Assembly: GCA_035221665.1 (NCBI GenBank)
Contig: CM069165.1
Location: forward strand, 19,220,001-19,284,000
DNA length: 64,000 nucleotides
Source of the DNA: Okamejei kenojei
Lineage: Eukaryota
Direction of reading: 5' to 3'
The translations under genes were made by a program, and so were the position numbers. Within the stretch, counting starts at the first letter, position 1. Every line of letters starts with the position of its first letter. The notes beneath the pieces were generated by a model. The model was not told the DNA's origin, searched no databases, and saw nothing but the letters and a program-made list of their open reading frames with translations. Below are positions 1 through 64,000 of this stretch, piece after piece.

Positions 1-399
1 GATGATTAATTCAGTCAAAGCCTCCATCCAGATAGCTACCTGAGTTTCACCAATAAATATTGAACTTGGTTGTCAGAGACTGCACACTTCAAAGGCTGCC
101 GCCTGTGTAGGTGATTTGTTTTCAGATCATGTGGCTTTCAGCATCAGTATTGTGACTTTCAGATCTTAAACTATGTTCAGGAAATAATTTTGTAGTGATG
201 GTTGCCAAAGGCCAGGAATAATCTCATCAACCAGGAGAAGGTAATGTTTGAATAAAATGCAATCAATCCTGCTCCACATTTTCAGGGTTGGAATTGGTAA
301 ATGTATCCACAAAGTTACACTTCATCCAATATCCTGCCCACACCATTCCCATGGCCACTCTAACTATTTAAGACCCTGTAGGTCTGATTAAACTATAGG

Positions 400-590
400 T
401 TTATTTATTGCAGCTGTTCCACAAAGTGGAGTCATCTATGAGCTATTGCTAGGCCTCAGGAGGTGGGATTAATTTTGTGCACAATTCCTCTTGCTATAAA
501 CGTCAAAATGCTTCAAAAATACTTGATTGACTGTTTTGAGATGTCCTAAGGTTATTAAAGGAACTCTTGTAATGCACTACTTGCTTCCTT
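400..590 (+). mobile_element. degenerate 3' part of a DeuSINE/SacSINE1-like element with L2-type tail
   Basis: cttcaaaaatacttgattgactg...gatgtcctaaggttattaaagg...aatgca resembles the Deu-domain/L2 tail; highly diverged. Confidence 0.45.
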
Positions 591-858
591 CCCTTGGTTA
601 CCAGATTACCTTCCTTTGGTTATCCAACAATAAACATCACCAAAAACAGATGAAGTGGCCATTTGTCCCACTGATGTTACTGGGATTTGTCTACGAAACT
701 GCAATTCATCAAAAGTGTGCTTCAAAATACAAATTCTCCCCCTCAGCAACTTATTTGATCATGCTAGCCTTGTTATTCCAAATGTTGGGCTTTTTTGCCT
801 GTTGTTCCAATGCATTGCTAAACCGAACATTTCAAGAACAAACTATTTTAAAATTGGG

Positions 859-1190
859 ATTAGTTTAGTTTAGTTTAGAGAAACCACGTGGAAACAGGCC
901 CTTCAGCCCACAGAGTCTGCACCAACCAGCGATCCATGCACATTAGCACTATCCTATACACACTAGAGACAATTTTACATTTTGTACCTAGCCAATTAAC
1001 CTACAAACTTGTACGTCTTTGGAGCGTGGGAGGAAACCAAAGATGTGGCAGGAAACCAAAGATCTCGGAGAACACCCACGGGGTTACGGGGAGAATGCAC
1101 AGACAGCACCCATTGTTGGGATCGAACCCGGGTCTCTGGCACTGTAAGCGTTGTAAGGGAGCAACTCTACCGCTGCGCCACAGTGCGCCC
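859..1190 (-). mobile_element. HE1-type tRNA-derived SINE, near full length
   Basis: Minus strand has box A (tggcgcagcgg), box B (ggttcgatccc), V-SINE core (ggtttcctccca), CR1-like tail (gggctgaagggcctgtttcc) and (taaac)n end. Confidence 0.9.
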
Positions 1191-1220
1191 GGGATGTACT
1201 GGAAGAATAGCAAAAATGAC

Positions 1221-1274
1221 GGGGTGGAAGATTGCAACCCTCACGTGGTCCGTCCTGTTTCGACTAATGCAATC
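1221..1274 (+). ncRNA. minimal HDV-like self-cleaving ribozyme (predicted)
   Basis: P1 GGGGTGG/CCGTCCT, P2 GATTGCA/TGCAATC, P3 ACC/GGT, L3 CTCACGT, mini-P4 T-TTCG-A, J4/2 CTAA. Activity untested. Confidence 0.8.
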
Positions 1275-1347
1275 AACTCGACGTGCACACACAGAAGATC
1301 AAATAGAACAAGTTGTCCTACAACTTTAGGCTGTGCACGCCACACGA
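1221..1347 (+). mobile_element. short non-autonomous retroelement with 5' HDV-like ribozyme (Ingi/Vingi-like by inference)
   Basis: Flanked by the direct repeat aagaatag(aaa)caaaaatgac (1203-1220 and 1348-1368); no pol III boxes; structured 5' and 3' halves. Confidence 0.8.
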
Positions 1348-1644
1348 AAGAATAGAAACAAAAATGACCAGCAGTCCTTTGAGGGGATAATGCAATGGTA
1401 CAAAGCCACACTTAATGATCACTGCTTATGGCTCAGTATATCAGCACTGTCATAGGTAGTCTTGAACCTGAGCACAAGTTTCTGCAAGGAATAGTTTTCA
1501 AAGAGTCATCTTATTTTTTGTAAATGTCTGGCTCTACAAAGCAGAAGGCTTGCAAAGGGTACATAAATGAAAATCAAACTTTTGGGCACTTCAAAAATTG
1601 AACAAAAATTTGTGACTTTAAAGACCATATTCAGCAATTTCTAG

Positions 1645-1805
1645 AAACTAAGAACTGCCGCTGTCTGTTTATTAAAAAAAGACACAAAGTACTGGAGAAA
1701 CTCAGTCGGCCTGGCAGCATTTCTGGAGAACCTGGATAGGTGACCCGAAACATCACCCATCGATTCTACCCACCGAATTACTCCAGCACTTTGTGTCTTT
1801 TTTTT
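1645..1805. mobile_element. palindromic Penelope-like terminal-repeat remnant
   Basis: aaaaaaagacacaaagtactggag ... ctccagcactttgtgtctttttt inverted arms around gacccgaaacatcacc. Confidence 0.75.
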
Positions 1806-2084
1806 AATGAGTGAATTGTAACTTGCTTATTTACAACACTGCTGTAATCTGTGCAATTTGTAGTGCAGACACCAGCTATTGCAAGCACAGGATGTCAGCA
1901 GATAAGAGTACATCTAGTTTGGAATGAATAGCTGTGACTGAGAGGCATAAACTGGAACTTTAAAATATATGCCCAACAGCTTGACTGGCTCTCTGGTTAA
2001 TGTGGAAACAGGTGCAGCCATTTTCTGCATTGCAAACTCACTCTCATTCATTACTGCTACACATGGGACTAGTTGCACCGGTGA

Positions 2085-2285
2085 TGTTATTTGTTCCTGT
2101 ACACTCCTTTATAATTTGAATTACTTTGTTTATATATATATATATATACAGAACCATTTTTTTGGTGTTCATTATGGTGTTTACAGAGTAGTACTGTATG
2201 TTTACACATCTGTTGTGCTGCTGCAAGTAAGAATTTCATTGTTCTGTTGTTTTAGGACATATGACAATAAAACACTCTTGACTCA
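2085..2285 (+). mobile_element. Rex1/Babar-like LINE 3' UTR fragment
   Basis: gctgctgcaagtaagaatttcattgtt...atgacaataaaacactcttgactc; the same tail follows a Rex1-like ORF end at 50215-50636. Confidence 0.65.
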
Positions 2286-2380
2286 GTCTGCGTGAGCCTA
2301 TCATTTTAGCCAATTAATAAGTGCATTGCTAAACTTAACAACTTTATTCTTCAATATGTTCAATTCAAATTGCAACTTAC

Positions 2381-2407
2381 CTTTTCTCCTCGAAGACCAA
2401 TGTCTCC
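2381..2407 (-). CDS. COL13A1: collagen exon, 27 nt, GDIGLRGEK
   Basis: ttgctttctaaag|GGAGAC...GAAAAG|gtaagt; Gly-X-Y, in frame with the previous exon. Confidence 0.88.
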
Positions 2408-2777
2408 CTTTAGAAAGCAACAAAACAATGTGATAATATTAGGGAGCTTAAGAACATTGCAACAAAGAACAGTTGGAGGCCATTACACCCCCAGGTCTGA
2501 TTTGCATTCAGTGAGATCATGGTTGACCTGTGATTGTAATTTGTTATATTTATCCTTTTCCAAGATATCATAATTCTCACAGTTATCATCAACAAAAAAT
2601 ATTAAATAGGTAATTTTGCAGCATCAAGTCTTGCCTATGGAACAGTTGCACATCACCTCGCCCTCTCCATGCAGAAGTGGCCCCTAGCATTCTATCAGTC
2701 TTTTTGATTATTTGTACCTATTAATGTAATAGCTATCTCTGGACAAAGACTCCCAAGTTGCTTGGGGACACCACTTT

Positions 2778-3020
2778 TTCTAGATTTTCACCCAGAGAGT
2801 TGTGAATCTTTGGAATTCCCTGCCTCAGTGGAGGCCAATTCTCTGGATGCTTTCAAGAGAGAGTTAGATAGAGCTCTTAAATATAGTGGAGTCAATGGAT
2901 ATGGGGAGAAGGCAGGAACGGGGTACTGATTGTGAGTGATCAGCCATGATCACAGTGAATGGTGGTGCTGGCTTGAAGGGCCGAATGGCCTACTCCTGCA
3001 CCTATTGTCTATTGTCTATT
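2778..3020 (+). mobile_element. CR1-clade LINE 3' end
   Basis: FTQRVVNLWNSLP-coding segment, gaagggccgaatggcctactcctgcac and (ctattgt)n tail. Confidence 0.9.
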
Positions 3021-3123
3021 TCAGTTATTGCTTCAAAAAAATCTGACAGTTTTCTCAGGACCTCTAAGGCTTAAAAACTTTTAAATAGATTATATTATCT
3101 CTTATTATTGCAGACTTGCTCAC

Positions 3124-3150
3124 CTTTTCACCTTTTGGACCAGGTAAGCC
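3124..3150 (-). CDS. COL13A1: collagen exon, 27 nt, GLPGPKGEK
   Basis: tattttttcgcag|GGCTTA...GAAAAG|gtgagc; Gly-X-Y, same peptide as in COL23A1. Confidence 0.9.
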
Positions 3151-3789
3151 CTGCGAAAAAATAAAATTAAGTTAGAACTTGAATAAAATATGTTGTGGAT
3201 CGTAAAGTTTACTCCCTGTAAAATATGAGAGGGTGCTTTTCGAATCTTGAACAAAAGTGCAGAAATGATTAAATTCTGCAGAGATATTTATAGTCACATC
3301 ACATGGTAGGAAATGCTGAATGTAAAGATTTACATGTAAAACATTGCAAGACACAGACTCCCATTTCAAAAACTCCAGAGAATTTGGAAATAATATCAAA
3401 AAATATCTGATAATAGTTATTTCATGATTTCGCCAGATAGTGGTAAGCATTACTAATTAATGCTGCTGATAAAATCCAACTTGCTGGGAAATAATATATG
3501 GGATTTTGATTTGTACTTTGGATCTGCAACTAAAAATTCCGTGGCTGCATACTGTATACTGCCTATGGGGCTAAAGTTTTGATTTGTATCTCCAGCATTT
3601 GAAGCCAGATCACAAATGTCGGTTAGCAAAATGTAACCCATATTATTTAATTGCTTACACATGCACTCAAAGGTTCATGTATCTACTTGTATGCATATGT
3701 TTTCTTCAACAGCATTGTCATGCCTGCAAAACTGCAGTGGGTGTACAATGCACATCAAACAATCCTAACAGAGTCCACCACATAAACTG

Positions 3790-3978
3790 GAAGGGGTACA
3801 GAGAGGATTTACAAGGATGCTGCCAGGGCCAGAGGGTCTGAGCTATAGGGAGAGGTTGAGCAGGCTGGGACTCTATTTCTTGGAGTGCAGGAGGATGAGG
3901 GACATGTTGGATGGTGTGGGCAAGTTGGGGCAAAGGGCCTGTTTCCACACTCTATCACTCAATGACCCTTTGACTCTA
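3790..3978 (+). mobile_element. CR1 LINE 3' fragment, internally deleted
   Basis: MLPGPEGLSYRERLSRLGLYFLECRRMR joined directly to the 3' tail. Confidence 0.85.
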
Positions 3979-3980
3979 AA

Positions 3981-4113
3981 AGTTGAAGAAGGGTCTCGAC
4001 CTGAAACGTCACCCATTCCTTCTCTCCAGAGATGCTGCCTGTCCCGCTGAGTTACTCCAACATTTTGTGTCTATCTTTGGTGTACACCAGCATCTCCAGT
4101 TCCTTCCTACACA
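3981..4113 (+). mobile_element. Penelope-like terminal repeat fragment
   Basis: tgaagaagggtctcgacctgaaacgtcacccattcc...gagttactcc...cagttccttcctacac. Confidence 0.8.
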
Positions 4114-5687
4114 GAAAAGCTAAGCTGCCTTTGTTTGTCCAACGCTCGATGAACCTGGATAACATTTTGCATGCATCTTCTTAAAGGAAAGCTACTTTGA
4201 TTTTTGTTATACCTACCATGTCACCTTTTGATCCATCTTTTCCCTGAAAAAGCAAAATTAAAATATTAAACAACAGAACACGAACAAAAACAATATTGTA
4301 AATTTATTTTTATTTTCCAACTCTCTCTCCCCTACTTGTGAAATCAGATGAAAAATATACAAGGAATGAATGTCCCAAGCCCATGTCCACATATGTGCTA
4401 CTTTGCTCTGTTTTACGCAGACATTTACTGTTTTGAGCCTTCTACTGTGATATACCATGAGCACATAATCAAACGTTTCATTCATCAATTCAACAATCAC
4501 TTGAATAAAAACGTCTGTTAAGAACAGTATTCCTTTGATTAAAACGTGAAAAGGCAGAATTGCCTATTTAGCTAATGTAGCAAAATGTTTCTAAGTGCAA
4601 TGAATTGGCTGAGGATTTCAACTTTAAATGAAAGCTCACAACTAAAGCCAAATTCAAAGCTATTAGATCAGCTGCTAGCCTGATTTTTCTTGATATCAAT
4701 GTATGTTTGAAATTCCAATCCCGCCAATCTGTGCATCAAACTTGAAAGGTTAGATGTTCACACAATGGGTAGTTGTGGATAATATATTGCAGTACTACTG
4801 AGATCAAAACAACAGCATATTGTGAGCATATTAAAGCTTGGAAATGGGCTCCAGTCAGATCGCCAGATATCAAATGCCACCAGCAAGTGATATTGCAGCA
4901 AAGCGCAATAGATTTAACATTGTGGTTCTCAATGTTTCAAATTATTCTGAAAGGTTTTGTCTCAATTATATAATAAAAACACATTGAAGACTGATCACTT
5001 GCCAAGCACTGAGCAGTCCAGGGCTCACCAGGAGGGGTTCCCAACCATGTCTTCAATTTGAATTAATCATTGGCTTTAGTTGTGAACTTCCATTGCAATA
5101 TATCCCCCTGGCCTCACTCCATACCTCAGTCCTGAGGAGGGGCCATAGTACCTTCTGATCCATTTGGCCAGAAGATCTAACCACCCTTTTGAATGTGTTA
5201 GCCTGGCTAGTTCAATACCTATACATGTAAATTCAACCTTGGGACGGGAGCCATTTGTAGCCCAGACGAGGTTTGGCGCTAAGGATGCCTGAGAGTTTCT
5301 CAGAATTAACTAAAATCTCACAGAGTAACCCAGGAGATTAATGTATCTGTCAATGCAGATCATGGATTGAACCAGACTGATGCTGCTTGTCATCTCAGGG
5401 ACAAATAGCAATAGACTAACAAATCCTAGCTTTGCACATAGCCTGAGAAGGATTAAAAATGACGGAGACTGTTTTTGCCATTGCCTGATTTGCTTTGGTC
5501 TAAGACCAACACCACTCTCTTAACACCTTCTGATGTGGCCAAGTAATCCAATATGTTGTGGAGATGCAGGGAAAGGAATAAATATTTGAGGCACATGCAC
5601 AAGCACAAAAGCTGGTACGGAATGTTTTTTCATGATGTTACATAATCTTATATAAATCATAATATTATAGAAAAATGAAATACTTAC

Positions 5688-5714
5688 AGATTTACCATCC
5701 AACCCTATAGGGCC
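5688..5714 (-). CDS. COL13A1: collagen exon, 27 nt, GPIGLDGKS
   Basis: tttattttgaag|GGCCCT...AAATCT|gtaagt; matches COL13A1 GPIGLDGKP. Confidence 0.92.
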
Positions 5715-8144
5715 CTTCAAAATAAATTAAACATTGATAAATACAAATTTAGAATCAAAATGTTTCACAACATAAAATTTAAGGCATTTGATTATTTTCA
5801 AAGACATTTCAGCATCAATGTGACTCTGAATCCATTAGTTGAATCGAGCAGTAGAAAGGTTAGTACACAAACATAGAAGCAGAGAAGATGCTCTTTTCCA
5901 GACTTGTTTAGGCACCAGCATTTTGTTTAAGATGCAGATTTTAGCTGGCTCCCATCAGCTGGTAGTGAAGTGTGTAAAGCACGCTCAAACCTGGTCAGTT
6001 TATTGTTTCAATATGTTCACCAAAAAATAAGAAAACAGACAAACGGAAGCAGCTTGGCAAATTGAACACATCACAGCTGGCAAGAAATGAATATGTTAAA
6101 TGGTAAATCATTTCTGACAATATTAACTGTTAAAAGATATTTTTCCAGTTTGGTGCAAGCGCCAGCACTCAACATCTGGCAACTGAATAGTTTACTGTAG
6201 GTGTGAGTAAATTAAAAGCACAGGAGCAAAATATTTTAAAATGCTGTTCAACATCACAAGGATAATTCTACATCATTAACAATCACAGCACTTTGGAATA
6301 GGGCCTTTCACCAATGTATAGATTATATTCAAGTATGAACCAAGAGGTGTACAATATGTTTGTACTAAAGCTGAAGTCAGTCTCAGCTTTCCTAAACCGT
6401 GAATGATATTCTATTCCAAACCTCATTACTTCCCGACTAATTCCCTTGCTTACACTCTGTAGCTGTTTGTTGGAGGTATGTATGCACGCTGGCTGATCAG
6501 AGAGCAGCTGAATCGTGAGCAAAGTACATTCCCACAACTGGCTTCATGTTTCGCTGCTATCTTGAGCCCAAGTGCCGAAGATATACAAACTGTACTCTGC
6601 CTCCGCGCTGCAAATCATTCATTATTAAAGCAGTATCGTATGCAACACTTAAGATTTCTAATCAAACACATGGCAAAAAATAACAACATTCTCATTGCTT
6701 CCTAACACATTCCCAAAGCGCTCCATTGGATTAAGAATCATGGAATCTATGATACAGAACTGAAATGATATGAGAGAACTGCTTGATGTCAGATGAGTGT
6801 TCTTCATCACTTTGCTAACACAGAATTGAAAAGCTCGTGAGTGTTATTTCCCTGAACTTTGGGAAGGAATAAGTGACAACCCAGCCTACAAACTCTCAGG
6901 GTCAGTGGAACACCGACATAATTTGTTCCTTCATTTTTTATTGAACTCAGATGCAAGTTAGAATCCATATCATTATGTCTTAGTCTTTTGCTTACTATTA
7001 CTGATCTATGATAATATTATCACTCCCCACTAATTGCAATCCTTAAACCTTGCCTCACACCTTGCTCAGTAGCAGTGACAGGTTAGAATAATCGATATCT
7101 GTCAACCCAAATTTCCAGGGTCACATTTGCAAGTTTGCATTTAAGAAGAGATTGCGCACTTCATAGCAATCCACATAAGTATTATTAGTGATATTTATAG
7201 AAAGCTTTCGCATGTCAGTCCAAAATGCAGATACACAATTCAAGCATTAAAGTTAAGTTTAAGAAAGCCAAAATAGATTTTCCTATCCTTCTTTAAGGTC
7301 ATCAATAAAACTAAAAAAAAAAAAAATAGTTGTACAACTCATTTTAATTTGCCATGCGTTCATGGCTACAGACTTTGATGATATGACAATTGTGGTTGTG
7401 CATCAAATTAAGTCATAATATGTGAAGCACATTGGGATAGTTCAGAGAAAAGTGAAAAACACAACACTTTACCTCTGACTAAAAACAATGGGAAAATAAC
7501 ATTGCTTCATTTTCTAGAATAAGTTCAATTTGACAATTTAAACGATTATGTCTACAAGTACTTGACTAAATCAGAACTTGATAAATTTGTTTTGTTTTCA
7601 AAAATGCTACTGTGCAGAAAGGTCTTGCATATCCCCATTCTTGGCAGACGTTCCAGAGACCTTACGCACTGTAGAGATGTGGCTGCCCTCACTTGCAGCT
7701 TCCTGCCTGCAGCTCTGATTCATCCCTGATATTATTAGGAGCCATCCTTAATTAATTTCAATCAGATCAATTTTGACAAGTTTGCACTCAAGTTCCAAGG
7801 GGCTTCACAGGACTGCTATGTAAGGATATTTGCCGCTGAGCTTTTAGCAGAGGCGCTCAATTGGATATGTTGGAATGGAATCCAAAATGTATGAGAACAG
7901 CTTTAATGTGGTGAGCAAGCTAAGCTCAAGGTAATGTGAAAGTATCAATCAAACCATGCAACTATAGGACAGGCAGCGTGTACAACTTATAAATCAAGGT
8001 GGGTCTAAGTATATTATCAATTCCTTTCAGAGTGTCCATCCATTCAATCGTACAAATAAATCAAATAAATTTGGTTATCAACAGCAAACTGTTAAATATT
8101 ACTGAATAAGTGGATTTCCAAAAGTGTCTCAAACGTCAACACAC

Positions 8145-8180
8145 CGGATATCCTGGGAACCCTCTTGCTCCTGGTTGACC
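8145..8180 (-). CDS. COL13A1: collagen exon, 36 nt, GQPGARGFPGYP
   Basis: ttttaatttag|GGTCAA...TATCCG|gtgtgt; matches COL13A1 GQPGTRGFPGFP. Confidence 0.92.
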
Positions 8181-8430
8181 CTAAATTAAAAGAAAACACA
8201 ATTGGGGGAATTAATCCAAACCATCATGTTTTTGTCTCTCTGATCACTTGCATTTATTAGGTCTCAAGCCAGGTACAAACTTGGTCTTTTAAATCAATAG
8301 TAATCATTTTTCTTCTCAAGTACGGTTTTCTAAACAATTATCCTCATTAGCAACTCATTTGATTTAAACCATAAGCCAACATGAGTGGAAATAGTGAGAA
8401 GTTGTCCCAGCAAGTCATAGCAGAAGTCCT

Positions 8431-8642
8431 GGGTACACTAAAGGCTGGAGAAACTCAGCGGGTGCAGCAGCATCTAAGGAGCGAAGGAGATAGGCGACGT
8501 TTCGGGTCGAGACCCTTCTTCAGACTGGTCAGGGATCAGGGAAACGAGAGATATAGACGGTAATGTGGAGAGATAAAGAACAGTGAATGAAAGATATGCA
8601 AAAAAGTATCAATGATAAAGGGAACAAGCCATTGTAAGCTGG
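8431..8642 (-). mobile_element. Penelope-like terminal repeat insertion with 13-bp TSD and intact hammerhead core
   Basis: Perfect TSD tagcagaagtcct at 8418-8430 and 8643-8655; minus strand reads CTGAAGAAGGGTCTCGACCCGAAACGTC (8496-8523). Confidence 0.88.
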
Positions 8643-9278
8643 TAGCAGAAGTCCTATTGTGGATAAATGCTGTCAGCGCCACCAGTGCATTCATTATGAG
8701 TGTCCTGTTCAATGTAAACTTATGTTACTTCTCCAATGTCCTTTTTTAACTTTGGAAGAACAAAAGGCCAACTATAGAGCCAATTCAAACATTCGAACCT
8801 CCAACATACTGGCAGCAGAGTTGAAGGCTGAGCTTGCACAGTTTTAGCTCCTGGATGAAGTATTTTTATTAAGGGAGGGATGAGAACAGGGAGAATACAA
8901 AAGCAGCAAATCGCTTGGAGTCATTACTCCTGCCCGTGATCATGATGTGAAATTAGTGCTTCTTATGTTTCTTTGCCACTTGTCTGGCAAACAAACCCAA
9001 GTGCCACAACTTCTCTCAAATCAAAGTAAGGGTCAAGGCCCCTCTGAAACTTCACCTCAGTATCTGTGCGAGCTGGGAATTACAGGCCATCTTGCTGCTT
9101 GCAGCTGCATTACAGAAAAGCTCTACCAGTAAAGTGGGCTACCCAAGACTCTGGACTGATGCATCTTTCCCATTTGGCTTCAATGCCGGACTCCCCAAAC
9201 ATGCAGGTGCTAATAGAGGACACTCGTGCCCTTTCAGATCTTGAGCATAAAACACACAGTGCGGGAGTAATGGAGTAA

Positions 9279-9492
9279 AGGGCCTGTCCCACTTGGGCGT
9301 CATTTGCGCGTCACGCAGATGGCGCGCAAAGACTTTGTACATCCCAAAATCCTGGGGATCCGCACGCGGCCGCTCATCACCACACACCATGCGCACGTAA
9401 TGCACACCATGCGCACATCATGTCCACAGTTGTGACGTGTAAATTATGTCGCGTAAATTACGTGCAAATTATGCCCAAATGGGACAGGCCCT
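9279..9492. mobile_element. PIF/Harbinger-type MITE, 214 bp
   Basis: ~33-bp TIRs agggcctgtcccacttgggcgtcatttgcgcgt / acgtgcaaattatgcccaaatgggacaggccct; flanks TAA and TAG; CpG-rich. Confidence 0.85.
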
Positions 9493-10199
9493 TAGCTAAG
9501 CAGATCCAGGACATGGATAAATTACATTTTAGGCCGGGGCCCTTCTTCAAACATCCACATTCCTTGTGTCTCCCTTTCAGATCTTCCCAGGCATTTTCGC
9601 ACAGTAAGCATCCTTTGCACAAGGAAGCTGTTTCCTGTGTGCACTGTGTTTTTTTCTGTAGCCTGTGCATGTCCCTCTGTTTTCTGAGAAGACTCTGCCA
9701 CCTCCTCCCAGCCACAATCGTGGCATGCACTCATTCCTTGCCAATACCATCCAGTAGCTGAATGAAAGGGATTGCATTGTGGTATGACCCTTTAAGTGCC
9801 AGAGCTACTTCCTGAGGTCAGAGCTGTGAGGAAAGGTACTATTAACGGGAGAAACATGACACCTACCTCCAGCTGTTTCTGAAAACGAGTATACTGTTAC
9901 ACCAGGGAGCCTGCTGGCATTGTCTTGGAACTGGTGCTTATTAATTTCACAAATTTCTTTTTAGAGTTTATTTCAAAGCAGCATCGGGGAGACTGTTAAT
10001 TTCAGAGAAGCGTGGCATATGAATGGTTAGGCCTATACTCAGTCCCTCTAACAAGTGGCCATATATGTGCACATTTAGACAGTCTGGTTGGCAAACTATT
10101 CTGCGTGGATCTTGTTACTGAATAGATTTGGGAGAGGAGTGGGAGATAATAGTGATGTAGGAAGAAAACTAACACAGCCCAGCAGAATCTGACAGTGGA

Positions 10200-10745
10200 C
10201 ATCATGGGCAGTGAGGACCACATCTGCCTGAGTCAGAAGGTTACATATTTAATTCTCTCTCCATAGGAGTGAGCACCAAAATGTCAATTACTCTAAACTG
10301 TTAATGTTGAACAGGGTTCGAACCATTTGCTCAGGTGGAGGGGAAAGAACATTAAAGGTGTACTGTTTCAAAGAAGAGCAAGAAAGTCAGGATTGGCAGC
10401 CTGTCCAACAAAAAATAAATCTCACCAAAAGGATTACTTGGTGACTATCACACTCCTCCTTCTAGGAGCTAGCTGTGATAAAGTAGTAGACAATAGACAC
10501 AAAATGCTGGACTAACTCAGCGGGACAGGCAGCATCTATGGAGAGAAGGAATGGGTGACATTTTCCTTCTATCAAGATGCTGAGTTTCTCCAACATTTTG
10601 TGTCTATCTTCGGTTTAGACCAGCATCTGCAGTTCCTTCCTACACATTAAGTAGGCAATAATTGTTTCCTACAAGAGTGACAAAAAGTTCTTCAATGTAA
10701 ATTGCCCTGGGATAAAAGGTGCTATTGAAATGCAAGTCATCTTCC
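10200..10745 (+). mobile_element. old DeuSINE-like element interrupted by a palindromic Penelope-like remnant (about 10490-10645)
   Basis: ctgagtcagaaggtt...ctcaggtgga...aagaagagca...aaaggtgctattgaaatgcaagtc; insert has inverted gacacaaaatgctgga arms. Confidence 0.6.
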
Positions 10746-11922
10746 TCTCCAGGCTGTAACCTGATCTTGCATCGAGTAGAGTTCTAATCAGAAATAGAAG
10801 TGCTGGCTAGCTTCCCCTGCCTTGCCCAGATCATGAAAGCCAGCCAATTGACCCATCCTGTCATCACTCCAGCAGAGCTCAGGCTAACTTAGCGCTACAG
10901 AGAGAAATCAAACCTCAAGCTTGGCTGGACAGAAACAGCTGAGCCATCACAGAAGCATGTAGGACTTTATTGTGAAAGGGTTTTAGATGTGAAATTGGTC
11001 ACTGGCAGCGATGTGACGTCACTATTAAATCAAGGCAGTTTCCTGATCATTGCTTTTCCCAGCATTGTATCTTCATCGTAATGAATGAGTGAAATTCGAT
11101 CTATGTTAAAAAAAAAGTTTACTACAACTTCTCAAATTTCCAACTAATTGAACAACAATTGGGCTTAATCCTGACTTTAATAAGATAATATATGGTTCTA
11201 GTCCTACCTGTTCTTTACAGAGACATTAACTTAAGATTAAAGATTCAGAGTTTTTTCCAATTAAGTTTCGTTAATTGAAATGTTATATAACAGACACATT
11301 TCTCAAATGATTTCTGCAGATGACTGGCTCATGGACTCACAAGTCTCACCACAATATCTAAAGTAAATTTAAATCTGTTCCATTTAAAGCTATTGAGAAA
11401 AAGCAGACCAGTTGTCCTGTTATTTGTTTGTCATTTGTTAAATGCAAAATATGGGAGGGGGTAACTCATTCACAAGCTGTTCCTCATTAGTAATGGTTTA
11501 TCATGCTGCTTTTGATGGCTAACTAAAAAAACAGATGGTTAAACTATGTTGTCACATTGCTGAGGACCTGACTTAAGCTGATGCGAGAGTGAAAAATACT
11601 GTAAATAAATCAATTCTTTATGGTATATTTGAACAGGAAATAACACATCAAAGAAACAAAATACTTTCCTATCATCTTTAAAAGGACTTTGCCTTTCCTG
11701 GCACATTGACATGTCCACTCTTAGCAGTTCCTATATAAGCATGGCCATAGTTGTCAAGGTCTATTGAGTTAAGAAAATGCAACTGCAGAGTAAATCTAAC
11801 CAGGCTCTTAACTGAAATATGGAGAAAAAACTTGCGTTTGGCCATAGCTCATTTATAAAATTAATCTGATCACAATTTATGATGCTGGGATATGCAAATA
11901 AGAATCATGCCTTCAGCAGTTA

Positions 11923-11968
11923 ATTGATAGACATCTGAACAATAGATTGATAGCCATCTGAACAATAG
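11923..11968. repeat. 23-bp tandem duplication
   Basis: attgatagacatctgaacaatag / attgatagccatctgaacaatag, one mismatch. Confidence 0.9.
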
Positions 11969-12004
11969 TCTCAAATTTGTTCATGTATTTTCTGCATATT
12001 TTTC

Positions 12005-12262
12005 AGGACATGGAAAGAGGCCATTCAGCCCATCGAGCCTACTGCAGCTCCCAGAAAACAAAATTAGATTGGTATAGAATTAGTGTAAACAAGTGCTTGA
12101 TGTTGGTACAGAAATGGTGAGCAAAGGGGCATGTTTACAAGCTGAATTGCTCCAAGTTTCAGGGGGAACTTGCAATCTCCACACAGACAGCACTGAAGGT
12201 CAGGATCATACTTGGTCCCTGGAGCTGTGAGGCAGCAGCTTTAACAGCTGCACAACCATGAC
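12005..12262. mobile_element. degenerate HE1-like SINE pieces in both orientations
   Basis: ggccattcagccc tail, attagtgtaaac..gtgcttgatg segment, and ctccacacagacagcac...ggagctgtgaggcagcagc head on the minus strand. Confidence 0.55.
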
Positions 12263-12589
12263 GTTTAATCTTTTCCATATTCAATACTGAACTATTTACA
12301 TAAGATGCTAACATCACTAACTTTAGGAATTTGTAGCACACGTAATTTATCTTCAATACACCTCGATGTGCAGATGTTTGTTGTCATGAAAACTTCAAAG
12401 CACCATCAATATCGGAATTTACTGAACAAAAATGCTGGCAGAACACAGTGAAGTAATATTTCCTCCTTTACCCCTTCAACAACATACATTTACAGCAAAA
12501 TGCATGCAGAGAAAGATCTCAAGGATGTCACAGTAGTATTGACAATCGATCTGAAGACATACATATATACTAGAATAATTGAGAAATTT

Positions 12590-12765
12590 TGCAAAGAAAG
12601 TGAAAGAGAGAGAGAGGGTGTGGGGGGAAGCAGAGAGGTTTGAGGAGGGAATTCCAGAGCTGAGGCCCAGAAAAAGCTGAAGACACAGCCTCCAACAGTG
12701 GAACGATAAGAACGGGAATGCTGATGATGCCTGAATTGAAGGCGTGCGCAGATTCTGGTAACTAC
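12590..12765 (-). mobile_element. L2-like LINE 3' fragment
   Basis: Minus strand ggaggctgtgtcttcagc...ctctggaattccctcc encodes the LWNSLP terminal motif. Confidence 0.6.
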
Positions 12766-12769
12766 TGCC

Positions 12770-13420
12770 GTCTATAATGTGCCAGATCGTGAAGCATGCA
12801 ATAATGAAGTCTGTGCATCTGCTGGCATTTACCTCCCAGAATGATGCAGACAAAAATGTCTCACCTTGAGAATGGTGTTGTTCTGGTGCTTTGGTGGCTC
12901 AAGTTGTATCTGTGCGCCCTGCTGTGGCGGGTGAAATCACTGGTATGAAGACACAGGGGTATAGGGTAATCATCCCCCACCCCCCCACTCCCCAGAAGCA
13001 TCCCTCAGGGGAGTGTCAGTTGCTGAAGGTGTTCAGACTCCCAGAGGTTGAAGGAATCATGTGAAATTCCAGAAAAGATGGCATTCACAATGAGGAGGTA
13101 TTTGCGATCCATAGCCATCTGCACATTGAAGGAGTGGAAACCATTCCTGTCCATAAAATAATTCTGTTTTTTTAAAGGGGGACACAAATAGGCTTATGAG
13201 TGCAGCCCAAGGCTGACTAAATTTCTTGGAAGCCAGCAATGCTGATAGATCCCAGTGGCAAGGTGCCCCTTTGTCCTTACTGAAATCAGAGTGTATGCTC
13301 ACATCTATCCATGAAATACAAAGCCTTGGTGACCTCTCCTGAGCTGCACTGAGCAGCGCTTTGGGAAATGCAACAGAGGTTTGCTGCGGCTACTGGGAGA
13401 GAATAGTCCAAGCACAGGAT
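12770..13420 (-). pseudogene. decayed PIF/Harbinger DDE transposase
   Basis: DRNGFHSFNVQ...NAIFSGISHDSFNL matches NRKGFHSINVQ...PGSxHDxxIL; downstream GD-x-YP-like, RYNLSHQSTRTT and FIIACFTIWH motifs occur in order, with frameshifts. Confidence 0.8.
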
Positions 13421-13479
13421 TGTTTACATGCATCTTCCTAAAGAAATCCATGTACATCTATGATGACACATTTGGAAAA

Positions 13480-13733
13480 CCTAAACCTCCAATCACCACA
13501 ATCACCAACTAAACTTCAAACTACAAACTATTTTGGTTGCACTAGGGATTTCAGACTTTGGTTTTGTTTTGTGCTACATTTTTAGTTGAACTTTTTTGTC
13601 TGTTTATCATAGTATCTATTGAGCACTGTGCTCTATCGTGTACTGTGCTTACAAACTTGCTGTGCTGCTGCAAATAAGAATTTCATTGTTCCATTTTGGT
13701 ACCTGACAATTAAACACTTTGACTCTTGACTCA
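13480..13733 (+). mobile_element. Rex1/Babar-like 3' UTR fragment
   Basis: ggttgcactaggga...gctgctgcaaataagaatttcattgttcc...acaattaaacactttgactcttgact. Confidence 0.7.
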
Positions 13734-14479
13734 TGCCAGTAGGGTTCTGCTGAGGTACCCATAGTATGAGAAACGAGCCAGTTAAATACTGAAACTTAGA
13801 GTCAAAGTCAGTTGAAAAACACTCTGTGCAAACTTTGGAATGTGTCTGCACAGCCCGCAGTTAGTTCTGATGTGGCCGATGTCAGCAGATTGTCTCTTAA
13901 ACTGGGAGAAAAGTGACAAACTAGCACCAGGTGCTCCTGGTTGAGTTGATGTTGATGCTCTGAAGTTAGCCTTGGAAGAACAGTGACGTAATTCACCGCG
14001 CATCTGAAGCTACTAGCGGTCAGGAACACTGGTGTTGATCTCAACCGGGAACACCCAGTCTAACATCATGATTGCCGCAATTTGGTTTTTGCTGCAATTT
14101 CACCTGGAAATGATCACAAATCGATTTACTCCATGTGAAATGAAAATTGCATCACTGAGCACCGTTCTTTGGGAGAGCTGCAAAATCCAATTTTTAAATG
14201 ATTCCTTTCAGCACGGAGACAGTTCCCAGCCAGTGTTAATGTTCAACACAAGCTTTCTCACAACCTTCACCCAACTCATCAACAATTCTCTCAACTGTTT
14301 GTCCTGCTTGCCAGGACTGGAAAATATTATCTTTGATGAACAACAGATACTTTCTTTGAAGCTGTTGGATGAGGGCAGATTTACTTGGTGCGTAATATTC
14401 TAATAACTGCAGAGAATATCAAAAGGGCCTATTTCCCGGAACAGACAGGTTACCCTCAAGGAGCTACAAGTTTGAGGTA

Positions 14480-14730
14480 GATCGTCTGGAGGGGAACTGA
14501 GTAAATGCATTTCGCCCCAAAAATGACGGGTATGTAGTGCTGGTGGATAGGGTGTTAGGGGCAGGAACTTTCATCACATTTAAAATATACTTGATTGAAT
14601 AAGAGCAAAGACTGTAACCTCTACAGATGTAATCAAACCTAAATAGCAATTATGCTGGATAGCAATTTTGGCTGGCATGTAAATGATGGGCCGAATGGCC
14701 TTACAATTATATAAATGTCTCTGACTCCAT
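14480..14730 (+). mobile_element. old CR1 3' end
   Basis: ggcaggaactttcatcacatttaaaatatacttgat...gatgggccgaatggcc. Confidence 0.65.
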
Positions 14731-15079
14731 TGGGTTGTGAGTTCGGCCATGGGTAAATAATTTTCTGAATTCTCGTTTTATTATCGATTGCGGACTGAAT
14801 TTTGCCGCGAAATGCTAGACGTTGCTCACGTACATGCCAAGAGGTTCAAGATTTCTCAAACTCGCTAACAGCTGCACAGCAGGAATTCTGCAACTCAGTC
14901 CCCATGAGATTTTGTGACGAATCACAAATTACAATTATTACCCAACCAAACCTTGGGAATCTGTTGTACAATGAGATCCATGTCCAAAAATGAGTAAGAG
15001 GAATTAAATTGTTGGTATTTTTAGATTATTATTAATTATTTCAGTTGAGGACAAAGTATTTAAGTGTTTCTCTGTTTTA

Positions 15080-15262
15080 GAACCATTGAGACACATAACA
15101 TAGACACAGGCCCTTCGGCCCACCGTGTCTATGCTGGCTACCACATACTCATCTATACTAATCCTATTGACCACTATGTGGTCCTGCGTCTTCTAGTTGG
15201 CCATTTGAATGCTCAGTCAGATATATTTTAAATGTTCTAAGAGAACCTGCCTCCACCACGCC
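15080..15262 (-). mobile_element. CR1 3' end
   Basis: acaggcccttcggcccacc...cctgcctccaccac on the plus strand. Confidence 0.75.
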
Positions 15263-15294
15263 CCCCCCCCCCCCAATCAATGCTGACCAGATTA

Positions 15295-15672
15295 GTGTGC
15301 AGGAAGGGACTGCAGATGTTGGCTTAAACCGAAGATAGACACAAAATGCTGGAGTAACTCAGCGGGACCGGCAGCATCTCTGGTAGAAGGAATGCGTGAC
15401 GTTTTGGGTCGAGACCCTTCTTCAGACTGAAAGTCATTGAAAAGGAAACGAGAGACACAGACAATGATGCGGAAAGATAAAGAACAAATGAATGGAAGAT
15501 ATGTAAAGAAAGTAACAATGATAAAGGAAACAGGCCATTGTTAGCTGTTAGCGAGGTGAGAATGAAAAGCTGGTGTGACTTGGGTAGGGGAGGGATGGAG
15601 AGAGAGGGAATGCAGGGATTACTTGAAGTTAGAGAAATCAATATTCGTACCACTGGGTTGTAAGCTGCCCAT
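15295..15672 (-). mobile_element. Penelope-like element 3' end: ORF terminus plus terminal repeat
   Basis: GSLQPSGTNIDFSNFK* (C-terminus after the GIY-YIG domain) runs into the abundant repeat, linking that repeat to Penelope-like elements. Confidence 0.88.
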
Positions 15673-16659
15673 CCAATGCTTCCAATCAGGGGTCTTTATA
15701 AATCGCAGGATGGCAGAGTGAGGAGATGGCAGCGTTGGGGGCCTTGTGTTGTACCTTGGGAAATGGATACTTCTGGAGATTGGGATGAAGATTGGAGTGT
15801 GGGAAAAGTGAAGAGTCTTGTTGATGATCATGCCTTGGACAACATGATGTAAATACCCAATTATCCACCCACAGGATTGATGCTGAGAAAATCACATCAT
15901 CCCAGGGACTCTTAGTGTGGAAATGGTACAGTACATGTGTGGATGACTCACCACACCACCCAAAAGCAATCTGGAAATATTTGTTGAGACGGGTCCCTCC
16001 ACACAAAAACTATTTTCAATCACACAACATTTCAACTCCCTTGTTCTTCCTTGACAGAATACTTTGTTTAGACTTATGGGTAAAAACAAAATTAAGTTTC
16101 TAACCAATCCCCCTTGGCACCACGGTGCACAGCACAGAAAAGCCGGTATAAATTAGCTCATTCGTGGCACTTTTGTATTCAAGTCAGTTCCTTAAAAAAC
16201 AGATTATTGAGACTTTACTTAATTATTCTTTTTTTTAGGGTTGTATTGCTAGTAAGGCTGTCCTTAATTGCCCCTGTGAAGGTGCTTCTTTAATTCTCTC
16301 AAACCACTGCAGCACTTCTGGTGAAGGTGCCACAAAGTGCATTTTGGGAGGTAGTTCTACGATTTATATACAGTGATGAAGGAATGGTATTAGATGTCCA
16401 TGCAATGCGTTTCTTACTCATAATTGCTTCATTCCAATAACTTATGTTACCTGAACAAGTAAAAATAAATAATACTTAAACTAATATAATGCAATGAGAG
16501 ACCAGTGGCATCTGCTACACCTAGAGAGCTGTGAAACAGGTTATATTACTGCTACAGAACATTCAGAACTGCTGGTAGATGCGCCACTATTTCCTGTTCT
16601 GACACACAGTTACTGAACATACAGCGAGCAAGGAATCAGTAAAATACAGAAGGACTCAC

Positions 16660-16710
16660 AGGAGGGCCACGGGGTCCAATGATTGAGATGCCAGGATCTC
16701 CTGGAGCTCC
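16660..16710 (-). CDS. COL13A1: collagen exon, 51 nt, GAPGDPGISIIGPRGPP (contains a helix imperfection)
   Basis: cttctaccatag|GGAGCT...CCTCCT|gtgagt; close match to COL13A1 GSPGDAGLSIIGPRGPP including the two-residue interruption. Confidence 0.93.
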
Positions 16711-16947
16711 CTATGGTAGAAGTGGAAAAGGCAATCAGACAATCAGACCAGGCACCCATAAGAATCCATACAGAGACAGATTATGCTTTATTGTAGATCA
16801 CCTCTCACTTGTGTCGACGATCCCCTAATCCAACTTGCAACCAATAGCTGGAATATAGAGACTTCCTGACCTAACCAAGATTAGATCACTGTGTGTCAAG
16901 TTTAAAGTTCAAGAATGGTCAACTATAATCACGGATGTAGCATCCAG

Positions 16948-17096
16948 GGTCATAAGGTCATAAGTGACGGAAGCAGAATTAGGACAATCGGGCCATCAAG
17001 CCTATTCTGCTATTCAATCATGGCTGATCTATCTCTCCTTCCTCACTCCATTCTCCTGCCTTCTCCCCATAACCCCCGACACCCATACTAATCAGG
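16948..17096 (-). mobile_element. CR1 3' tail
   Basis: (ggtcataa)2...attcaatcatggctgatct...cctgccttctccccataaccc. Confidence 0.8.
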
Positions 17097-19999
17097 AAGT
17101 GTGCATTCAATGTCACATTCACAGTACCAGCCTTTTGCCCTGATTGTCTTTTGGTGTGTTTTACAGAAAATAGATAGATATGAAATAATTTTCAATTAAA
17201 ATGCAAACAGGGATGTATCTTTCTTTTGTAATCAAATCTATATTCTTCATTGTCCTTTTCACCCACCTTTCCCTGGTTAATGCAGCACATTATTATTATC
17301 CCAAGAAAATTATGGCAGAGAAATTACTGTTGGGCAAGTATTATTGTATGCATAGAATTGCATGCTTCGGCACATTAATGCATAGAATAGTTTGTTACAC
17401 TGAGTATCATCTTCTTTTGCATTTTTTTTGTGGCCCTGGGGAAATTACTTTCAATGCCCTGCTGTAACACCACTTCGAATCATACAGCAATAAGGGGGGA
17501 TCAGTGACATAACTGTGGCAGCTCCTTCAGTGAGCGATCAGGGACCAGACCACTGTCATTTGGTCTTTCTGCCTGGGACAGCACACTAATAATCCAAGCA
17601 ACTGATTTGTAGCCAAAACCCAGGCAGTTTCTCAGGCTCTCCTGGCCTACAGATCCAAGATGTTAGCACTTCTACCATCTTCCTATGAAACTGAAGACAC
17701 CCCACATAACACAGTCCAGCAGTTAGAACTAACAGCTTATTAGTGTAATACTATTAAATACATTCTTATCTTAGTCAATGGGAGATCTTGGAAGCTAAGA
17801 TTTGTATTATAGCTCCTGTAAATCCTTAGGAAAACGCAACTCATTTTTACAAAAACTACAATAGCAGGACTATACATGAAGTGATTTACATTACTGCAAA
17901 TAATTGCAAATAATGGAGTGATTTGCAGAATCCTAAAAGCAAATTGGCATTTTACTTAATTGTGTAACTGAATTGTGCACTCAATATGGAAACAAATATT
18001 ATTTGCGCTTTAGTATCTCGCTACTATTTACGTGGCCAAGCATTTTGTCTGTGTCTGGCAGTAAGCTGTGTAAAACCAAACATTCAATAGAGCTTTATGC
18101 ATATTTTAGGGTAAAGAATATTTCATGGGTTAAGCAAAGTAATTTTGATTTCTAGTTACCAGCAAAGAATGAGGCAGGAACATATTGCAGAAGCCTAAGG
18201 CTGGGTGCAGCTGATTGCCGTCAACAGTTTCATTGTGACCATCAGCCTTCTCAACAGCCTGTCTTGGAATTCTCCACTTGATCAATCTGACCTCCTTCTC
18301 TGGTACTGGGCACATCATTAGCCCAGCAATGGAGCACAGACCTGCCCAGGGGAGGGACAACATGCATTTGACTTGACCACCAGCCCTCAGTATTATATCA
18401 AAGAAGCATGGTGCACAAAGAGATGGTGTCACCAATTGTATGGAGAAATGCAAGTAGAGTTATGTGAATGAATTGTTTCATTTTAATGATGTATTAGTTT
18501 TGCAAGGTGTATTTCGTAAAACACTTACATTTTGTTATTTAGATATTTACATTTATTTGCAAAGTTTATGAGAAAGTTAAAAATAGCTCAAAAGTGATGA
18601 AAAGGTACATTGTGGGCAGAACCCCAGGTTCAGATCTGTGGTTTGTTCAATGCTTAGAGCTCGCTTGAGGTCTATGGATGAGGAGGGTCACCTCATTTTG
18701 CCCTACACACTTGGGCAAATCAAGTCCACATGGGCAGAAAGTCCGAGCAGGCAACAGGTCAGGTCAGTTCCTTATGTTGCTAAGATGGAGTCTGAAAAGG
18801 CATGGTGGTTTTAAGAGGAAACAAACATCTGCATTTACAACTAACCAGTGGGTCAATGCAAGAACAACCTGGCTTTATACTGTTGCTCCATTGTATAAAT
18901 TGGGGAATGGGCTAAATGTGGTTATATAAAAAAAGAACATCCCATGATGTTTAAAATGCATTAGCCTATCTGGAATTGACAGCAATTGACTAATGACAAC
19001 ATTGGCTTATTCTACATTTTTTCATTGATTTTGGCAGTGGGCAGTAGTTGAACGGTTGGTAAACTGGATCCATATCTTTGGATGTTTGTTGTTTGACATG
19101 ATGGCTGAAAGTGCTTCAGATCACAACAATCACATTGATTCCTCACTCTGGCTCAGAACTCAGCCTGTGCAAGGTGCCTGTGTAAGGAATATTTGAGCAA
19201 CTAAACTCGAAGGAACTATATTTTGATCGACATGGTTTCGGGGGACCCTTCTTCACACTCAATGTGGGTCGACCCGAAACAGGTCCCTATTTTTTCCATT
19301 CAAAGATGGCAACTAAAGTCCACGAGTGTTTTAGAACACAAATCTCATCTAAGTTCCTTTGAGAAAGGGAAAAACAAAGTAGTTTTTAGATTTATTTTTA
19401 TAGCACTTAGAATTCTTGTCTCATATCCAAAGCAGACTTAAATAATGCATAAATCCCTATCGGTTTGCAGTTTACTCAATGAATGGGTGGGTCATCATGA
19501 TGCATGTTACTTGACTTGAGAGTAAACCAGGTGCAGCCTTAACTCCTCCAGCTACACTCCCAACTTCAAATTAAGGAACCACATGTACAATCAGTCAGAT
19601 TCAGGGTTACACACACTGTTCACAGAGTTAGTAGATAGCACATTTTTCAAACCTAATAAAAATTTCATAAACTAATGGTAGAAAATGAATAAGCAGTATT
19701 TAAAATAGGTTTAGGTAGCTTGATAAGAAAGGAGAAATGGACCAACTGCTCTTACAGACCATACACTTGAAATATTTTTGTATATATTAAACATTTAAAT
19801 TTCTTTAATCTAGTTTTCAAGTTGTTGGCAACATCAGCAATGACTAACTTTATCACTTTAAAATATTCTATAAACCTTGTTTGTCAGGATACTTAAAATA
19901 ACTGGCATTTGATTTATCCAGAAATTATCCACATCAATCAATGGAGTGGTTAACATGGCAAGAGAATGTACATGAAAGGGAGGATATCAAAGGAACAAA

Positions 20000-20540
20000 G
20001 ACACCTTAGAGATCAATAAAAGAGCAGGACAGGCCAATATGGTGGTTGAAAAGACATGTGGGAAACTTTACTAGCAGAAGCAAAGGGTACAAGGGCAGAA
20101 TAGTTATGCTAGAACTATACACAGTGACAGCTTGGGTACTAATCTGTACAGATCTGTTCACCACATTACAGGAATAAGGCAATCGCAGGATATGGAGAAG
20201 ATTTCCGAAGATGTCGCCAGGTCTGGAAAATAGTTGCTGTGGGAAAAGTTTGAATGAAATACGGTTGATTCATTTCAAAAAGTAAATGGGGGAAGACTTC
20301 TGAGACTAAATTATGAGTAATCTAGAAAACGTAGAAAGGCAAGACTTGCTTACCTTAACACAAGGTTCAATAAAAGGGGACAATCGATGTGAAATTTTTG
20401 AAGAAGGTTGTTAAAGAAAATCCTTTCATCAAGAGGATGGTTGGTGTCTCAACCAAGTGTCTGAAAGGATGCTCATCACTTTTACACAGAAGAACAAACG
20501 GGCTGAGTGGCCTCTCATGTTTATGATTCTATGAATTAGA
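20000..20540 (+). mobile_element. old CR1 ORF2 C-terminal fragment and tail
   Basis: Decayed VMLELY...SPHYR...RRF..M.PGLE motifs ending gggctgagtggcctc...atgattctatga. Confidence 0.65.
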
Positions 20541-22534
20541 CGCTAAACACTCACTCAATATAAATCCTGGGAAAAAGTCTGCTAAGATTTCATCATGTTT
20601 CATGCAGTTTCTGATATACTGTGTTCTTGACTGTACCAGCAATTATTTTAAAGTAGTATTAAATTAATACTACTGAGTTGAACGAAAGAGTAAACTTCTT
20701 CAAGAATCAGCAGTTTGTACGAGGAGTTCTGTAAGACTAGGTATGTAACCAAGTCTCAGTGCTTTCACCAAACTAGAAATAAACAGAAGAAAATCCCAGC
20801 CGACAGTAACAGTTTCACAATTCTGGAATTATGCAAAACACAAAACATTGACATGTATATTTCTATGGTTTCCTTATTCCATACAAAGCTCTTCACTGTA
20901 CCTCGGTTCATGTGACAATAATAAACTTAAACCTAATGTAAACCTACGCCTCTCGTGTACAATTGCCCTGAACCCTTGAATTGACTGTGAGTAGATACAG
21001 GTTGATGTGCAGGTTTTGCTCAACACAGCAGGTTCATTAACAACCACTGACTTGTGAAAATAAATATTTGAAAGATTAATCTTTCAATGAGTTGTGCACC
21101 AAACTGTGGGACCATCCACATCTGAGTAACAGCTTCAAAGAGTGCAGGCCTTGCAAATAGAGAGCTTCTGTGCCACTGCATTTCCTTGCAGTGACAATGT
21201 CCTTTGCAAGCCAGTTTCCTGACAGAATATGGCTTCCACCCATGTACTTGCTCAAATTTGAATGATCTATGTGCTAACAACAAGCTGCAGAAAGGAAGAA
21301 ATCTACAGCAGTAAGTAAAGAGAATTCAGGCTTGTCTTGATGTCAGTGCGGCTTACTTCAAACTCTTGGCATGAACCTTTCTTTGCATTTACTGTGACAC
21401 ACTGGGCTATTTTTGAGTATTCCTCACTTAGTTGCTCTGGGGTCAAGAACATTGCCTTATTGAGAACATACTTCCACTAGGGTGGAATTAATGGTGGCTG
21501 TTAGATCAAATTTGACTTTATTAGACAGTGTGTGACGGTATGATGGCTGCCAAGTTTTGGACTAGGATGGGAATAGAATTCTACAAACACACTTTGAAAA
21601 TACCAAAAAATAAAGCCAAAATTAGACTGGCATGTTATGAAGAATTTGTTCCTGCTTTTTTTTCTACACACTGACCACAATAAATGGACTACCTCAAGGA
21701 TTGCTGATGGTGTAGGGGACCTTATGGATGGTGGGCGCCATTTTGAAGGTGCCTGCTTTCTGAATGGCTTCACTCACTGCACCCATTTTGCTGTCAAAAT
21801 GTCCTCAAAGGAGATCGCCAAACCAAATATACCGCTTTTTCCTTTTAAAAATACTAACATATAATTTTTGGTACATGCTGGCTCCATCAAGTTATTACTG
21901 CATTTCACATTTACAATTTTTTTCTTTTTCAGAATTATTTACAAGGTCCAACTTTAAACGTCATGACAAGTTCTGATGATGGGAGGATGATTAAGATAAT
22001 TAAAACAACACCATTTCTTTTGGGCCTTAGACAGATTTTACAACTGTCTTTCTCACCTCTCCTCAAAATGGCTCCATTGAGTTGAATCAACAACCATACA
22101 ATAATCAGCAGCAGATCATTTTGACCAAAGAAGGGAAGGTTACCGCAGGTAGAACTTTTATTTTGCCTATTCTTCCATTTCATTACCAACATTGTCTCTT
22201 AAATCATCCAGTTTACACAATACTTGCTAATCATCCTCCCACTCCCCCAAATCCCCTGGTGCCTTAAATAATGTGAGGGGAAATATCATCCCGTTTCCCA
22301 TTGGAGTGAAGTTTGGGATTTAGAGTTCCCCTGAATCTAATGTATGTGGATGCAAGAGAGAGGAAATGTCATTGCAACCCAAGAACTGCATGAAAGGAAT
22401 AGGTTTGAATTCAAATTTCTGATCAGGGGGTATCTAACCTAAAAATATGATTATATGGAATATCAAATTCTCAAGGAACAGTCACAGTGTCCACATCAAG
22501 GTATTTCCCTTCATGCTCATAATAGCGTAATAAT

Positions 22535-22825
22535 GTCATGGAACAGAGAAAGAGTCCCACTGTCCATTTAACAATCCGACACAATCCCAATGTTAATCTC
22601 CCCACATTCCACCAGATTTCACCGCTCACCTACATACTAGGAGCACTATACGATGGCCAATTAATCCAACCTGCACATTTTTGACTTGTGGGAGGAAACC
22701 AAACCAAAGGGTTCAAAAGAAACCCATGTGGTCACAGTGAACATTCAAACTCCACATAGACACCATTGGATTGACCCCAGGTCAATGAAGCTCTAACTCT
22801 ACCAACTGCAATATATGCCAGCCTT
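22535..22825 (-). mobile_element. degenerate HE1/V-SINE
   Basis: tgtgggaggaaacc...aaacccatgtggtcacag...aaactccacatagaca V-domain. Confidence 0.7.
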
Positions 22826-24262
22826 CATTTGAAATACTTTGGGAAAAGCTCTAAAGGACCTCCTGTGCTTTTAATAGTAGTTTGCCTTTTGATCAAAGTA
22901 AGGCCACTTTCTTATGCTGCATCTCTTTCATATGGCATCAGTATCAAAAACAGTAGTGGTAGGCACAGTCACTCAGTGAACAATGGAGATCAATTGGTCA
23001 GCTTCTCTGTCGTCCCTATCACATTCTTCATTGTACAAAGGGATGACGCTTTTTAAGAGGTGTTTCAATATCTAATTTTCTCCTCCATAAATTTGTGTTC
23101 CACAAATTGGTCTCTCAGGCTAATCCATTCATCAAGCAACTGCTTATTGAATTATAAATTTTGTAGAGCATCTGAGAAGCTCCAATTTCAACGCTCGTTG
23201 AATTCAAAGAGAACAGTAAGTTAGTAGGAGTGATTTAGTGGCAAAAATCATAGTCTTAATACATCAAGCTATGTAGGGGTCAGTGTTAAAGTAACTTCTC
23301 CTCCATTTGGAGAAACAGCTTTGCTTTGGAAAAGTTGTAAAACATTTTTTGGAACAAAAATTTGAATAGCTATTGAAAGGAAAAGAAGTATGTGGAACAA
23401 AAGGGAAAACCAAGTGATCAGGGAACTGATTTGGCAAGTTTTCTTTACAAATTGGAAACAATGTTTGCAACCAAAGGTGATTTGCAGTCATGAAGAAACA
23501 GCTTCCAGAAAATTAAATGAGCAAGATTCATTTTCTCCTCCAGGGGCACAATGTGCATCAGGGATGCAGTGAATGATCAGATCTTCTTAAAGAGATTGAT
23601 GAACTGAAATCACTGCCAGAAAGTCACATACTGAGGGGGAATTCACTGGAAATGGAAAGGAAACATAAATGAAATTCAGAACGCAACATTTAGGAACATG
23701 TTGTTGATGGAAAAGTAAATGGCAAAAGTATTGAGCTGCCAAGTCTGGCCTGATGGAGCAATCAAAGGGAAATGAGATAGTCCTGAGCACAACTTTGGTG
23801 GGAGGTCTTCGGTAGAAAATGTTGTTCATTGACTGTAGCTGAATTATATTTACCTACTAGGCCATGGGAATGGGGAAGGGCACAAAACACAATGGTAAAC
23901 ACAAAAATTGATTTCATTTTGTTTTGTTTATCTAACTTAAAGATTGTAAAGAATAAGTTCCAGCGAAGTTCCAATCATTACCTAATGAAAGTATGATTAC
24001 ACAAAGTAGTTGCTCCAGTGACAACTAATTAGGTGTGTTAGTGAGTCCAGAACTATATTCTCAATTATATTCACTTATTTTTATTTCCACTGTACTTAAA
24101 CCACAAAACCAGTGCAACGCTAAAACCACTGCAATTTTTAGATTAAACAGAATGAAGTGTCCGTTCTACCCAATGGTCACTCGAACAAGTATTTAGAGGT
24201 ACTATTAACGTACTACTGAAATACAAATGAGGGACAAGGTTCCCTTTCCTTGCATGACTCAC

Positions 24263-24289
24263 CTCGTCACCAGGTTCCCCTTTTAGACC
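24263..24289 (-). CDS. COL13A1: collagen exon, 27 nt, GLKGEPGDE
   Basis: tgactgcccag|GGTCTA...GACGAG|gtgagt; similar to the alternative COL13A1 exon GVKGQPGEK. Confidence 0.88.
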
Positions 24290-25654
24290 CTGGGCAGTCA
24301 CAGCAAACACAGCATGCAGAAGTAAAGGAGAGACACAAATAGAGGATTAGTATTAGACCAAAAAAAGTACTTATCAGCATCTTTATAAAGTGACCATCTT
24401 AAAGTCGTCAGGAGCCAGAGTCTGCAACTGTGCATCAGGCCACACTCAAGCAACAAGCAAGCAGCACAGCAAGAGATTACACCTTTAATAATCTTCAGGT
24501 CTGGACTGAGTGAAATAAGTTGCTTTTAGCAAGAGAGAAATAACATAATGGGATAACTGAAAGATAAATTCCGCAGTTAGAAGCAAACCTTCCAGGGATG
24601 AAAATTTGGCATTCCAATACTAGATCCCCATTGAATCTTATGAGAGTTGGCTCCACAATGTCACTGGTGATAGTCAAGGACCAAGGGGCACTCCAGTTCT
24701 AATCAGACCAGGATTAGACCTGTGAATGGGTGAATGAGGAGAGGGGAAAGCAGGTTTGGGTCTATCAACCACACAACAATTGAATCCATTCAGAATCTTT
24801 GGTGTGACCCGCTGAGTTACTCCAACATTGTGTGTCTATCTTCGGCATAAACCAGTATATTCAGTTCCTTCCTACACATTGACTACTGTCCCCACAATGT
24901 CTATCCACAGAATGCAACGAGCATCTGTAAAACAAACCCACTGCTGGCTGCCACTGATACAAGTGTATGGTACAGGCTATGGCAGGGATGTGCCTTGCTG
25001 TTTGGACTACTAAATAATCAGAAATACCACATGTTATCCTTTAAAGTAGCAAGTATTATCTTTATAAAGTGGGGATTGTATCACCATTTCCCACATGGCC
25101 GTTTCCAGAGTAATTCTTCTATTTTCTCTCTGTGTGCACACTGTTCTCTTGTACTACAAAGGTGTAAGTGTAAAGCACATAGAGATCAAGAAGGATTAAA
25201 GTCTTGTAGTACCAAAGGACCTATCTGTGGGAGGATGGGAGAATGGCAAAAGGAAACAACATCTCTTTTTAGCACAGTTTAAACTACTGATCAGAACCAG
25301 CTGGGTCATATTCTCCACTGTCCATGGGAAAGATTGCAAACCATTAATCTACCTGAATATTATTCGACAGGACAGGAGCAAAAATATATATATTTTTTTA
25401 AATTGCCGAATGCCTGTGGACCAAACTCCTGAGTCTGTTGAGCAGTTTGTATTGAAATGCCTCAAAACTCCTCATACACAAAGAGTTATTTTGGGGTGTA
25501 TGTTATTGAGACCCAACAGTCATGCTACATATACAAGGTCCAACCAACAGTAATTGGCAGGATGAATGAGCTGCTAATTTTTATTTTAGTTGTGCTGGTT
25601 GCAGGAGGAAACCTGACTAGAATGAGACTGGATTCTGATTAAGTTCAAATATTC

Positions 25655-25842
25655 CATTGAAGTTTTGCTTCATATATTATGCACATATATGTATGTGTTT
25701 GTGTGTGTATGTGTGTATATTTGTTTTTCTTGTTTATTATATTGTTTACAGCATACTATGATTACATATTCTGTTATGCTGCTCCAAGTAAGAATTTCAT
25801 ATGACATATGACAATAAAACACTCTTGGCTCTTGACTTGATT
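25655..25842 (+). mobile_element. Rex1/Babar-like 3' UTR fragment
   Basis: caagtaagaatttcat...atgacaataaaacactcttggctcttgac. Confidence 0.65.
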
Positions 25843-25889
25843 CTTACTATCCATCAGAGGAGATACACTGCAGTTTAGTTTATTAGCTC

Positions 25890-26030
25890 AGCTGGAGGAA
25901 GGCATTTCTGCAAATGATGCATCCTCTCAGTACTGCACAAAAGTATTAGCCTGGATTATGCTTCTGAGGTGGAGTGAATATATGACATTCTGCTCTGAGG
26001 GTTGATTTCCAACCCATTGAGGCAAGGTAA
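25890..26030 (-). mobile_element. DeuSINE/SacSINE1-like 5' region
   Basis: ctcagtactgcac...agcctggattatgc...ggagt...ttctg.tc.gagg...cccattgag. Confidence 0.5.
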
Positions 26031-26357
26031 TACTAATTGCAATAACCATGAGATGTGACATATTAGACCAAATTAATAGCCTGCATTGGTATCCTCACTT
26101 CTTGGTTCTTGTTAAAGAACCTTTTCTTCATTATTCAAGGTGTAATCTTAAGGCTTAGTTGTGAATTTAGGGCATCTTTCCAAACATTTTAATGTTTCGC
26201 TTTTTTTTTGTGAAGTTACAGACACTTGGTTTCAATAAAGGTGTGCTTGCTGAAATAAAATATAATCTTAAAATATTCTTAGTATCATGGATATGCTGAT
26301 CAGGTGTGGGACCCCTTTACTAAGTGTCTGACAAAATGCCTAAATTATTTTAATGTT

Positions 26358-26625
26358 TAAGAAGGAACTGCAGATGCTGGAAAATCGAAGGTAGACAAAA
26401 AAGCTGGAGAAACTCAGCGGGCGAGGAAGCATCTATGGAGCGAAGGAAATTATTCTAATTATTTTTTTTCGTTATAAGAGTCATTCATACTTGAAATAGA
26501 TTTCCAGTTTGAGAAGAGTTTACAGCCTGAAATATCTATCCATTTCCCTCTATAGATGCTGCTTATCCATTGAGTTACTTTTGTGTTCAATATTTCAGCA
26601 TCTGCAAAATCTTGAATCTCCAGAA
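26358..26625. mobile_element. two oppositely oriented Penelope-like terminal repeat fragments
   Basis: gaaggaactgcagatgctgg...gagaaactcagcggg (26358-26450) and gatgctgc...gagttact...cagcatctgca (26525-26610). Confidence 0.7.
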
Positions 26626-27640
26626 TGATTGACGGAGGTGAAATACTCTTAAAATCCACAATATAATGGACTTCACTCCTTTCTCATATATTTGTATATG
26701 TTCTGGTTTCCTCCCACAACCCAGTAATGTACTGGCTGGCCACTCTAAGAAGCTCCCAGTGCAAGTGAGTGGAAGGACAATCAGGGTGGAGCATTGGGTT
26801 GAATAGCTGTATCCATGTCGCATGGGAGGTATGAAAAATAAATCCATTAATGTTATCTTGCAGTGTTACCTGCCACAAAATCTCATAATGTGAATTGATG
26901 CAAAGTTCTACTTGATGGAAGTGTCGATGAAGTGCTTTGGGATATATTGTGTTAAAAGTTGTTAAAATAAATGTGTGAGAGGTTGGAGAAGCTTGTGAGT
27001 TCTTTCTGAATGGGTAAACTAGGATGGAACAAATGGCTTCCTCCATTCTTAATATTCTCAGATATTATGGCCTATATTCATCCTTGCTCTTTATTCACCC
27101 CAATGCCTCCAATTATTTTCATGATATATCAAACTCAGGTGAAGGTCCACAGTATAATTGGCCTCCATTATTATGCTCTATACTTCATAATGAAGTAATC
27201 AAATGAAACACCTAGGCCTAAAATATCTTAATTTTGATTAATTTGAAATGCCTTGAGATATTTTAAAGATATGTTAAAGATTTTCCAGGTCGTTGCAGTT
27301 GATATGTGTAAGTCCCAAACCTGCCCTTTGCAGCTCTGTAGAGTTTGTGAAACATTCCATAATCTGTTAAAGTTAAAACTGCTCACATCTTTGCACTACA
27401 TGCCAACAGTAATAAGCACACAGCCAAAACAAACTCAAATGTAAAACAAATGTAGCTATAGCCATGCTCTAAAAAGCACATTTTGTCACATTATAGATGA
27501 GGGAGGGCCTGAAAATCAATTTCATCACTTTGGACTGTGCCAGATTCACACAGTGAACTAAGCATATTGTTAAGTTTTATCGGGTTTAAAAATCTAAACC
27601 TTCCTGTGGTTTTCCAGGGGATAACATGGGGAAAAGGTTT

Positions 27641-28293
27641 GAGCAGGCAGTGAAGAAAGCTAATAGCCTGTTGGCCTTTATTGCGAGAGGATTTGAGTTT
27701 AGGAGCAAGGAGGTCCTACTGCAGTTGTACAGGGCCCTAGTAAGACCATACCTGGAGTATTGTGTGCAATTTTGGTCTCCTAATTTGATGAAGGACATCA
27801 TTGCTATTGAGGGAACGCAGCGTAGGTTCACCAGGTTAATTTCCGGGATGGCGGGGCTGACATATGATGAAAGAATGGGTCGACTGGGCTTGTATTCACT
27901 GGAATTTAGGATAAGAGAGGATCTTATAGAAACATATAACATTCTTAAAGGATTGGATAGACTAGATGCATGAAAAATGTTCCCGATGCCGGGGAGTCCA
28001 GAACCAGGGGTCACTGTTTAAGAATAAGGGGTAGGCCATTTAGGACAGAGATGAGGAAAAATGTCGTCATCCAGAGAGTTGTGAATCTGTGGAATTCTCT
28101 GCCACAGAAGGCAGTGGAGGACAATTCACTGGATGTTTTCAAGAGAGTTAGATTTAGCTCTTACGGCTAAAGGAATTAAGAGATGTGGGGAAAAGTAGGA
28201 ACGGGGTACTAATTTAAGACATGATCATATTGAAAGGCGGTGCTGGCTCGAAGGGCCGAATGGCCTACTCCTGCACCTAATTCCTATGTTTCT
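27641..28293 (+). mobile_element. CR1 LINE, 5'-truncated, with 3' tail
   Basis: QAVKKANSLLAFIARG...LVRPYLEYCVQFWSP...QRVVNLWNSLPQ and gaagggccgaatggcctactcctgcac tail. Confidence 0.95.
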
Positions 28294-28412
28294 AAGGTGC
28301 AGCTATGGGTACTTGCATGGGCCCCAGCTATGCCTGCCACTTTGTAGGGTGCATCAAACAATCCTTGTTCCAGGTATACTCTGGCCCTGTCCTCGAACTC
28401 CATCTTCGCTCT
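28294..28412 (+). mobile_element. Penelope-like reverse transcriptase fragment
   Basis: GAAMGTCMGPSYACHFVG..KQSLFQ.YSGP..ELHLR is the PLE RT segment just before the YIDD motif. Confidence 0.8.
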
Positions 28413-30625
28413 CCAACTCATGAAAACAAGGTTGGGTACAAAGCTTATCTATTCCCCATGTGTGTTGGTGTTCACGGTTTCCTAGTTATAGATGCCAGGA
28501 AGTCCCAAGCAATGTGCTAAATAAACTTTGTTCATATTATAAAACTCAACCAATATTTGCTACCCAACCAAAACATAAATAGTTAAAAATCTACCTTGAA
28601 AGACAACGCAAAATGGCTTGTTAGCTTTTTTTTAAGCATCTCTTGAAATGAGTGCCCACCATTTGAGCAATGGGGGAACTAGTGCTATTTAAATCTCTCC
28701 ACACAGATGACTGAGTGTATCTTCGAAGCATCCAAGTCCCAGAAATTTTTAATACATTCACATAACAGTGATGTTACTGGCACGGTAAACATTGTCCATC
28801 GTCAATCCCTACAACGTAAATCTGCCTTCCAGTGAACACATTTCAGATTACAGTTTTGCCTTTGACTAAAGGGCAATATTATTCTTCATCAGGTAGTTCA
28901 TTTTATTGGTCATGTTCTGTAAAATAATGCATGATAGCATACGTTAACAGCGGGGGCAACATGAACAATGCCTTGTTTGTTTCTATCCTTTTGAGGTACG
29001 GGTCCAGTCACTGAGAAATGAGTGCAGTTATGGACTTACTTAAAGAAGAAAAACAAAGCAGAGTAAGTGCTGCTAATTACAGGAAGCGCTGCTGTGAGCA
29101 CTTCCTTGGGCTGAGAAAGTGACCCAAAACAAGAAAGACTTAGGGACCTTTCAAAGTCATCTTTCTAAATAAAAGTGCAATTAGCACAAAGTCTTTCGGT
29201 CCATTGCAAGAATGGCTGGAACAATGTTTGTCCACACACTGGGGTTTAATAGTGGCAGCCTAACCTTGGATGCTTAGTTGATTCCCCTTGGAATTTCCCC
29301 ATTTAAAGAGCTGGAGAAATAACAATCGCTAATAACAGTTAACAGTCTTTCAGCCCACACACAGTTGGAACTGATGTCCTTGTTAAGTAAGAAGAGAGTT
29401 AGAGTGGGTTTGCTTATTGTTGCTAAATAGCAACACTGTGATAAATGTACTATTCCTAGCCCCTTTAATTGTGTTTAAAAAATATTAAAATGCAGTCCAG
29501 AAGCATGACAATTAGGTAAGCCAAAGCATTTCCACATCAGTGAGTCAAAACCTTAAAGAGGCTGTTTGTTGTTAGGAACTACCCACAATGTGACTACTAT
29601 AGACTTTTCTGTAATATGTGCTCAGAATTATAATTAAAATATAATTATTTTGCATTTTTGAGCTTGTAGATAAATCCTTTATATCATTTTCTGGTTCTTT
29701 TAATTTTAGAATGAATCCTAAACTTAGAAAAGCTTGGCAACATAAAGAAAGTCAGGGATATCAACATCAATGTTGTAAACATCAAGCTAGAAAATGCTCC
29801 CGATGAATGAGTCTGTAATGTTGGTTTAGGTACTGATGGATTTATATGGTTTTGTATGTGGAAAGATACCAAACAGCCCATTTAACTAACCATTGCTTCA
29901 AAAGCCAAGCGTTCCAATGCAACAGAGCTAGCACATTTTAAAATAAATCACATAGAACTCCAAGGCAGCACAGCAATAAATCTCATGAATGCAACAAAAG
30001 CTTCATCCAACAAAGAACTTAACCTACGTTACTAAGGTCTACGTTACATTCACCTTAAAATGTAAAGTATATGCACTGTAATTCACAGTACTGGCTGAAA
30101 TGCTCCATGCTCCATGCAAAATGGAGCCAAAGTAATGTGCAAAATGCTCTCAAGAAATGTGCAGTTAAGTATGGCACTGTCAAATAAATGGTTTAAGGCT
30201 GCATTATCCTGGGGTCTGAAGCTGAAACAGAATTAAATGACCTGTGCAATGTCACTTTAACTAAAGGCTTTTATCTCCATAAACCAGATGTTGTTCTGAC
30301 CTTTTTAGAAATGTTTACGCAGTGGCTCCCTTGAGAGAAAAAGACACTTCCAAAAATGGTGCCTTGTTCTTGTTGCAGAGGTTACACACAGGCACAAATG
30401 TGCACTAGTTAAAAGGTAAAGTAGTTCAATTCAATTCGATTTCAGTCGGAAAGGTGGAGGGTGGAAGAGGAAGGTAAGGGGAAGGATATTGCAGCTTAAA
30501 ATTATTTTTCTTTGACACTTCATTTACAAACAGTTGAAGTGATGGTTCATTGTGCCTTCAGTGCAAGATAAGCATCAGGTCTATGTAACCACACGGCTAA
30601 AATTAGATGCAATAAGTAAACTTAC

Positions 30626-30661
30626 CCTTCTCCCTGGTAGGCCCATGGATCCTTTGTTTCC
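30626..30661 (-). CDS. COL13A1: collagen exon, 36 nt, GNKGSMGLPGRR
   Basis: attattag|GGAAAC...AGAAGG|gtaagt; similar to COL13A1 GDKGAIGMPGRV. Confidence 0.9.
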
Positions 30662-31332
30662 CTAATAATCAATGTACAGTCAGAACTGCAAAGAAAGAGT
30701 TTTTTTTTGCAATTTCACCCAAAAAGCTGCTCAGCCGCACACGAGAACATCCAGCAAAGACGTGTGCCCCGAAATCACAGAGCAAGCGTTTCAGAATGTA
30801 ATGAATGCTTGATCACAAAAGCATGAAGGTTTCCCATTAGATGCCACTATTGAGAGCTTCACACACCAAACTACCAGACTGCTAGGCCAGGAGTTAAACC
30901 TTAGGAAAAGAGCCCTTAATCACAAGAGAAAGCTGGCAATATGACGACAATGTGCTAACACCACACCATCAGTTAAAAAAGTCACCATCTATAGATGTAG
31001 CGATAGCCAAGATCATATTTTTTTGGGGAGCAGTGTTTGCAAAACAGTTAAGTAGCTTGATGAAGATGATGTGGATTTTTAATTTCTGGGATACCAATCA
31101 TTTCTGAAATGAAATTATTCATCCCAAATTAAGTTTATTTTTTCTGTTACATTAAGGAGAAAATAGAGTACATGATTTCATGATTAGGTTTCAGTGGGAG
31201 TGGATAGAAGTTAGCAAAAGGCAAGCGTCTGTGTGTAGCAGGAGATAGACACAGACTGTTAAAACAAAGCAGATAAGTGCAAACACAGAGTTAGGATTAG
31301 ACAGGAGAGGGGTGCAGTTTAAGGCTATTTAC

Positions 31333-31359
31333 CGGAAAGCCTGATCTTCCTGGAGATCC
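31333..31359 (-). CDS. COL13A1: collagen exon, 27 nt, GSPGRSGFP
   Basis: tttgtccttttcag|GGATCT...TTTCCG|gtaaat; three Gly-X-Y triplets. Confidence 0.9.
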
Positions 31360-31707
31360 CTGAAAAGGACAAAAATCAGGAGAGAAGGGAGAGAAATGAA
31401 CATATTATATACATAGCACAACAAGCCAGAGGGATAAAGCTAACCTGATTAATTTTAACTTTTATAAAGTACGAAATTTAAAAGTGCATTGGTTCAAAAG
31501 CTAGAGATCTATTCACTGGTTTGAAAGAATAACAACCAATGTAAATTCTGCAAGGACCAAGGAAATAGTTATGACAACACTGCAAAGATTTAGCAGAAAT
31601 TGGTTAATATCTAAGGTCTAGTTCACCATAGAGAAGATAAGAGACAGACACTTATTTTTTTGACCCAACCTGTTCTCTTGGGCACTACTAGCATTTCGTG
31701 TACTTAC

Positions 31708-31715
31708 AGCAGGCC
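31708..31715 (-). CDS. COL13A1: 8-nt microexon GGCCTGCT, completes Gly-Pro-Ala, phase 1 to 0
   Basis: Long pyrimidine tract ctgctttttcccttcttttcttgtgttcacag, 8 nt, then perfect donor gtaagt. Needed to join the phase-1 45-nt exon to the phase-0 27-nt exon. An 8-nt exon is known at this position in mammalian COL13A1. Confidence 0.85.
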
Positions 31716-31837
31716 CTGTGAACACAAGAAAAGAAGGGAAAAAGCAGATTATTTTTCAGTGGCATTCACTGCAGAATTAATATAAGTTTCATCAGTGACA
31801 ATTCTCTGGACTAGTGACAAACTACAGAAACTGCATT

Positions 31838-32253
31838 ACCATATAACCATATAACAATTACAGCACGGAGACAGGCCCTCTCGGCCCTTCCAGTCCGTGC
31901 CGACCATTTGTTTTCCCCTAGTCCCATCTACCTGCACTCAGACCATACCCCTCCATTCCCTTCACGTCCATATACCTATCCACTTTACTTTTAAATGTTA
32001 AAATCGATCCTGCCTCCACCACCTCTGCTGGAAGCTCATTCCACACAGCCACCACCCTCTGAGTAAAGAAGTTCCCCCTCACGTTACCCCTAAACTTCTG
32101 TCCCTTAATTCTCATGTCATGCCCTCTTGTTTGAATCTTCCCTACCCTCAATGGGAAAAGCTTATCCACGTCAACTCTGTCTATCCCTTTCATCATTTTA
32201 AAGACCTCAATCAAGTCCCCCCTTAACCTTCTGCGCTCCAAAGAATAAAGACC
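31838..32253 (-). mobile_element. young CR1 3' end
   Basis: Uninterrupted GLYSLERRRLRGDLIEVFK...FFTQRVVAVWNELP...GRWD* and (accatata)n tail. Confidence 0.95.
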
Positions 32254-33149
32254 CAATTACATTTTAGATGCATATTGGTGCAAAGGAAAGAGTTCTCTAT
32301 GTAGAAGTAAAATTAGATGACATAGTTTGTGTCTGTTTCTTTACACAGCCAGAAAATATAATTACATTTTCGGTTTGTTTTAAAGTGTTTGCCTCCATCT
32401 CCCACCAATTAGGAATACTGAGCCAAACGACACCTGTCACAATTCAACTGAACACAATGTTATTTCCTTGAAATCAATGTGTACACTGCCCATTCATTAC
32501 TTACCACAGTAAAGTGAGTCAAAAATTGTGAATTACGACATGACTAACTAACTGACAGTTCAACAAGTATATCAACCTTAAAGTACTGAACTCTATGCAA
32601 CTTAGAGTGCCCTCAATAATATTATCTTTATGCGTTAAAATGTATCCTGCAATTTCTATTTATATAAACTGTTATTGCTACAGTCCTCGGTAACGATTGT
32701 GGTTCCTGGGAATTGCAAACTGCTGCCATTAAACAGCTGGGTTCCTTGCCCAGAGATGTTGGGATCTTCCCCGGATATCCATGTGCCATTATCCTCCCTG
32801 CAATTCCAGCATCCCATTCCTTTTCTTTGCAAGTAATATCCAACCCTGTTCTTCCACTCTCTGTTTTACCTCCCTGCATCAGCACCGACCCACATCTGGG
32901 CAAATGGGATGATGGTAGAAGGGCAAAACAGTCGGCATGGATGTGATGGGCCGAAGGGCCCATATCTGTGGTGTACAACTCCACAGGCTCATTTCCAAGG
33001 GACACGGCAAAAGTGCCACTGTTGCCGTCTGTCCATCAGGTGGCAGTGTCTGTGAAACACACACTTGGAGTATAATGTGGGACACAAGGACTGGTCTGTA
33101 AAAAAAAAGGCACAAAGTGCTGAAGTGGAACCCATGCTTGTAGGTTGGT

Positions 33150-33750
33150 TACTTAAAGTTGGAGAATTCAATGGTTATTCCCTTAGGTTGTAAGCTGCCC
33201 AAGCAAAATGTGAGGTGCTCCAGTTTGTGTGGCCTCTCTCTGGCAATGAAAAAGGCCCTGGACAGAAAGGTCGGTATGGGGATGGGAAGTTAAAGTGGCT
33301 AACAACCAGGATATCCAGCAAGACTTGGCAAACCGAGCGCAAATCTTTGGTGAAACAGTCGTCCGGTCTACGCTTGGTCGCACCACTGTAAAGGAGGCTA
33401 CATCCAGAACACTGAATGCAGTAGATGAGGTTAGAGGACATGTGCACATTTCTCCCACCCATCCCCTTCCACATATTTCATCCTCTGGCTTCACAATTCG
33501 CAGCTCTGGGTCCTATTTTTGTATTTTCATCTCTGGCCTTTGTCCAACCATCTGCCAATCAATCCCTCCACCTGTATCCACCTCTCCCTTGTCAGGGTGT
33601 TTCCTGCCCCCACCCCACTGCAACCTTTCATCCCAGATTTCACCCACCACAATCAGACTAAAGAAAGGTCTCGACCCAAAATGTCACCTATCCATGTTCT
33701 CCAGAAATGCTGCTTGACCTACCGAGTTACTCCAGCACTTTGTATCATAT
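33150..33750. mobile_element. Penelope-like element: GIY-YIG endonuclease fragment (-) fused to an inverted terminal repeat (+)
   Basis: Minus 33155-33445 SSNLIYCIQCSGCSLLYSGATKRR (IY...YxG motif with CxxC); plus 33455-33745 terminal repeat with decayed hammerhead core. Confidence 0.85.
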
Positions 33751-34299
33751 TTGAGTTACAAAGATTCAAGAAGGTTGTAATGCTCCTTATTGGAGGTAAA
33801 GGACAATGAAAATGCCTTGAAAGCAATGACGACCCAAATTGCAACACCAAATATGAGAGAGATGATATTAAGAGGGACAGAGACAAGGATCTGGATGTTT
33901 TGGATGAAATTGGTCCCAATCTAGGGGAATGACATGCACCCTTCTCACAAGGTTCTGTGAAAGCTCCATTGGATACCCATTCCACTGTTGGCACTTGATA
34001 CATCCACCCTTCTCACCAGGTAAGCAGTGTCATTAAATCAAAAAATGCCCATTATGAGGATAGTTTTGGGTTGCAGAGATCCAAGCATATGGCTCAAAAC
34101 CAATTTCTTTCAGGATCTTATATAATAAAAGCAAAGCAACTATGCAAAAAATGTCGGCACTATAGTAAAAAAAAAATCCCAATGACCTCTGAACCTGCAA
34201 CTGCTATAAAATATGTGTGTTTTGTGGAAAATTACTTGTAGGGGGATCATGGACAACAATATAATTTGGACTACTAGCACCAATTTTCTTTAAATCTCT

Positions 34300-34561
34300 A
34301 GGAAGGAACTGCAGTTGCTGGTTTAAACCAAAGAGAGACACAAAAAGTTGGAGTAACTCAGCGGGACAGGCAGCATCTCTGGAGAGAAGGAATGGGTGTT
34401 GTGTATTGGATCGAGACACTTCTTCAAGGATCTTTAACTTTTGAACCAATGCACTTTTAAATTTCTTCAAGAAGGGTCTCAACCCGAAACGTCACCCATT
34501 CCTTCTCTCCAGAGATGTTGCCTGTCCCGCTGATTTACTCCAGCTTTTTGTTTATATCTTC
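34300..34561. mobile_element. palindromic Penelope-like remnant with 13-bp TSD
   Basis: TSD tctttaaatctct at 34287-34299 and 34562-34574; inverted arms with a ~40-bp unrelated spacer. Confidence 0.85.
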
Positions 34562-35579
34562 TCTTTAAATCTCTTATAGTCATAGATCTTCCTATAAATG
34601 ACATACTACATCTGTTTTGATAAAAAATAAATAATTTTATAACTCACAACTGTCTCTGCCATCACTAAATCATTATTTTACTTTGGAAGATAAAAGTGCC
34701 TTGAGATGTCCTTTCCTGAAATTTATACTTCCCAATCTTAGTGCAGTGATCGCGATTAGAATTGGAAGAAATGTACAGAGAGGCAGCTGTCTGTCGCTGA
34801 ATGTACAGCAGAGAAATGATCATTCCAGTGCAAGTGGATATTTATTTTTAAGTAAAAGTCATCAATGTAATAAATGGAGTAGAGAAACATTCCCACAGTG
34901 AGTATTCTTGTGTGGTGTCCATTATCCAAAGTGAACCTTGCAGTCCCGGAACTTGGCTGCCTTTGGAAGGGAGTTGATTTCTACATCTTTTGCCCAGAAT
35001 TTCACTGAACTGGGCCAGATTGGGAACAGGTTGGAAACATGGCTTCCCAAGCTTTGCTATCAAGCCCTATTTTCCCCAAGTGAAATACATTTGTAAAGAA
35101 CATAAAGGGAGGAAGGCAAGCATGAACAAAATGGATGACAGTGCCAATATTTTGTGAAGGAATGAATAGTGATATTTATTCTTTGAGATTTAAAAAAATA
35201 TATTCTTGTGTTATTCATTATTGCATGAAATATAATCGTACAAAGTTATACTACAATGTATTGAAGCATTTTAATGCATTTGCCATCATTTACTAGTTAT
35301 ATTAAAAAAGCACAGAAAAGGCTGGACCACTGCTGCACTCACCGCAAAAAGGTCACAGAGTTTACTTATTGATATGTATCCGAAGGGCTAACTTTGGAAA
35401 TAGAATAATGGTGCGTCCCCCAAAGCAACAGATAAAGCTTGTGCCTTTACAGTTCTGAAATACGGATTCACAATCTTATTATAGATAGACCATAGAAAGA
35501 AACTTGTGGAGGATGTTTGCTAGAATCTGATGTTTGATCAGGTTGGTACAGTTGGGCACCACTAGGAGTGACTTGTGAC

Positions 35580-35675
35580 TATAGACACAAAGTCCTGGAG
35601 TAACTCAGTGGGTCAGGCAGCAACTTTGGAGAAAAAGGATGGGTGACGTTTCAGGTCGGACCCCTTCTTCAGACA
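35580..35675 (-). mobile_element. Penelope-like terminal repeat with intact hammerhead core
   Basis: Minus strand CTGAAGAAGGGGTCCGACCTGAAACGTC at 35645-35672. Confidence 0.8.
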
Positions 35676-36481
35676 AGCTAGTTTGCTCAAGGAGATGATA
35701 GTTTAAAAAAAAACTTGAACATCTAAGGTTTCAGATTTCTAGAATGGCAGATCAGGCTGACCAGATTGCGCAGAATTTGCACAATTTTACAGCAAATGAA
35801 TCAGACTTTGGTAGTTTTACGGCATACAACAGGTAACAGATCTATGGAAGCAATCTAATATTAACCTCCAAATTAGAGGAAATAACGACTGGAATAAATG
35901 ATACACAAATGAACATATTTGAATTACAACTTTTTTTCTTTTACAATCTTTCTTTACCAATGTTTATTTTATATTCAAAAAATATATTTTCTAAAGTATG
36001 CACATTGGAAAGTTGAGACTACAATTAATAATGCTCCAATATTCATCCACTCTCATTACCTCCTTGATTTAAAGCTTGATTACATATTAAATATTCCTTT
36101 ATTACTCTATAATACATGTTCCTTAATGGATCAGGTGTGTGAATAATATATCACAAACCAGCATCTTTTAGGGTGTAGCTGCAGATACACAGGAATAAAT
36201 GTATTTGTTGCTTCCTCACACTAAATGGCCAGTACACCATTGCTACATGTTGTATTCCCCATTACACTGTTCTGTTAATTTCATTGGAAGCAATGTTTAG
36301 GAGAAGACTGTGCATTCTCCAGTACCAGGCTAGCAACACAAGAGTATGGTCTACTTGTGAGGACTGGTAAAAAATTAAATGTTAATAATCAAGAAGCCAA
36401 TTCCATTCCTGAAGTTTCTATAACACAGGGAATTATGTAGTTCATTATGGGGGAACATCTCGGAACTACTGTGGCACGTAC

Positions 36482-36526
36482 CTGGAATACCTCTGCGACC
36501 ATGTCTTCCTTTTTCTCCTGGTGGCC
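36482..36526 (-). CDS. COL13A1: MACIT collagen exon, 45 nt, phase 1/1, (G)PPGEKGRHGRRGIP(G)
   Basis: ttctctctag|GGCCACCA...ATTCCAG|gtacgt. Gly-X-Y frame. Resembles the basic first COL1 exon of COL23A1 (GPPGRRGKPGRRGDP) and COL25A1 (GPPGKRGKRGRRGES). Paralog label tentative. Confidence 0.85.
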
Positions 36527-37822
36527 CTAGAGAGAAACCAGGAAAAATTAGTATAGTTGTCAACAAATGGGGACCATGTATCTGAGTAGACCAGTGGCAC
36601 AACCGACTTAAAATGACTGTAAAATTAGAAAGCGGAGTCAAAATGTAAACACTTGAGTTTTGATTGGGAATCTAGCAGCTTCTTGTTCATCATTTGGCAT
36701 GGAGAGTTACACTTTAATAGAGATGTTTCTGAGAAGCTTAAATGTAAATATACAAGTTCTGCAGCTTGCATTACTGAGAGTACTGGCTGTCTTTCACATT
36801 TTTACATATAATTAATTATTGTTCCTGATAACCTTCTGCCATCCCTGGATTATTGATTAACTGGCCCAATATCAAGATGCTGACCTAATCTCAGATGGAT
36901 AATATTTCACAATTTATGCTCTAATAAATCATTGAAGCAGGACCAAGGAGTCAACATTCCTAAACGTTCTTCAATCATGAAAACACTCATCCATTTATGT
37001 TGCATGTAAAATGTTATATCCCCAAGCACGAAAGACAGTAACAAGGGGAATATCCACAGCATTTCACATGAAAGCAACATTTAAAACATGAAACAGAGCA
37101 CTCTAAATATTTTAATGTATATAGTATATACTTAAGTACACAGACTGTCCTCCAAAATAAACTGAACCCACACTAGAAATTGTTATAAAAACCCTTGAAT
37201 ACAACGCATACTATTTCAGATCCAGAATCTCTAATCATGGATTACATAATGGTGCATAAAACTTCAGCATGACTAATTTTAAGGTGCTAAATAGATCCCT
37301 GTCTTGCAAAATAGAATCTTTATTTGCTCTACACATATCCACTATTCCTAAGTAAAGTAAATCACCCGATCAAAGATGAAGTGGTGGTGTTAATGAAAGC
37401 TTCCTTTAAGCCAAATGTGAGCAATTTTAATGTGGTCATTTGTTGTGATGGCCCAAGTATAAATTACGTGTTCAATGAACCGCATCTTGGCTACATAATG
37501 AACAGTTCAGTCACAGTTTTCAGGGTGTGTAACAGTTCACTCAGTCCGAACATAGAGTTGGAATGTAACAATTGATATATTGATTTATCCTATTTCTAAT
37601 GAAGGTGATTTCAGACAACTAAAGTGGAAGCTGGAAATATTTTCACAACGCTCCTAGATATTCCATCATCATTAAATGAATCTGTCAAACTGAAAATATC
37701 GTGATTGAGAGAAATAGAAACTAAACCAACTTCACCATTAAGGACCAAAACTGGTACGAGCCTGTCAACACAAGGAATTGTAGTTGCTGGTTTACAAAAA
37801 ACGATAAGAAGTGCTGGAGTAA

Positions 37823-38130
37823 AGCCCCTGTCCCACTTTCCCGAATTCCTCAAGAATTCTCCCGAGTTTTCCCCTTGATTCAAACTCGGAGATGCCAGCC
37901 GTAGGTACTTGGGGTTAATTTTTAACTCATGGACATATTTCAAAATGCTGAAAAAAAGTCCCGACTTACCTGATGCCCCATATACCTACGGCTGGCACTA
38001 CGAGCTGCTACTAAATATCTACGGACTCGCTACAGACTCCTACAGACTCGCTACGGACATTCTCTGAGTTTGAATCAAGGGGAAAACCCGGGAGAATTTG
38101 TGAGTAACTCGGGAAAGTGGGACAGGGGCT
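37823..38130. mobile_element. PIF/Harbinger-type MITE, 308 bp, nested in a Penelope-like repeat
   Basis: ~70-bp TIRs starting agcccctgtcccactttccc; perfect TAA TSD (37820-37822, 38131-38133); internal ctac(g/a)gactc(g/c) repeats; host reads gtgctggagtaa|ctcag. Confidence 0.92.
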
Positions 38131-40119
38131 TAACTCAGAACATCAGGCACCATCTCTGCTGAACATGGATAGGTGGCAGATTGGGACTGTTCTGAATAGT
38201 ATACGAATGGCTTGTCCACTTGGTTTAAATATCTGCAATACTAAATAGCTAATTAATAACAGGTAGGATTATCCCAAACATTTCATATCCTGATGCTTCC
38301 AACAGAATATTTTCACACTGGAGCAGATTAATATTCTACTCAACAGTTGGGAAATGTCGCATTTTGTTTTCAGGATAGTTAAGGATTTGTTGACTGGTTA
38401 TTTTGGCCAGTTCCCTCTGGGCACGTAATCCTCCCCATCAGATTTTACTCTGCGTCTACTCATCTGAAGCTTGATGCACAGAAGGCAACTGTGAAAATGC
38501 AGCTCAGTGTGGTGAAAACAATGCAAAATTCGTCGTGTGCAACAAAAAATTCAAATGCTGGAGTAACTCAGCGGGCCAGGCTGGAGGGGAATGGAAAAAC
38601 AATGTTTCGGGTCGGGACTCTTCTCCTTTGCAAAAAAAAAATATGACCGTACACTTTCACCAATAGCTAAATTCTACATTAGTGTGGCGGACGGGGTGGA
38701 GGAAACTAAACACATCCCATTAGATTGGCTATCCTGCCTAACTTCTTTTCTTTTCATTGGCTTCCATTTTTACACCTAGTCCCCCATTAATGGGGGTTTG
38801 GGGAGGAGGAGAGGGGAGGGGAGTTTAAATTACCCAACATATCTGACCAGGAACCAAAATCACAGTCAGAAACTTAATTTACAGTAGAAACACAAAAAAG
38901 AGATAGAAATGGACACCCACACATAGAGAATCCCTAACACTGACAACATGCTAAACTTTCTCAGCCTGCCTCCGACCACAAGTATTCAAAACCTTACACA
39001 TGAAACAATCAACTCATCCAGAAACATATGATCCCAAACACATGTCCAAACCATTATACATAACCCAACCAAGCCCACTACATATAAAATATCAAAGGCC
39101 GCCAGTCGATATAGACATCTATATACAAAATATCAGTGGCTCATATGTATTCCAGTCCTTCCTCTGCGCACTGATTACTTTAGTATTTCATTCTCTACCA
39201 CCAAACCATGTGAGTTTCAGATATAACTCTTTCAATGTTTCACGACTGGAGTACTAAGAAAAATCTGAATTTGATGAAAGTTTGGATGAAGTGCATTAAC
39301 TCGGTTTTTTCCTCCACAAGTTCTGCCTGACTTGCCGAGTGTTTCCATTGTTTCAGGTTTTTGGCATCTGCAGTTTGTTTTTTGCTTCAGGAAAGCCTAC
39401 ATTCTGATTGATAGAACAACATAAGCCTGATCTGTGGCTTAAATCTAATGAGACGCAGCATATTCAAGTTCTACAGGCACTGTTTAAAGAACTGGTCTCA
39501 ATCAGTTTTGTGTCCAACCATTCCAACATTGGAATAATTCGTAACTAAAAGCAGTCCAGATGAAATAGGTATATGGGCCAGAGACTGAAGAAATGCCTGA
39601 TGAAGGTCCACTTTACAAAAAGTTACCTGTCCATTTTTTCCTCAGATGCTGCCTGGCCCACTAAGTTCCTCCAGCACTTTGTGTTCTGCTCAAGAATGCA
39701 GATCAGTTGGTCCATGGTCATGTGTTAAACACCTTAGCTACATGAATCACCACTTTCTAACATCACGGCTGAAGAATTAGTAACCTTGTTCAATAAGACA
39801 AGGTGGTCAAACACTTTGGTGGATTATAATTGCTCAGATAACTACCAAGACCTGTTGTTGCAATCAGAAGCAGTCATGGAAAATTCCAGAATACCCATGA
39901 TGTAAAATTGCAAGAAAAATACAGCTAAAACAAATAGCAGATGTTTGTTCTGTTTTTAAAATATAAGAGAAAGACTTCCTTAACAAAACAGCAAGTACAT
40001 TCCTAATAAAGTGATCAACAGCCTTTAACATATTGCAATGTAAACAGCATACATCTGATGCCATTAATATTCATATTAATAGATTAGTTAATGCTGAATA
40101 GTGAAACGCAATAGAATGC

Positions 40120-40280
40120 AGCAAAAGTCAAAATGCTGAAGGAATGCAATGGTTTAGGCAATATCTCTGGAGGGAATGTATTTCAGACGGAAGAAGGGTC
40201 CCAACCCAAAATGTCTTCTGTCCATTCCCTCCAAAGATGCTGCCTGGTCAATTGAGTTCCGCCAGCACTTTGTTTTTTGT
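40120..40280. mobile_element. palindromic Penelope-like remnant
   Basis: aaaatgctgaaggaa...tctggagggaatg / cattccctccaaaga...gagttccgccagcacttt around gaagaagggtcccaacccaaaatgtc. Confidence 0.7.
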
Positions 40281-40399
40281 TAATGTTGAATCGTGTTTAC
40301 CATGAAATAGCAATGTTCACAGTAAATGTGAAGCTTGGAGCAGGATTTCAGAAATAAAGGACATAATATGTTTAACAATACAAGGATAGTCACAGCAAC

Positions 40400-41785
40400 C
40401 CAAAAACAAAATGCTGGTGAGACTCAGCAGGTCAAGCAATACCTGGAAAGTGAAAGAAATGGTCAAGTTTGGGTCGAGACCCTGTATCAGATGAGGGAAG
40501 GTAACTGAGGGTGGGGGAGAGGGGGTGGTGGTGGGAAGGGGGTAGAAGGTCATAGGTGTTCCGAGTAGCGGTAGATGAAAGGGGTATGTGTGGAAACAGA
40601 AGAGGTGGAAGCAGATGAGGAAAACTGCAGATGGAGCCAGGAGGAAGGGTGGATGGAGGCAGGCGTGGAACTCGCTCTCAAAATATGGAGGGGATCGGGG
40701 GACGGGGGACACACAATTTTTTGGTGGCCGCTCGCGCATGTGCACACTCACACACACATGCGCGAGGCTTCGGAGGCTCAATCCAGCGCTAAATGCAGCT
40801 CAACTCTGCCTGTCTCGCCAGGTTAACTACAGCCCTGACTGGACTGACGGGACACCAGCGCTGCTTCTCTGCGCTGGCCATATTTCCCGCAAGCCCAGGC
40901 AGGTTCACCTGGCGGGACAGGCAGAGTGAGATGGGTTTAGTGCAGCTTCTCTGCGCTGGCTGTGGGCCTGGGGGTGCCGTGCCCGACTGACTCCCGACCT
41001 CTCTGGCCACCCATGGGAGGGGGTGGCACTAGGGTGGGGACGGGACAGCGCTGGAGACCCGTCCGGGATCGATCCAGGCTGTGGATCAGGCGCAGATCTG
41101 TGCCGCGTCTCCCTCCTCCAATCACCGCACTCTATCCTCAGTCCCACCACCTCCCCCCCACTCCAATCATTGCGCTGAATTATCATGGCCCACCCCCATT
41201 GCCTGCTGACCGACCTCTCTCTTGTCCAATTGGCACCCTCGAAAGCGGAGATTTTAAAATCCGGATGACAAAAACTGGGGGGGGGGGGGGGGGTGGATGT
41301 CCCCCACCTCTCAACACATGGGGGGCACTTGTCCCCTCTGCCCCCCCCCCCCCCCGGGTTTTCCGCCCCTGGGTGAAGGAGAGATAGAATCCGAGGGTAA
41401 TGAGCAGGGATAGACAGCTGGAATCTGAAGAGTAAGGAAGATGCTAATGGGAACCAATTAAGGGAGAGTTGGGGCAGATGGGCAGATGGAACCGGATGGG
41501 AGAGGGGATCGATGGGTGACGTGCAGGCAGCAGGTAGATGGAGCCGGAGGGAGAGGGAGATGAAAATGGATACCGTGGGACTGGGTGTGGGGTATGAGCA
41601 AGAGAACAAAAATAGGAGGACAGAGGGAGAGAGGTATGGGAAGACAGGGGGTAATGGTTCCCCGAAATTGGAAAAGTCAACGTTCATACTGTTTGGTTGT
41701 AGAAATCCCACCTTGGCAGTGGAGAAAGCTGAGGATGGGAGGTTGAAGTGGGAATGTGAAGGCAGGTTGAAATGACATGCAACCT
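40400..41785 (-). mobile_element. Penelope-like 3' end and long terminal repeat, split by a DNA transposon
   Basis: GFLQPNSMNVDFSNF ORF end at ~41660-41710, pyrimidine-rich repeat on the minus strand, ctgatacagggtctcgacccaaac hammerhead remnant near 40465-40490. Confidence 0.8.
40660..41371. mobile_element. GC-rich non-autonomous DNA transposon, hAT-like
   Basis: Ends CAGGCGTGGAA and (rc) CAGGGGCGGAA; 8-bp flanks gatggagg / ggtgaagg (6/8); subterminal ggggac motifs; CpG-rich; interrupts the host repeat. Confidence 0.65.
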
Positions 41786-42349
41786 ATATTTTCGGATGGC
41801 TAAAGGTCAAGGCATTTTACGCATTTTCACAACGTACATATTTTCCAAGATCAGCAAATGCATTTAGTGACATTGATGGTAACTCAATCATCAGATTGCA
41901 GGTTTTGCAATAATTACTGGTTAGCACCTGAACAAACAGGAAATAGAAGTCTTAAACTTTAATTCATATTTGCAATTTAACCAGTGAAAATTAAATCTGC
42001 AGTATAAAGATGTAGAGATGTTCGACTTGATCGTGGGGTCTGTCTTTGCCTTGAGACGCCTGATGCATGAAATGACCTGAAGGCAACAATGCTGAATGCC
42101 TTTTCAAAGCAATTGAAGCCAGCAATATATAAACATGTTATGGAAGCATATGAAAGATATGAGAAAAATCTGTCTGTCTGTCTATCTGCCTGCACTTTTC
42201 CTATGTGAGGACTCTTTAAATTCTTGCATGCATTAATCTATTACCATTTAAGCAAAATTCTGCTTTTATATTCTTGTTACAAAAGTGGATTATACCATAT
42301 CTGGAAGGGATCCGGTACCAGAAAAAGAAGGATGATGGAACCAGACAGA

Positions 42350-42475
42350 GTCCTAGGCGTCATACAGCACGGAAACAGGCCCTTCTGCCCAATATGCCCA
42401 CACCGACCAAGATACCCCATCTGCATGAGTCCCGCCTGCCTGTGTTTGGACCATATCCTTCTAAACTGTTCCAAT
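42350..42475 (-). mobile_element. CR1 3' tail
   Basis: gtcatacagcacggaaacaggcccttc...ccatatccttctaaac. Confidence 0.8.
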
Positions 42476-43867
42476 CGTAGGTGGGGGAGGGAATAGCTAG
42501 GACGATGCATGTGGAAATGGAGAAGAGAGATCTGTGTGACTCAATTAACTTGCACCTTTTGTTATCTCTGTTGACGATGTCCACATCCTTCTAGCAGCAA
42601 CGGTTATAGTCTAGTAAATGAAACTTGTGGAGCATAGGGGCGGGAAAGAGAAGGATTGCTCTGACTGAGAGCTAGAAGTGGCATGATGGACCAAAAGACA
42701 TTCGGCATCATTAGAAGCTAACCAAGAAGATTTGTTAAATTATGTTACAGGTTTTTTGACTCCACAACGGGTAACACAGCAGAGCTGTTGCCCAACCTCC
42801 AGTGCTGCCTGCATTGAGTTTGCACAATCTTCCTGGGAATAAGATGGGATTAATGCAAGACTGTGTGCCGTGTTTGTGGACTCATGAAAACTCGTGTTTT
42901 CATGCTACATGACTTTATGACCTCTGTTCTAACCTGCAATGAACCACAGAAGTACTAGAAGTGTAATTTTTAAATCCAATGACATAAGTGTTGTTTCAAA
43001 TACCTTGTAATGTTTCTGATTATTGTATGAAGTTGGGTGTGAAGTTTACTTTGAAACAAATTTAATTACCGAACAGTTACCTGGTTTTTATTAACTCCAG
43101 AAGAAGCCAAATCCAAGATAGCCACAAGAACCAACTGCAGAGAACTATACTTAAAATAAGTTTAAAACTTCAATAAACTATCCCAAAATGTGAAATTTGA
43201 CACAGGCACCGAGGAAAGGGGAGAATTGTCCAGGGTGCACATAATTAGCTGATATTCTTCTGCATTCCTACATGGAATTCCATGTATAATAAGTTAAAAT
43301 AACTGAAACAAAATTCACATTTCTTTAATCAACGTAAACCAGACGTGAACAACTAGCGCCCACAATTCACTGTAAATCAACAGAAAGACTGTGGAAATGA
43401 ATAATTCCAGCAGTAGAAGTTGATTTTGTCACGCAGGAGGTCTGGAAAGATCAGGACCACCGTGATGTCCACGCCCCAGAGAGTAGCGTACAATGGACGT
43501 TTCTGTGAGGTCACAAAAAGATCTCCTGTAATAAGGGAACCCGACAGGATGCCAGAAAATGGTTCAGTGACATCAAAAGGGCAAAAGGAAAACACTGCAC
43601 TAGGATGCTTGCCTTATTCTGCTCCAGAGTGGGAGAACACCCACCTTGAGAACACCAGTACCTGCTGAGGTTAAGAGTGGCAAAACTGTTTTAAATGGAG
43701 CATTTGTAAGAATCTGAAGCTTAGGACATTGATAAATCCACCTGGGGTTTGAGTGAGTGAACCATCATTAATTCAAGTGTAACAATCCATTGAAGCATGC
43801 GGATTATAATGTTCAATACAAAGTGACTTACACTCTTAATTTTGACCTTCAGAATTGCTTGAATGAT

Positions 43868-45782
43868 GTCATAGAGTCATAGAGTGATACAGCCCTTCAG
43901 CCCAACTTGCCCACACCGGCCAACAGTGTTCCAATACACTAGTCCCACCTGCCTGCTCTTGGTCCCTATCCCTCCAAACCTGTCCTATCCATGTATCTGT
44001 CTAATTGTTTCTTAAACAGTGGGATAGTTCCAGCCTCAACTACCACCTCTGGTAGCTTGTTCCATACACCCACCACCCTTTGTGTGAAGAAGTTACCCTT
44101 CGGATTCCTATTAAATCTTTCCCCCTTCACCGATGTCCTCTGGTCATCGATTCCCCTACTCTGGGCAAGAGGCTCTGTGCATCTACCCGATCTATACCTC
44201 TCATGATTTTGTACACCTCTATAAGATATCCCCTCATCCTCCTGTGCTCCATGGAATAGAGACCCAGCCTACTCAACCTCTCCCTGTAGCTCACACCCTC
44301 TAGTCCTGGCAACATCCTCGTAAATCTTTTCTGAACCCTTTCAAGCTTGACAATATATTTCCTATAATATGGTGCCCAGAACTGAACACAATATTCTAAA
44401 TGCGGTCTCACCAATGTCTTATACAACTGCAACATGACCTCCCAACTTCTATACTCAATACTCTGACTCATGAAGGTCAATGTGCCAAAAGCCTTTTTGA
44501 CCACCTTATCCACCTGCGACTCGACCTTCAAGGAACCATGCATCTGTACTCCTAAATTCCTCTACCTTACAAGACTACCCAAAGGCCTACCATTTACTGC
44601 GTAGGACCTGCCCTTGTTCGACGTCCCAAGATGCAACACCTCACACTTCTCTGCATTAAATTCCATCAACCATTCCTACGCCCTCCTGGCCAATCGATCC
44701 AGACCCTGCTGCAATCTTTCACAACCATCTTCACTATCTGCGAAACCATTCAATTTTGTATCATCAACAAACTTGCTAATCCTGCCCTGTATGTTCTCAT
44801 CCAAATCATTGGTGTAGATGACAAACAGTAACGGGCCCAGCACTAAACCCTGAGGCACACCACTAGTCACAAGACTCCAGTCCGAGAAGTGACATTCCAC
44901 CATCACTCTTCCATGGAGCCAATTTGCTATCCGTTCAACTATCTCGCCTTGGATCCCATGCAATCTAACCTTCCAGAGCAGCCGACTATGCGGAACCTTG
45001 TTGAATGCCTTACTGAAATCCATGTACACAACATCTGCCCGCATTGACCTTTTTGGTCACATCTTCAAAAAAAATCAATCACATTTGTGAGACACGACCT
45101 CCCACATACATGCTGACTATCCCTAATCAGCCCTTGCCCATCCAAACGCCTGTATAACCTATCCCTCAGAATACTCTCCAGTAACTTACCAACTACAGAT
45201 GTTAAGCTCGCCAGTCTATAGTGCCCAGCATTTTCCCTGCAGCCATTCTTGAAAAGAGGCACAGCATTTGCCATCCTCCAGTCTTCCGGCACCTCTCCTG
45301 TATTTAAGGACGACTCGTAAATTTCAACCAGGGCCCCTGCAATTTCCTCTCTAGTTTCCCACAATGTCCTTGGATATATCTGATCAGGCCCTGGAGATTT
45401 ATCGACCTACCTTCATACACAACAGTACATTCAGTACTTCTTCAACGGTAACACTGACTGCTCTCAAGCCATTTCCATTGACTGCTCTAAGTTCCTCCAT
45501 CCTACTGTCTTTGTCCTTGGTAAATACAGAAGAGAAATACTCATTGAGGACCTTGCCCATCTCCCGTGGCTCCACACAGAGGTGACCGCTTTGATTCCTG
45601 AGAGGTCCCACTCTCTCTCTCTAATTACCCTTTTACCCACTATGTATTTATAAAATATTTTGGGATTGTCCTTAAGAGCTATCTCCTGGCTCCTTTTTGC
45701 CCTTCTGATCATATTTTTCAGTTTACTCCTTAGCTCCCGAAACTCCTCCAGAGATGCACTTGATCCCAGCTGCCTATACCTG
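43868..45782 (-). mobile_element. CR1 LINE ORF2 (RT) pseudogene, ~1.9 kb, 5'-truncated
   Basis: VPEDWRMANAVPLFK, YMDFSKAF, SGVPQGLVLGPLLF, KFVDDTK and LVRPHLEYCVQFW motifs; (ctctatga)n tail. Confidence 0.96.
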
Positions 45783-47019
45783 TCTATATCACTCTGACCA
45801 TAAAGATAACAGCATCAACACCACCAAACATATTTGTGTACAATATTCACTCAAGACTAATGTCATTAACGATTGTTTCATGCTGGTGTTTTGGTGGAAA
45901 TTAATACAATGCTCTACTCTTTTATCGTTTGTCTGAACTTGACATTGTTTGGTTCACAGCTTCAATAAAATATCTCCAGAAGTCAAAATGACTTTGGATC
46001 CGTACCAAATTATGAAACGCAAGGATCCTTAAGGGGACAATATGTTTTGTAAGTGGGAACATGAAGATCTATTTTAAATTATGAACCGCCAACACTTCTC
46101 AATATGAAGCATATGAAATACCTAAAAACCCCAACACTAAGCTTCAAAGCCTTGTTGGATGATTAAAAAAGACTGGGTGGCTAAAGTCTCTAGACACTTC
46201 TGAAAAACATTAGGAATCCGTTTTTTAAATTTTTAGTTTATTTCTTTATAAGTTAGTTGTATTTACATTAATGACTTGCATACAAACTGATATGGAAAAA
46301 TGTGGTACATTTTGCAATGTTTGAAATGAAATGCATATTTGTGACCAAAACAATCCAACTCTAATTTGGACAGTGAGGACAACAATAAAGGAAACTGGTA
46401 CAAAATACCTTGGACATAGTTTGAGATCTCCCCGCTCCTTAGATAACATATGGAATAGACTTACAGACTTGAGGTGAAATAACACCTCCAAGTGGCTCTG
46501 GTACTGAGAAGGACTGAAGATTACAGTGGTAATAATAGCAATGTTTGAATTTTCACAGGGAACAGAAGGAGCCCAGTATTCCTGAAATTAGGATCAACAG
46601 GTTGTGCAGCAAGGGGCAGTATTCGACGAAGTCATGTCCATAACTGAAGAGTTATACATGTCCTCTGGGGAATGGGTTCAATGAGGCGAATAACCTTCTA
46701 CAATATTCTTAATTCCTTGCACATTCCACTTCGGCAAATAAATTGTTCTCCAATTCCGCATGTCCTAACTGCCACACTGCATTATTGTAAGAAAATCTGC
46801 AAAACGCCTTCACCATAGCAGTAGATGGTTCTGGAGGTTGAAGCAAAAATAAGCTAACTTTAGTTTTGCAAATGCTTTAAAGGTTGTAGTTCTGTCCAGG
46901 AAAACACCATGTATGACGTACTAACATTGAAATTCAGGGAGAAAATATTTCCTCACCACTAATATAAGGCTCACCAGCCTATATGTTCCTGAAATATCCC
47001 AATTGCCTTTCTTAAACAA

Positions 47020-48400
47020 AAAAAAACAGACAGGTTATTCTCCAATCTTCTGAGGCTTTACCTGTGGCTAAAGAGGATACAATGCCCGAGCTAACTCAAG
47101 CTTGCCTTTCTCAATATGTTGAATAGATTCTATCAGAATCCCTGGATTTATCCACCTTAATGCTCGTCAAGAGATCCAATACGTCCTCCTTCTTAATATC
47201 AACATGCTAAAGAATATCAGTACATCCGTCTCTGTTACCACCATCATTCATGTTCTTCTCCTTGGTGAATAATAACACATTTTGCATCTCGTCCACTTCC
47301 TATGGCTCCAGACTTAAATTCCGTTAATTGTCCGTAAATGGACATACCCTTTTCCTCATTATACCCTCTTGTTTTTATATGTAAAATGCCTTGGGATTTG
47401 CCTTAATTCTACTTGCCAAGGACATTTCATGGCCCCTTTTAGCTCTCCTGGTTTCTTATTTGTTCTTTCCAGCTTCATTTATACTCCTCAAATGCATTGT
47501 CTGATTTCAGCATCCTACACCTCACATATGCTTCCTTTTTCTTTCTGACTAAACATTCAACATCTCCTGTCATCCAAGGTTCTTGAACCTTACCATTCCT
47601 ATCTTTCATCATCACAGGAACATGCTGGTCCTGAATTCTAACCAGCTGGTCTTTAAAAGACTCCCACATGTTAGATATGGATTTACCCAATAACAGATGT
47701 TTCCAATCTATCTCCCCGGTTACTGTTCTAATATTGTTGTAATTACCTCTCCCCATTTAGCACTTTCTCTCCCTCCTGTCTTATCTCATTCATAATTAAA
47801 ACTCACTTATGGTCACTGTTTCCAAAGTTTTCTCCCACTGAAACTCAGACCATCTGGCCAAGCACATTTTCCAACCCAAGGTCCAGTTTGGCCCCTATCT
47901 ACATACTGTTTCAAGAAGCCCTCTTAGATGCATGTAACACATTTGGCCCATCTTAGCCATTGGCTGTAATGAGTCCCACAGTCAATCTTGAGAAAATTAA
48001 GACCTCCCATTACAACATCTTTGTTGTTTTTACATCTTTCCATAGTCTGTCTACACATCTGTATCTCAGCTGGGTGGCCTATAATATAATCCCATCATAG
48101 TGATTGCATCTTTCCTTTTGCTGTGTTCAATCCATATTGCCTCCCAAGATGAGCCCTTGACAATGTCTTCTAAATATTCTTTCTGATCAATAGTACAGCC
48201 CCTACACCTCTTTTACACCCCTCACCACTTAAAAATTAAACTGTGGAACATTTGAGCTGTCAGCCTTGCCCTTTGCTCAACAGGTATCTGTGAAGGCCAC
48301 AACATAGTTGATCCATGTACTAATCCAGGCTCTAAGTTCAGCAACATTCCCCGTAATATTCCTTGAATTGACATAAAAACACTTCAGACTGTCAGTCCTA
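47020..48400 (-). mobile_element. older CR1 ORF2 fragment (endonuclease to linker)
   Basis: IDWKHLLLGKSISNMWESFKDQLVRIQDQHVP...EPWMT...LVRKKKEAY. Confidence 0.85.
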
Positions 48401-48436
48401 CCCTGCTCAATAAATAGCTAATATTTACTAGTCTGT

Positions 48437-48830
48437 TCTTAGCACTCACAAAATGCAACACCCCACATGTATCTGGATTAAACTGCCTCAGCCCATTTCA
48501 ACAACACATAAATATCATTCTGTAGCCTCACACTACCCTCCACACTGTCCACAACTCCACCATACCTTCCATAACTCCCCCAAGTCTGAAGAAGAGTCTC
48601 GACCTGAAACGTCACCCATTTCTTCTCTCCAGAGATGCTGTCCGTCCCGCTGAGTTACTCCAGCATTGTGTCTATCTTCCTCAATACTACCTCAGATTCT
48701 GCCATTCATGATGGATGTCCTAACATCCTTTGCATTCACAAAATGCAACAGCTCATATGTATCTGGATTCAACTGCCTCTGCCATTTCTCAGCCCACTTC
48801 AACAACACATCAACATCACCTTGTAGCCTG
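48437..48830. repeat. two diverged copies of a ~95-bp CR1-derived segment with a Penelope-like repeat between them
   Basis: tcacaaaatgcaaca...atgtatctggatt.aactgcctc...caacaacacat...tgtagcct at 48437-48527 and 48727-48830; hammerhead core at 48586-48613. Confidence 0.75.
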
Positions 48831-50106
48831 CAGGTAGGTGGCTGCTGGCAGCCTATTTACCACTGAAGCCTGAAGCTCTGTCATGCAGCACCAGACACGA
48901 CCTGCATGAGGAGAATCAGCTTGACCAGCGCTCTGCATCCAGCCTAGATAAGTCTAGGCAGCCGAGACCAAGGCGACAAGTCTAGGCAGCAGAACTCATC
49001 CTGCTCAATTATTCCCATTATGACTAACTTTATATTCCACATATCATTCCATAATCCAGGAAAGACAGGCCTATGCGGAAACTACATTAACACTTTAAAT
49101 GCATTTTTAGAGTAGCAATTTTTAAACCTTGCAAATTAAAATACATTGAAACGGAAGTAATTCAACAGGTTATTTCAATTTGAGAAAAGGACATTAGTAT
49201 TTGGCCAAGAGAAATGAAACAAAATGATAGCTTAATATTGAATTATATATGAATATTGTTAAGTGCGCTCCTTTATTCTGAAAATTGCAGCTCCTTCTGA
49301 TCTTTGCATCGACCAGGATATATGGTCGCATGTTGTTCATTAGCGATTGCCTGCTTGTTTATTTAGAAAACGAATCTGCGTGTGAAGACAAATATACTTC
49401 GAAGAAGCATGGAGAGGGAAATTTCTATAATGATGGTCATTAGGCAAAATTACAAGTGTGCATGCGAGGTTCAATAACTCTGCACTTACTGGGAAATGCG
49501 GTGGCAACCCTTCATCAAAAGCCGAACAGAAATAATCCATTATTTTGCAGTGTTCTCCCACTAGAAAGATTGCCAAACATGGACTCTCAGCCCAGCATCC
49601 TAGCCTTCAGATGTTCCCAGGGATACATAAGTAAGCCTAGTTACCTTCAAGCAGACACTTTAAATTTAGAACAAGGTCATGAACCGTGCTGGATAGGGCA
49701 GACAAGAGGCAAGTGAGACGACGCAATATGAGAAGCATGCACAGTTAGCACCAAACGAAGTGGGAATGACGTGCTGCTCCAATAAAGAGTGTACAGGACA
49801 GAATGGTGCCACAGGAGACTATTATAAACCGAGCATTGCAGCAATAGTTACAGCACAATATCACTTCAGATTTATTACCATGCTTTGAACTTTTTTCTGA
49901 GCCAACTGGGAACACCTTATTCTCTGCATTATTCGCCACGTCAAACCAGCAGTGCTAGGAAATGGATGTTTTCTTTGTCACTGAGACATACCTTGTAAAT
50001 CTAGTTATGGCACCACTTGGGTGCAATGCAATATTTCACACTGTTAAAACGTGTGCCTCTTTGCAGTCGTGTGGCAGTTTACATGCACACCTAATGGGAA
50101 TCCCAT

Positions 50107-50190
50107 TCTGAAGGGTCCTGACCCAAAACATCACCTATCCATGTTCTCCAGAGATGCTGCCTAACCCGCTGAGTTACTACAGCACTCTGT
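50107..50190 (+). mobile_element. Penelope-like terminal repeat fragment
   Basis: gaagggtcctgacccaaaacatcacctatccatgttctccagagatgctgcc. Confidence 0.75.
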
Positions 50191-50214
50191 TCCCATGGTG
50201 GATAATGGCTGGTT

Positions 50215-50636
50215 CATCACAGCCCCCCCCCCCATCAAAGAGAACTTTAGGAGGCGCTGCCTCAAAAAGGTTGACAGCATCATCAAGGACCCACAACACC
50301 CTGAAAATCAATTCACTCCTGTCATCGGGATGAAGGTATAGGAGTCTGAAAACGGTAACCGCCAGGTTCAGGAACAGCTTCTTCCCAACAACCATCAGAT
50401 TATTGAACACCACAACACCAACTAAACTTTGAGCTACAAACTGTCTTGGTTGCACTCGGGACTTTGGGTTTTTGTTTTGTTTTAGTTTTTATAACTGTTG
50501 AACTCTTCCTTTGCTCTTTTGTTATGTTATCTATAGAGTACCGTGTTTATGAATCTGTTGTGCTGCTGCAAGTAAGAATTTCAAGGTTCTGTTTCTGGTG
50601 CATATGACAATTAAACACTCTTGACTCTTTTGATTC
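50215..50636 (+). mobile_element. Rex1/Babar-like LINE 3' end
   Basis: RCLKK..SIIKDP.HP...LLSSG.RYRSLKT.TARFRNSFFPTTIRLLN followed by the 3' UTR and cttgact tail. Confidence 0.85.
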
Positions 50637-51509
50637 TTCATAAACCCATGTAAGTTCACCTCTCTATGTCCTTCGGTCCATAGAAAACTGTCCAGCCTAT
50701 CCAACTTCACCTTATAGCTCAAGTCCTCGAGTTCAGGCAATATTCCTGTAAATCTTTTCTGCTTCCCCTCGATCACGGACACGTAATATTAAATGGCTGA
50801 GTGGCAAGTGTAAGTGCAGATGAATTCAGGTGTTAGGGAGCATTCATGGTGCTGAAATGTGTACTACCGTTGGCCTGAGATATGCACATTCAAAGAGGTT
50901 GCACTGCAAACATTAATATGGATGTCTCAGGTTTGAATATGCTGTCCAAAATACATGAATGTTCAATTAGAATTTGGGTTCCAAAGTTGCTTCTTAAGCA
51001 AAGTTTTTAAAGTAAATTTTAATTGACTTCAGCACATGGACCTCATCTCTGCATGGACCTCAGTGCTCCAAATAAATACTAATTGCCAATTTGGGCTTTA
51101 GCTCTTCATCATTGCAAATTAATTGGAATGTGTATATTTATTTTCAGTAACAATAATTAGGCAATTGGACCAACAATTCAAAAGACAAGAGTTGAATTCA
51201 TCCATGATAATTTGTCATACTAGACAGATTTGTTAAGAATTAGTCAGAGGCTAGGGCAAAGCAGATAAAAACTACTAGATTGTTATAAAACTCCAACTGA
51301 TTAATTGATTACAAGCGGGAAAATGGGCATCATCACTATCTAATCTGTTCAATACATGACTCCATGTCTACACTGTAAACTCTTGAAGCTTTTACTTCAG
51401 CAACCCTGCCAAATATGGAAGGAAAATAAATGTGTCCTTGTTGATGTTCCATGGCCAATATTCTGAGAAATCTGTTCAATACACCAGCCACGGAGTTTTA
51501 GACCCTGTA

Positions 51510-51665
51510 AGTTTTTCAACTGCACTTACCTGCGCGCCCGTACCTACCGCTGTCAAGGAGCTGCCTCTGCAGCTCATGCTCTGCCGTCAGCGTTGACGTA
51601 ATGCCGTTCAAGCGCCAGGCGGGGCTTCTTCACGTAGTCACTCACGTGACTCCGAAGTAAAATTG
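51510..51665. mobile_element. CpG-rich repeat fragment, possibly a DIRS-like terminal repeat
   Basis: cttcacgtagtcactcacgtgactccgaagtaaa recalls DIRS-type termini; from memory, unverified. Confidence 0.35.
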
Positions 51666-51789
51666 TAATATAGTTTGTAATCATTTATGCCTTAGGCTGT
51701 GGCACAAATATTAAAATACTAAACTGCAGTTGGTTTTAACCAATTACTTTCAATGCAATTATTTGTGAAACTCAAGTTCTGTGCAGTTA

Positions 51790-52082
51790 CGTAGAACAGT
51801 ATAGTATAGGAACAACCCTTCAGCCCACAATGTCTGTGCCGAACACAATGTTAAGTTAAACTAATCTCCTCTCTGCAAGTGATTCTTGCATATGCATGTA
51901 GTGGCTATCTAAAAGCCTCTTAAATGTCACTATCATATCTGCTTCTACCACCACCCCTGGCAGCATGTTCTAGGCACATGCCACTGTTTAAAAATCTTGA
52001 CCCTGTACATTTTCTTTAAACTTTAGCGCACTCACTTTTAAGCTATGCCCTCTAGTATTTGACATTTCTGCCCTGGGAATAA
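51790..52082 (-). mobile_element. CR1 3' end
   Basis: ggaacaacccttcagcccacaatgtctgtgccgaac...accaccacccctggcagcatgttctaggca. Confidence 0.85.
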
Positions 52083-52209
52083 AGTCCTAAATGGCTAAAT
52101 AAAATATTGGATAATTTTATAAGCTCTCTGGATGCTGAGTGCAAGAGAGTGATCCATTAAAAAAAATTGTACATCCTGTTTCGCACAATTGTAAGGTGGG
52201 TTTGTTAAT

Positions 52210-52448
52210 AAAAAGGAAAGTACAAGGTATGTGGAAGTTTGTGCTGGCAGAATCAGGAAACTTAAAAAAAAGTCTGAAGAAGGGTCTTGCCCCGAAATGT
52301 CACCTATTCCTTCTCTCCAGAGATGCGGCCTGTTCCGCTGAGTAACTCCACCTTTTTGTGTCGATCTTCAGTTTAAACCAGCACCTGCAGTTCCTTCTTA
52401 CACAAACTTTAAAAAGGTACCTGGATGTGCATTGGAAGTGCCATGATG
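52210..52448 (+). repeat. left copy of ~238-bp direct repeat flanking the L1
   Basis: aaaaaggaaagtacaagg...ggaagtgccatgatg; about 10 differences from 54840-55076 by manual comparison. Confidence 0.95.
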
Positions 52449-54844
52449 CCATGAGAGATTTTTGCAATATTATAAAAAATTATATTCCGCAAAAACGACA
52501 GAAAACAGGATAGGAATAGAAGCATTTAAAAAAAAATGTAATTTAAATGGGATGGATTCACAAAATAGAGAATCACTAAATGCTGAAATATCAGTAAAAG
52601 AAACCGAAGAATCTATCACATCATTAAAAAATGGTAAAACACCGGGATCTGATGGTATTGGTTCGGAATTTCATAAAACATTTTATGATCTGATTGCACC
52701 ACGTTTGAAGATACTCTATGAATACATCTTTACCCACCAGAAACTACCAGAAACGTTAAATTAATCTATTATAACACTTGTACCTAAAATAGACAAAGAT
52801 CTGGATGACCCAGGATCATATAGAGCTATAGGTCTTTTAAATACTGATCAAAAGATACTAACCAAAATATTAGCACAAAGACTAAGCACAGTTATTAATC
52901 AATTAATTCACCCGGATCAAACAGGATTTATACCAAAACGATATTCCTCATATAACCTGAGACGATTATTCAATATTATATATTCGAAAAAGAGGTATTA
53001 ATAAAGACCTAGTAATTATATTGTTAGATGCAGAGAAAGCCTTTGACCAGGTGGAATGGTCTTACTTGTTTTCGGTTATGGAAACTTTTAAGTTGGGAGT
53101 GAAGTTTATTACTTGGGTTAAATTATTATACACAAATCCAACAGCCAGAATACTAACAAATCAAATGCTATCAACTAAATTTAATTTATTCCGAGGCTGC
53201 AGACAAGGTTGTCCTTTATCCCCGCTATTGTTTGCACTTGCAATAGAACCATTAGCTCAACGTGTGAGATTACATCCTGAAATATATGGGAATGACACCA
53301 GAGATACTGAAAATAAAATCTCCTTATATGCGGATGATGTATTACTTTATATTACAAAGCCGGAAATTAGTATTCCAAATTTACTGAAATTAATAACTGA
53401 ATTTGGATTATTTTCAGGATATAGTATTAATTGGAATAAAAGTGAACATGTCAATAATGGTAAATAACTTACATATACTACAACAATTTCCTTTTAAGAT
53501 AGCAAACGAAAAAAATCAAATATCTTGGAATTTATGTAACAAAAAGATTTGATTCTTTATTTAAATCCAATTTTCCACTTTTATTGAATAAATTAAATAA
53601 GAATATTTTATATTGGAAAACATTACCTATTTCAATGCTAGGTAGAATGAAAGCAATAAAAATGATTTTTCTCCCGCAATTACTATTAATTCCAAAAACT
53701 ATGGAATTAATAAGATGGGCGATCTCTATAGGGAAAACTCCTTCATGTCATTTCAAGAATTAAAACAAATTTATGGATTACATTCAAAAGATTACTTTAA
53801 ATATTTACAAATTAGAGACTATGTAAAAGCAAACACACAAGAAATCAGAAATAGAAAGACAGAAATTTTAGATGAATGTCTAAATAAACACCCGAACAAA
53901 GAAAAATTGATATCATATATTTATAACTTTTTATTGGAAAACGATGTTCCAATGACAGAAATATATAGGCAATCATGGGAAAACGAATTAGGTCAATTAA
54001 TCAGACTAGAAGTATGGGATGAAAGTTTACAACATATACACCATTGTTCATTAAATGTTAGACACTCTCTTATACAATTTAAAATATTACATAGATTACA
54101 TTATTCAAAATCCAAATTACATAGTAGTTTTTCAAATGTATCTGCCATATGTGATAAATGTCAGCACTTAGAAGCTAACTTAACGCATTCATTTACAAAT
54201 TGTATAAATATTACTAAATTTTGGACAGAAATATTTAAGATAATTTCAAATGTTGTTAATATGAATCTGATCCCAGACTCAAAATTAATAATATTGCGAA
54301 TATTAGAAACAGATCAACTAATAACAACGAATCAAAGCATTTTTATTGATTACAGTTTAATAATTGGGAAAAAATTAATATTGAAATTCTGGAAAGGTCC
54401 TACATCCCCCACAACCAAAATGTGGATTACAGGAATGTCGGAGACACTTCATCTGGAAAGATTAAGGCGTGTCCTACTGGATAAGTTGGATCTTTTCAGA
54501 GGGTTATGGTCTCCATTTATTGAATATTTAAAGGGTCAAAATGGCTCGGTGCGAGAGCCTGACTGAAGCCTGAATAAAGGAATGGATGAAGAATCATATA
54601 TAACAAATCATGGATATATCTCCAATGATGGATAACCTGTTTAACACTCCACTCATTTTTTATTTTATTTTATTTTTTTTAACTTTATTTTTCTCTATTT
54701 TTTCCTATCTGCAATTTTTTTTTAAATGTATAGAAATACAAATAAGACATAATTGTTAATATTAATAATATTACGAATGTATGAGACAAGTATATTATTT
54801 TAATATGTACTTACATCTAATAAAAGTATTTAACAAAAAAAAAA
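52449..54844 (+). mobile_element. L1-clade LINE, 5'-truncated ORF2 pseudogene with 3' UTR and poly(A)
   Basis: KTPGSDG, LDAEKAFD, GCRQGCPLSPLLF, LYADD, C-terminal CDKC...H....C knuckle; AATAAA at 54819-54824; A-tail 54835-54844. Confidence 0.95.
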
Positions 54845-55076
54845 GGAAAGTACAAGGTATGTGGAAGTTTGTGCTGGCAGAATCAGGAAACTTTAAAAAA
54901 GTCTGAAGAAGGGTCTCGCCCCAAAATGTCACCTATTCCTTCTCTCCAGAGATGCGGCCTGTCCCGCTGAGTAACTCCAGCTTTTTGTGTCGATCTTCGG
55001 TTTAAACCAGCATCTGCAGTTCCTTCTTACACAAACTTTAAAAGGTACCCGGATGTGCATTGGAAGTGCCATGATG
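54840..55076 (+). repeat. right copy of ~238-bp direct repeat flanking the L1
   Basis: Begins inside the L1 A-tail and matches 52210-52448. Confidence 0.95.
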
Positions 55077-55244
55077 TACAGGGCTATCGACCAAAAGATA
55101 GGCAATTAGATTAATCCAATTACATTTTTTGGACATCAACGCGATGGACCAAATGCCCTTGTGTCTGTGCTTTAAATTGCGAATGTAGATGTCAGATAAA
55201 ACATTACTCCTATATTAAAGTTTAAGGACATGATTTCCCATCAG

Positions 55245-55680
55245 TCTAAAAGATGCCGGCCCCAAATATCATCTGTCCATTTCTCTCCACAGATGCTGCC
55301 TGAGCTGCTGAGTTCCTTTGGCACTTTGTTTTTGCTCAAGATTCCAGTACTCCTGCTACCTTCAGGTAGATGGTACCCTAGAGTCTATTAAAGACTGCAA
55401 CGACCAGGTTCAGGAATAGCTACTTCCCCACAGCCATCAGGCTATTAAACCTGGCTCGGACAAAACTCTGATAACTAATAACCCATTATCTGTTATTTGC
55501 ACTTTATTAGTTTATTTATTCATGTGCGTATATATTTATATATGGTATATGGACACACTGATCTGTTTTGTAGTAAATGCCTTCTATGTTCTGTGTGCTG
55601 ATGCAAAGCAAGAATTTCATTGTCCTATCAGGGACACATGACAATAAACTCACTTGAACTTGAGTATCTGCAGTCTCTCG
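55245..55680 (+). mobile_element. Penelope-like repeat interrupted by a Rex1/Babar-like 3' end (about 55348-55663)
   Basis: gctcaagattccagta|...TTRFRNSYFPTAIRLLN...caataaactcacttgaacttga|gtatctgcagt. Confidence 0.8.
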
Positions 55681-57089
55681 TGTCTCCCTTTTCTTAAGTG
55701 TTGCTTTGGGGTAAAGACATATAGTGAGTAGGATATTGAAAATCCATTTACAGGTCATTGGTGCTAAAATTCCTTAATTCCAGAGAAGGCAACAGCAGTC
55801 ACAGTGGCTGTTTCGGGGCAGAAAGCACTTCAGGCCTTGTGCCTCCCCAGAATGAATCAGGTGTGGTACAGATGCCCATGTTGAAGAATTACTGTGCACT
55901 AGTATCTAGGACAGACAATGAGGATTATTTGAATGGGGTGTGTGTGAAGGAAGGTTTTGGTAAGGAAAGGTTGGATAAAGTAGAGTGGTAGTTGTGTAAG
56001 AGATAGATGGAGGTGGGAGAGTTGGAAGAAGTGATCGGGTCAGGAAGAATATAGATTTTGGGAGTGGGAGGTGAGAAGTCAGTTTGTCACAGGCGGGGTT
56101 TCATTTTATCTTCCACCTCACAGGAGGATATGTGGTGCCAGGGAAGCATCCACTCTGGTGGTGACACAGAGTATCTGGGCAACCTGCCGACTGATGAACC
56201 AGGTTTCGGCTTCCATGGAGACACGGTCTGAGACCATTCAAAGTCTTCATGCCAGATGGGTCCAGCCATCTGTTCTCAGGTAATAGCTAGTTACCATTTA
56301 ATGCTCACAAGAACCCCTCCACCACCAAGGAGAAGGCAGCTGTTCTGTAATGTTTATTTGTGTAAGCAAGGCTCTGCGGCCTATTTTGACATTTATGTGA
56401 CGGACCACAACAGCTTGACACCCTGGTGGAACTGTTTTCCAAAAGCAGCAACTAATGCAGGCCAATTGCTGAGTTTAAATCTAGGATGTTACGGAAGATG
56501 GGGAAAAAGTGTACACATAGCGTTAGATCACACGATTGAATAGTGGAACAGACTCAGAGGAGTTAAATGATCTTCTGCGATGAGAGGGAAGACCAAGAAC
56601 TCCAGTTAACTTTTCAACCATCCTGAAATTTTGACCGAGATGATTGGAGGTTTGTGCACTCAAGGAATCAAAACAAAAAACAAATTGGGCAGGAAGGTGG
56701 GAGGATCATCCATGATATCAAATAGTGGATCAAGACTAAGAGACCTGACCTACCCTGGTTCCATTTCACACAATCTTGTGCTTCATTCAAGAGACAACAC
56801 ACCCAACAATTATGTGGCGTGCACTTCCTCTGTACTGTCCTGAACTGCCATCTTAAATGGTGGGCTACGTTTTCTGTGCCATGGATTAATTTCCAAGCCC
56901 TCTGTCCTTTAGGACAGAGCAACTTCCATGTTGTGGCTGACCCATCACAACACAATGTCAGTGCAACCAGATGAGTAAACATTTTGCAAAAAATCCAGAA
57001 GCAAATTTTGATTTTCTTGAAAATAATTAATATAGCTGTAATGTCTTAGTTATGAAGCTGAAAAAAACTAAACATCTCAAGAACTCTAT

Positions 57090-57300
57090 TCTTTTTTGTA
57101 GCAGCATTACAGGTCTGTAAACAGTAATCATTGATTCCATAATAAACAAAAAAAGTTCGATAAATTAATATTAAAGGGAAAATAGTCCAAGCTTCTTAGT
57201 GCAACCAAAGCATTTCGTAGTTCATAGCGAAGTTGGTGTCCGTAGTGTTCAAGAGCCTGATGATTGTTGGGAAGAAGCTGTTCTTAAACCTAGAGATCTA
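57090..57300 (-). mobile_element. Rex1/Babar-like 3' fragment
   Basis: cctgatgattgttgggaagaagctgttcttaaacct is the reverse complement of RFKNSFFPTIIR. Confidence 0.75.
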
Positions 57301-57444
57301 ATCCTAACAATAGCAAAAACATACACAGTATCAGATTCAACTACTTTGCTCCAATCACTAATGTCTTTTTTTCAGTTTTAGTTTTCTTTTGACTTAATGG
57401 GATTTTGGGACGATGGTTTAAATCTATTCTTGAGCCCCAAAGTA

Positions 57445-57588
57445 AAATAGATTTGGACAGGTACATGGATAGGAAAGGTTTGGGCCAAAAGCAGGCAGAT
57501 GGAACTACTGATGATGGGGCATCTTGCTCGGCATGGGCAAGTAGGGCCGAAGGGCCTGTTTCCCTGCTGTATGACGAAATGACTCTAT
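57445..57588 (+). mobile_element. CR1 3' tail
   Basis: atttggacaggtacatggataggaaagg...gggccgaagggcctgtttcc. Confidence 0.85.
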
Positions 57589-58913
57589 TTACAAACAGGA
57601 TATCATTCGGTTTCTACAAAACTCTTGATTAACTATGCTCATCTATTCCTGCCCAGCAACCCTTCAGACCTGTAATACTGATCACTTCAAAAACAAAATA
57701 CCAAAAACTAAGAAGTAGTATAAAGTTTCTACCAGATCCTGATGGCAAGCATTTGTAAAGCAATCTCTGGCAAACACGAACTGATATCGAACATGCCTGT
57801 TCCAGACGTGCTTTATACACTGGAGCTTCTTCAGTGTGTGAACTCTCACCTAATTTGTCTCAATTCATCTTGGCCTTGCTGGAAATCTACAGTATTCCCG
57901 AAACAATCAGAATAACGTATGTTTGTTTTAACCTGGTGACAAAGCACACACTTTCCTTTCACAAGATGTGCAAGTTCACATTCCTTGTGTGAAAAGTACC
58001 CCCTGCCACCAGAGATATTTAAGCTTGTAGATCAGCCTAGTTCAAATGCATACTGCCTCCAGTGAAACATGCATTTGCTATGATCAGCTTAACAAAAATA
58101 ACTTTTCAACATTGCTGTGACCCTCATTCTGTGGCTTTGTTGCAACACGAGGCCAAGTGTCCCTAATGTGTTCTCACATCACATGAAAAGGAAACGTTTG
58201 ACAGGCGTCAAAGTATCCAGGCACTCGACCAACGAATGGTGAAAAGAGTCAAAAATCCCGCCGAGATCAATGCAAAGTTATGCTGAAAGTACAGTTAAGG
58301 TTTAAAACAAACTCAAAACTTAAACTGAATTGGTTCATATCAAGTAACATTTCAGTTTCCTTTTATTGACTAAGCTTCAACAGCTTTTTTTAAAGTTTCC
58401 TTTTCAGCCTGTCTTTAATCGATGTGTACAAGTAATAACAACTCAGAATGTTAAACTGAATTTTGTGCTCTCCCCCTCTTCCCCACTTGAAATAGGCCAT
58501 GATTGCTTCTGGCCCCTGCAAATATGAAGAAACCATATGTGTTTAGCCAGACAGAGCAATATGCAACAATAGTCACTCATGGAAGATTACTGGGGAAGGT
58601 CTGAAGTTCTGTTCAAAATGCAATTTAAATGGTTACAGTAAATTATTTTTGCGAGTGGAAGGGCAACCATAATCGTACAGGATAAACTGTGGCCTAATGA
58701 TACGTAGAAGATCCAATGTGAGACCTTTTATAACTTCCTGAGCAGTCAGTTTACTGCTTTTTGCAAAAGATTACACTTCTGACAAAATAGAACTTCTGTA
58801 CTGGGAAGAAGTATTATTCTTAATTGTGATGACAAATCTCCCTCGATTCATTCAATTGTCCACCATAACTTCACAAGGGAGGCCAAGTGAACCCAGGCTA
58901 AAGATAATCTAAA

Positions 58914-59158
58914 GTAGGAAGGAACTGCAGATGCTGGTTCACGCTGAATTTAGACACAAAAAGCTGGAGTAACTCAATGTCAGGCAGTATCTCTGGAGAA
59001 AAGGAATAGGTGACGTTTCGTGTCAGAACCCTCCACCCTTAGGAGTCCCTCACCCCTAGCTCTCAGTCTGATGAAGGTTTCGACCTGAAATGTCACTTAT
59101 TCCTTTTCTCTGGAGATGCTGCCTGACCCGTTGTATTGCTCCAGTATTTTGTGTCTAC
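58914..59158. mobile_element. palindromic Penelope-like remnant with a canonical CTGATGA hammerhead core
   Basis: Inverted arms; imperfect TSD ctaaagataatctaa / ctaaaggcaatctaa; CTGATGA-AGGT-TTCG-ACCT-GAAA-TGTC at 59068-59094. Confidence 0.85.
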
Positions 59159-59811
59159 CTAAAGGCAATCTAATAAAGCTCCTTCGGGTTGGATTCTTGC
59201 AAAACAACCAAAATTAAATTGTTTATTTTTAACACAATCACAAAACCACACTTCTAGATTTCTGAGCTTAACATTTACACCTAATGTGCTGTTTTTCAAA
59301 ACAGAAAGATTTTCAAAGTACCATTGATATGTAAAATAAGAAATTGATACACATAGGCAATATAACTAAAACTACTGCTACTGTCGAAGAGATATTGCAG
59401 GTGCTGTCAGCATGCAATCCATTTTATTTTATTTATTGACTGGTTTTCACAGTCTTCCCTCACAGAATATAGAACACTTATAAACCACCCTAGGGACATA
59501 CATATCCCTGGGGGGCAAAAGACTACTGGGAACATTAGGATGCAAGGGTGTGTGAGAAAAGGCATTACCCTAATTTAAAGTGGAACATATACAGTTTGCA
59601 GTTCCCCATAATGTGCTGATGGCTATCAATTGTTGAAGGCATCCTCTCAATGGCAGCTCAATGCTTTAAATATATGAAAGAGACCAAGGCTCAAGGGACA
59701 GGGAACTTGCAAACTGGAGTGCCCTGGATTTAGTGGATGAGACATGGAGGTTCAAGGAGCGCTCCTGTGTGTCAGTGAGATAGAGGTGAGGGAAGTGATG
59801 GCGGGGACACT

Positions 59812-60070
59812 TAGGTTAGTTTAGTTTATTACTGTCACGTCTACTGAAGTACAGTGAAATGCTTTTGTTAGCGTGCTATCCAATCAAAGACTATACAGGA
59901 ATGCAATTGAGCCATCCAGAGCATACAGATAAAGGGTACAAGATTTAGTGGGAGATAAAATCTGATTAAAGGTAATTCAAAAGGTCTACAATGAGATAGA
60001 TGGAAGGTCCAGACCGTGGCAGAAGCTTGGCAGTAAATACCTCCAGCTGTTGCCATCTGTGAGAACTTGC
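59812..60070 (-). mobile_element. LINE 3' UTR fragment (Rex1/Babar-like)
   Basis: (ttagt)n then tttattactgtcacgtctactgaagtacagtgaaatgcttttg, the reverse complement of a tgacagtaataaa-type tail. Confidence 0.55.
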
Positions 60071-60077
60071 ACTCATG

Positions 60078-60345
60078 ACCAGAGACCAGGGTGTGATCCT
60101 GACAACAGGTGCTGTCTGCATGGAGCTTGTACATTCTTCCTGTGACCACATGGTTTTCTCCGGGTGCTCTGGTTTCCTCCCACACTCCAAAGTCATACAG
60201 GTTTGTAGGTGAATTTTCTTCTGTAAGTCGTAAATTGTGCCTAATATGTGGGATGATGCTAGTGTACGGGGTGATTGCTGGTCAACGCAGACTGAATGGC
60301 CTGTTTAAATGCTGTATCTCTAATGTCTAAATTAAAGTCTAAATT
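60078..60345 (+). mobile_element. HE1-type SINE lacking its 5' head
   Basis: ccagagacc...ggtgctgtctg...ggttttctccgggtgctctggtttcctcccacactccaaa...ctgaatggcctgttt. Confidence 0.85.
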
Positions 60346-62099
60346 CATTTTCTTGTCCTCACAAAGTCTGTCAGAATAAGCGGCTGAGCACTGGGGAAAA
60401 ATGTAGCAGATCATTTAATTAATTGAATCAGGGATTCTTTACTTGTGGTATTGTAATCAGTGTAGGTGGTCCTGCAAGGGAGGATATGAGTAATTATATG
60501 TCATCTGGGATCTCTAGGCCAATTACTGGAAACTACGTTGGTGTTAAGAGAATCATTTCATCTGCACTGGGGATTTGGTTTAGCAGTTTTCCAGAGGGGA
60601 AAAGTATCTTTCAGGTAGTTCATTTTTGCCCCTGCAGTCACTGCCTCCCATCTCTGCTCTGCTAGAATATAACAATGTGGTGTTTTGCGGGGATCACCCA
60701 TTGCTGTTCTTCTTCGATCTCCCATTCTTCAGCCTGTGTCTTCTGTTCCTCAGGCTCTGGTGTCTCCCAGTTGCTCCTCCGTCAGCAGTGGCTGCTGTCT
60801 TTGATTGGGTTGGCAACATAGAAGTCCTTGCCAGATTGGTAGACTCTGCAGTGCACCCCTAGATTTGTGTAAACAATGGAATCTCATCTATAGAAGCCCA
60901 ATGGCATTCTTTGTAGTAACAGCAACAGCACGGATTTGCTGTTTCTGTCCTCAGCTGCTGTAGTTGCAGCCACCATGATGGTGGAGAACAGCTCTTGCCC
61001 CTTGGTATCTAACCCGTTGGTGGGGGAGGGTCACAGAGAACCTCTGTCTGCCTGAGGCCACCCTCATTGTGGGTGCTTCTCAAAAATACTATGTGAAATA
61101 ATTTTTCTGCCCCACTTGCACATAAATCCCGATGTCCAATTATCTAATTTCTGGACCAATATTCTTCAGCTGTATTAATATTGCTTCTGACAATTTTTAG
61201 GCTGCACTCTTAAAGAATAAGGGAAACAGATGGATTTTGTTGCTGGTTGGAAAGGGCTTTTTATTTAAAATAAGATCAAGAGCCACCAAAATTATAAATG
61301 CTACAAACAGTTATAATCATCATTAATCTTCTTTTGGTTTGTCTATTTCTCTTTAATCAACGTATACAGTAGCTGCTGAGACTCAGTAGAAAAGAATAGA
61401 GTTTACATGTGCTGGGTTTGTACCACTGTCTCTATATTTTAATCCCTTCTCAGACATCCCTTCCCCAACCACTAAGTGCGTGCAGGAATTGAAGCTCTGG
61501 CATTTTTGGAGAAGCATGCTGTACACACATATTGTACGCATGCACATACCTTTACCATTCCTAATAGCCACGGAGGGTCCTATTGAAGCATTGGCATGCT
61601 CACATTCAATATAATTCACCTGGCACCCCTCTCTGATCCTCTTGTGGTTTGCACTTTCGAGAGTCACGACAAAAAGAGGGTTATAAGTTAACGTCATAAC
61701 AATCTTACCAAGTCAAAGCTCAACAATCCTACAGACTGAAAACTTATTTTTAAATCTTCCAATGGAGAAAAGTAAAATGATGTGATTCCTCTATCTTCAG
61801 AGACTGGTGGTCTTTGAAAAATAAACGGGAGGAAAGGGGAAAGGAATAACATTGGAATTATGTGGGTTTTAGGTATACTGATAATAAACTCAGAAAGGAG
61901 TAATTTCAACAAAGGAGTGAGTGGTGTTAGAGTAAATATTATCTTTCATATATCTTGACATACATCATAACGCAGAGAACAAAAAGTACTCTGTAACTCC
62001 ATATTAGGCCATCAACTGCATTTTGATGCCTACCCTTTGAAATAAAACTGTGTTCCTCACACAGGGTATAAGAAGATTGACGAGACTGGCTTCGACATA

Positions 62100-62305
62100 T
62101 GGGAAAGAACTGCAGATGCTGGTTTAAATCAAGATAGACACAAAATGCCGGAGTAACTCAGCTGGACAGGCAGCATCTCTCGAGAGTAGGAATGGGTGAC
62201 GTCTGAAGAAGGGTCTCGACCTGAAACCTATTTCACCTTGTCACCCATTCTCACTCTCCAGAGATGCTGCCTGAGCAACTGAGTTACTCCGGCATTTTGT
62301 GTCTG
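62100..62305. mobile_element. palindromic Penelope-like remnant
   Basis: agacacaaaatgccggagtaactcag ... ctgagttactccggcattttgtgtct arms flank one hammerhead core. Confidence 0.85.
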
Positions 62306-62887
62306 ACTTCTATGTGAACAGGGCCAAGAGGAAACTGGAGGGAGGAAAAATGTGCCTGCACTAATTAGGAGTGGATTGAAGCTAAAAAAGGAAGAGAATG
62401 TATAGTGAAGGGTTGGTGATTGGTGAGGCTGAGGGAAGTGAGGGGAGAAAAATTAGCCAGCGTGATTTGGAGAGAAAGATGGCCAACTTTAACTGTTGTG
62501 TCTACCTTCACTTCCATCTCAAACAACTTTAACTGAAGGCAGGGCAAGTGCCATACACTGTGCCATGGAGAAAAAGTAATGAGTAAAAATGAAGCATAGA
62601 TGAGGGAAACAGAATGTCATTTATGACAAGCAGCACGAGATAGGAGTGCTCTGAAATAAATGAGACGCATATGTGTTTTACCATTACAGCATAAACTATT
62701 TAATACTGTCATGGTGAAACACATAGATTGACTAAAATTAAATTTTCCTTGCAAGGAATTAATAAACGATTCAATGCAGCTTTAAGCACTATGCTTACAT
62801 TACAGTTGCAGCATATCTACAGTTAAAGTTAATAGAATTCAGCTTGCCATGTATTCCTTCTTATGTAACAACAACAGTGCACACACA

Positions 62888-63022
62888 GTGTGTAGGAAAG
62901 AACTGCAGATGCTGGTTTAAATTGAAGGTAGACACAAAATGCTGGAGTAACTCAATGGGACAGGCAGCATCTCTGGAGAGAAGGAATGGGTGACTTTTCG
63001 GGTCGAGACCCTTCTTTAGACA
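62888..63022 (-). mobile_element. Penelope-like terminal repeat fragment
   Basis: tgtaggaaagaactgcagatgctgg...gggtcgagacccttctttagac. Confidence 0.85.
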
Positions 63023-63124
63023 TTCTTTGTATCCAGTGTCTTTAATCTTGTAAAATGTCTGAAAGTGTTTTACGGAAGACTGAGACACATAAAAGAGATG
63101 CATTTGGAGACCTTGATCACAAGG

Positions 63125-63490
63125 TTAGGATTTGAGAAGCATCTTAAAGGAGGAAAAAGTGGAGGAAGGCTTGGAGAGGTTTAGGCAGAGAATTCCAGAG
63201 CTTAAGGCAATGGCAGCTGAAAGCAACTTTAATAGAATGATTAAATTAAGGAGGATCATCAGACCAGGTGGAGCACAAGTGTGCTGGAGGGTTGTGGGGC
63301 TGGAGGAGATTACAGAGGGGAAGGGATTTATCAATGGTGGAATTTGAAAGCTTTAACGTTAGTGTTAGATGTTTACTGAACGAAGAACAAATGTAGGTCA
63401 TTCAAGGGTGGCGAGATGGGTGATTGGGAGTTAAGAAAGGGCACCAAGGGTTTTCAGTCCAGCCTGTTTGTAGCCGCTTTGGAATCATTG
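63125..63490 (-). mobile_element. L2-like LINE 3' fragment
   Basis: Minus strand ttcagctgccattgccttaagctctggaattctctgcctaaacctctc...ctcctttaagatgcttc. Confidence 0.7.
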
Positions 63491-63798
63491 GTCATTGTGG
63501 AGGGAATTTAGTGTTGATAAACCAAATTTGTTAAATAGTTAACACTCATTGTCAATTTACAGAGAATGACCAGTAATAATGTGATCAATAGATAAGCTCC
63601 AGAATTCTCCTTAGATGATGCTTCCAAAATCAACATTCATTAGTTAAATATAATTATTCAAAAACTTTGGATGTGGCGAAATAAATTAAATAAGATCTCC
63701 TCGTAACCATGTTTTTTATTCAAATACGAATTCTTCATGATATGTTTGTTTACCTTTTATTGTCACTTAGAAGGCAACCACTAAAATTATGGTGTATT

Positions 63799-64000
63799 GG
63801 GTGGCACGGTGGCATAATGGTAGAGCTACTGCCTTACAGCGTCAGAGACCCGGGTTCGATCCCGACTACCGATGCTTTTCTGTACGGAGTTTGCATGTTC
63901 TCCCCATGACCTGCATGGGTTTTCTCTGAGATCTTCGGTTTCCTCCCACACTCCACAGATGTACAGGTTTGTAGGTTAATTGGCTTGGTGAAAAATGTAA
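63799..64000 (+). mobile_element. HE1-type tRNA SINE (runs off the window)
   Basis: Box A tggcataatgg, box B ggttcgatccc, V-domain ggtttcctcccacactcc. Confidence 0.92.

Follow-up and report, generated by a model that had tools for sequence, protein, structure and literature searches.

A short element built from the ends of an APE+RT LINE and headed by a probable P4-less HDV-like ribozyme in Okamejei kenojei

The window analyzed here is a stretch of 64,000 nucleotides from Okamejei kenojei (GenBank assembly GCA_035221665.1, contig CM069165.1, positions 19,220,001 to 19,284,000 of the forward strand). It holds a short retroelement within a collagen-like gene (Table 1). Apart from the collagen-like exon inside the window, a second minus-strand Gly-X-Y exon with AG/GT borders lies 1.5 kb before the window start. 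Collagen-like exons thus flank the element on both sides, which makes it intronic and antisense to the gene, the latter as a preliminary description of this DNA had proposed; its intron is further 3′ in the gene than the exon at 3124-3150. The element is bounded by two exact copies of the 10-bp sequence CAAAAATGAC, the left one flush with G1221. We found the empty site in DNA contigs of a related organism (organism L, run X23), which join 1210 directly to 1359 and omit 148 bases, with 10 letters at the joint that fit both sides and with single-copy depth. Organism H (X18) has the insertion, since its contigs cross both junctions. The retroelement of about 130 bp described earlier is therefore a real insertion between target-site duplications (TSDs), although its length is refined to 138 nt, and the cleavage site predicted for it, 1220/1221, does coincide with the TSD boundary. 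A separate, high-copy tRNA-derived SINE lies 30 bp from the element and presumably resembles the HE1 type of sharks and rays. Several of the contigs compared here fuse the head of this SINE directly to G1221-type starts, indicating that insertions beside it recur.

Table 1. Features at the locus, in window coordinates
Feature	Positions	Strand	Basis or remark
tRNA-derived SINE, separate neighbouring element	861..1190 (3′ boundary approximate)	-	B box; high repeat depth
Left target-site duplication, 10 bp	1211..1220	+	last base C1220 is the -1 nucleotide; empty site in organism L
Whole short non-autonomous element, 138 nt including degenerate GAA tail	1221..1358	+	TSDs, family, 5′ ends, empty site
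P4-less HDV-like ribozyme fold, 54 nt	1221..1274	+	predicted cleavage 1220/1221; descriptor match, covariation, same head on LINE
P1	1221-27/1250-56	+	7-bp pairing
J1/2	1228-29	+	2 nt
P2	1230-36/1268-74	+	7-bp pairing
P3	1237-39/1247-49	+	3-bp pairing
L3 loop	1240..1246	+	C1240 is a private change from the family U (U20 equivalent), partner G1245
J4/2	1264-67	+	predicted catalytic C1264
Rest of LINE-derived 5′ UTR	1275..1299	+	about 1282-1289 predicted to pair with the 3′ end
Joint specific to the short element, 18 nt	1300..1317	+	absent from three LINE copies; predicted small hairpin with 1318-1326
3′ end taken from the LINE (last codons plus 3′ UTR), with GAA-type tail	1318..1358	+	86-100% identity to LINE 3′ ends over 25-35 nt
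Right target-site duplication	1359..1368	+	exact repeat, empty site
Collagen-like exon, host gene	3124..3150	-	Gly-X-Y codons, AG/GT borders

The head of the element has the nested double-pseudoknot order of HDV-like ribozymes, with P1, P2, and P3 fully paired (17 of 17 pairs in the window copy, in the majority-type short copy L002, in the LINE head L110, and in L284 and L228 of the distant families). P1, P2, P3, J1/2, L3, G1257, and J4/2 all stand where the preliminary description had placed them. Its vestigial P4 did not hold up: G1257 and C1264 are separated by just 6 nt, in which no more than one U-A pair can form, so the ribozyme is P4-less, and a hairpin is found at that place in relatives. 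The L3 sequence CTCACGT and the second G.U pair in P1 do occur in the window copy, but they are private to it and not features of the family. Across three families, the element's own and two distant ones, the G at +1 forms either a wobble (G1.U) or a pair (G1-C), and the C-N-A-A of J4/2 reads CTAA, CGAA, or CCAA, with CTTA in one family B copy (L284) as the exception. The U20.G25 pair and P1.1 (C22-G38 with an adjacent U.U) are present in the family majority and in both distant families; the window copy, with C at the U20 position, does not have the complete set. J1/2 is short, at 2 nt, and this counts against the ribozyme reading; in the Agam-2-1 ribozyme, a J1/2 of 0-1 nt left little or no activity (PMC4908430). 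For the lack of P4, the theta ribozymes provide an active precedent (PMC10879173).

We searched with an HDV descriptor requiring a 7-bp P1, a 6-7-bp P2, a 3-bp P3, a 7-nt L3, G, and C-N-R-A. On both strands of the window it matched only the head at 1221-1274. It had no match in 3.84 Mb of first-order Markov resamples and 61 matches in 1.45 Mb of fetched loci, all 61 of them family members. Because the descriptor was composed with the target known, covariation is the stronger test. An Rfam scan of window positions 900-1700 gave no match at E<=10 (an Rfam match does not define the class), and plain minimum free energy (MFE) folding of the head, a method that cannot form pseudoknots, recovered P2 alone at an unremarkable z of +0.78.

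The element is one of a large family. A DNA search returned 1,464 candidates, of which the 40 scored were 94-100% identical, and exact matching of a 31-nt body pattern counted at least 6,307 copies, the reversed control giving 0. The two main core variants, CTAA and CGAA, had 2,934 and 1,301 exact matches. The preliminary description had suggested a search for other genomic copies and for 5′ ends piling up at G1221, and we found both. Among 30 copies picked by their 3′ body alone, and thus unbiased for the 5′ end (L198 and L199 being one duplicated insertion), 26 begin at G1: 23 by alignment and 3 by eye (L178 and L196, each with a change at base 2, and L201, with an internal deletion). The other four are 5′-truncated and start at 8, 19, 46, and 78. 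An exact TSD of 8-15 bp (mode 11) accompanies 46 of 67 full-length copies, and in 36 of these 46 it is flush with G1. The variable TSD length, the GAA tails, and the occasional 5′ truncation (4/30) are marks of target-primed reverse transcription. By eye, the copies have no upstream sequence in common, save at duplicated loci or where they were inserted into the same repeat.

The sequence identifies the short element as a bipartite non-autonomous LINE with an internal deletion, which joins LINE nt 1 to about 80, an 18-nt joint, and the last ~35 nt of the LINE with its tail. We rejected a tRNA-, 5S-, or 7SL-headed SINE identity, given the LINE-derived head, the lack of an A box and of a strict B box (there are two loose B-like matches with one mismatch), and the lack of a tRNA call on the element. 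Of the SINE-like family suggested earlier, the multicopy family thus stands and the SINE type does not. Its promoterless state, also suggested earlier, is a putative one: Pol III boxes are missing, but Pr77, its trypanosome counterpart, combines promoter and ribozyme (PMC3185411). Short elements were also seen inserted within a LINE 5′ fragment, with one copy split by another repeat (L068 999-1130; L022).

A LINE with 1,590 candidate 3′ fragments has 3′ ends matching the last 35 nt of the short element, and the 5′ end of this LINE bears the same head. A LINE sharing both ends, such as the preliminary description had advised looking for, is thus at hand as a 3-kb APE+RT element. Its length is 3.0-3.1 kb; copy L135 measures 3,043 bp from G1 to the GAA tail and has a flush TSD. 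In copy L116, the reverse transcriptase (RT) match was strong (E 9e-29), the APE and zinc-knuckle matches were weak, and RNase H gave no match. The closest intact relative, P0001 (1,019 aa, 75% identical over the RT part), has APE and RT only. RTE LINEs are also without RNase H, and a C-terminal Cys/His knuckle is a feature of the I group (Ingi/Vingi) rather than of RTE; the partner LINE has this knuckle. The partner is likely Vingi-type, an assignment drawn from its size, its domain set, and the knuckle. Vingi LINEs have been described with a single ORF containing APE and RT and with no RNase H (PMC13708176), and the partner has this organization. PDB and Atlas searches returned no clade label for it. 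In the proposed mobilization by an Ingi/Vingi-type LINE, the partner with shared ends is therefore found, and its Vingi clade is inferred.

All LINE copies inspected have a broken ORF. An in-frame ATG upstream of the APE start is kept in 7 of 14 LINE 5′ copies; six of these seven have it at a distance of about 108 nt from G1. The 5′ ends of the LINE are ragged, with G1 reached exactly in 3 of 30 loci (by eye). Many copies (L059, L067, L069, L082, L097, L106, and others) carry an inverted 5′ segment resembling the product of twin priming, whose junction lies at G1 or a few bases short of it. In L106 it lies exactly at G1, which is consistent with LINE RNA beginning there. At about nt 80 of the LINE 5′ UTR (L133, L135), an ATG directly followed by TAG precedes the main ATG and may be a minimal uORF.

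To the family of the short element and its LINE we added distant LINE families, drawing on an alignment of 39 out of 120 listed homologs and on 78 metagenome loci. The proteins of the distant families are ~30-47% identical to P0001. In L228, the sole strict descriptor match in 630,716 bases lies 161 nt upstream of the ORF match. Family B was first spotted by eye, after which a motif search located it in 8 loci, most of them 5′-cut or decayed; P1 and P2 are complete in its copy L284, and part of the family has a 6-nt P1 strand. Base pairs were tabulated by anchored parsing, with family B parsed by eye. The covariation in P1, P2, and P3 proposed earlier as a check is present: all 17 pairs held across the three families, and in 11 of the 17 both partners had changed (2 pairs of P1, all 7 of P2, and 2 of P3), a comparison that covers three lineages. 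The equivalents of U20, C22, G25, G38, and the J4/2 C were retained, as was the 2-nt J1/2. A P4 hairpin is present in both distant families and absent in that of the short element. The HDV descriptor had no match in L207 (with an intact ORF), L211, or L218; at L207 (P0008), an intact 1,021-aa relative, a 9-bp hairpin lies upstream of the ORF. No relatives turned up when metagenome contigs were scanned with a single protein or viral contigs by alignment, and a pattern from run X1 that suggested a changed P2 had 0 matches in this genome. On this comparison of sequences, the HDV-like fold is a non-chance feature.

RNA reads came from one polyA library of organism L, made with an unknown protocol, from which we mapped 6% of the run on positions 1150-1480. 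In that library, molecule starts do not pile up at 1221, with both strands pooled and with the poor retention of 5′ ends that is usual in fragment libraries, and 145 reads extend upstream of 1221 into diverse unrelated flanks. First mates over the head numbered 156 on the plus and 75 on the minus strand (p 1e-7), against 326 and 331 over the neighbouring tRNA-SINE. If the usual stranded convention applies, the polyA RNA of this one library is two-fold depleted in sense-oriented copies. The deficit agrees with cutting of host transcripts and also with other causes.

Within the family, the fifth pair of P1 is U-A in 15/15 LINE heads and U.G in 93 of 96 short copies, and common head variants fall in J1/2 and at the N of C-N-A-A. 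Aside from the two private to the window, head variants reaching at least 5% of RNA reads are either unpaired (1228, 1262, 1265) or pair-keeping (1252, 1256). All pairs and core bases are retained in 8 of 23 unbiased copies. A changed catalytic C has 39 exact genome matches against 2,934 for the family sequence. T1249C, which creates an A.C mismatch and breaks P3, has 176 against 2,934, ~12 times the T1240C count; the 12 such copies inspected (L285-L296) have mixed subfamily backgrounds, and one of them is compensated. We read the frequency of T1249C as that of a probable mutation hotspot.

The window copy is not among the intact head types. It has two private changes, a U20C-type change at 1240 and a G.U pair at 1253. 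The family majority in RNA reads is T at 1240 (222/231) and C at 1253 (205/220), and exact genome counts at 1240 are 2,934 for the family T and 15 for the window-type T1240C. Moreover, its C1220 at -1 could extend P1 onto G1257. According to PMC13635239 and PMC4836649, U20.G25 positions the catalytic Mg2+, and a -1 base extending P1 reduced the activity of the L1Tc ribozyme (PMC3185411), so this copy is probably impaired. With the U20C-type change, the extra G.U in P1, and C at -1, it is likely a weakened, inert member of the family, and its private changes make it ill-suited to the cleavage test proposed for it earlier.

We think it probable, with good confidence, that the family is a short retrotransposon derived from the ends of the 3-kb APE+RT LINE, and that its first 54 nt are a P4-less HDV-like ribozyme freeing the RNA before G1 for copying by the LINE protein. 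Read-through transcription would yield host-fused RNA containing the element. The head would likely cut this RNA just before its first base in a Mg2+- and C1264-dependent reaction that leaves a 5′-OH. The fold may then shield the uncapped 5′ end while the LINE protein recognizes the 3′ end or GAA tail, and target-primed reverse transcription in trans would insert copies of an RNA whose 5′ end is fixed at new sites. The L1Tc/NARTc ribozyme (PMC3185411) and the R2 SIDEs (PMC3414825) are active precedents. Several observations speak against this reading: weakly, the missing pile-up of RNA starts and the reads that run into upstream flanks; the P3-breaking variant; the minority of intact heads; the short J1/2; the ragged LINE 5′ ends; the relatives with no descriptor match; the three-lineage basis of the covariation; the broken ORFs of the LINE copies inspected; and the missing Rfam match.

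We regard as unlikely, though worth weighing, a second reading that accepts the fold as real but has an internal Pol II promoter as the main determinant of the 5′ end, with a slowly cleaving pseudoknot that mainly shields the RNA or aids protein binding or translation. Trypanosome Pr77 is indeed both promoter and ribozyme (PMC3185411), and the fold itself raised the insertion efficiency of R2 templates (PMC11331408). The absent pile-up of RNA starts, the short J1/2, and the frequent A.C variant also fit such a promoter; what fits it poorly is that the element starts exactly at base 1 of a 7-bp P1 and that the catalytic C is kept in three families. Moreover, a copied cap might leave a G at -1, and G is not in excess there (6/51 copies). 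We consider it improbable that the ribozyme works in the LINE and is a passive relic in the short family. A deletion derivative would inherit the head regardless, most copies are decayed, and the A.C variant is common, but head changes at the subfamily level are pair-keeping or unpaired, and the A.C copies are spread over several subfamily backgrounds, which fits a hotspot better than a dead master. It is hardly credible that an ordinary short repeat matches the pseudoknot pattern by chance: the missing Rfam match and the insignificant MFE z-score would agree with it, but the resamples held no match, and the covariation that places the same fold, in different letters, at the 5′ ends of distant LINEs refutes it.

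There are two further leads. The first is the base at -1, which is T in 30 of 51 copies not picked by the window flank, or 59% against a background of 28% (p 5e-6); among copies with a flush TSD it is T in 19 of 28. The enrichment is limited to -1 and does not extend to -2 to -6 (copies L147-L206, L285-L296). HDV cleavage activity by -1 base is reported as U>C>A>G (PMC1874588); a T bias would be equally expected from a nick preference or from annealing of an untemplated A. The second lead is pairing between the ends of the element. Beyond the ribozyme, a segment of the 5′ UTR can pair with the 3′ UTR in L264, L276, and L236 (family B) and in L152 and L172, and L264 and L276 differ by a G-C/A-U swap within the helix (by eye). 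For this pairing in family B, 1, 9, and 78 of 2,000 shuffles were as good, and the segment was the best window along the element in two of three copies. The z was about -4 in two older-type short copies and -1.6 in the window copy. The pairing was not significant in two LINE copies of this genome (1556 and 1000 of 2000 shuffles did equally well) or in L211 (81/500), and the L207 3′ UTR had no preference for the 5′ region. Tentatively, and with more doubt than confidence, we suggest a broader scheme in which Vingi-type LINEs across animals use a 5′ HDV-like ribozyme, shrunk in this lineage to a 54-nt P4-less core present thousands of times in the genome. Their RNA would close by 5′-3′ pairing, which would explain the two-ended parasites; insertion after T would supply new copies with U-1, the base preferred in HDV cleavage; and intact sense copies would cut host transcripts.

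If the head does cleave, a minimal P4-less HDV-like ribozyme, a form reported almost only from phages (PMC10879173), would be shown to occur thousands of times over in the genome of an animal, and the ribozyme-bearing clades would gain a Vingi-type LINE. Cleavage would also bear on a question posed as open in PMC5786205, why only RTE, Ingi, Vingi, and R2 yield two-ended non-autonomous elements. Vingi-1 is under development as a gene-writing tool in which driver and donor RNA both carry the native 5′ UTR (PMC13708176), a use that a self-cleaving, end-pairing 5′ UTR would directly serve. The LINE, the two short subfamilies, and the two distant families form a natural variant series with which cleavage could be tested cheaply.

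Among known systems, the closest in plan are NARTc, RIME, and SIDER with the L1Tc/ingi Pr77 of trypanosomatids, where a short partner likewise shares the 5′ HDV-like ribozyme of an APE-type LINE (PMC3185411, PMC4035085). Insertions are dispersed and P1.1 is 1-2 bp in both. As reported for NARTc-type elements, the TSD is 7-11 nt (8-15 nt here), the ribozyme has 77 nt with P4 (54 nt without P4 here), and the element has a trypanosomatid host and poly(A), whereas ours has an animal host, a GAA tail, and a partner without RNase H. The R2 SIDEs of Drosophila likewise combine a 5′ ribozyme with the LINE 3′ end by internal deletion and are moved in trans (PMC3414825), but R2 is RLE-type and specific to an rDNA site, its ribozyme region is ~184 nt (PMC6765202), and its SIDEs are rare, while the family here is dispersed in thousands of copies. 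With Vingi LINEs and such internally deleted derivatives as Vingi-1_EE, our pair shares the single ORF, the APE+RT set described without RNase H, a length of ~3 kb, and bipartite derivatives (PMC5786205, PMC13708176). The RTE-derived Bov-A and RTESINE likewise combine the two ends, 5′ and 3′, of an APE+RT LINE, and some RTEs are predicted to carry ribozymes (PMC5786205, PMC4494074). The minimal HDV-like (theta) ribozymes resemble the head in having no P4 and, as is predicted here, a cleavage site at G1 and the catalytic C in J4/2 (PMC10879173). According to that source, nearly 99% of P4-less ribozymes come from phages, often beside tRNAs, and added bacterial and eukaryotic sets (human, mouse, protist) gave 12 theta hits, all bacterial; here the fold heads a retroelement in a 2.76-Gb animal genome. 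In our search of published papers, neither this family nor a Vingi ribozyme was found described; Repbase and the supplements of PMC5786205 may already contain one or the other. The class itself is already known from the R2 SIDEs and NARTc/RIME. The apparent novelty lies in finding the minimal form without P4 in the genome of an animal, and in a Vingi-type partner.

Follow-up and report, generated by a model that had tools for sequence, protein, structure and literature searches.

We analysed a 64,000-nucleotide stretch of Okamejei kenojei DNA (the window), in which a 5'-truncated LINE remnant, assigned below to the L1 clade, lies between two direct copies of a stretch of 237-239 bp (Table 1). 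The two copies are separated by 2391 bp, which is the L1 itself. End-to-end alignment of the left with the right copy gave 8 substitutions and 2 one-base gaps, in line with the roughly 10 differences reported in the earlier note, and blastn within the window gave 95.8% identity over 239 columns (E 6e-108). One of the 8 substitutions and both gaps fall in A runs; CpG transitions account for four of the seven remaining substitutions (52288, 52294, 52370 and 52422). The right copy begins within the run of ten A that closes the L1, the last five A being common to both, and the repeat adjoins both ends of the L1, with no more than 2 extra bases on the 5' side. The earlier note had the repeats abutting the L1 exactly; both ends do abut, but the match to the L1 probably starts at 52451 and not at 52449. 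At 237-239 bp, the duplication is longer than the usual target-site duplication (TSD) of about 5-30 bp and belongs to the published rare class of TSDs above 100 bp.

Table 1. Features of the L1 insertion and its flanking duplication, in window coordinates.
Feature	Position	Strand	Length	Basis and remarks
L1 endonuclease-type site T/AAAAA (bottom strand TTTTT/AT)	52209..52214	+		Sequence; putative first nick at 52209/52210
Left copy of the duplication	52210..52448	+	239 bp	Pairwise alignment, blastn
Older high-copy interspersed repeat in the left copy	52265..52404	+	140 bp	22 other window matches; aligned with 16
5' junction, perfect 8-bp tandem echo TGCCATGA x2	52439..52454	+		Sequence
5'-truncated dead L1-clade ORF2, about residue 408 of 1275 (human numbering) to stop	52451..54566	+		RVT_1 and ORF2p matches
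L1 3' UTR and poly(A) remnant	54567..54839	+		AATAAA at 54819-54824; A10 at 54835-54844
Right copy of the duplication	54840..55076	+	237 bp	Alignment, blastn; embedded repeat at 54894-55033

The identity of the element was read from its coding remnant. Two Pfam RVT_1 matches were obtained in the L1 (E 5.8e-26 and 7.4e-09), and human L1 ORF2p was the best PDB match for three pieces of it, at residues 412-506, 588-739 and 1009-1249. The reverse transcriptase piece matched human L1 ORF2p with E 5.6e-32 versus 1.7e-07 for R2, and 53691-54563 matched residues 1009-1249, cysteine motif included, with E 0.0015. On these matches the element is placed among the LINEs of the L1 clade, the clade being taken in the broad sense (L1 or Tx1 subgroup). 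Its frame ends with the stop at 54566, and an AATAAA signal precedes the A run, only five A of which lie outside the repeat. The 5' truncation would have removed ORF1 and the N-terminal APE endonuclease. The copy is dead: an internal stop and three frameshifts break its frame, and about 445-475 bp are missing near 53690, between the reverse transcriptase thumb and the late ORF2 region (53685-53700). The size of this deletion was determined manually by comparing the spacing with that of four loci that are distant relatives (L001, L002, L008 and L009). An apparent 12-bp in-frame loss relative to P0001, the closest relative found, adjoins this deletion, and contigs of the family are one base shorter at 52986/7 and at 53509.

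No second copy of the L1 was found in the window by blastn or tblastn. P0001 was the one match (83% over the query) that the protein search returned from 47 candidates. None of 14 candidates in viral contigs and none of 55 in prokaryote genomes was confirmed as a relative, and 18 of 112 candidates in metagenome contigs were relatives, all distant (25-58% protein identity) and informative only for an Asn codon at the 5' junction and for the deletion size. Contigs were aligned from 4 of 24 runs: X1 (organism A), X8 (organism B), X15 (organism D) and X17 (organism E). The summed depth of the L1 family reached 1e5-1.7e6 in X1 and X8, versus 12-25 for single-copy DNA, and at 92% likeness the values in X15 and X17 were lower by a factor of about ten or more. 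Since family depth is higher in X1 and X8 than in X15 and X17, this suggests either a burst or a closer L1 subfamily in the A/B lineage.

The duplicated stretch holds a common repeat between ends of its own. All of its other blastn matches, 22 in the 64 kb, lie within its positions 56-195, and its first 55 and last 44 bases gave no other blastn match in the window. The embedded repeats of the left and right copies are identical at 133 of 140 positions, compared with at best 89/100 and 91/100 against any of the 16 other window copies, out of 22, that were taken into the alignment. Moreover, four substitutions are common to both copies and absent from all 10-16 other copies covering those columns. 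Because of these unique ends and shared private substitutions, the comparison shows that one genomic copy was duplicated, not that the repeat was inserted twice independently, as the earlier note had likewise maintained; the embedded 140-bp repeat was passively duplicated along with its flanks. Scored against the majority letter, 5 private changes fall in the left and 1 in the right copy, plus one at the edge of an A run. The substitutions thus split 6 left to 1 right (the CpG change at 52422 being counted left), a skew that is not significant (P = 0.125). Reverse-transcription errors, considered as a source of this skew, were rejected, the error rates of reverse transcription being too low to account for it and the skew itself not being significant.

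Both junctions bear hallmarks of L1 insertion. The left copy is preceded by a T at 52209 and opens with five A from 52210, which bears out the start at T/AAAAA described previously. TAAAA occurs at 168 of 64,000 plus-strand positions (0.26%), a chance figure that is generous here, the A run at the repeat start being partly defined by the poly(A) tail. The L1 endonuclease consensus is given as TT/AAAA (PMC2912911), and the form one T short of it, as here, is common in the insertion tables of PMC5223499. At the 5' junction, the two units of the echo occupy 52439-52446 and 52447-52454; such an 8-bp echo is found at 70 of 63,800 window positions (0.11%). Where the window reads HERF, P0001 reads DINERF, with Asn in place of His, and Asn is likewise present in 6 of the 8 distant loci that align at this junction. 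From these Asn codons, the L1 match probably starts at 52451, the bases 52449-52450 were probably copied from the flank, and ATGA at 52451-52454 is probably a 4-nt microhomology with the L1. It is also possible that the L1 runs from 52449 with a single substitution, the Ile codon being ATC in 2 of 8 distant relatives. By analogy, the junction probably matches the annealing-type LINE join with flank-derived bases: the joins described in PMC4245944 share with it the 5' truncation, short flank-derived extra bases and microhomology, but have typical TSDs of about 15 bp (L1) or 5 bp (ZfL2-1), versus 238 bp here.

The number of copies in other organisms was assessed from the aligned contigs, whose depth is not copy number, whose differences are in part uncounted and in which gaps in cover prove nothing. 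The comparison extended over 52405-56900, a range that holds both junctions and one full copy and within which the joint of an empty site could not show. In the flank, 6 of 1264 letters differed from the window in A (0.5%), 32 of 1263 in B (2.5%), 43 of 1137 in D and 34 of 1021 in E. One position was informative, 54875, which lies within the unique first part of the repeat. There X8 gave one contig with a depth of 12.7 versus 11.7 in the flank (1.09x); it carries a different letter at this position, has 36 letters to the end of the aligned piece (a meaning of the distance that other rows bear out), and starts at 54840 if its near end is its left end. At the same position X1 had a depth of 87, versus 21-25 for single-copy contigs (3.4-4.1x), and an X1 contig covers 55009-55293 of the right copy and its flank with one letter different from the window. 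We simulated the contigs expected at 54875 for seven structures. Two copies as in the window gave 4x and two copies with a variant in one gave 2x from 54845, while 1x from 54840 arose, of the seven, only under a one-copy empty site. Organism A therefore fits two copies and organism B one; the fit of B comes from a single row in one run (about 90% of that run was read), and no contig bridges the site.

Several further points bear on how these depths are read. A depth equal to two copies in X1 is not in itself evidence that the L1 lies between the copies, and the tables of joints and loose ends were swamped by repeats, so that the L1 junctions are not directly visible in the contigs. Contigs running over the ends of the stretch (2, 2, 1 and 1) could not be assigned to an end and were left out, and X15 and X17, with no contig at 54875 or 55065, are uninformative for D and E. 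If B carried the L1, an additional change in one of the copies together with an overlooked contig would give the same picture as the empty site. Recombination between the repeats at a later time may also have left B with one copy, a collapse that is conceivable because the copies diverge about as much as the window does from B. The earlier note would have given up its reading had the empty site already held two copies or had the 238 bp been part of the L1. As far as the contigs reach, B, though indirectly, fits one copy, and the repeat is host DNA: its depths of 87 (X1) and 12.7 (X8) at 54875 stand against at least 1e5 in the L1 bins of the same runs, and 1e5-8e5 in those of X1. Within the flank, the runs of A, D and E carry 11 letters at 55776-55779 that are absent from the window, which points to a recent small deletion in the window.

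The divergence between the copies allows the event to be placed among the lineage splits. Seven substitutions in 237 bp agree with the distance to B (6.0 expected; P of 7 or more = 0.39) and not with the distance to A (1.1 expected; P = 0.0002). Because the copy divergence fits the distance to B and not that to A, the event is placed by sequence comparison near the separation from B and clearly earlier than that from A. Of the 27 differences from B in the rows shown, 14 are shared with D and so originated on the window side, which gives about 1.2% over the rows shown; the divergence of about 1.5% per repeat copy is near this value. The L1 shows no clear sign of greater age than the duplication: of the 73 places listed for X1, no more than 66 can fall within the 2391 bp of the L1 (at most 2.8%, a figure that includes places common to other repeats and leaves some uncounted).

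Taken together, we consider it very probable that a long target-site duplication was made during one L1 insertion. This reading, already put forward in the earlier note, is supported by the exact ends, the single-copy origin, the T/AAAAA start, the echo and probable microhomology at the 5' junction, the coherent age, the published L1 duplications of similar size and, indirectly, the one-copy fit of B. Judging from the hallmarks, ORF2p would first have nicked the bottom strand at 52209/52210 and reverse transcription would have proceeded from the poly(A) tail. The next step is visible in the anatomy, the copy stopping in ORF2 near residue 408. The top-strand 3' end that finished the insertion would then have lain downstream of the nick by about 238 bp rather than about 15, may have slipped back 8 nt on itself and gained ATGA, and with this ATGA end may have paired with the end of the cDNA and primed the second strand. 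Fill-in would have left the 238 bp on both sides of the L1, and the copies would afterwards have decayed separately, from about the time of the lineage split from organism B.

As to the origin of the distal 3' end, for which the earlier note named second-strand cleavage or strand invasion, the sequence fits a distant nick and a replication- or repair-derived end alike. We lean mildly to an end made by the host in replication or repair, whether a nascent strand, a product of break-induced replication or an unrelated nick to which unwinding extended, because PMC4245944 puts the second cut of L1 itself near 15 bp; that ORF2p made the second cut is a real, if less favoured, possibility. We think it doubtful that this high-copy L1 family, or the host germline, regularly makes duplications of a few hundred bases. 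Lagging-strand fragments measure about 200-250 bp; were such duplications regular and their lengths clustered near 200-250 bp, the family would be a natural record of L1 finishing by a replication-derived 3' end. It is just as doubtful, being part of the same proposal, that such duplications have escaped notice because many TSD surveys, PMC2912911 among them, go no further than about 30 bp.

The strongest of the other explanations, though in itself unlikely, is a later rearrangement, in which an L1 allele with a short TSD was present, the empty homologue broke at the end of the 238 bp, and repair switched via ATGA into the L1. The anatomy would be the same and the duplication younger than the insertion. 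Exact ends, microhomology and templated echo are equally well accounted for, and copies derived from two haplotypes would differ from the start, which fits the seven substitutions and the 6:1 skew. Such a history requires a second rare event at a still heterozygous L1, however, and the L1 does not look older (at most 2.8% versus about 1.5% per repeat copy), nor is the skew significant.

It is less likely still that a 238-bp tandem duplication came first and that the L1 later inserted exactly into its junction with little or no TSD. A tandem junction would also offer the run of five A, and 5'-truncated LINEs commonly have blunt joins or very short TSDs (PMC2912911; PMC2666801). Yet both tandem models predict 2x or 4x at 54875; since the depth of B is 1.09x, the tandem must on this view have formed and received the L1 soon after the split from B, and the T/AAAAA at the start of the unit in the left flank would be left unaccounted for. 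We regard as very improbable an assembly artefact in which an L1-bearing and an empty haplotype were stitched together so that the 238 bp appear twice. Neither a read nor a contig was found to span both copies, but the copies differ by 4.2%, versus 0.5% between the window and X1 in the flank, four of the seven substitutions are CpG transitions, as in real decay, and X1, a different haplotype (over 1264 bp it departs from the window by 6 letters and 11 gap letters), fits two copies as well, so that the earlier objection to an artefact from the divergence of the copies is strengthened. That the embedded repeat inserted twice independently, or that the 238 bp are a terminal repeat of the element itself, can practically be set aside: 140 of the 238 bp are a very common repeat, but the ends of 55 and 44 bp show the depth of a single locus in two runs and have no other window match, and the private substitutions are shared by both copies. 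A 3' transduction was rejected, with no poly(A) after the right copy and no L1 before the left.

Duplications of this length have precedents. According to Servant et al. (PMC5223499), TSDs above 100 bp make up at most 10% of L1 events in HeLa cells and 57-91% in repair-deficient lines, and duplications of 217, 242, 275 and 277 bp are tabulated in cultured cells; their source was proposed to be either a nick at a distance or DNA ends left by replication or repair. These human insertions resemble the present one in L1 clade, endonuclease-type site, poly(A) and a duplication of a few hundred bp, but they are engineered de novo events in cultured cells, whereas this locus is an old germline insertion with 3% divergence. 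The L1-associated tandem duplications of 1-10 kb "regarded as large TSDs", for which break-induced replication was proposed (bioRxiv 10.1101/2024.12.14.628481), are somatic, from cancer or induced cells, and 4 to 40 times longer. Among other LINE clades, Dualen-4b_cRei of Chlamydomonas has a median TSD of 900 bp, with more than half of Dualen insertions having TSDs above 50 bp, and rotifer R9 has one of 126 bp (PMC9977147). Like the present case, these come from whole organisms and are non-LTR insertions flanked by very long TSDs, but the long TSD is there a property of the family and here one copy is known. One of 25 ZfL2-2 insertions had a TSD of 1228 bp (PMC2666801). HERV-K (HML-2) germline sites with TSDs of 250 and 111 bp (PMC5488345) are natural germline insertions with a near-equal TSD, and there the empty site was sequenced; HERV-K, unlike L1, is an integrase-based LTR element that does not use TPRT.

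Long TSDs were once ascribed to peculiarities of HeLa cells, and the survey in PMC2912911 was confined to TSDs of 5-30 bp, longer ones in vivo being called uncharacterised there. The excerpted part of PMC13141329 gives no count of long TSDs, and among the literature titles searched, which left out most subscription papers, none concerned long L1 TSDs in cartilaginous fish. The locus is thus a real, old and natural case of a known rare class and involves no new mechanism. Second-strand completion by L1 is still unsettled, and long TSDs have so far come mostly from cultured or tumour cells. Long TSDs are expected to be lost by recombination (PMC5223499); this locus indicates that a long L1 TSD passes the vertebrate germline and lasts to 3% divergence without collapse. 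The L1 here also duplicated a neighbouring repeat, whereby repeat counts are inflated. No rate can be drawn from a single case; what it offers is a pointer to counting such events across a genome in which the L1 family is abundant.

Some minor observations concern the embedded repeat and the surroundings of the insertion. A search of 48000-64000 against Rfam at gathering level gave no match for the embedded repeat and one chance-level miRNA match, and its folding z was -0.4 to 0.5 (3 copies). The name Penelope for this repeat comes from the earlier note. An inverted arrangement and a hammerhead-like core are traits of Penelope-like ends; the 140-bp repeat may resemble hammerhead cores, a likeness to which Rfam and folding lent no support. 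The repeat often occurs in closely spaced inverted pairs (10493-10646, 34299-34569, 58914-59155 and 62102-62319). Two sequences of about 90-100 bp at 48438-48528 and 48728-48829, 77% identical and 290-300 bp apart, flank a copy of the 140-bp repeat at 48582-48679, possibly representing an older duplication around an insertion. Of the 69 open frames of at least 90 aa in the window, the 20 scanned against Pfam gave one reverse transcriptase match and no host gene, and a 292-codon open frame at 40905-41783 (-) had no Pfam match. An RVT_1 fragment at 44676-45053 (-; E 7.3e-14) had no tblastn match to the L1 pieces and is of another LINE family. The 44-48 kb stretch holding this second reverse transcriptase fragment is strongly skewed, and 40001-42000 is the sole 2-kb bin at 50% G+C.
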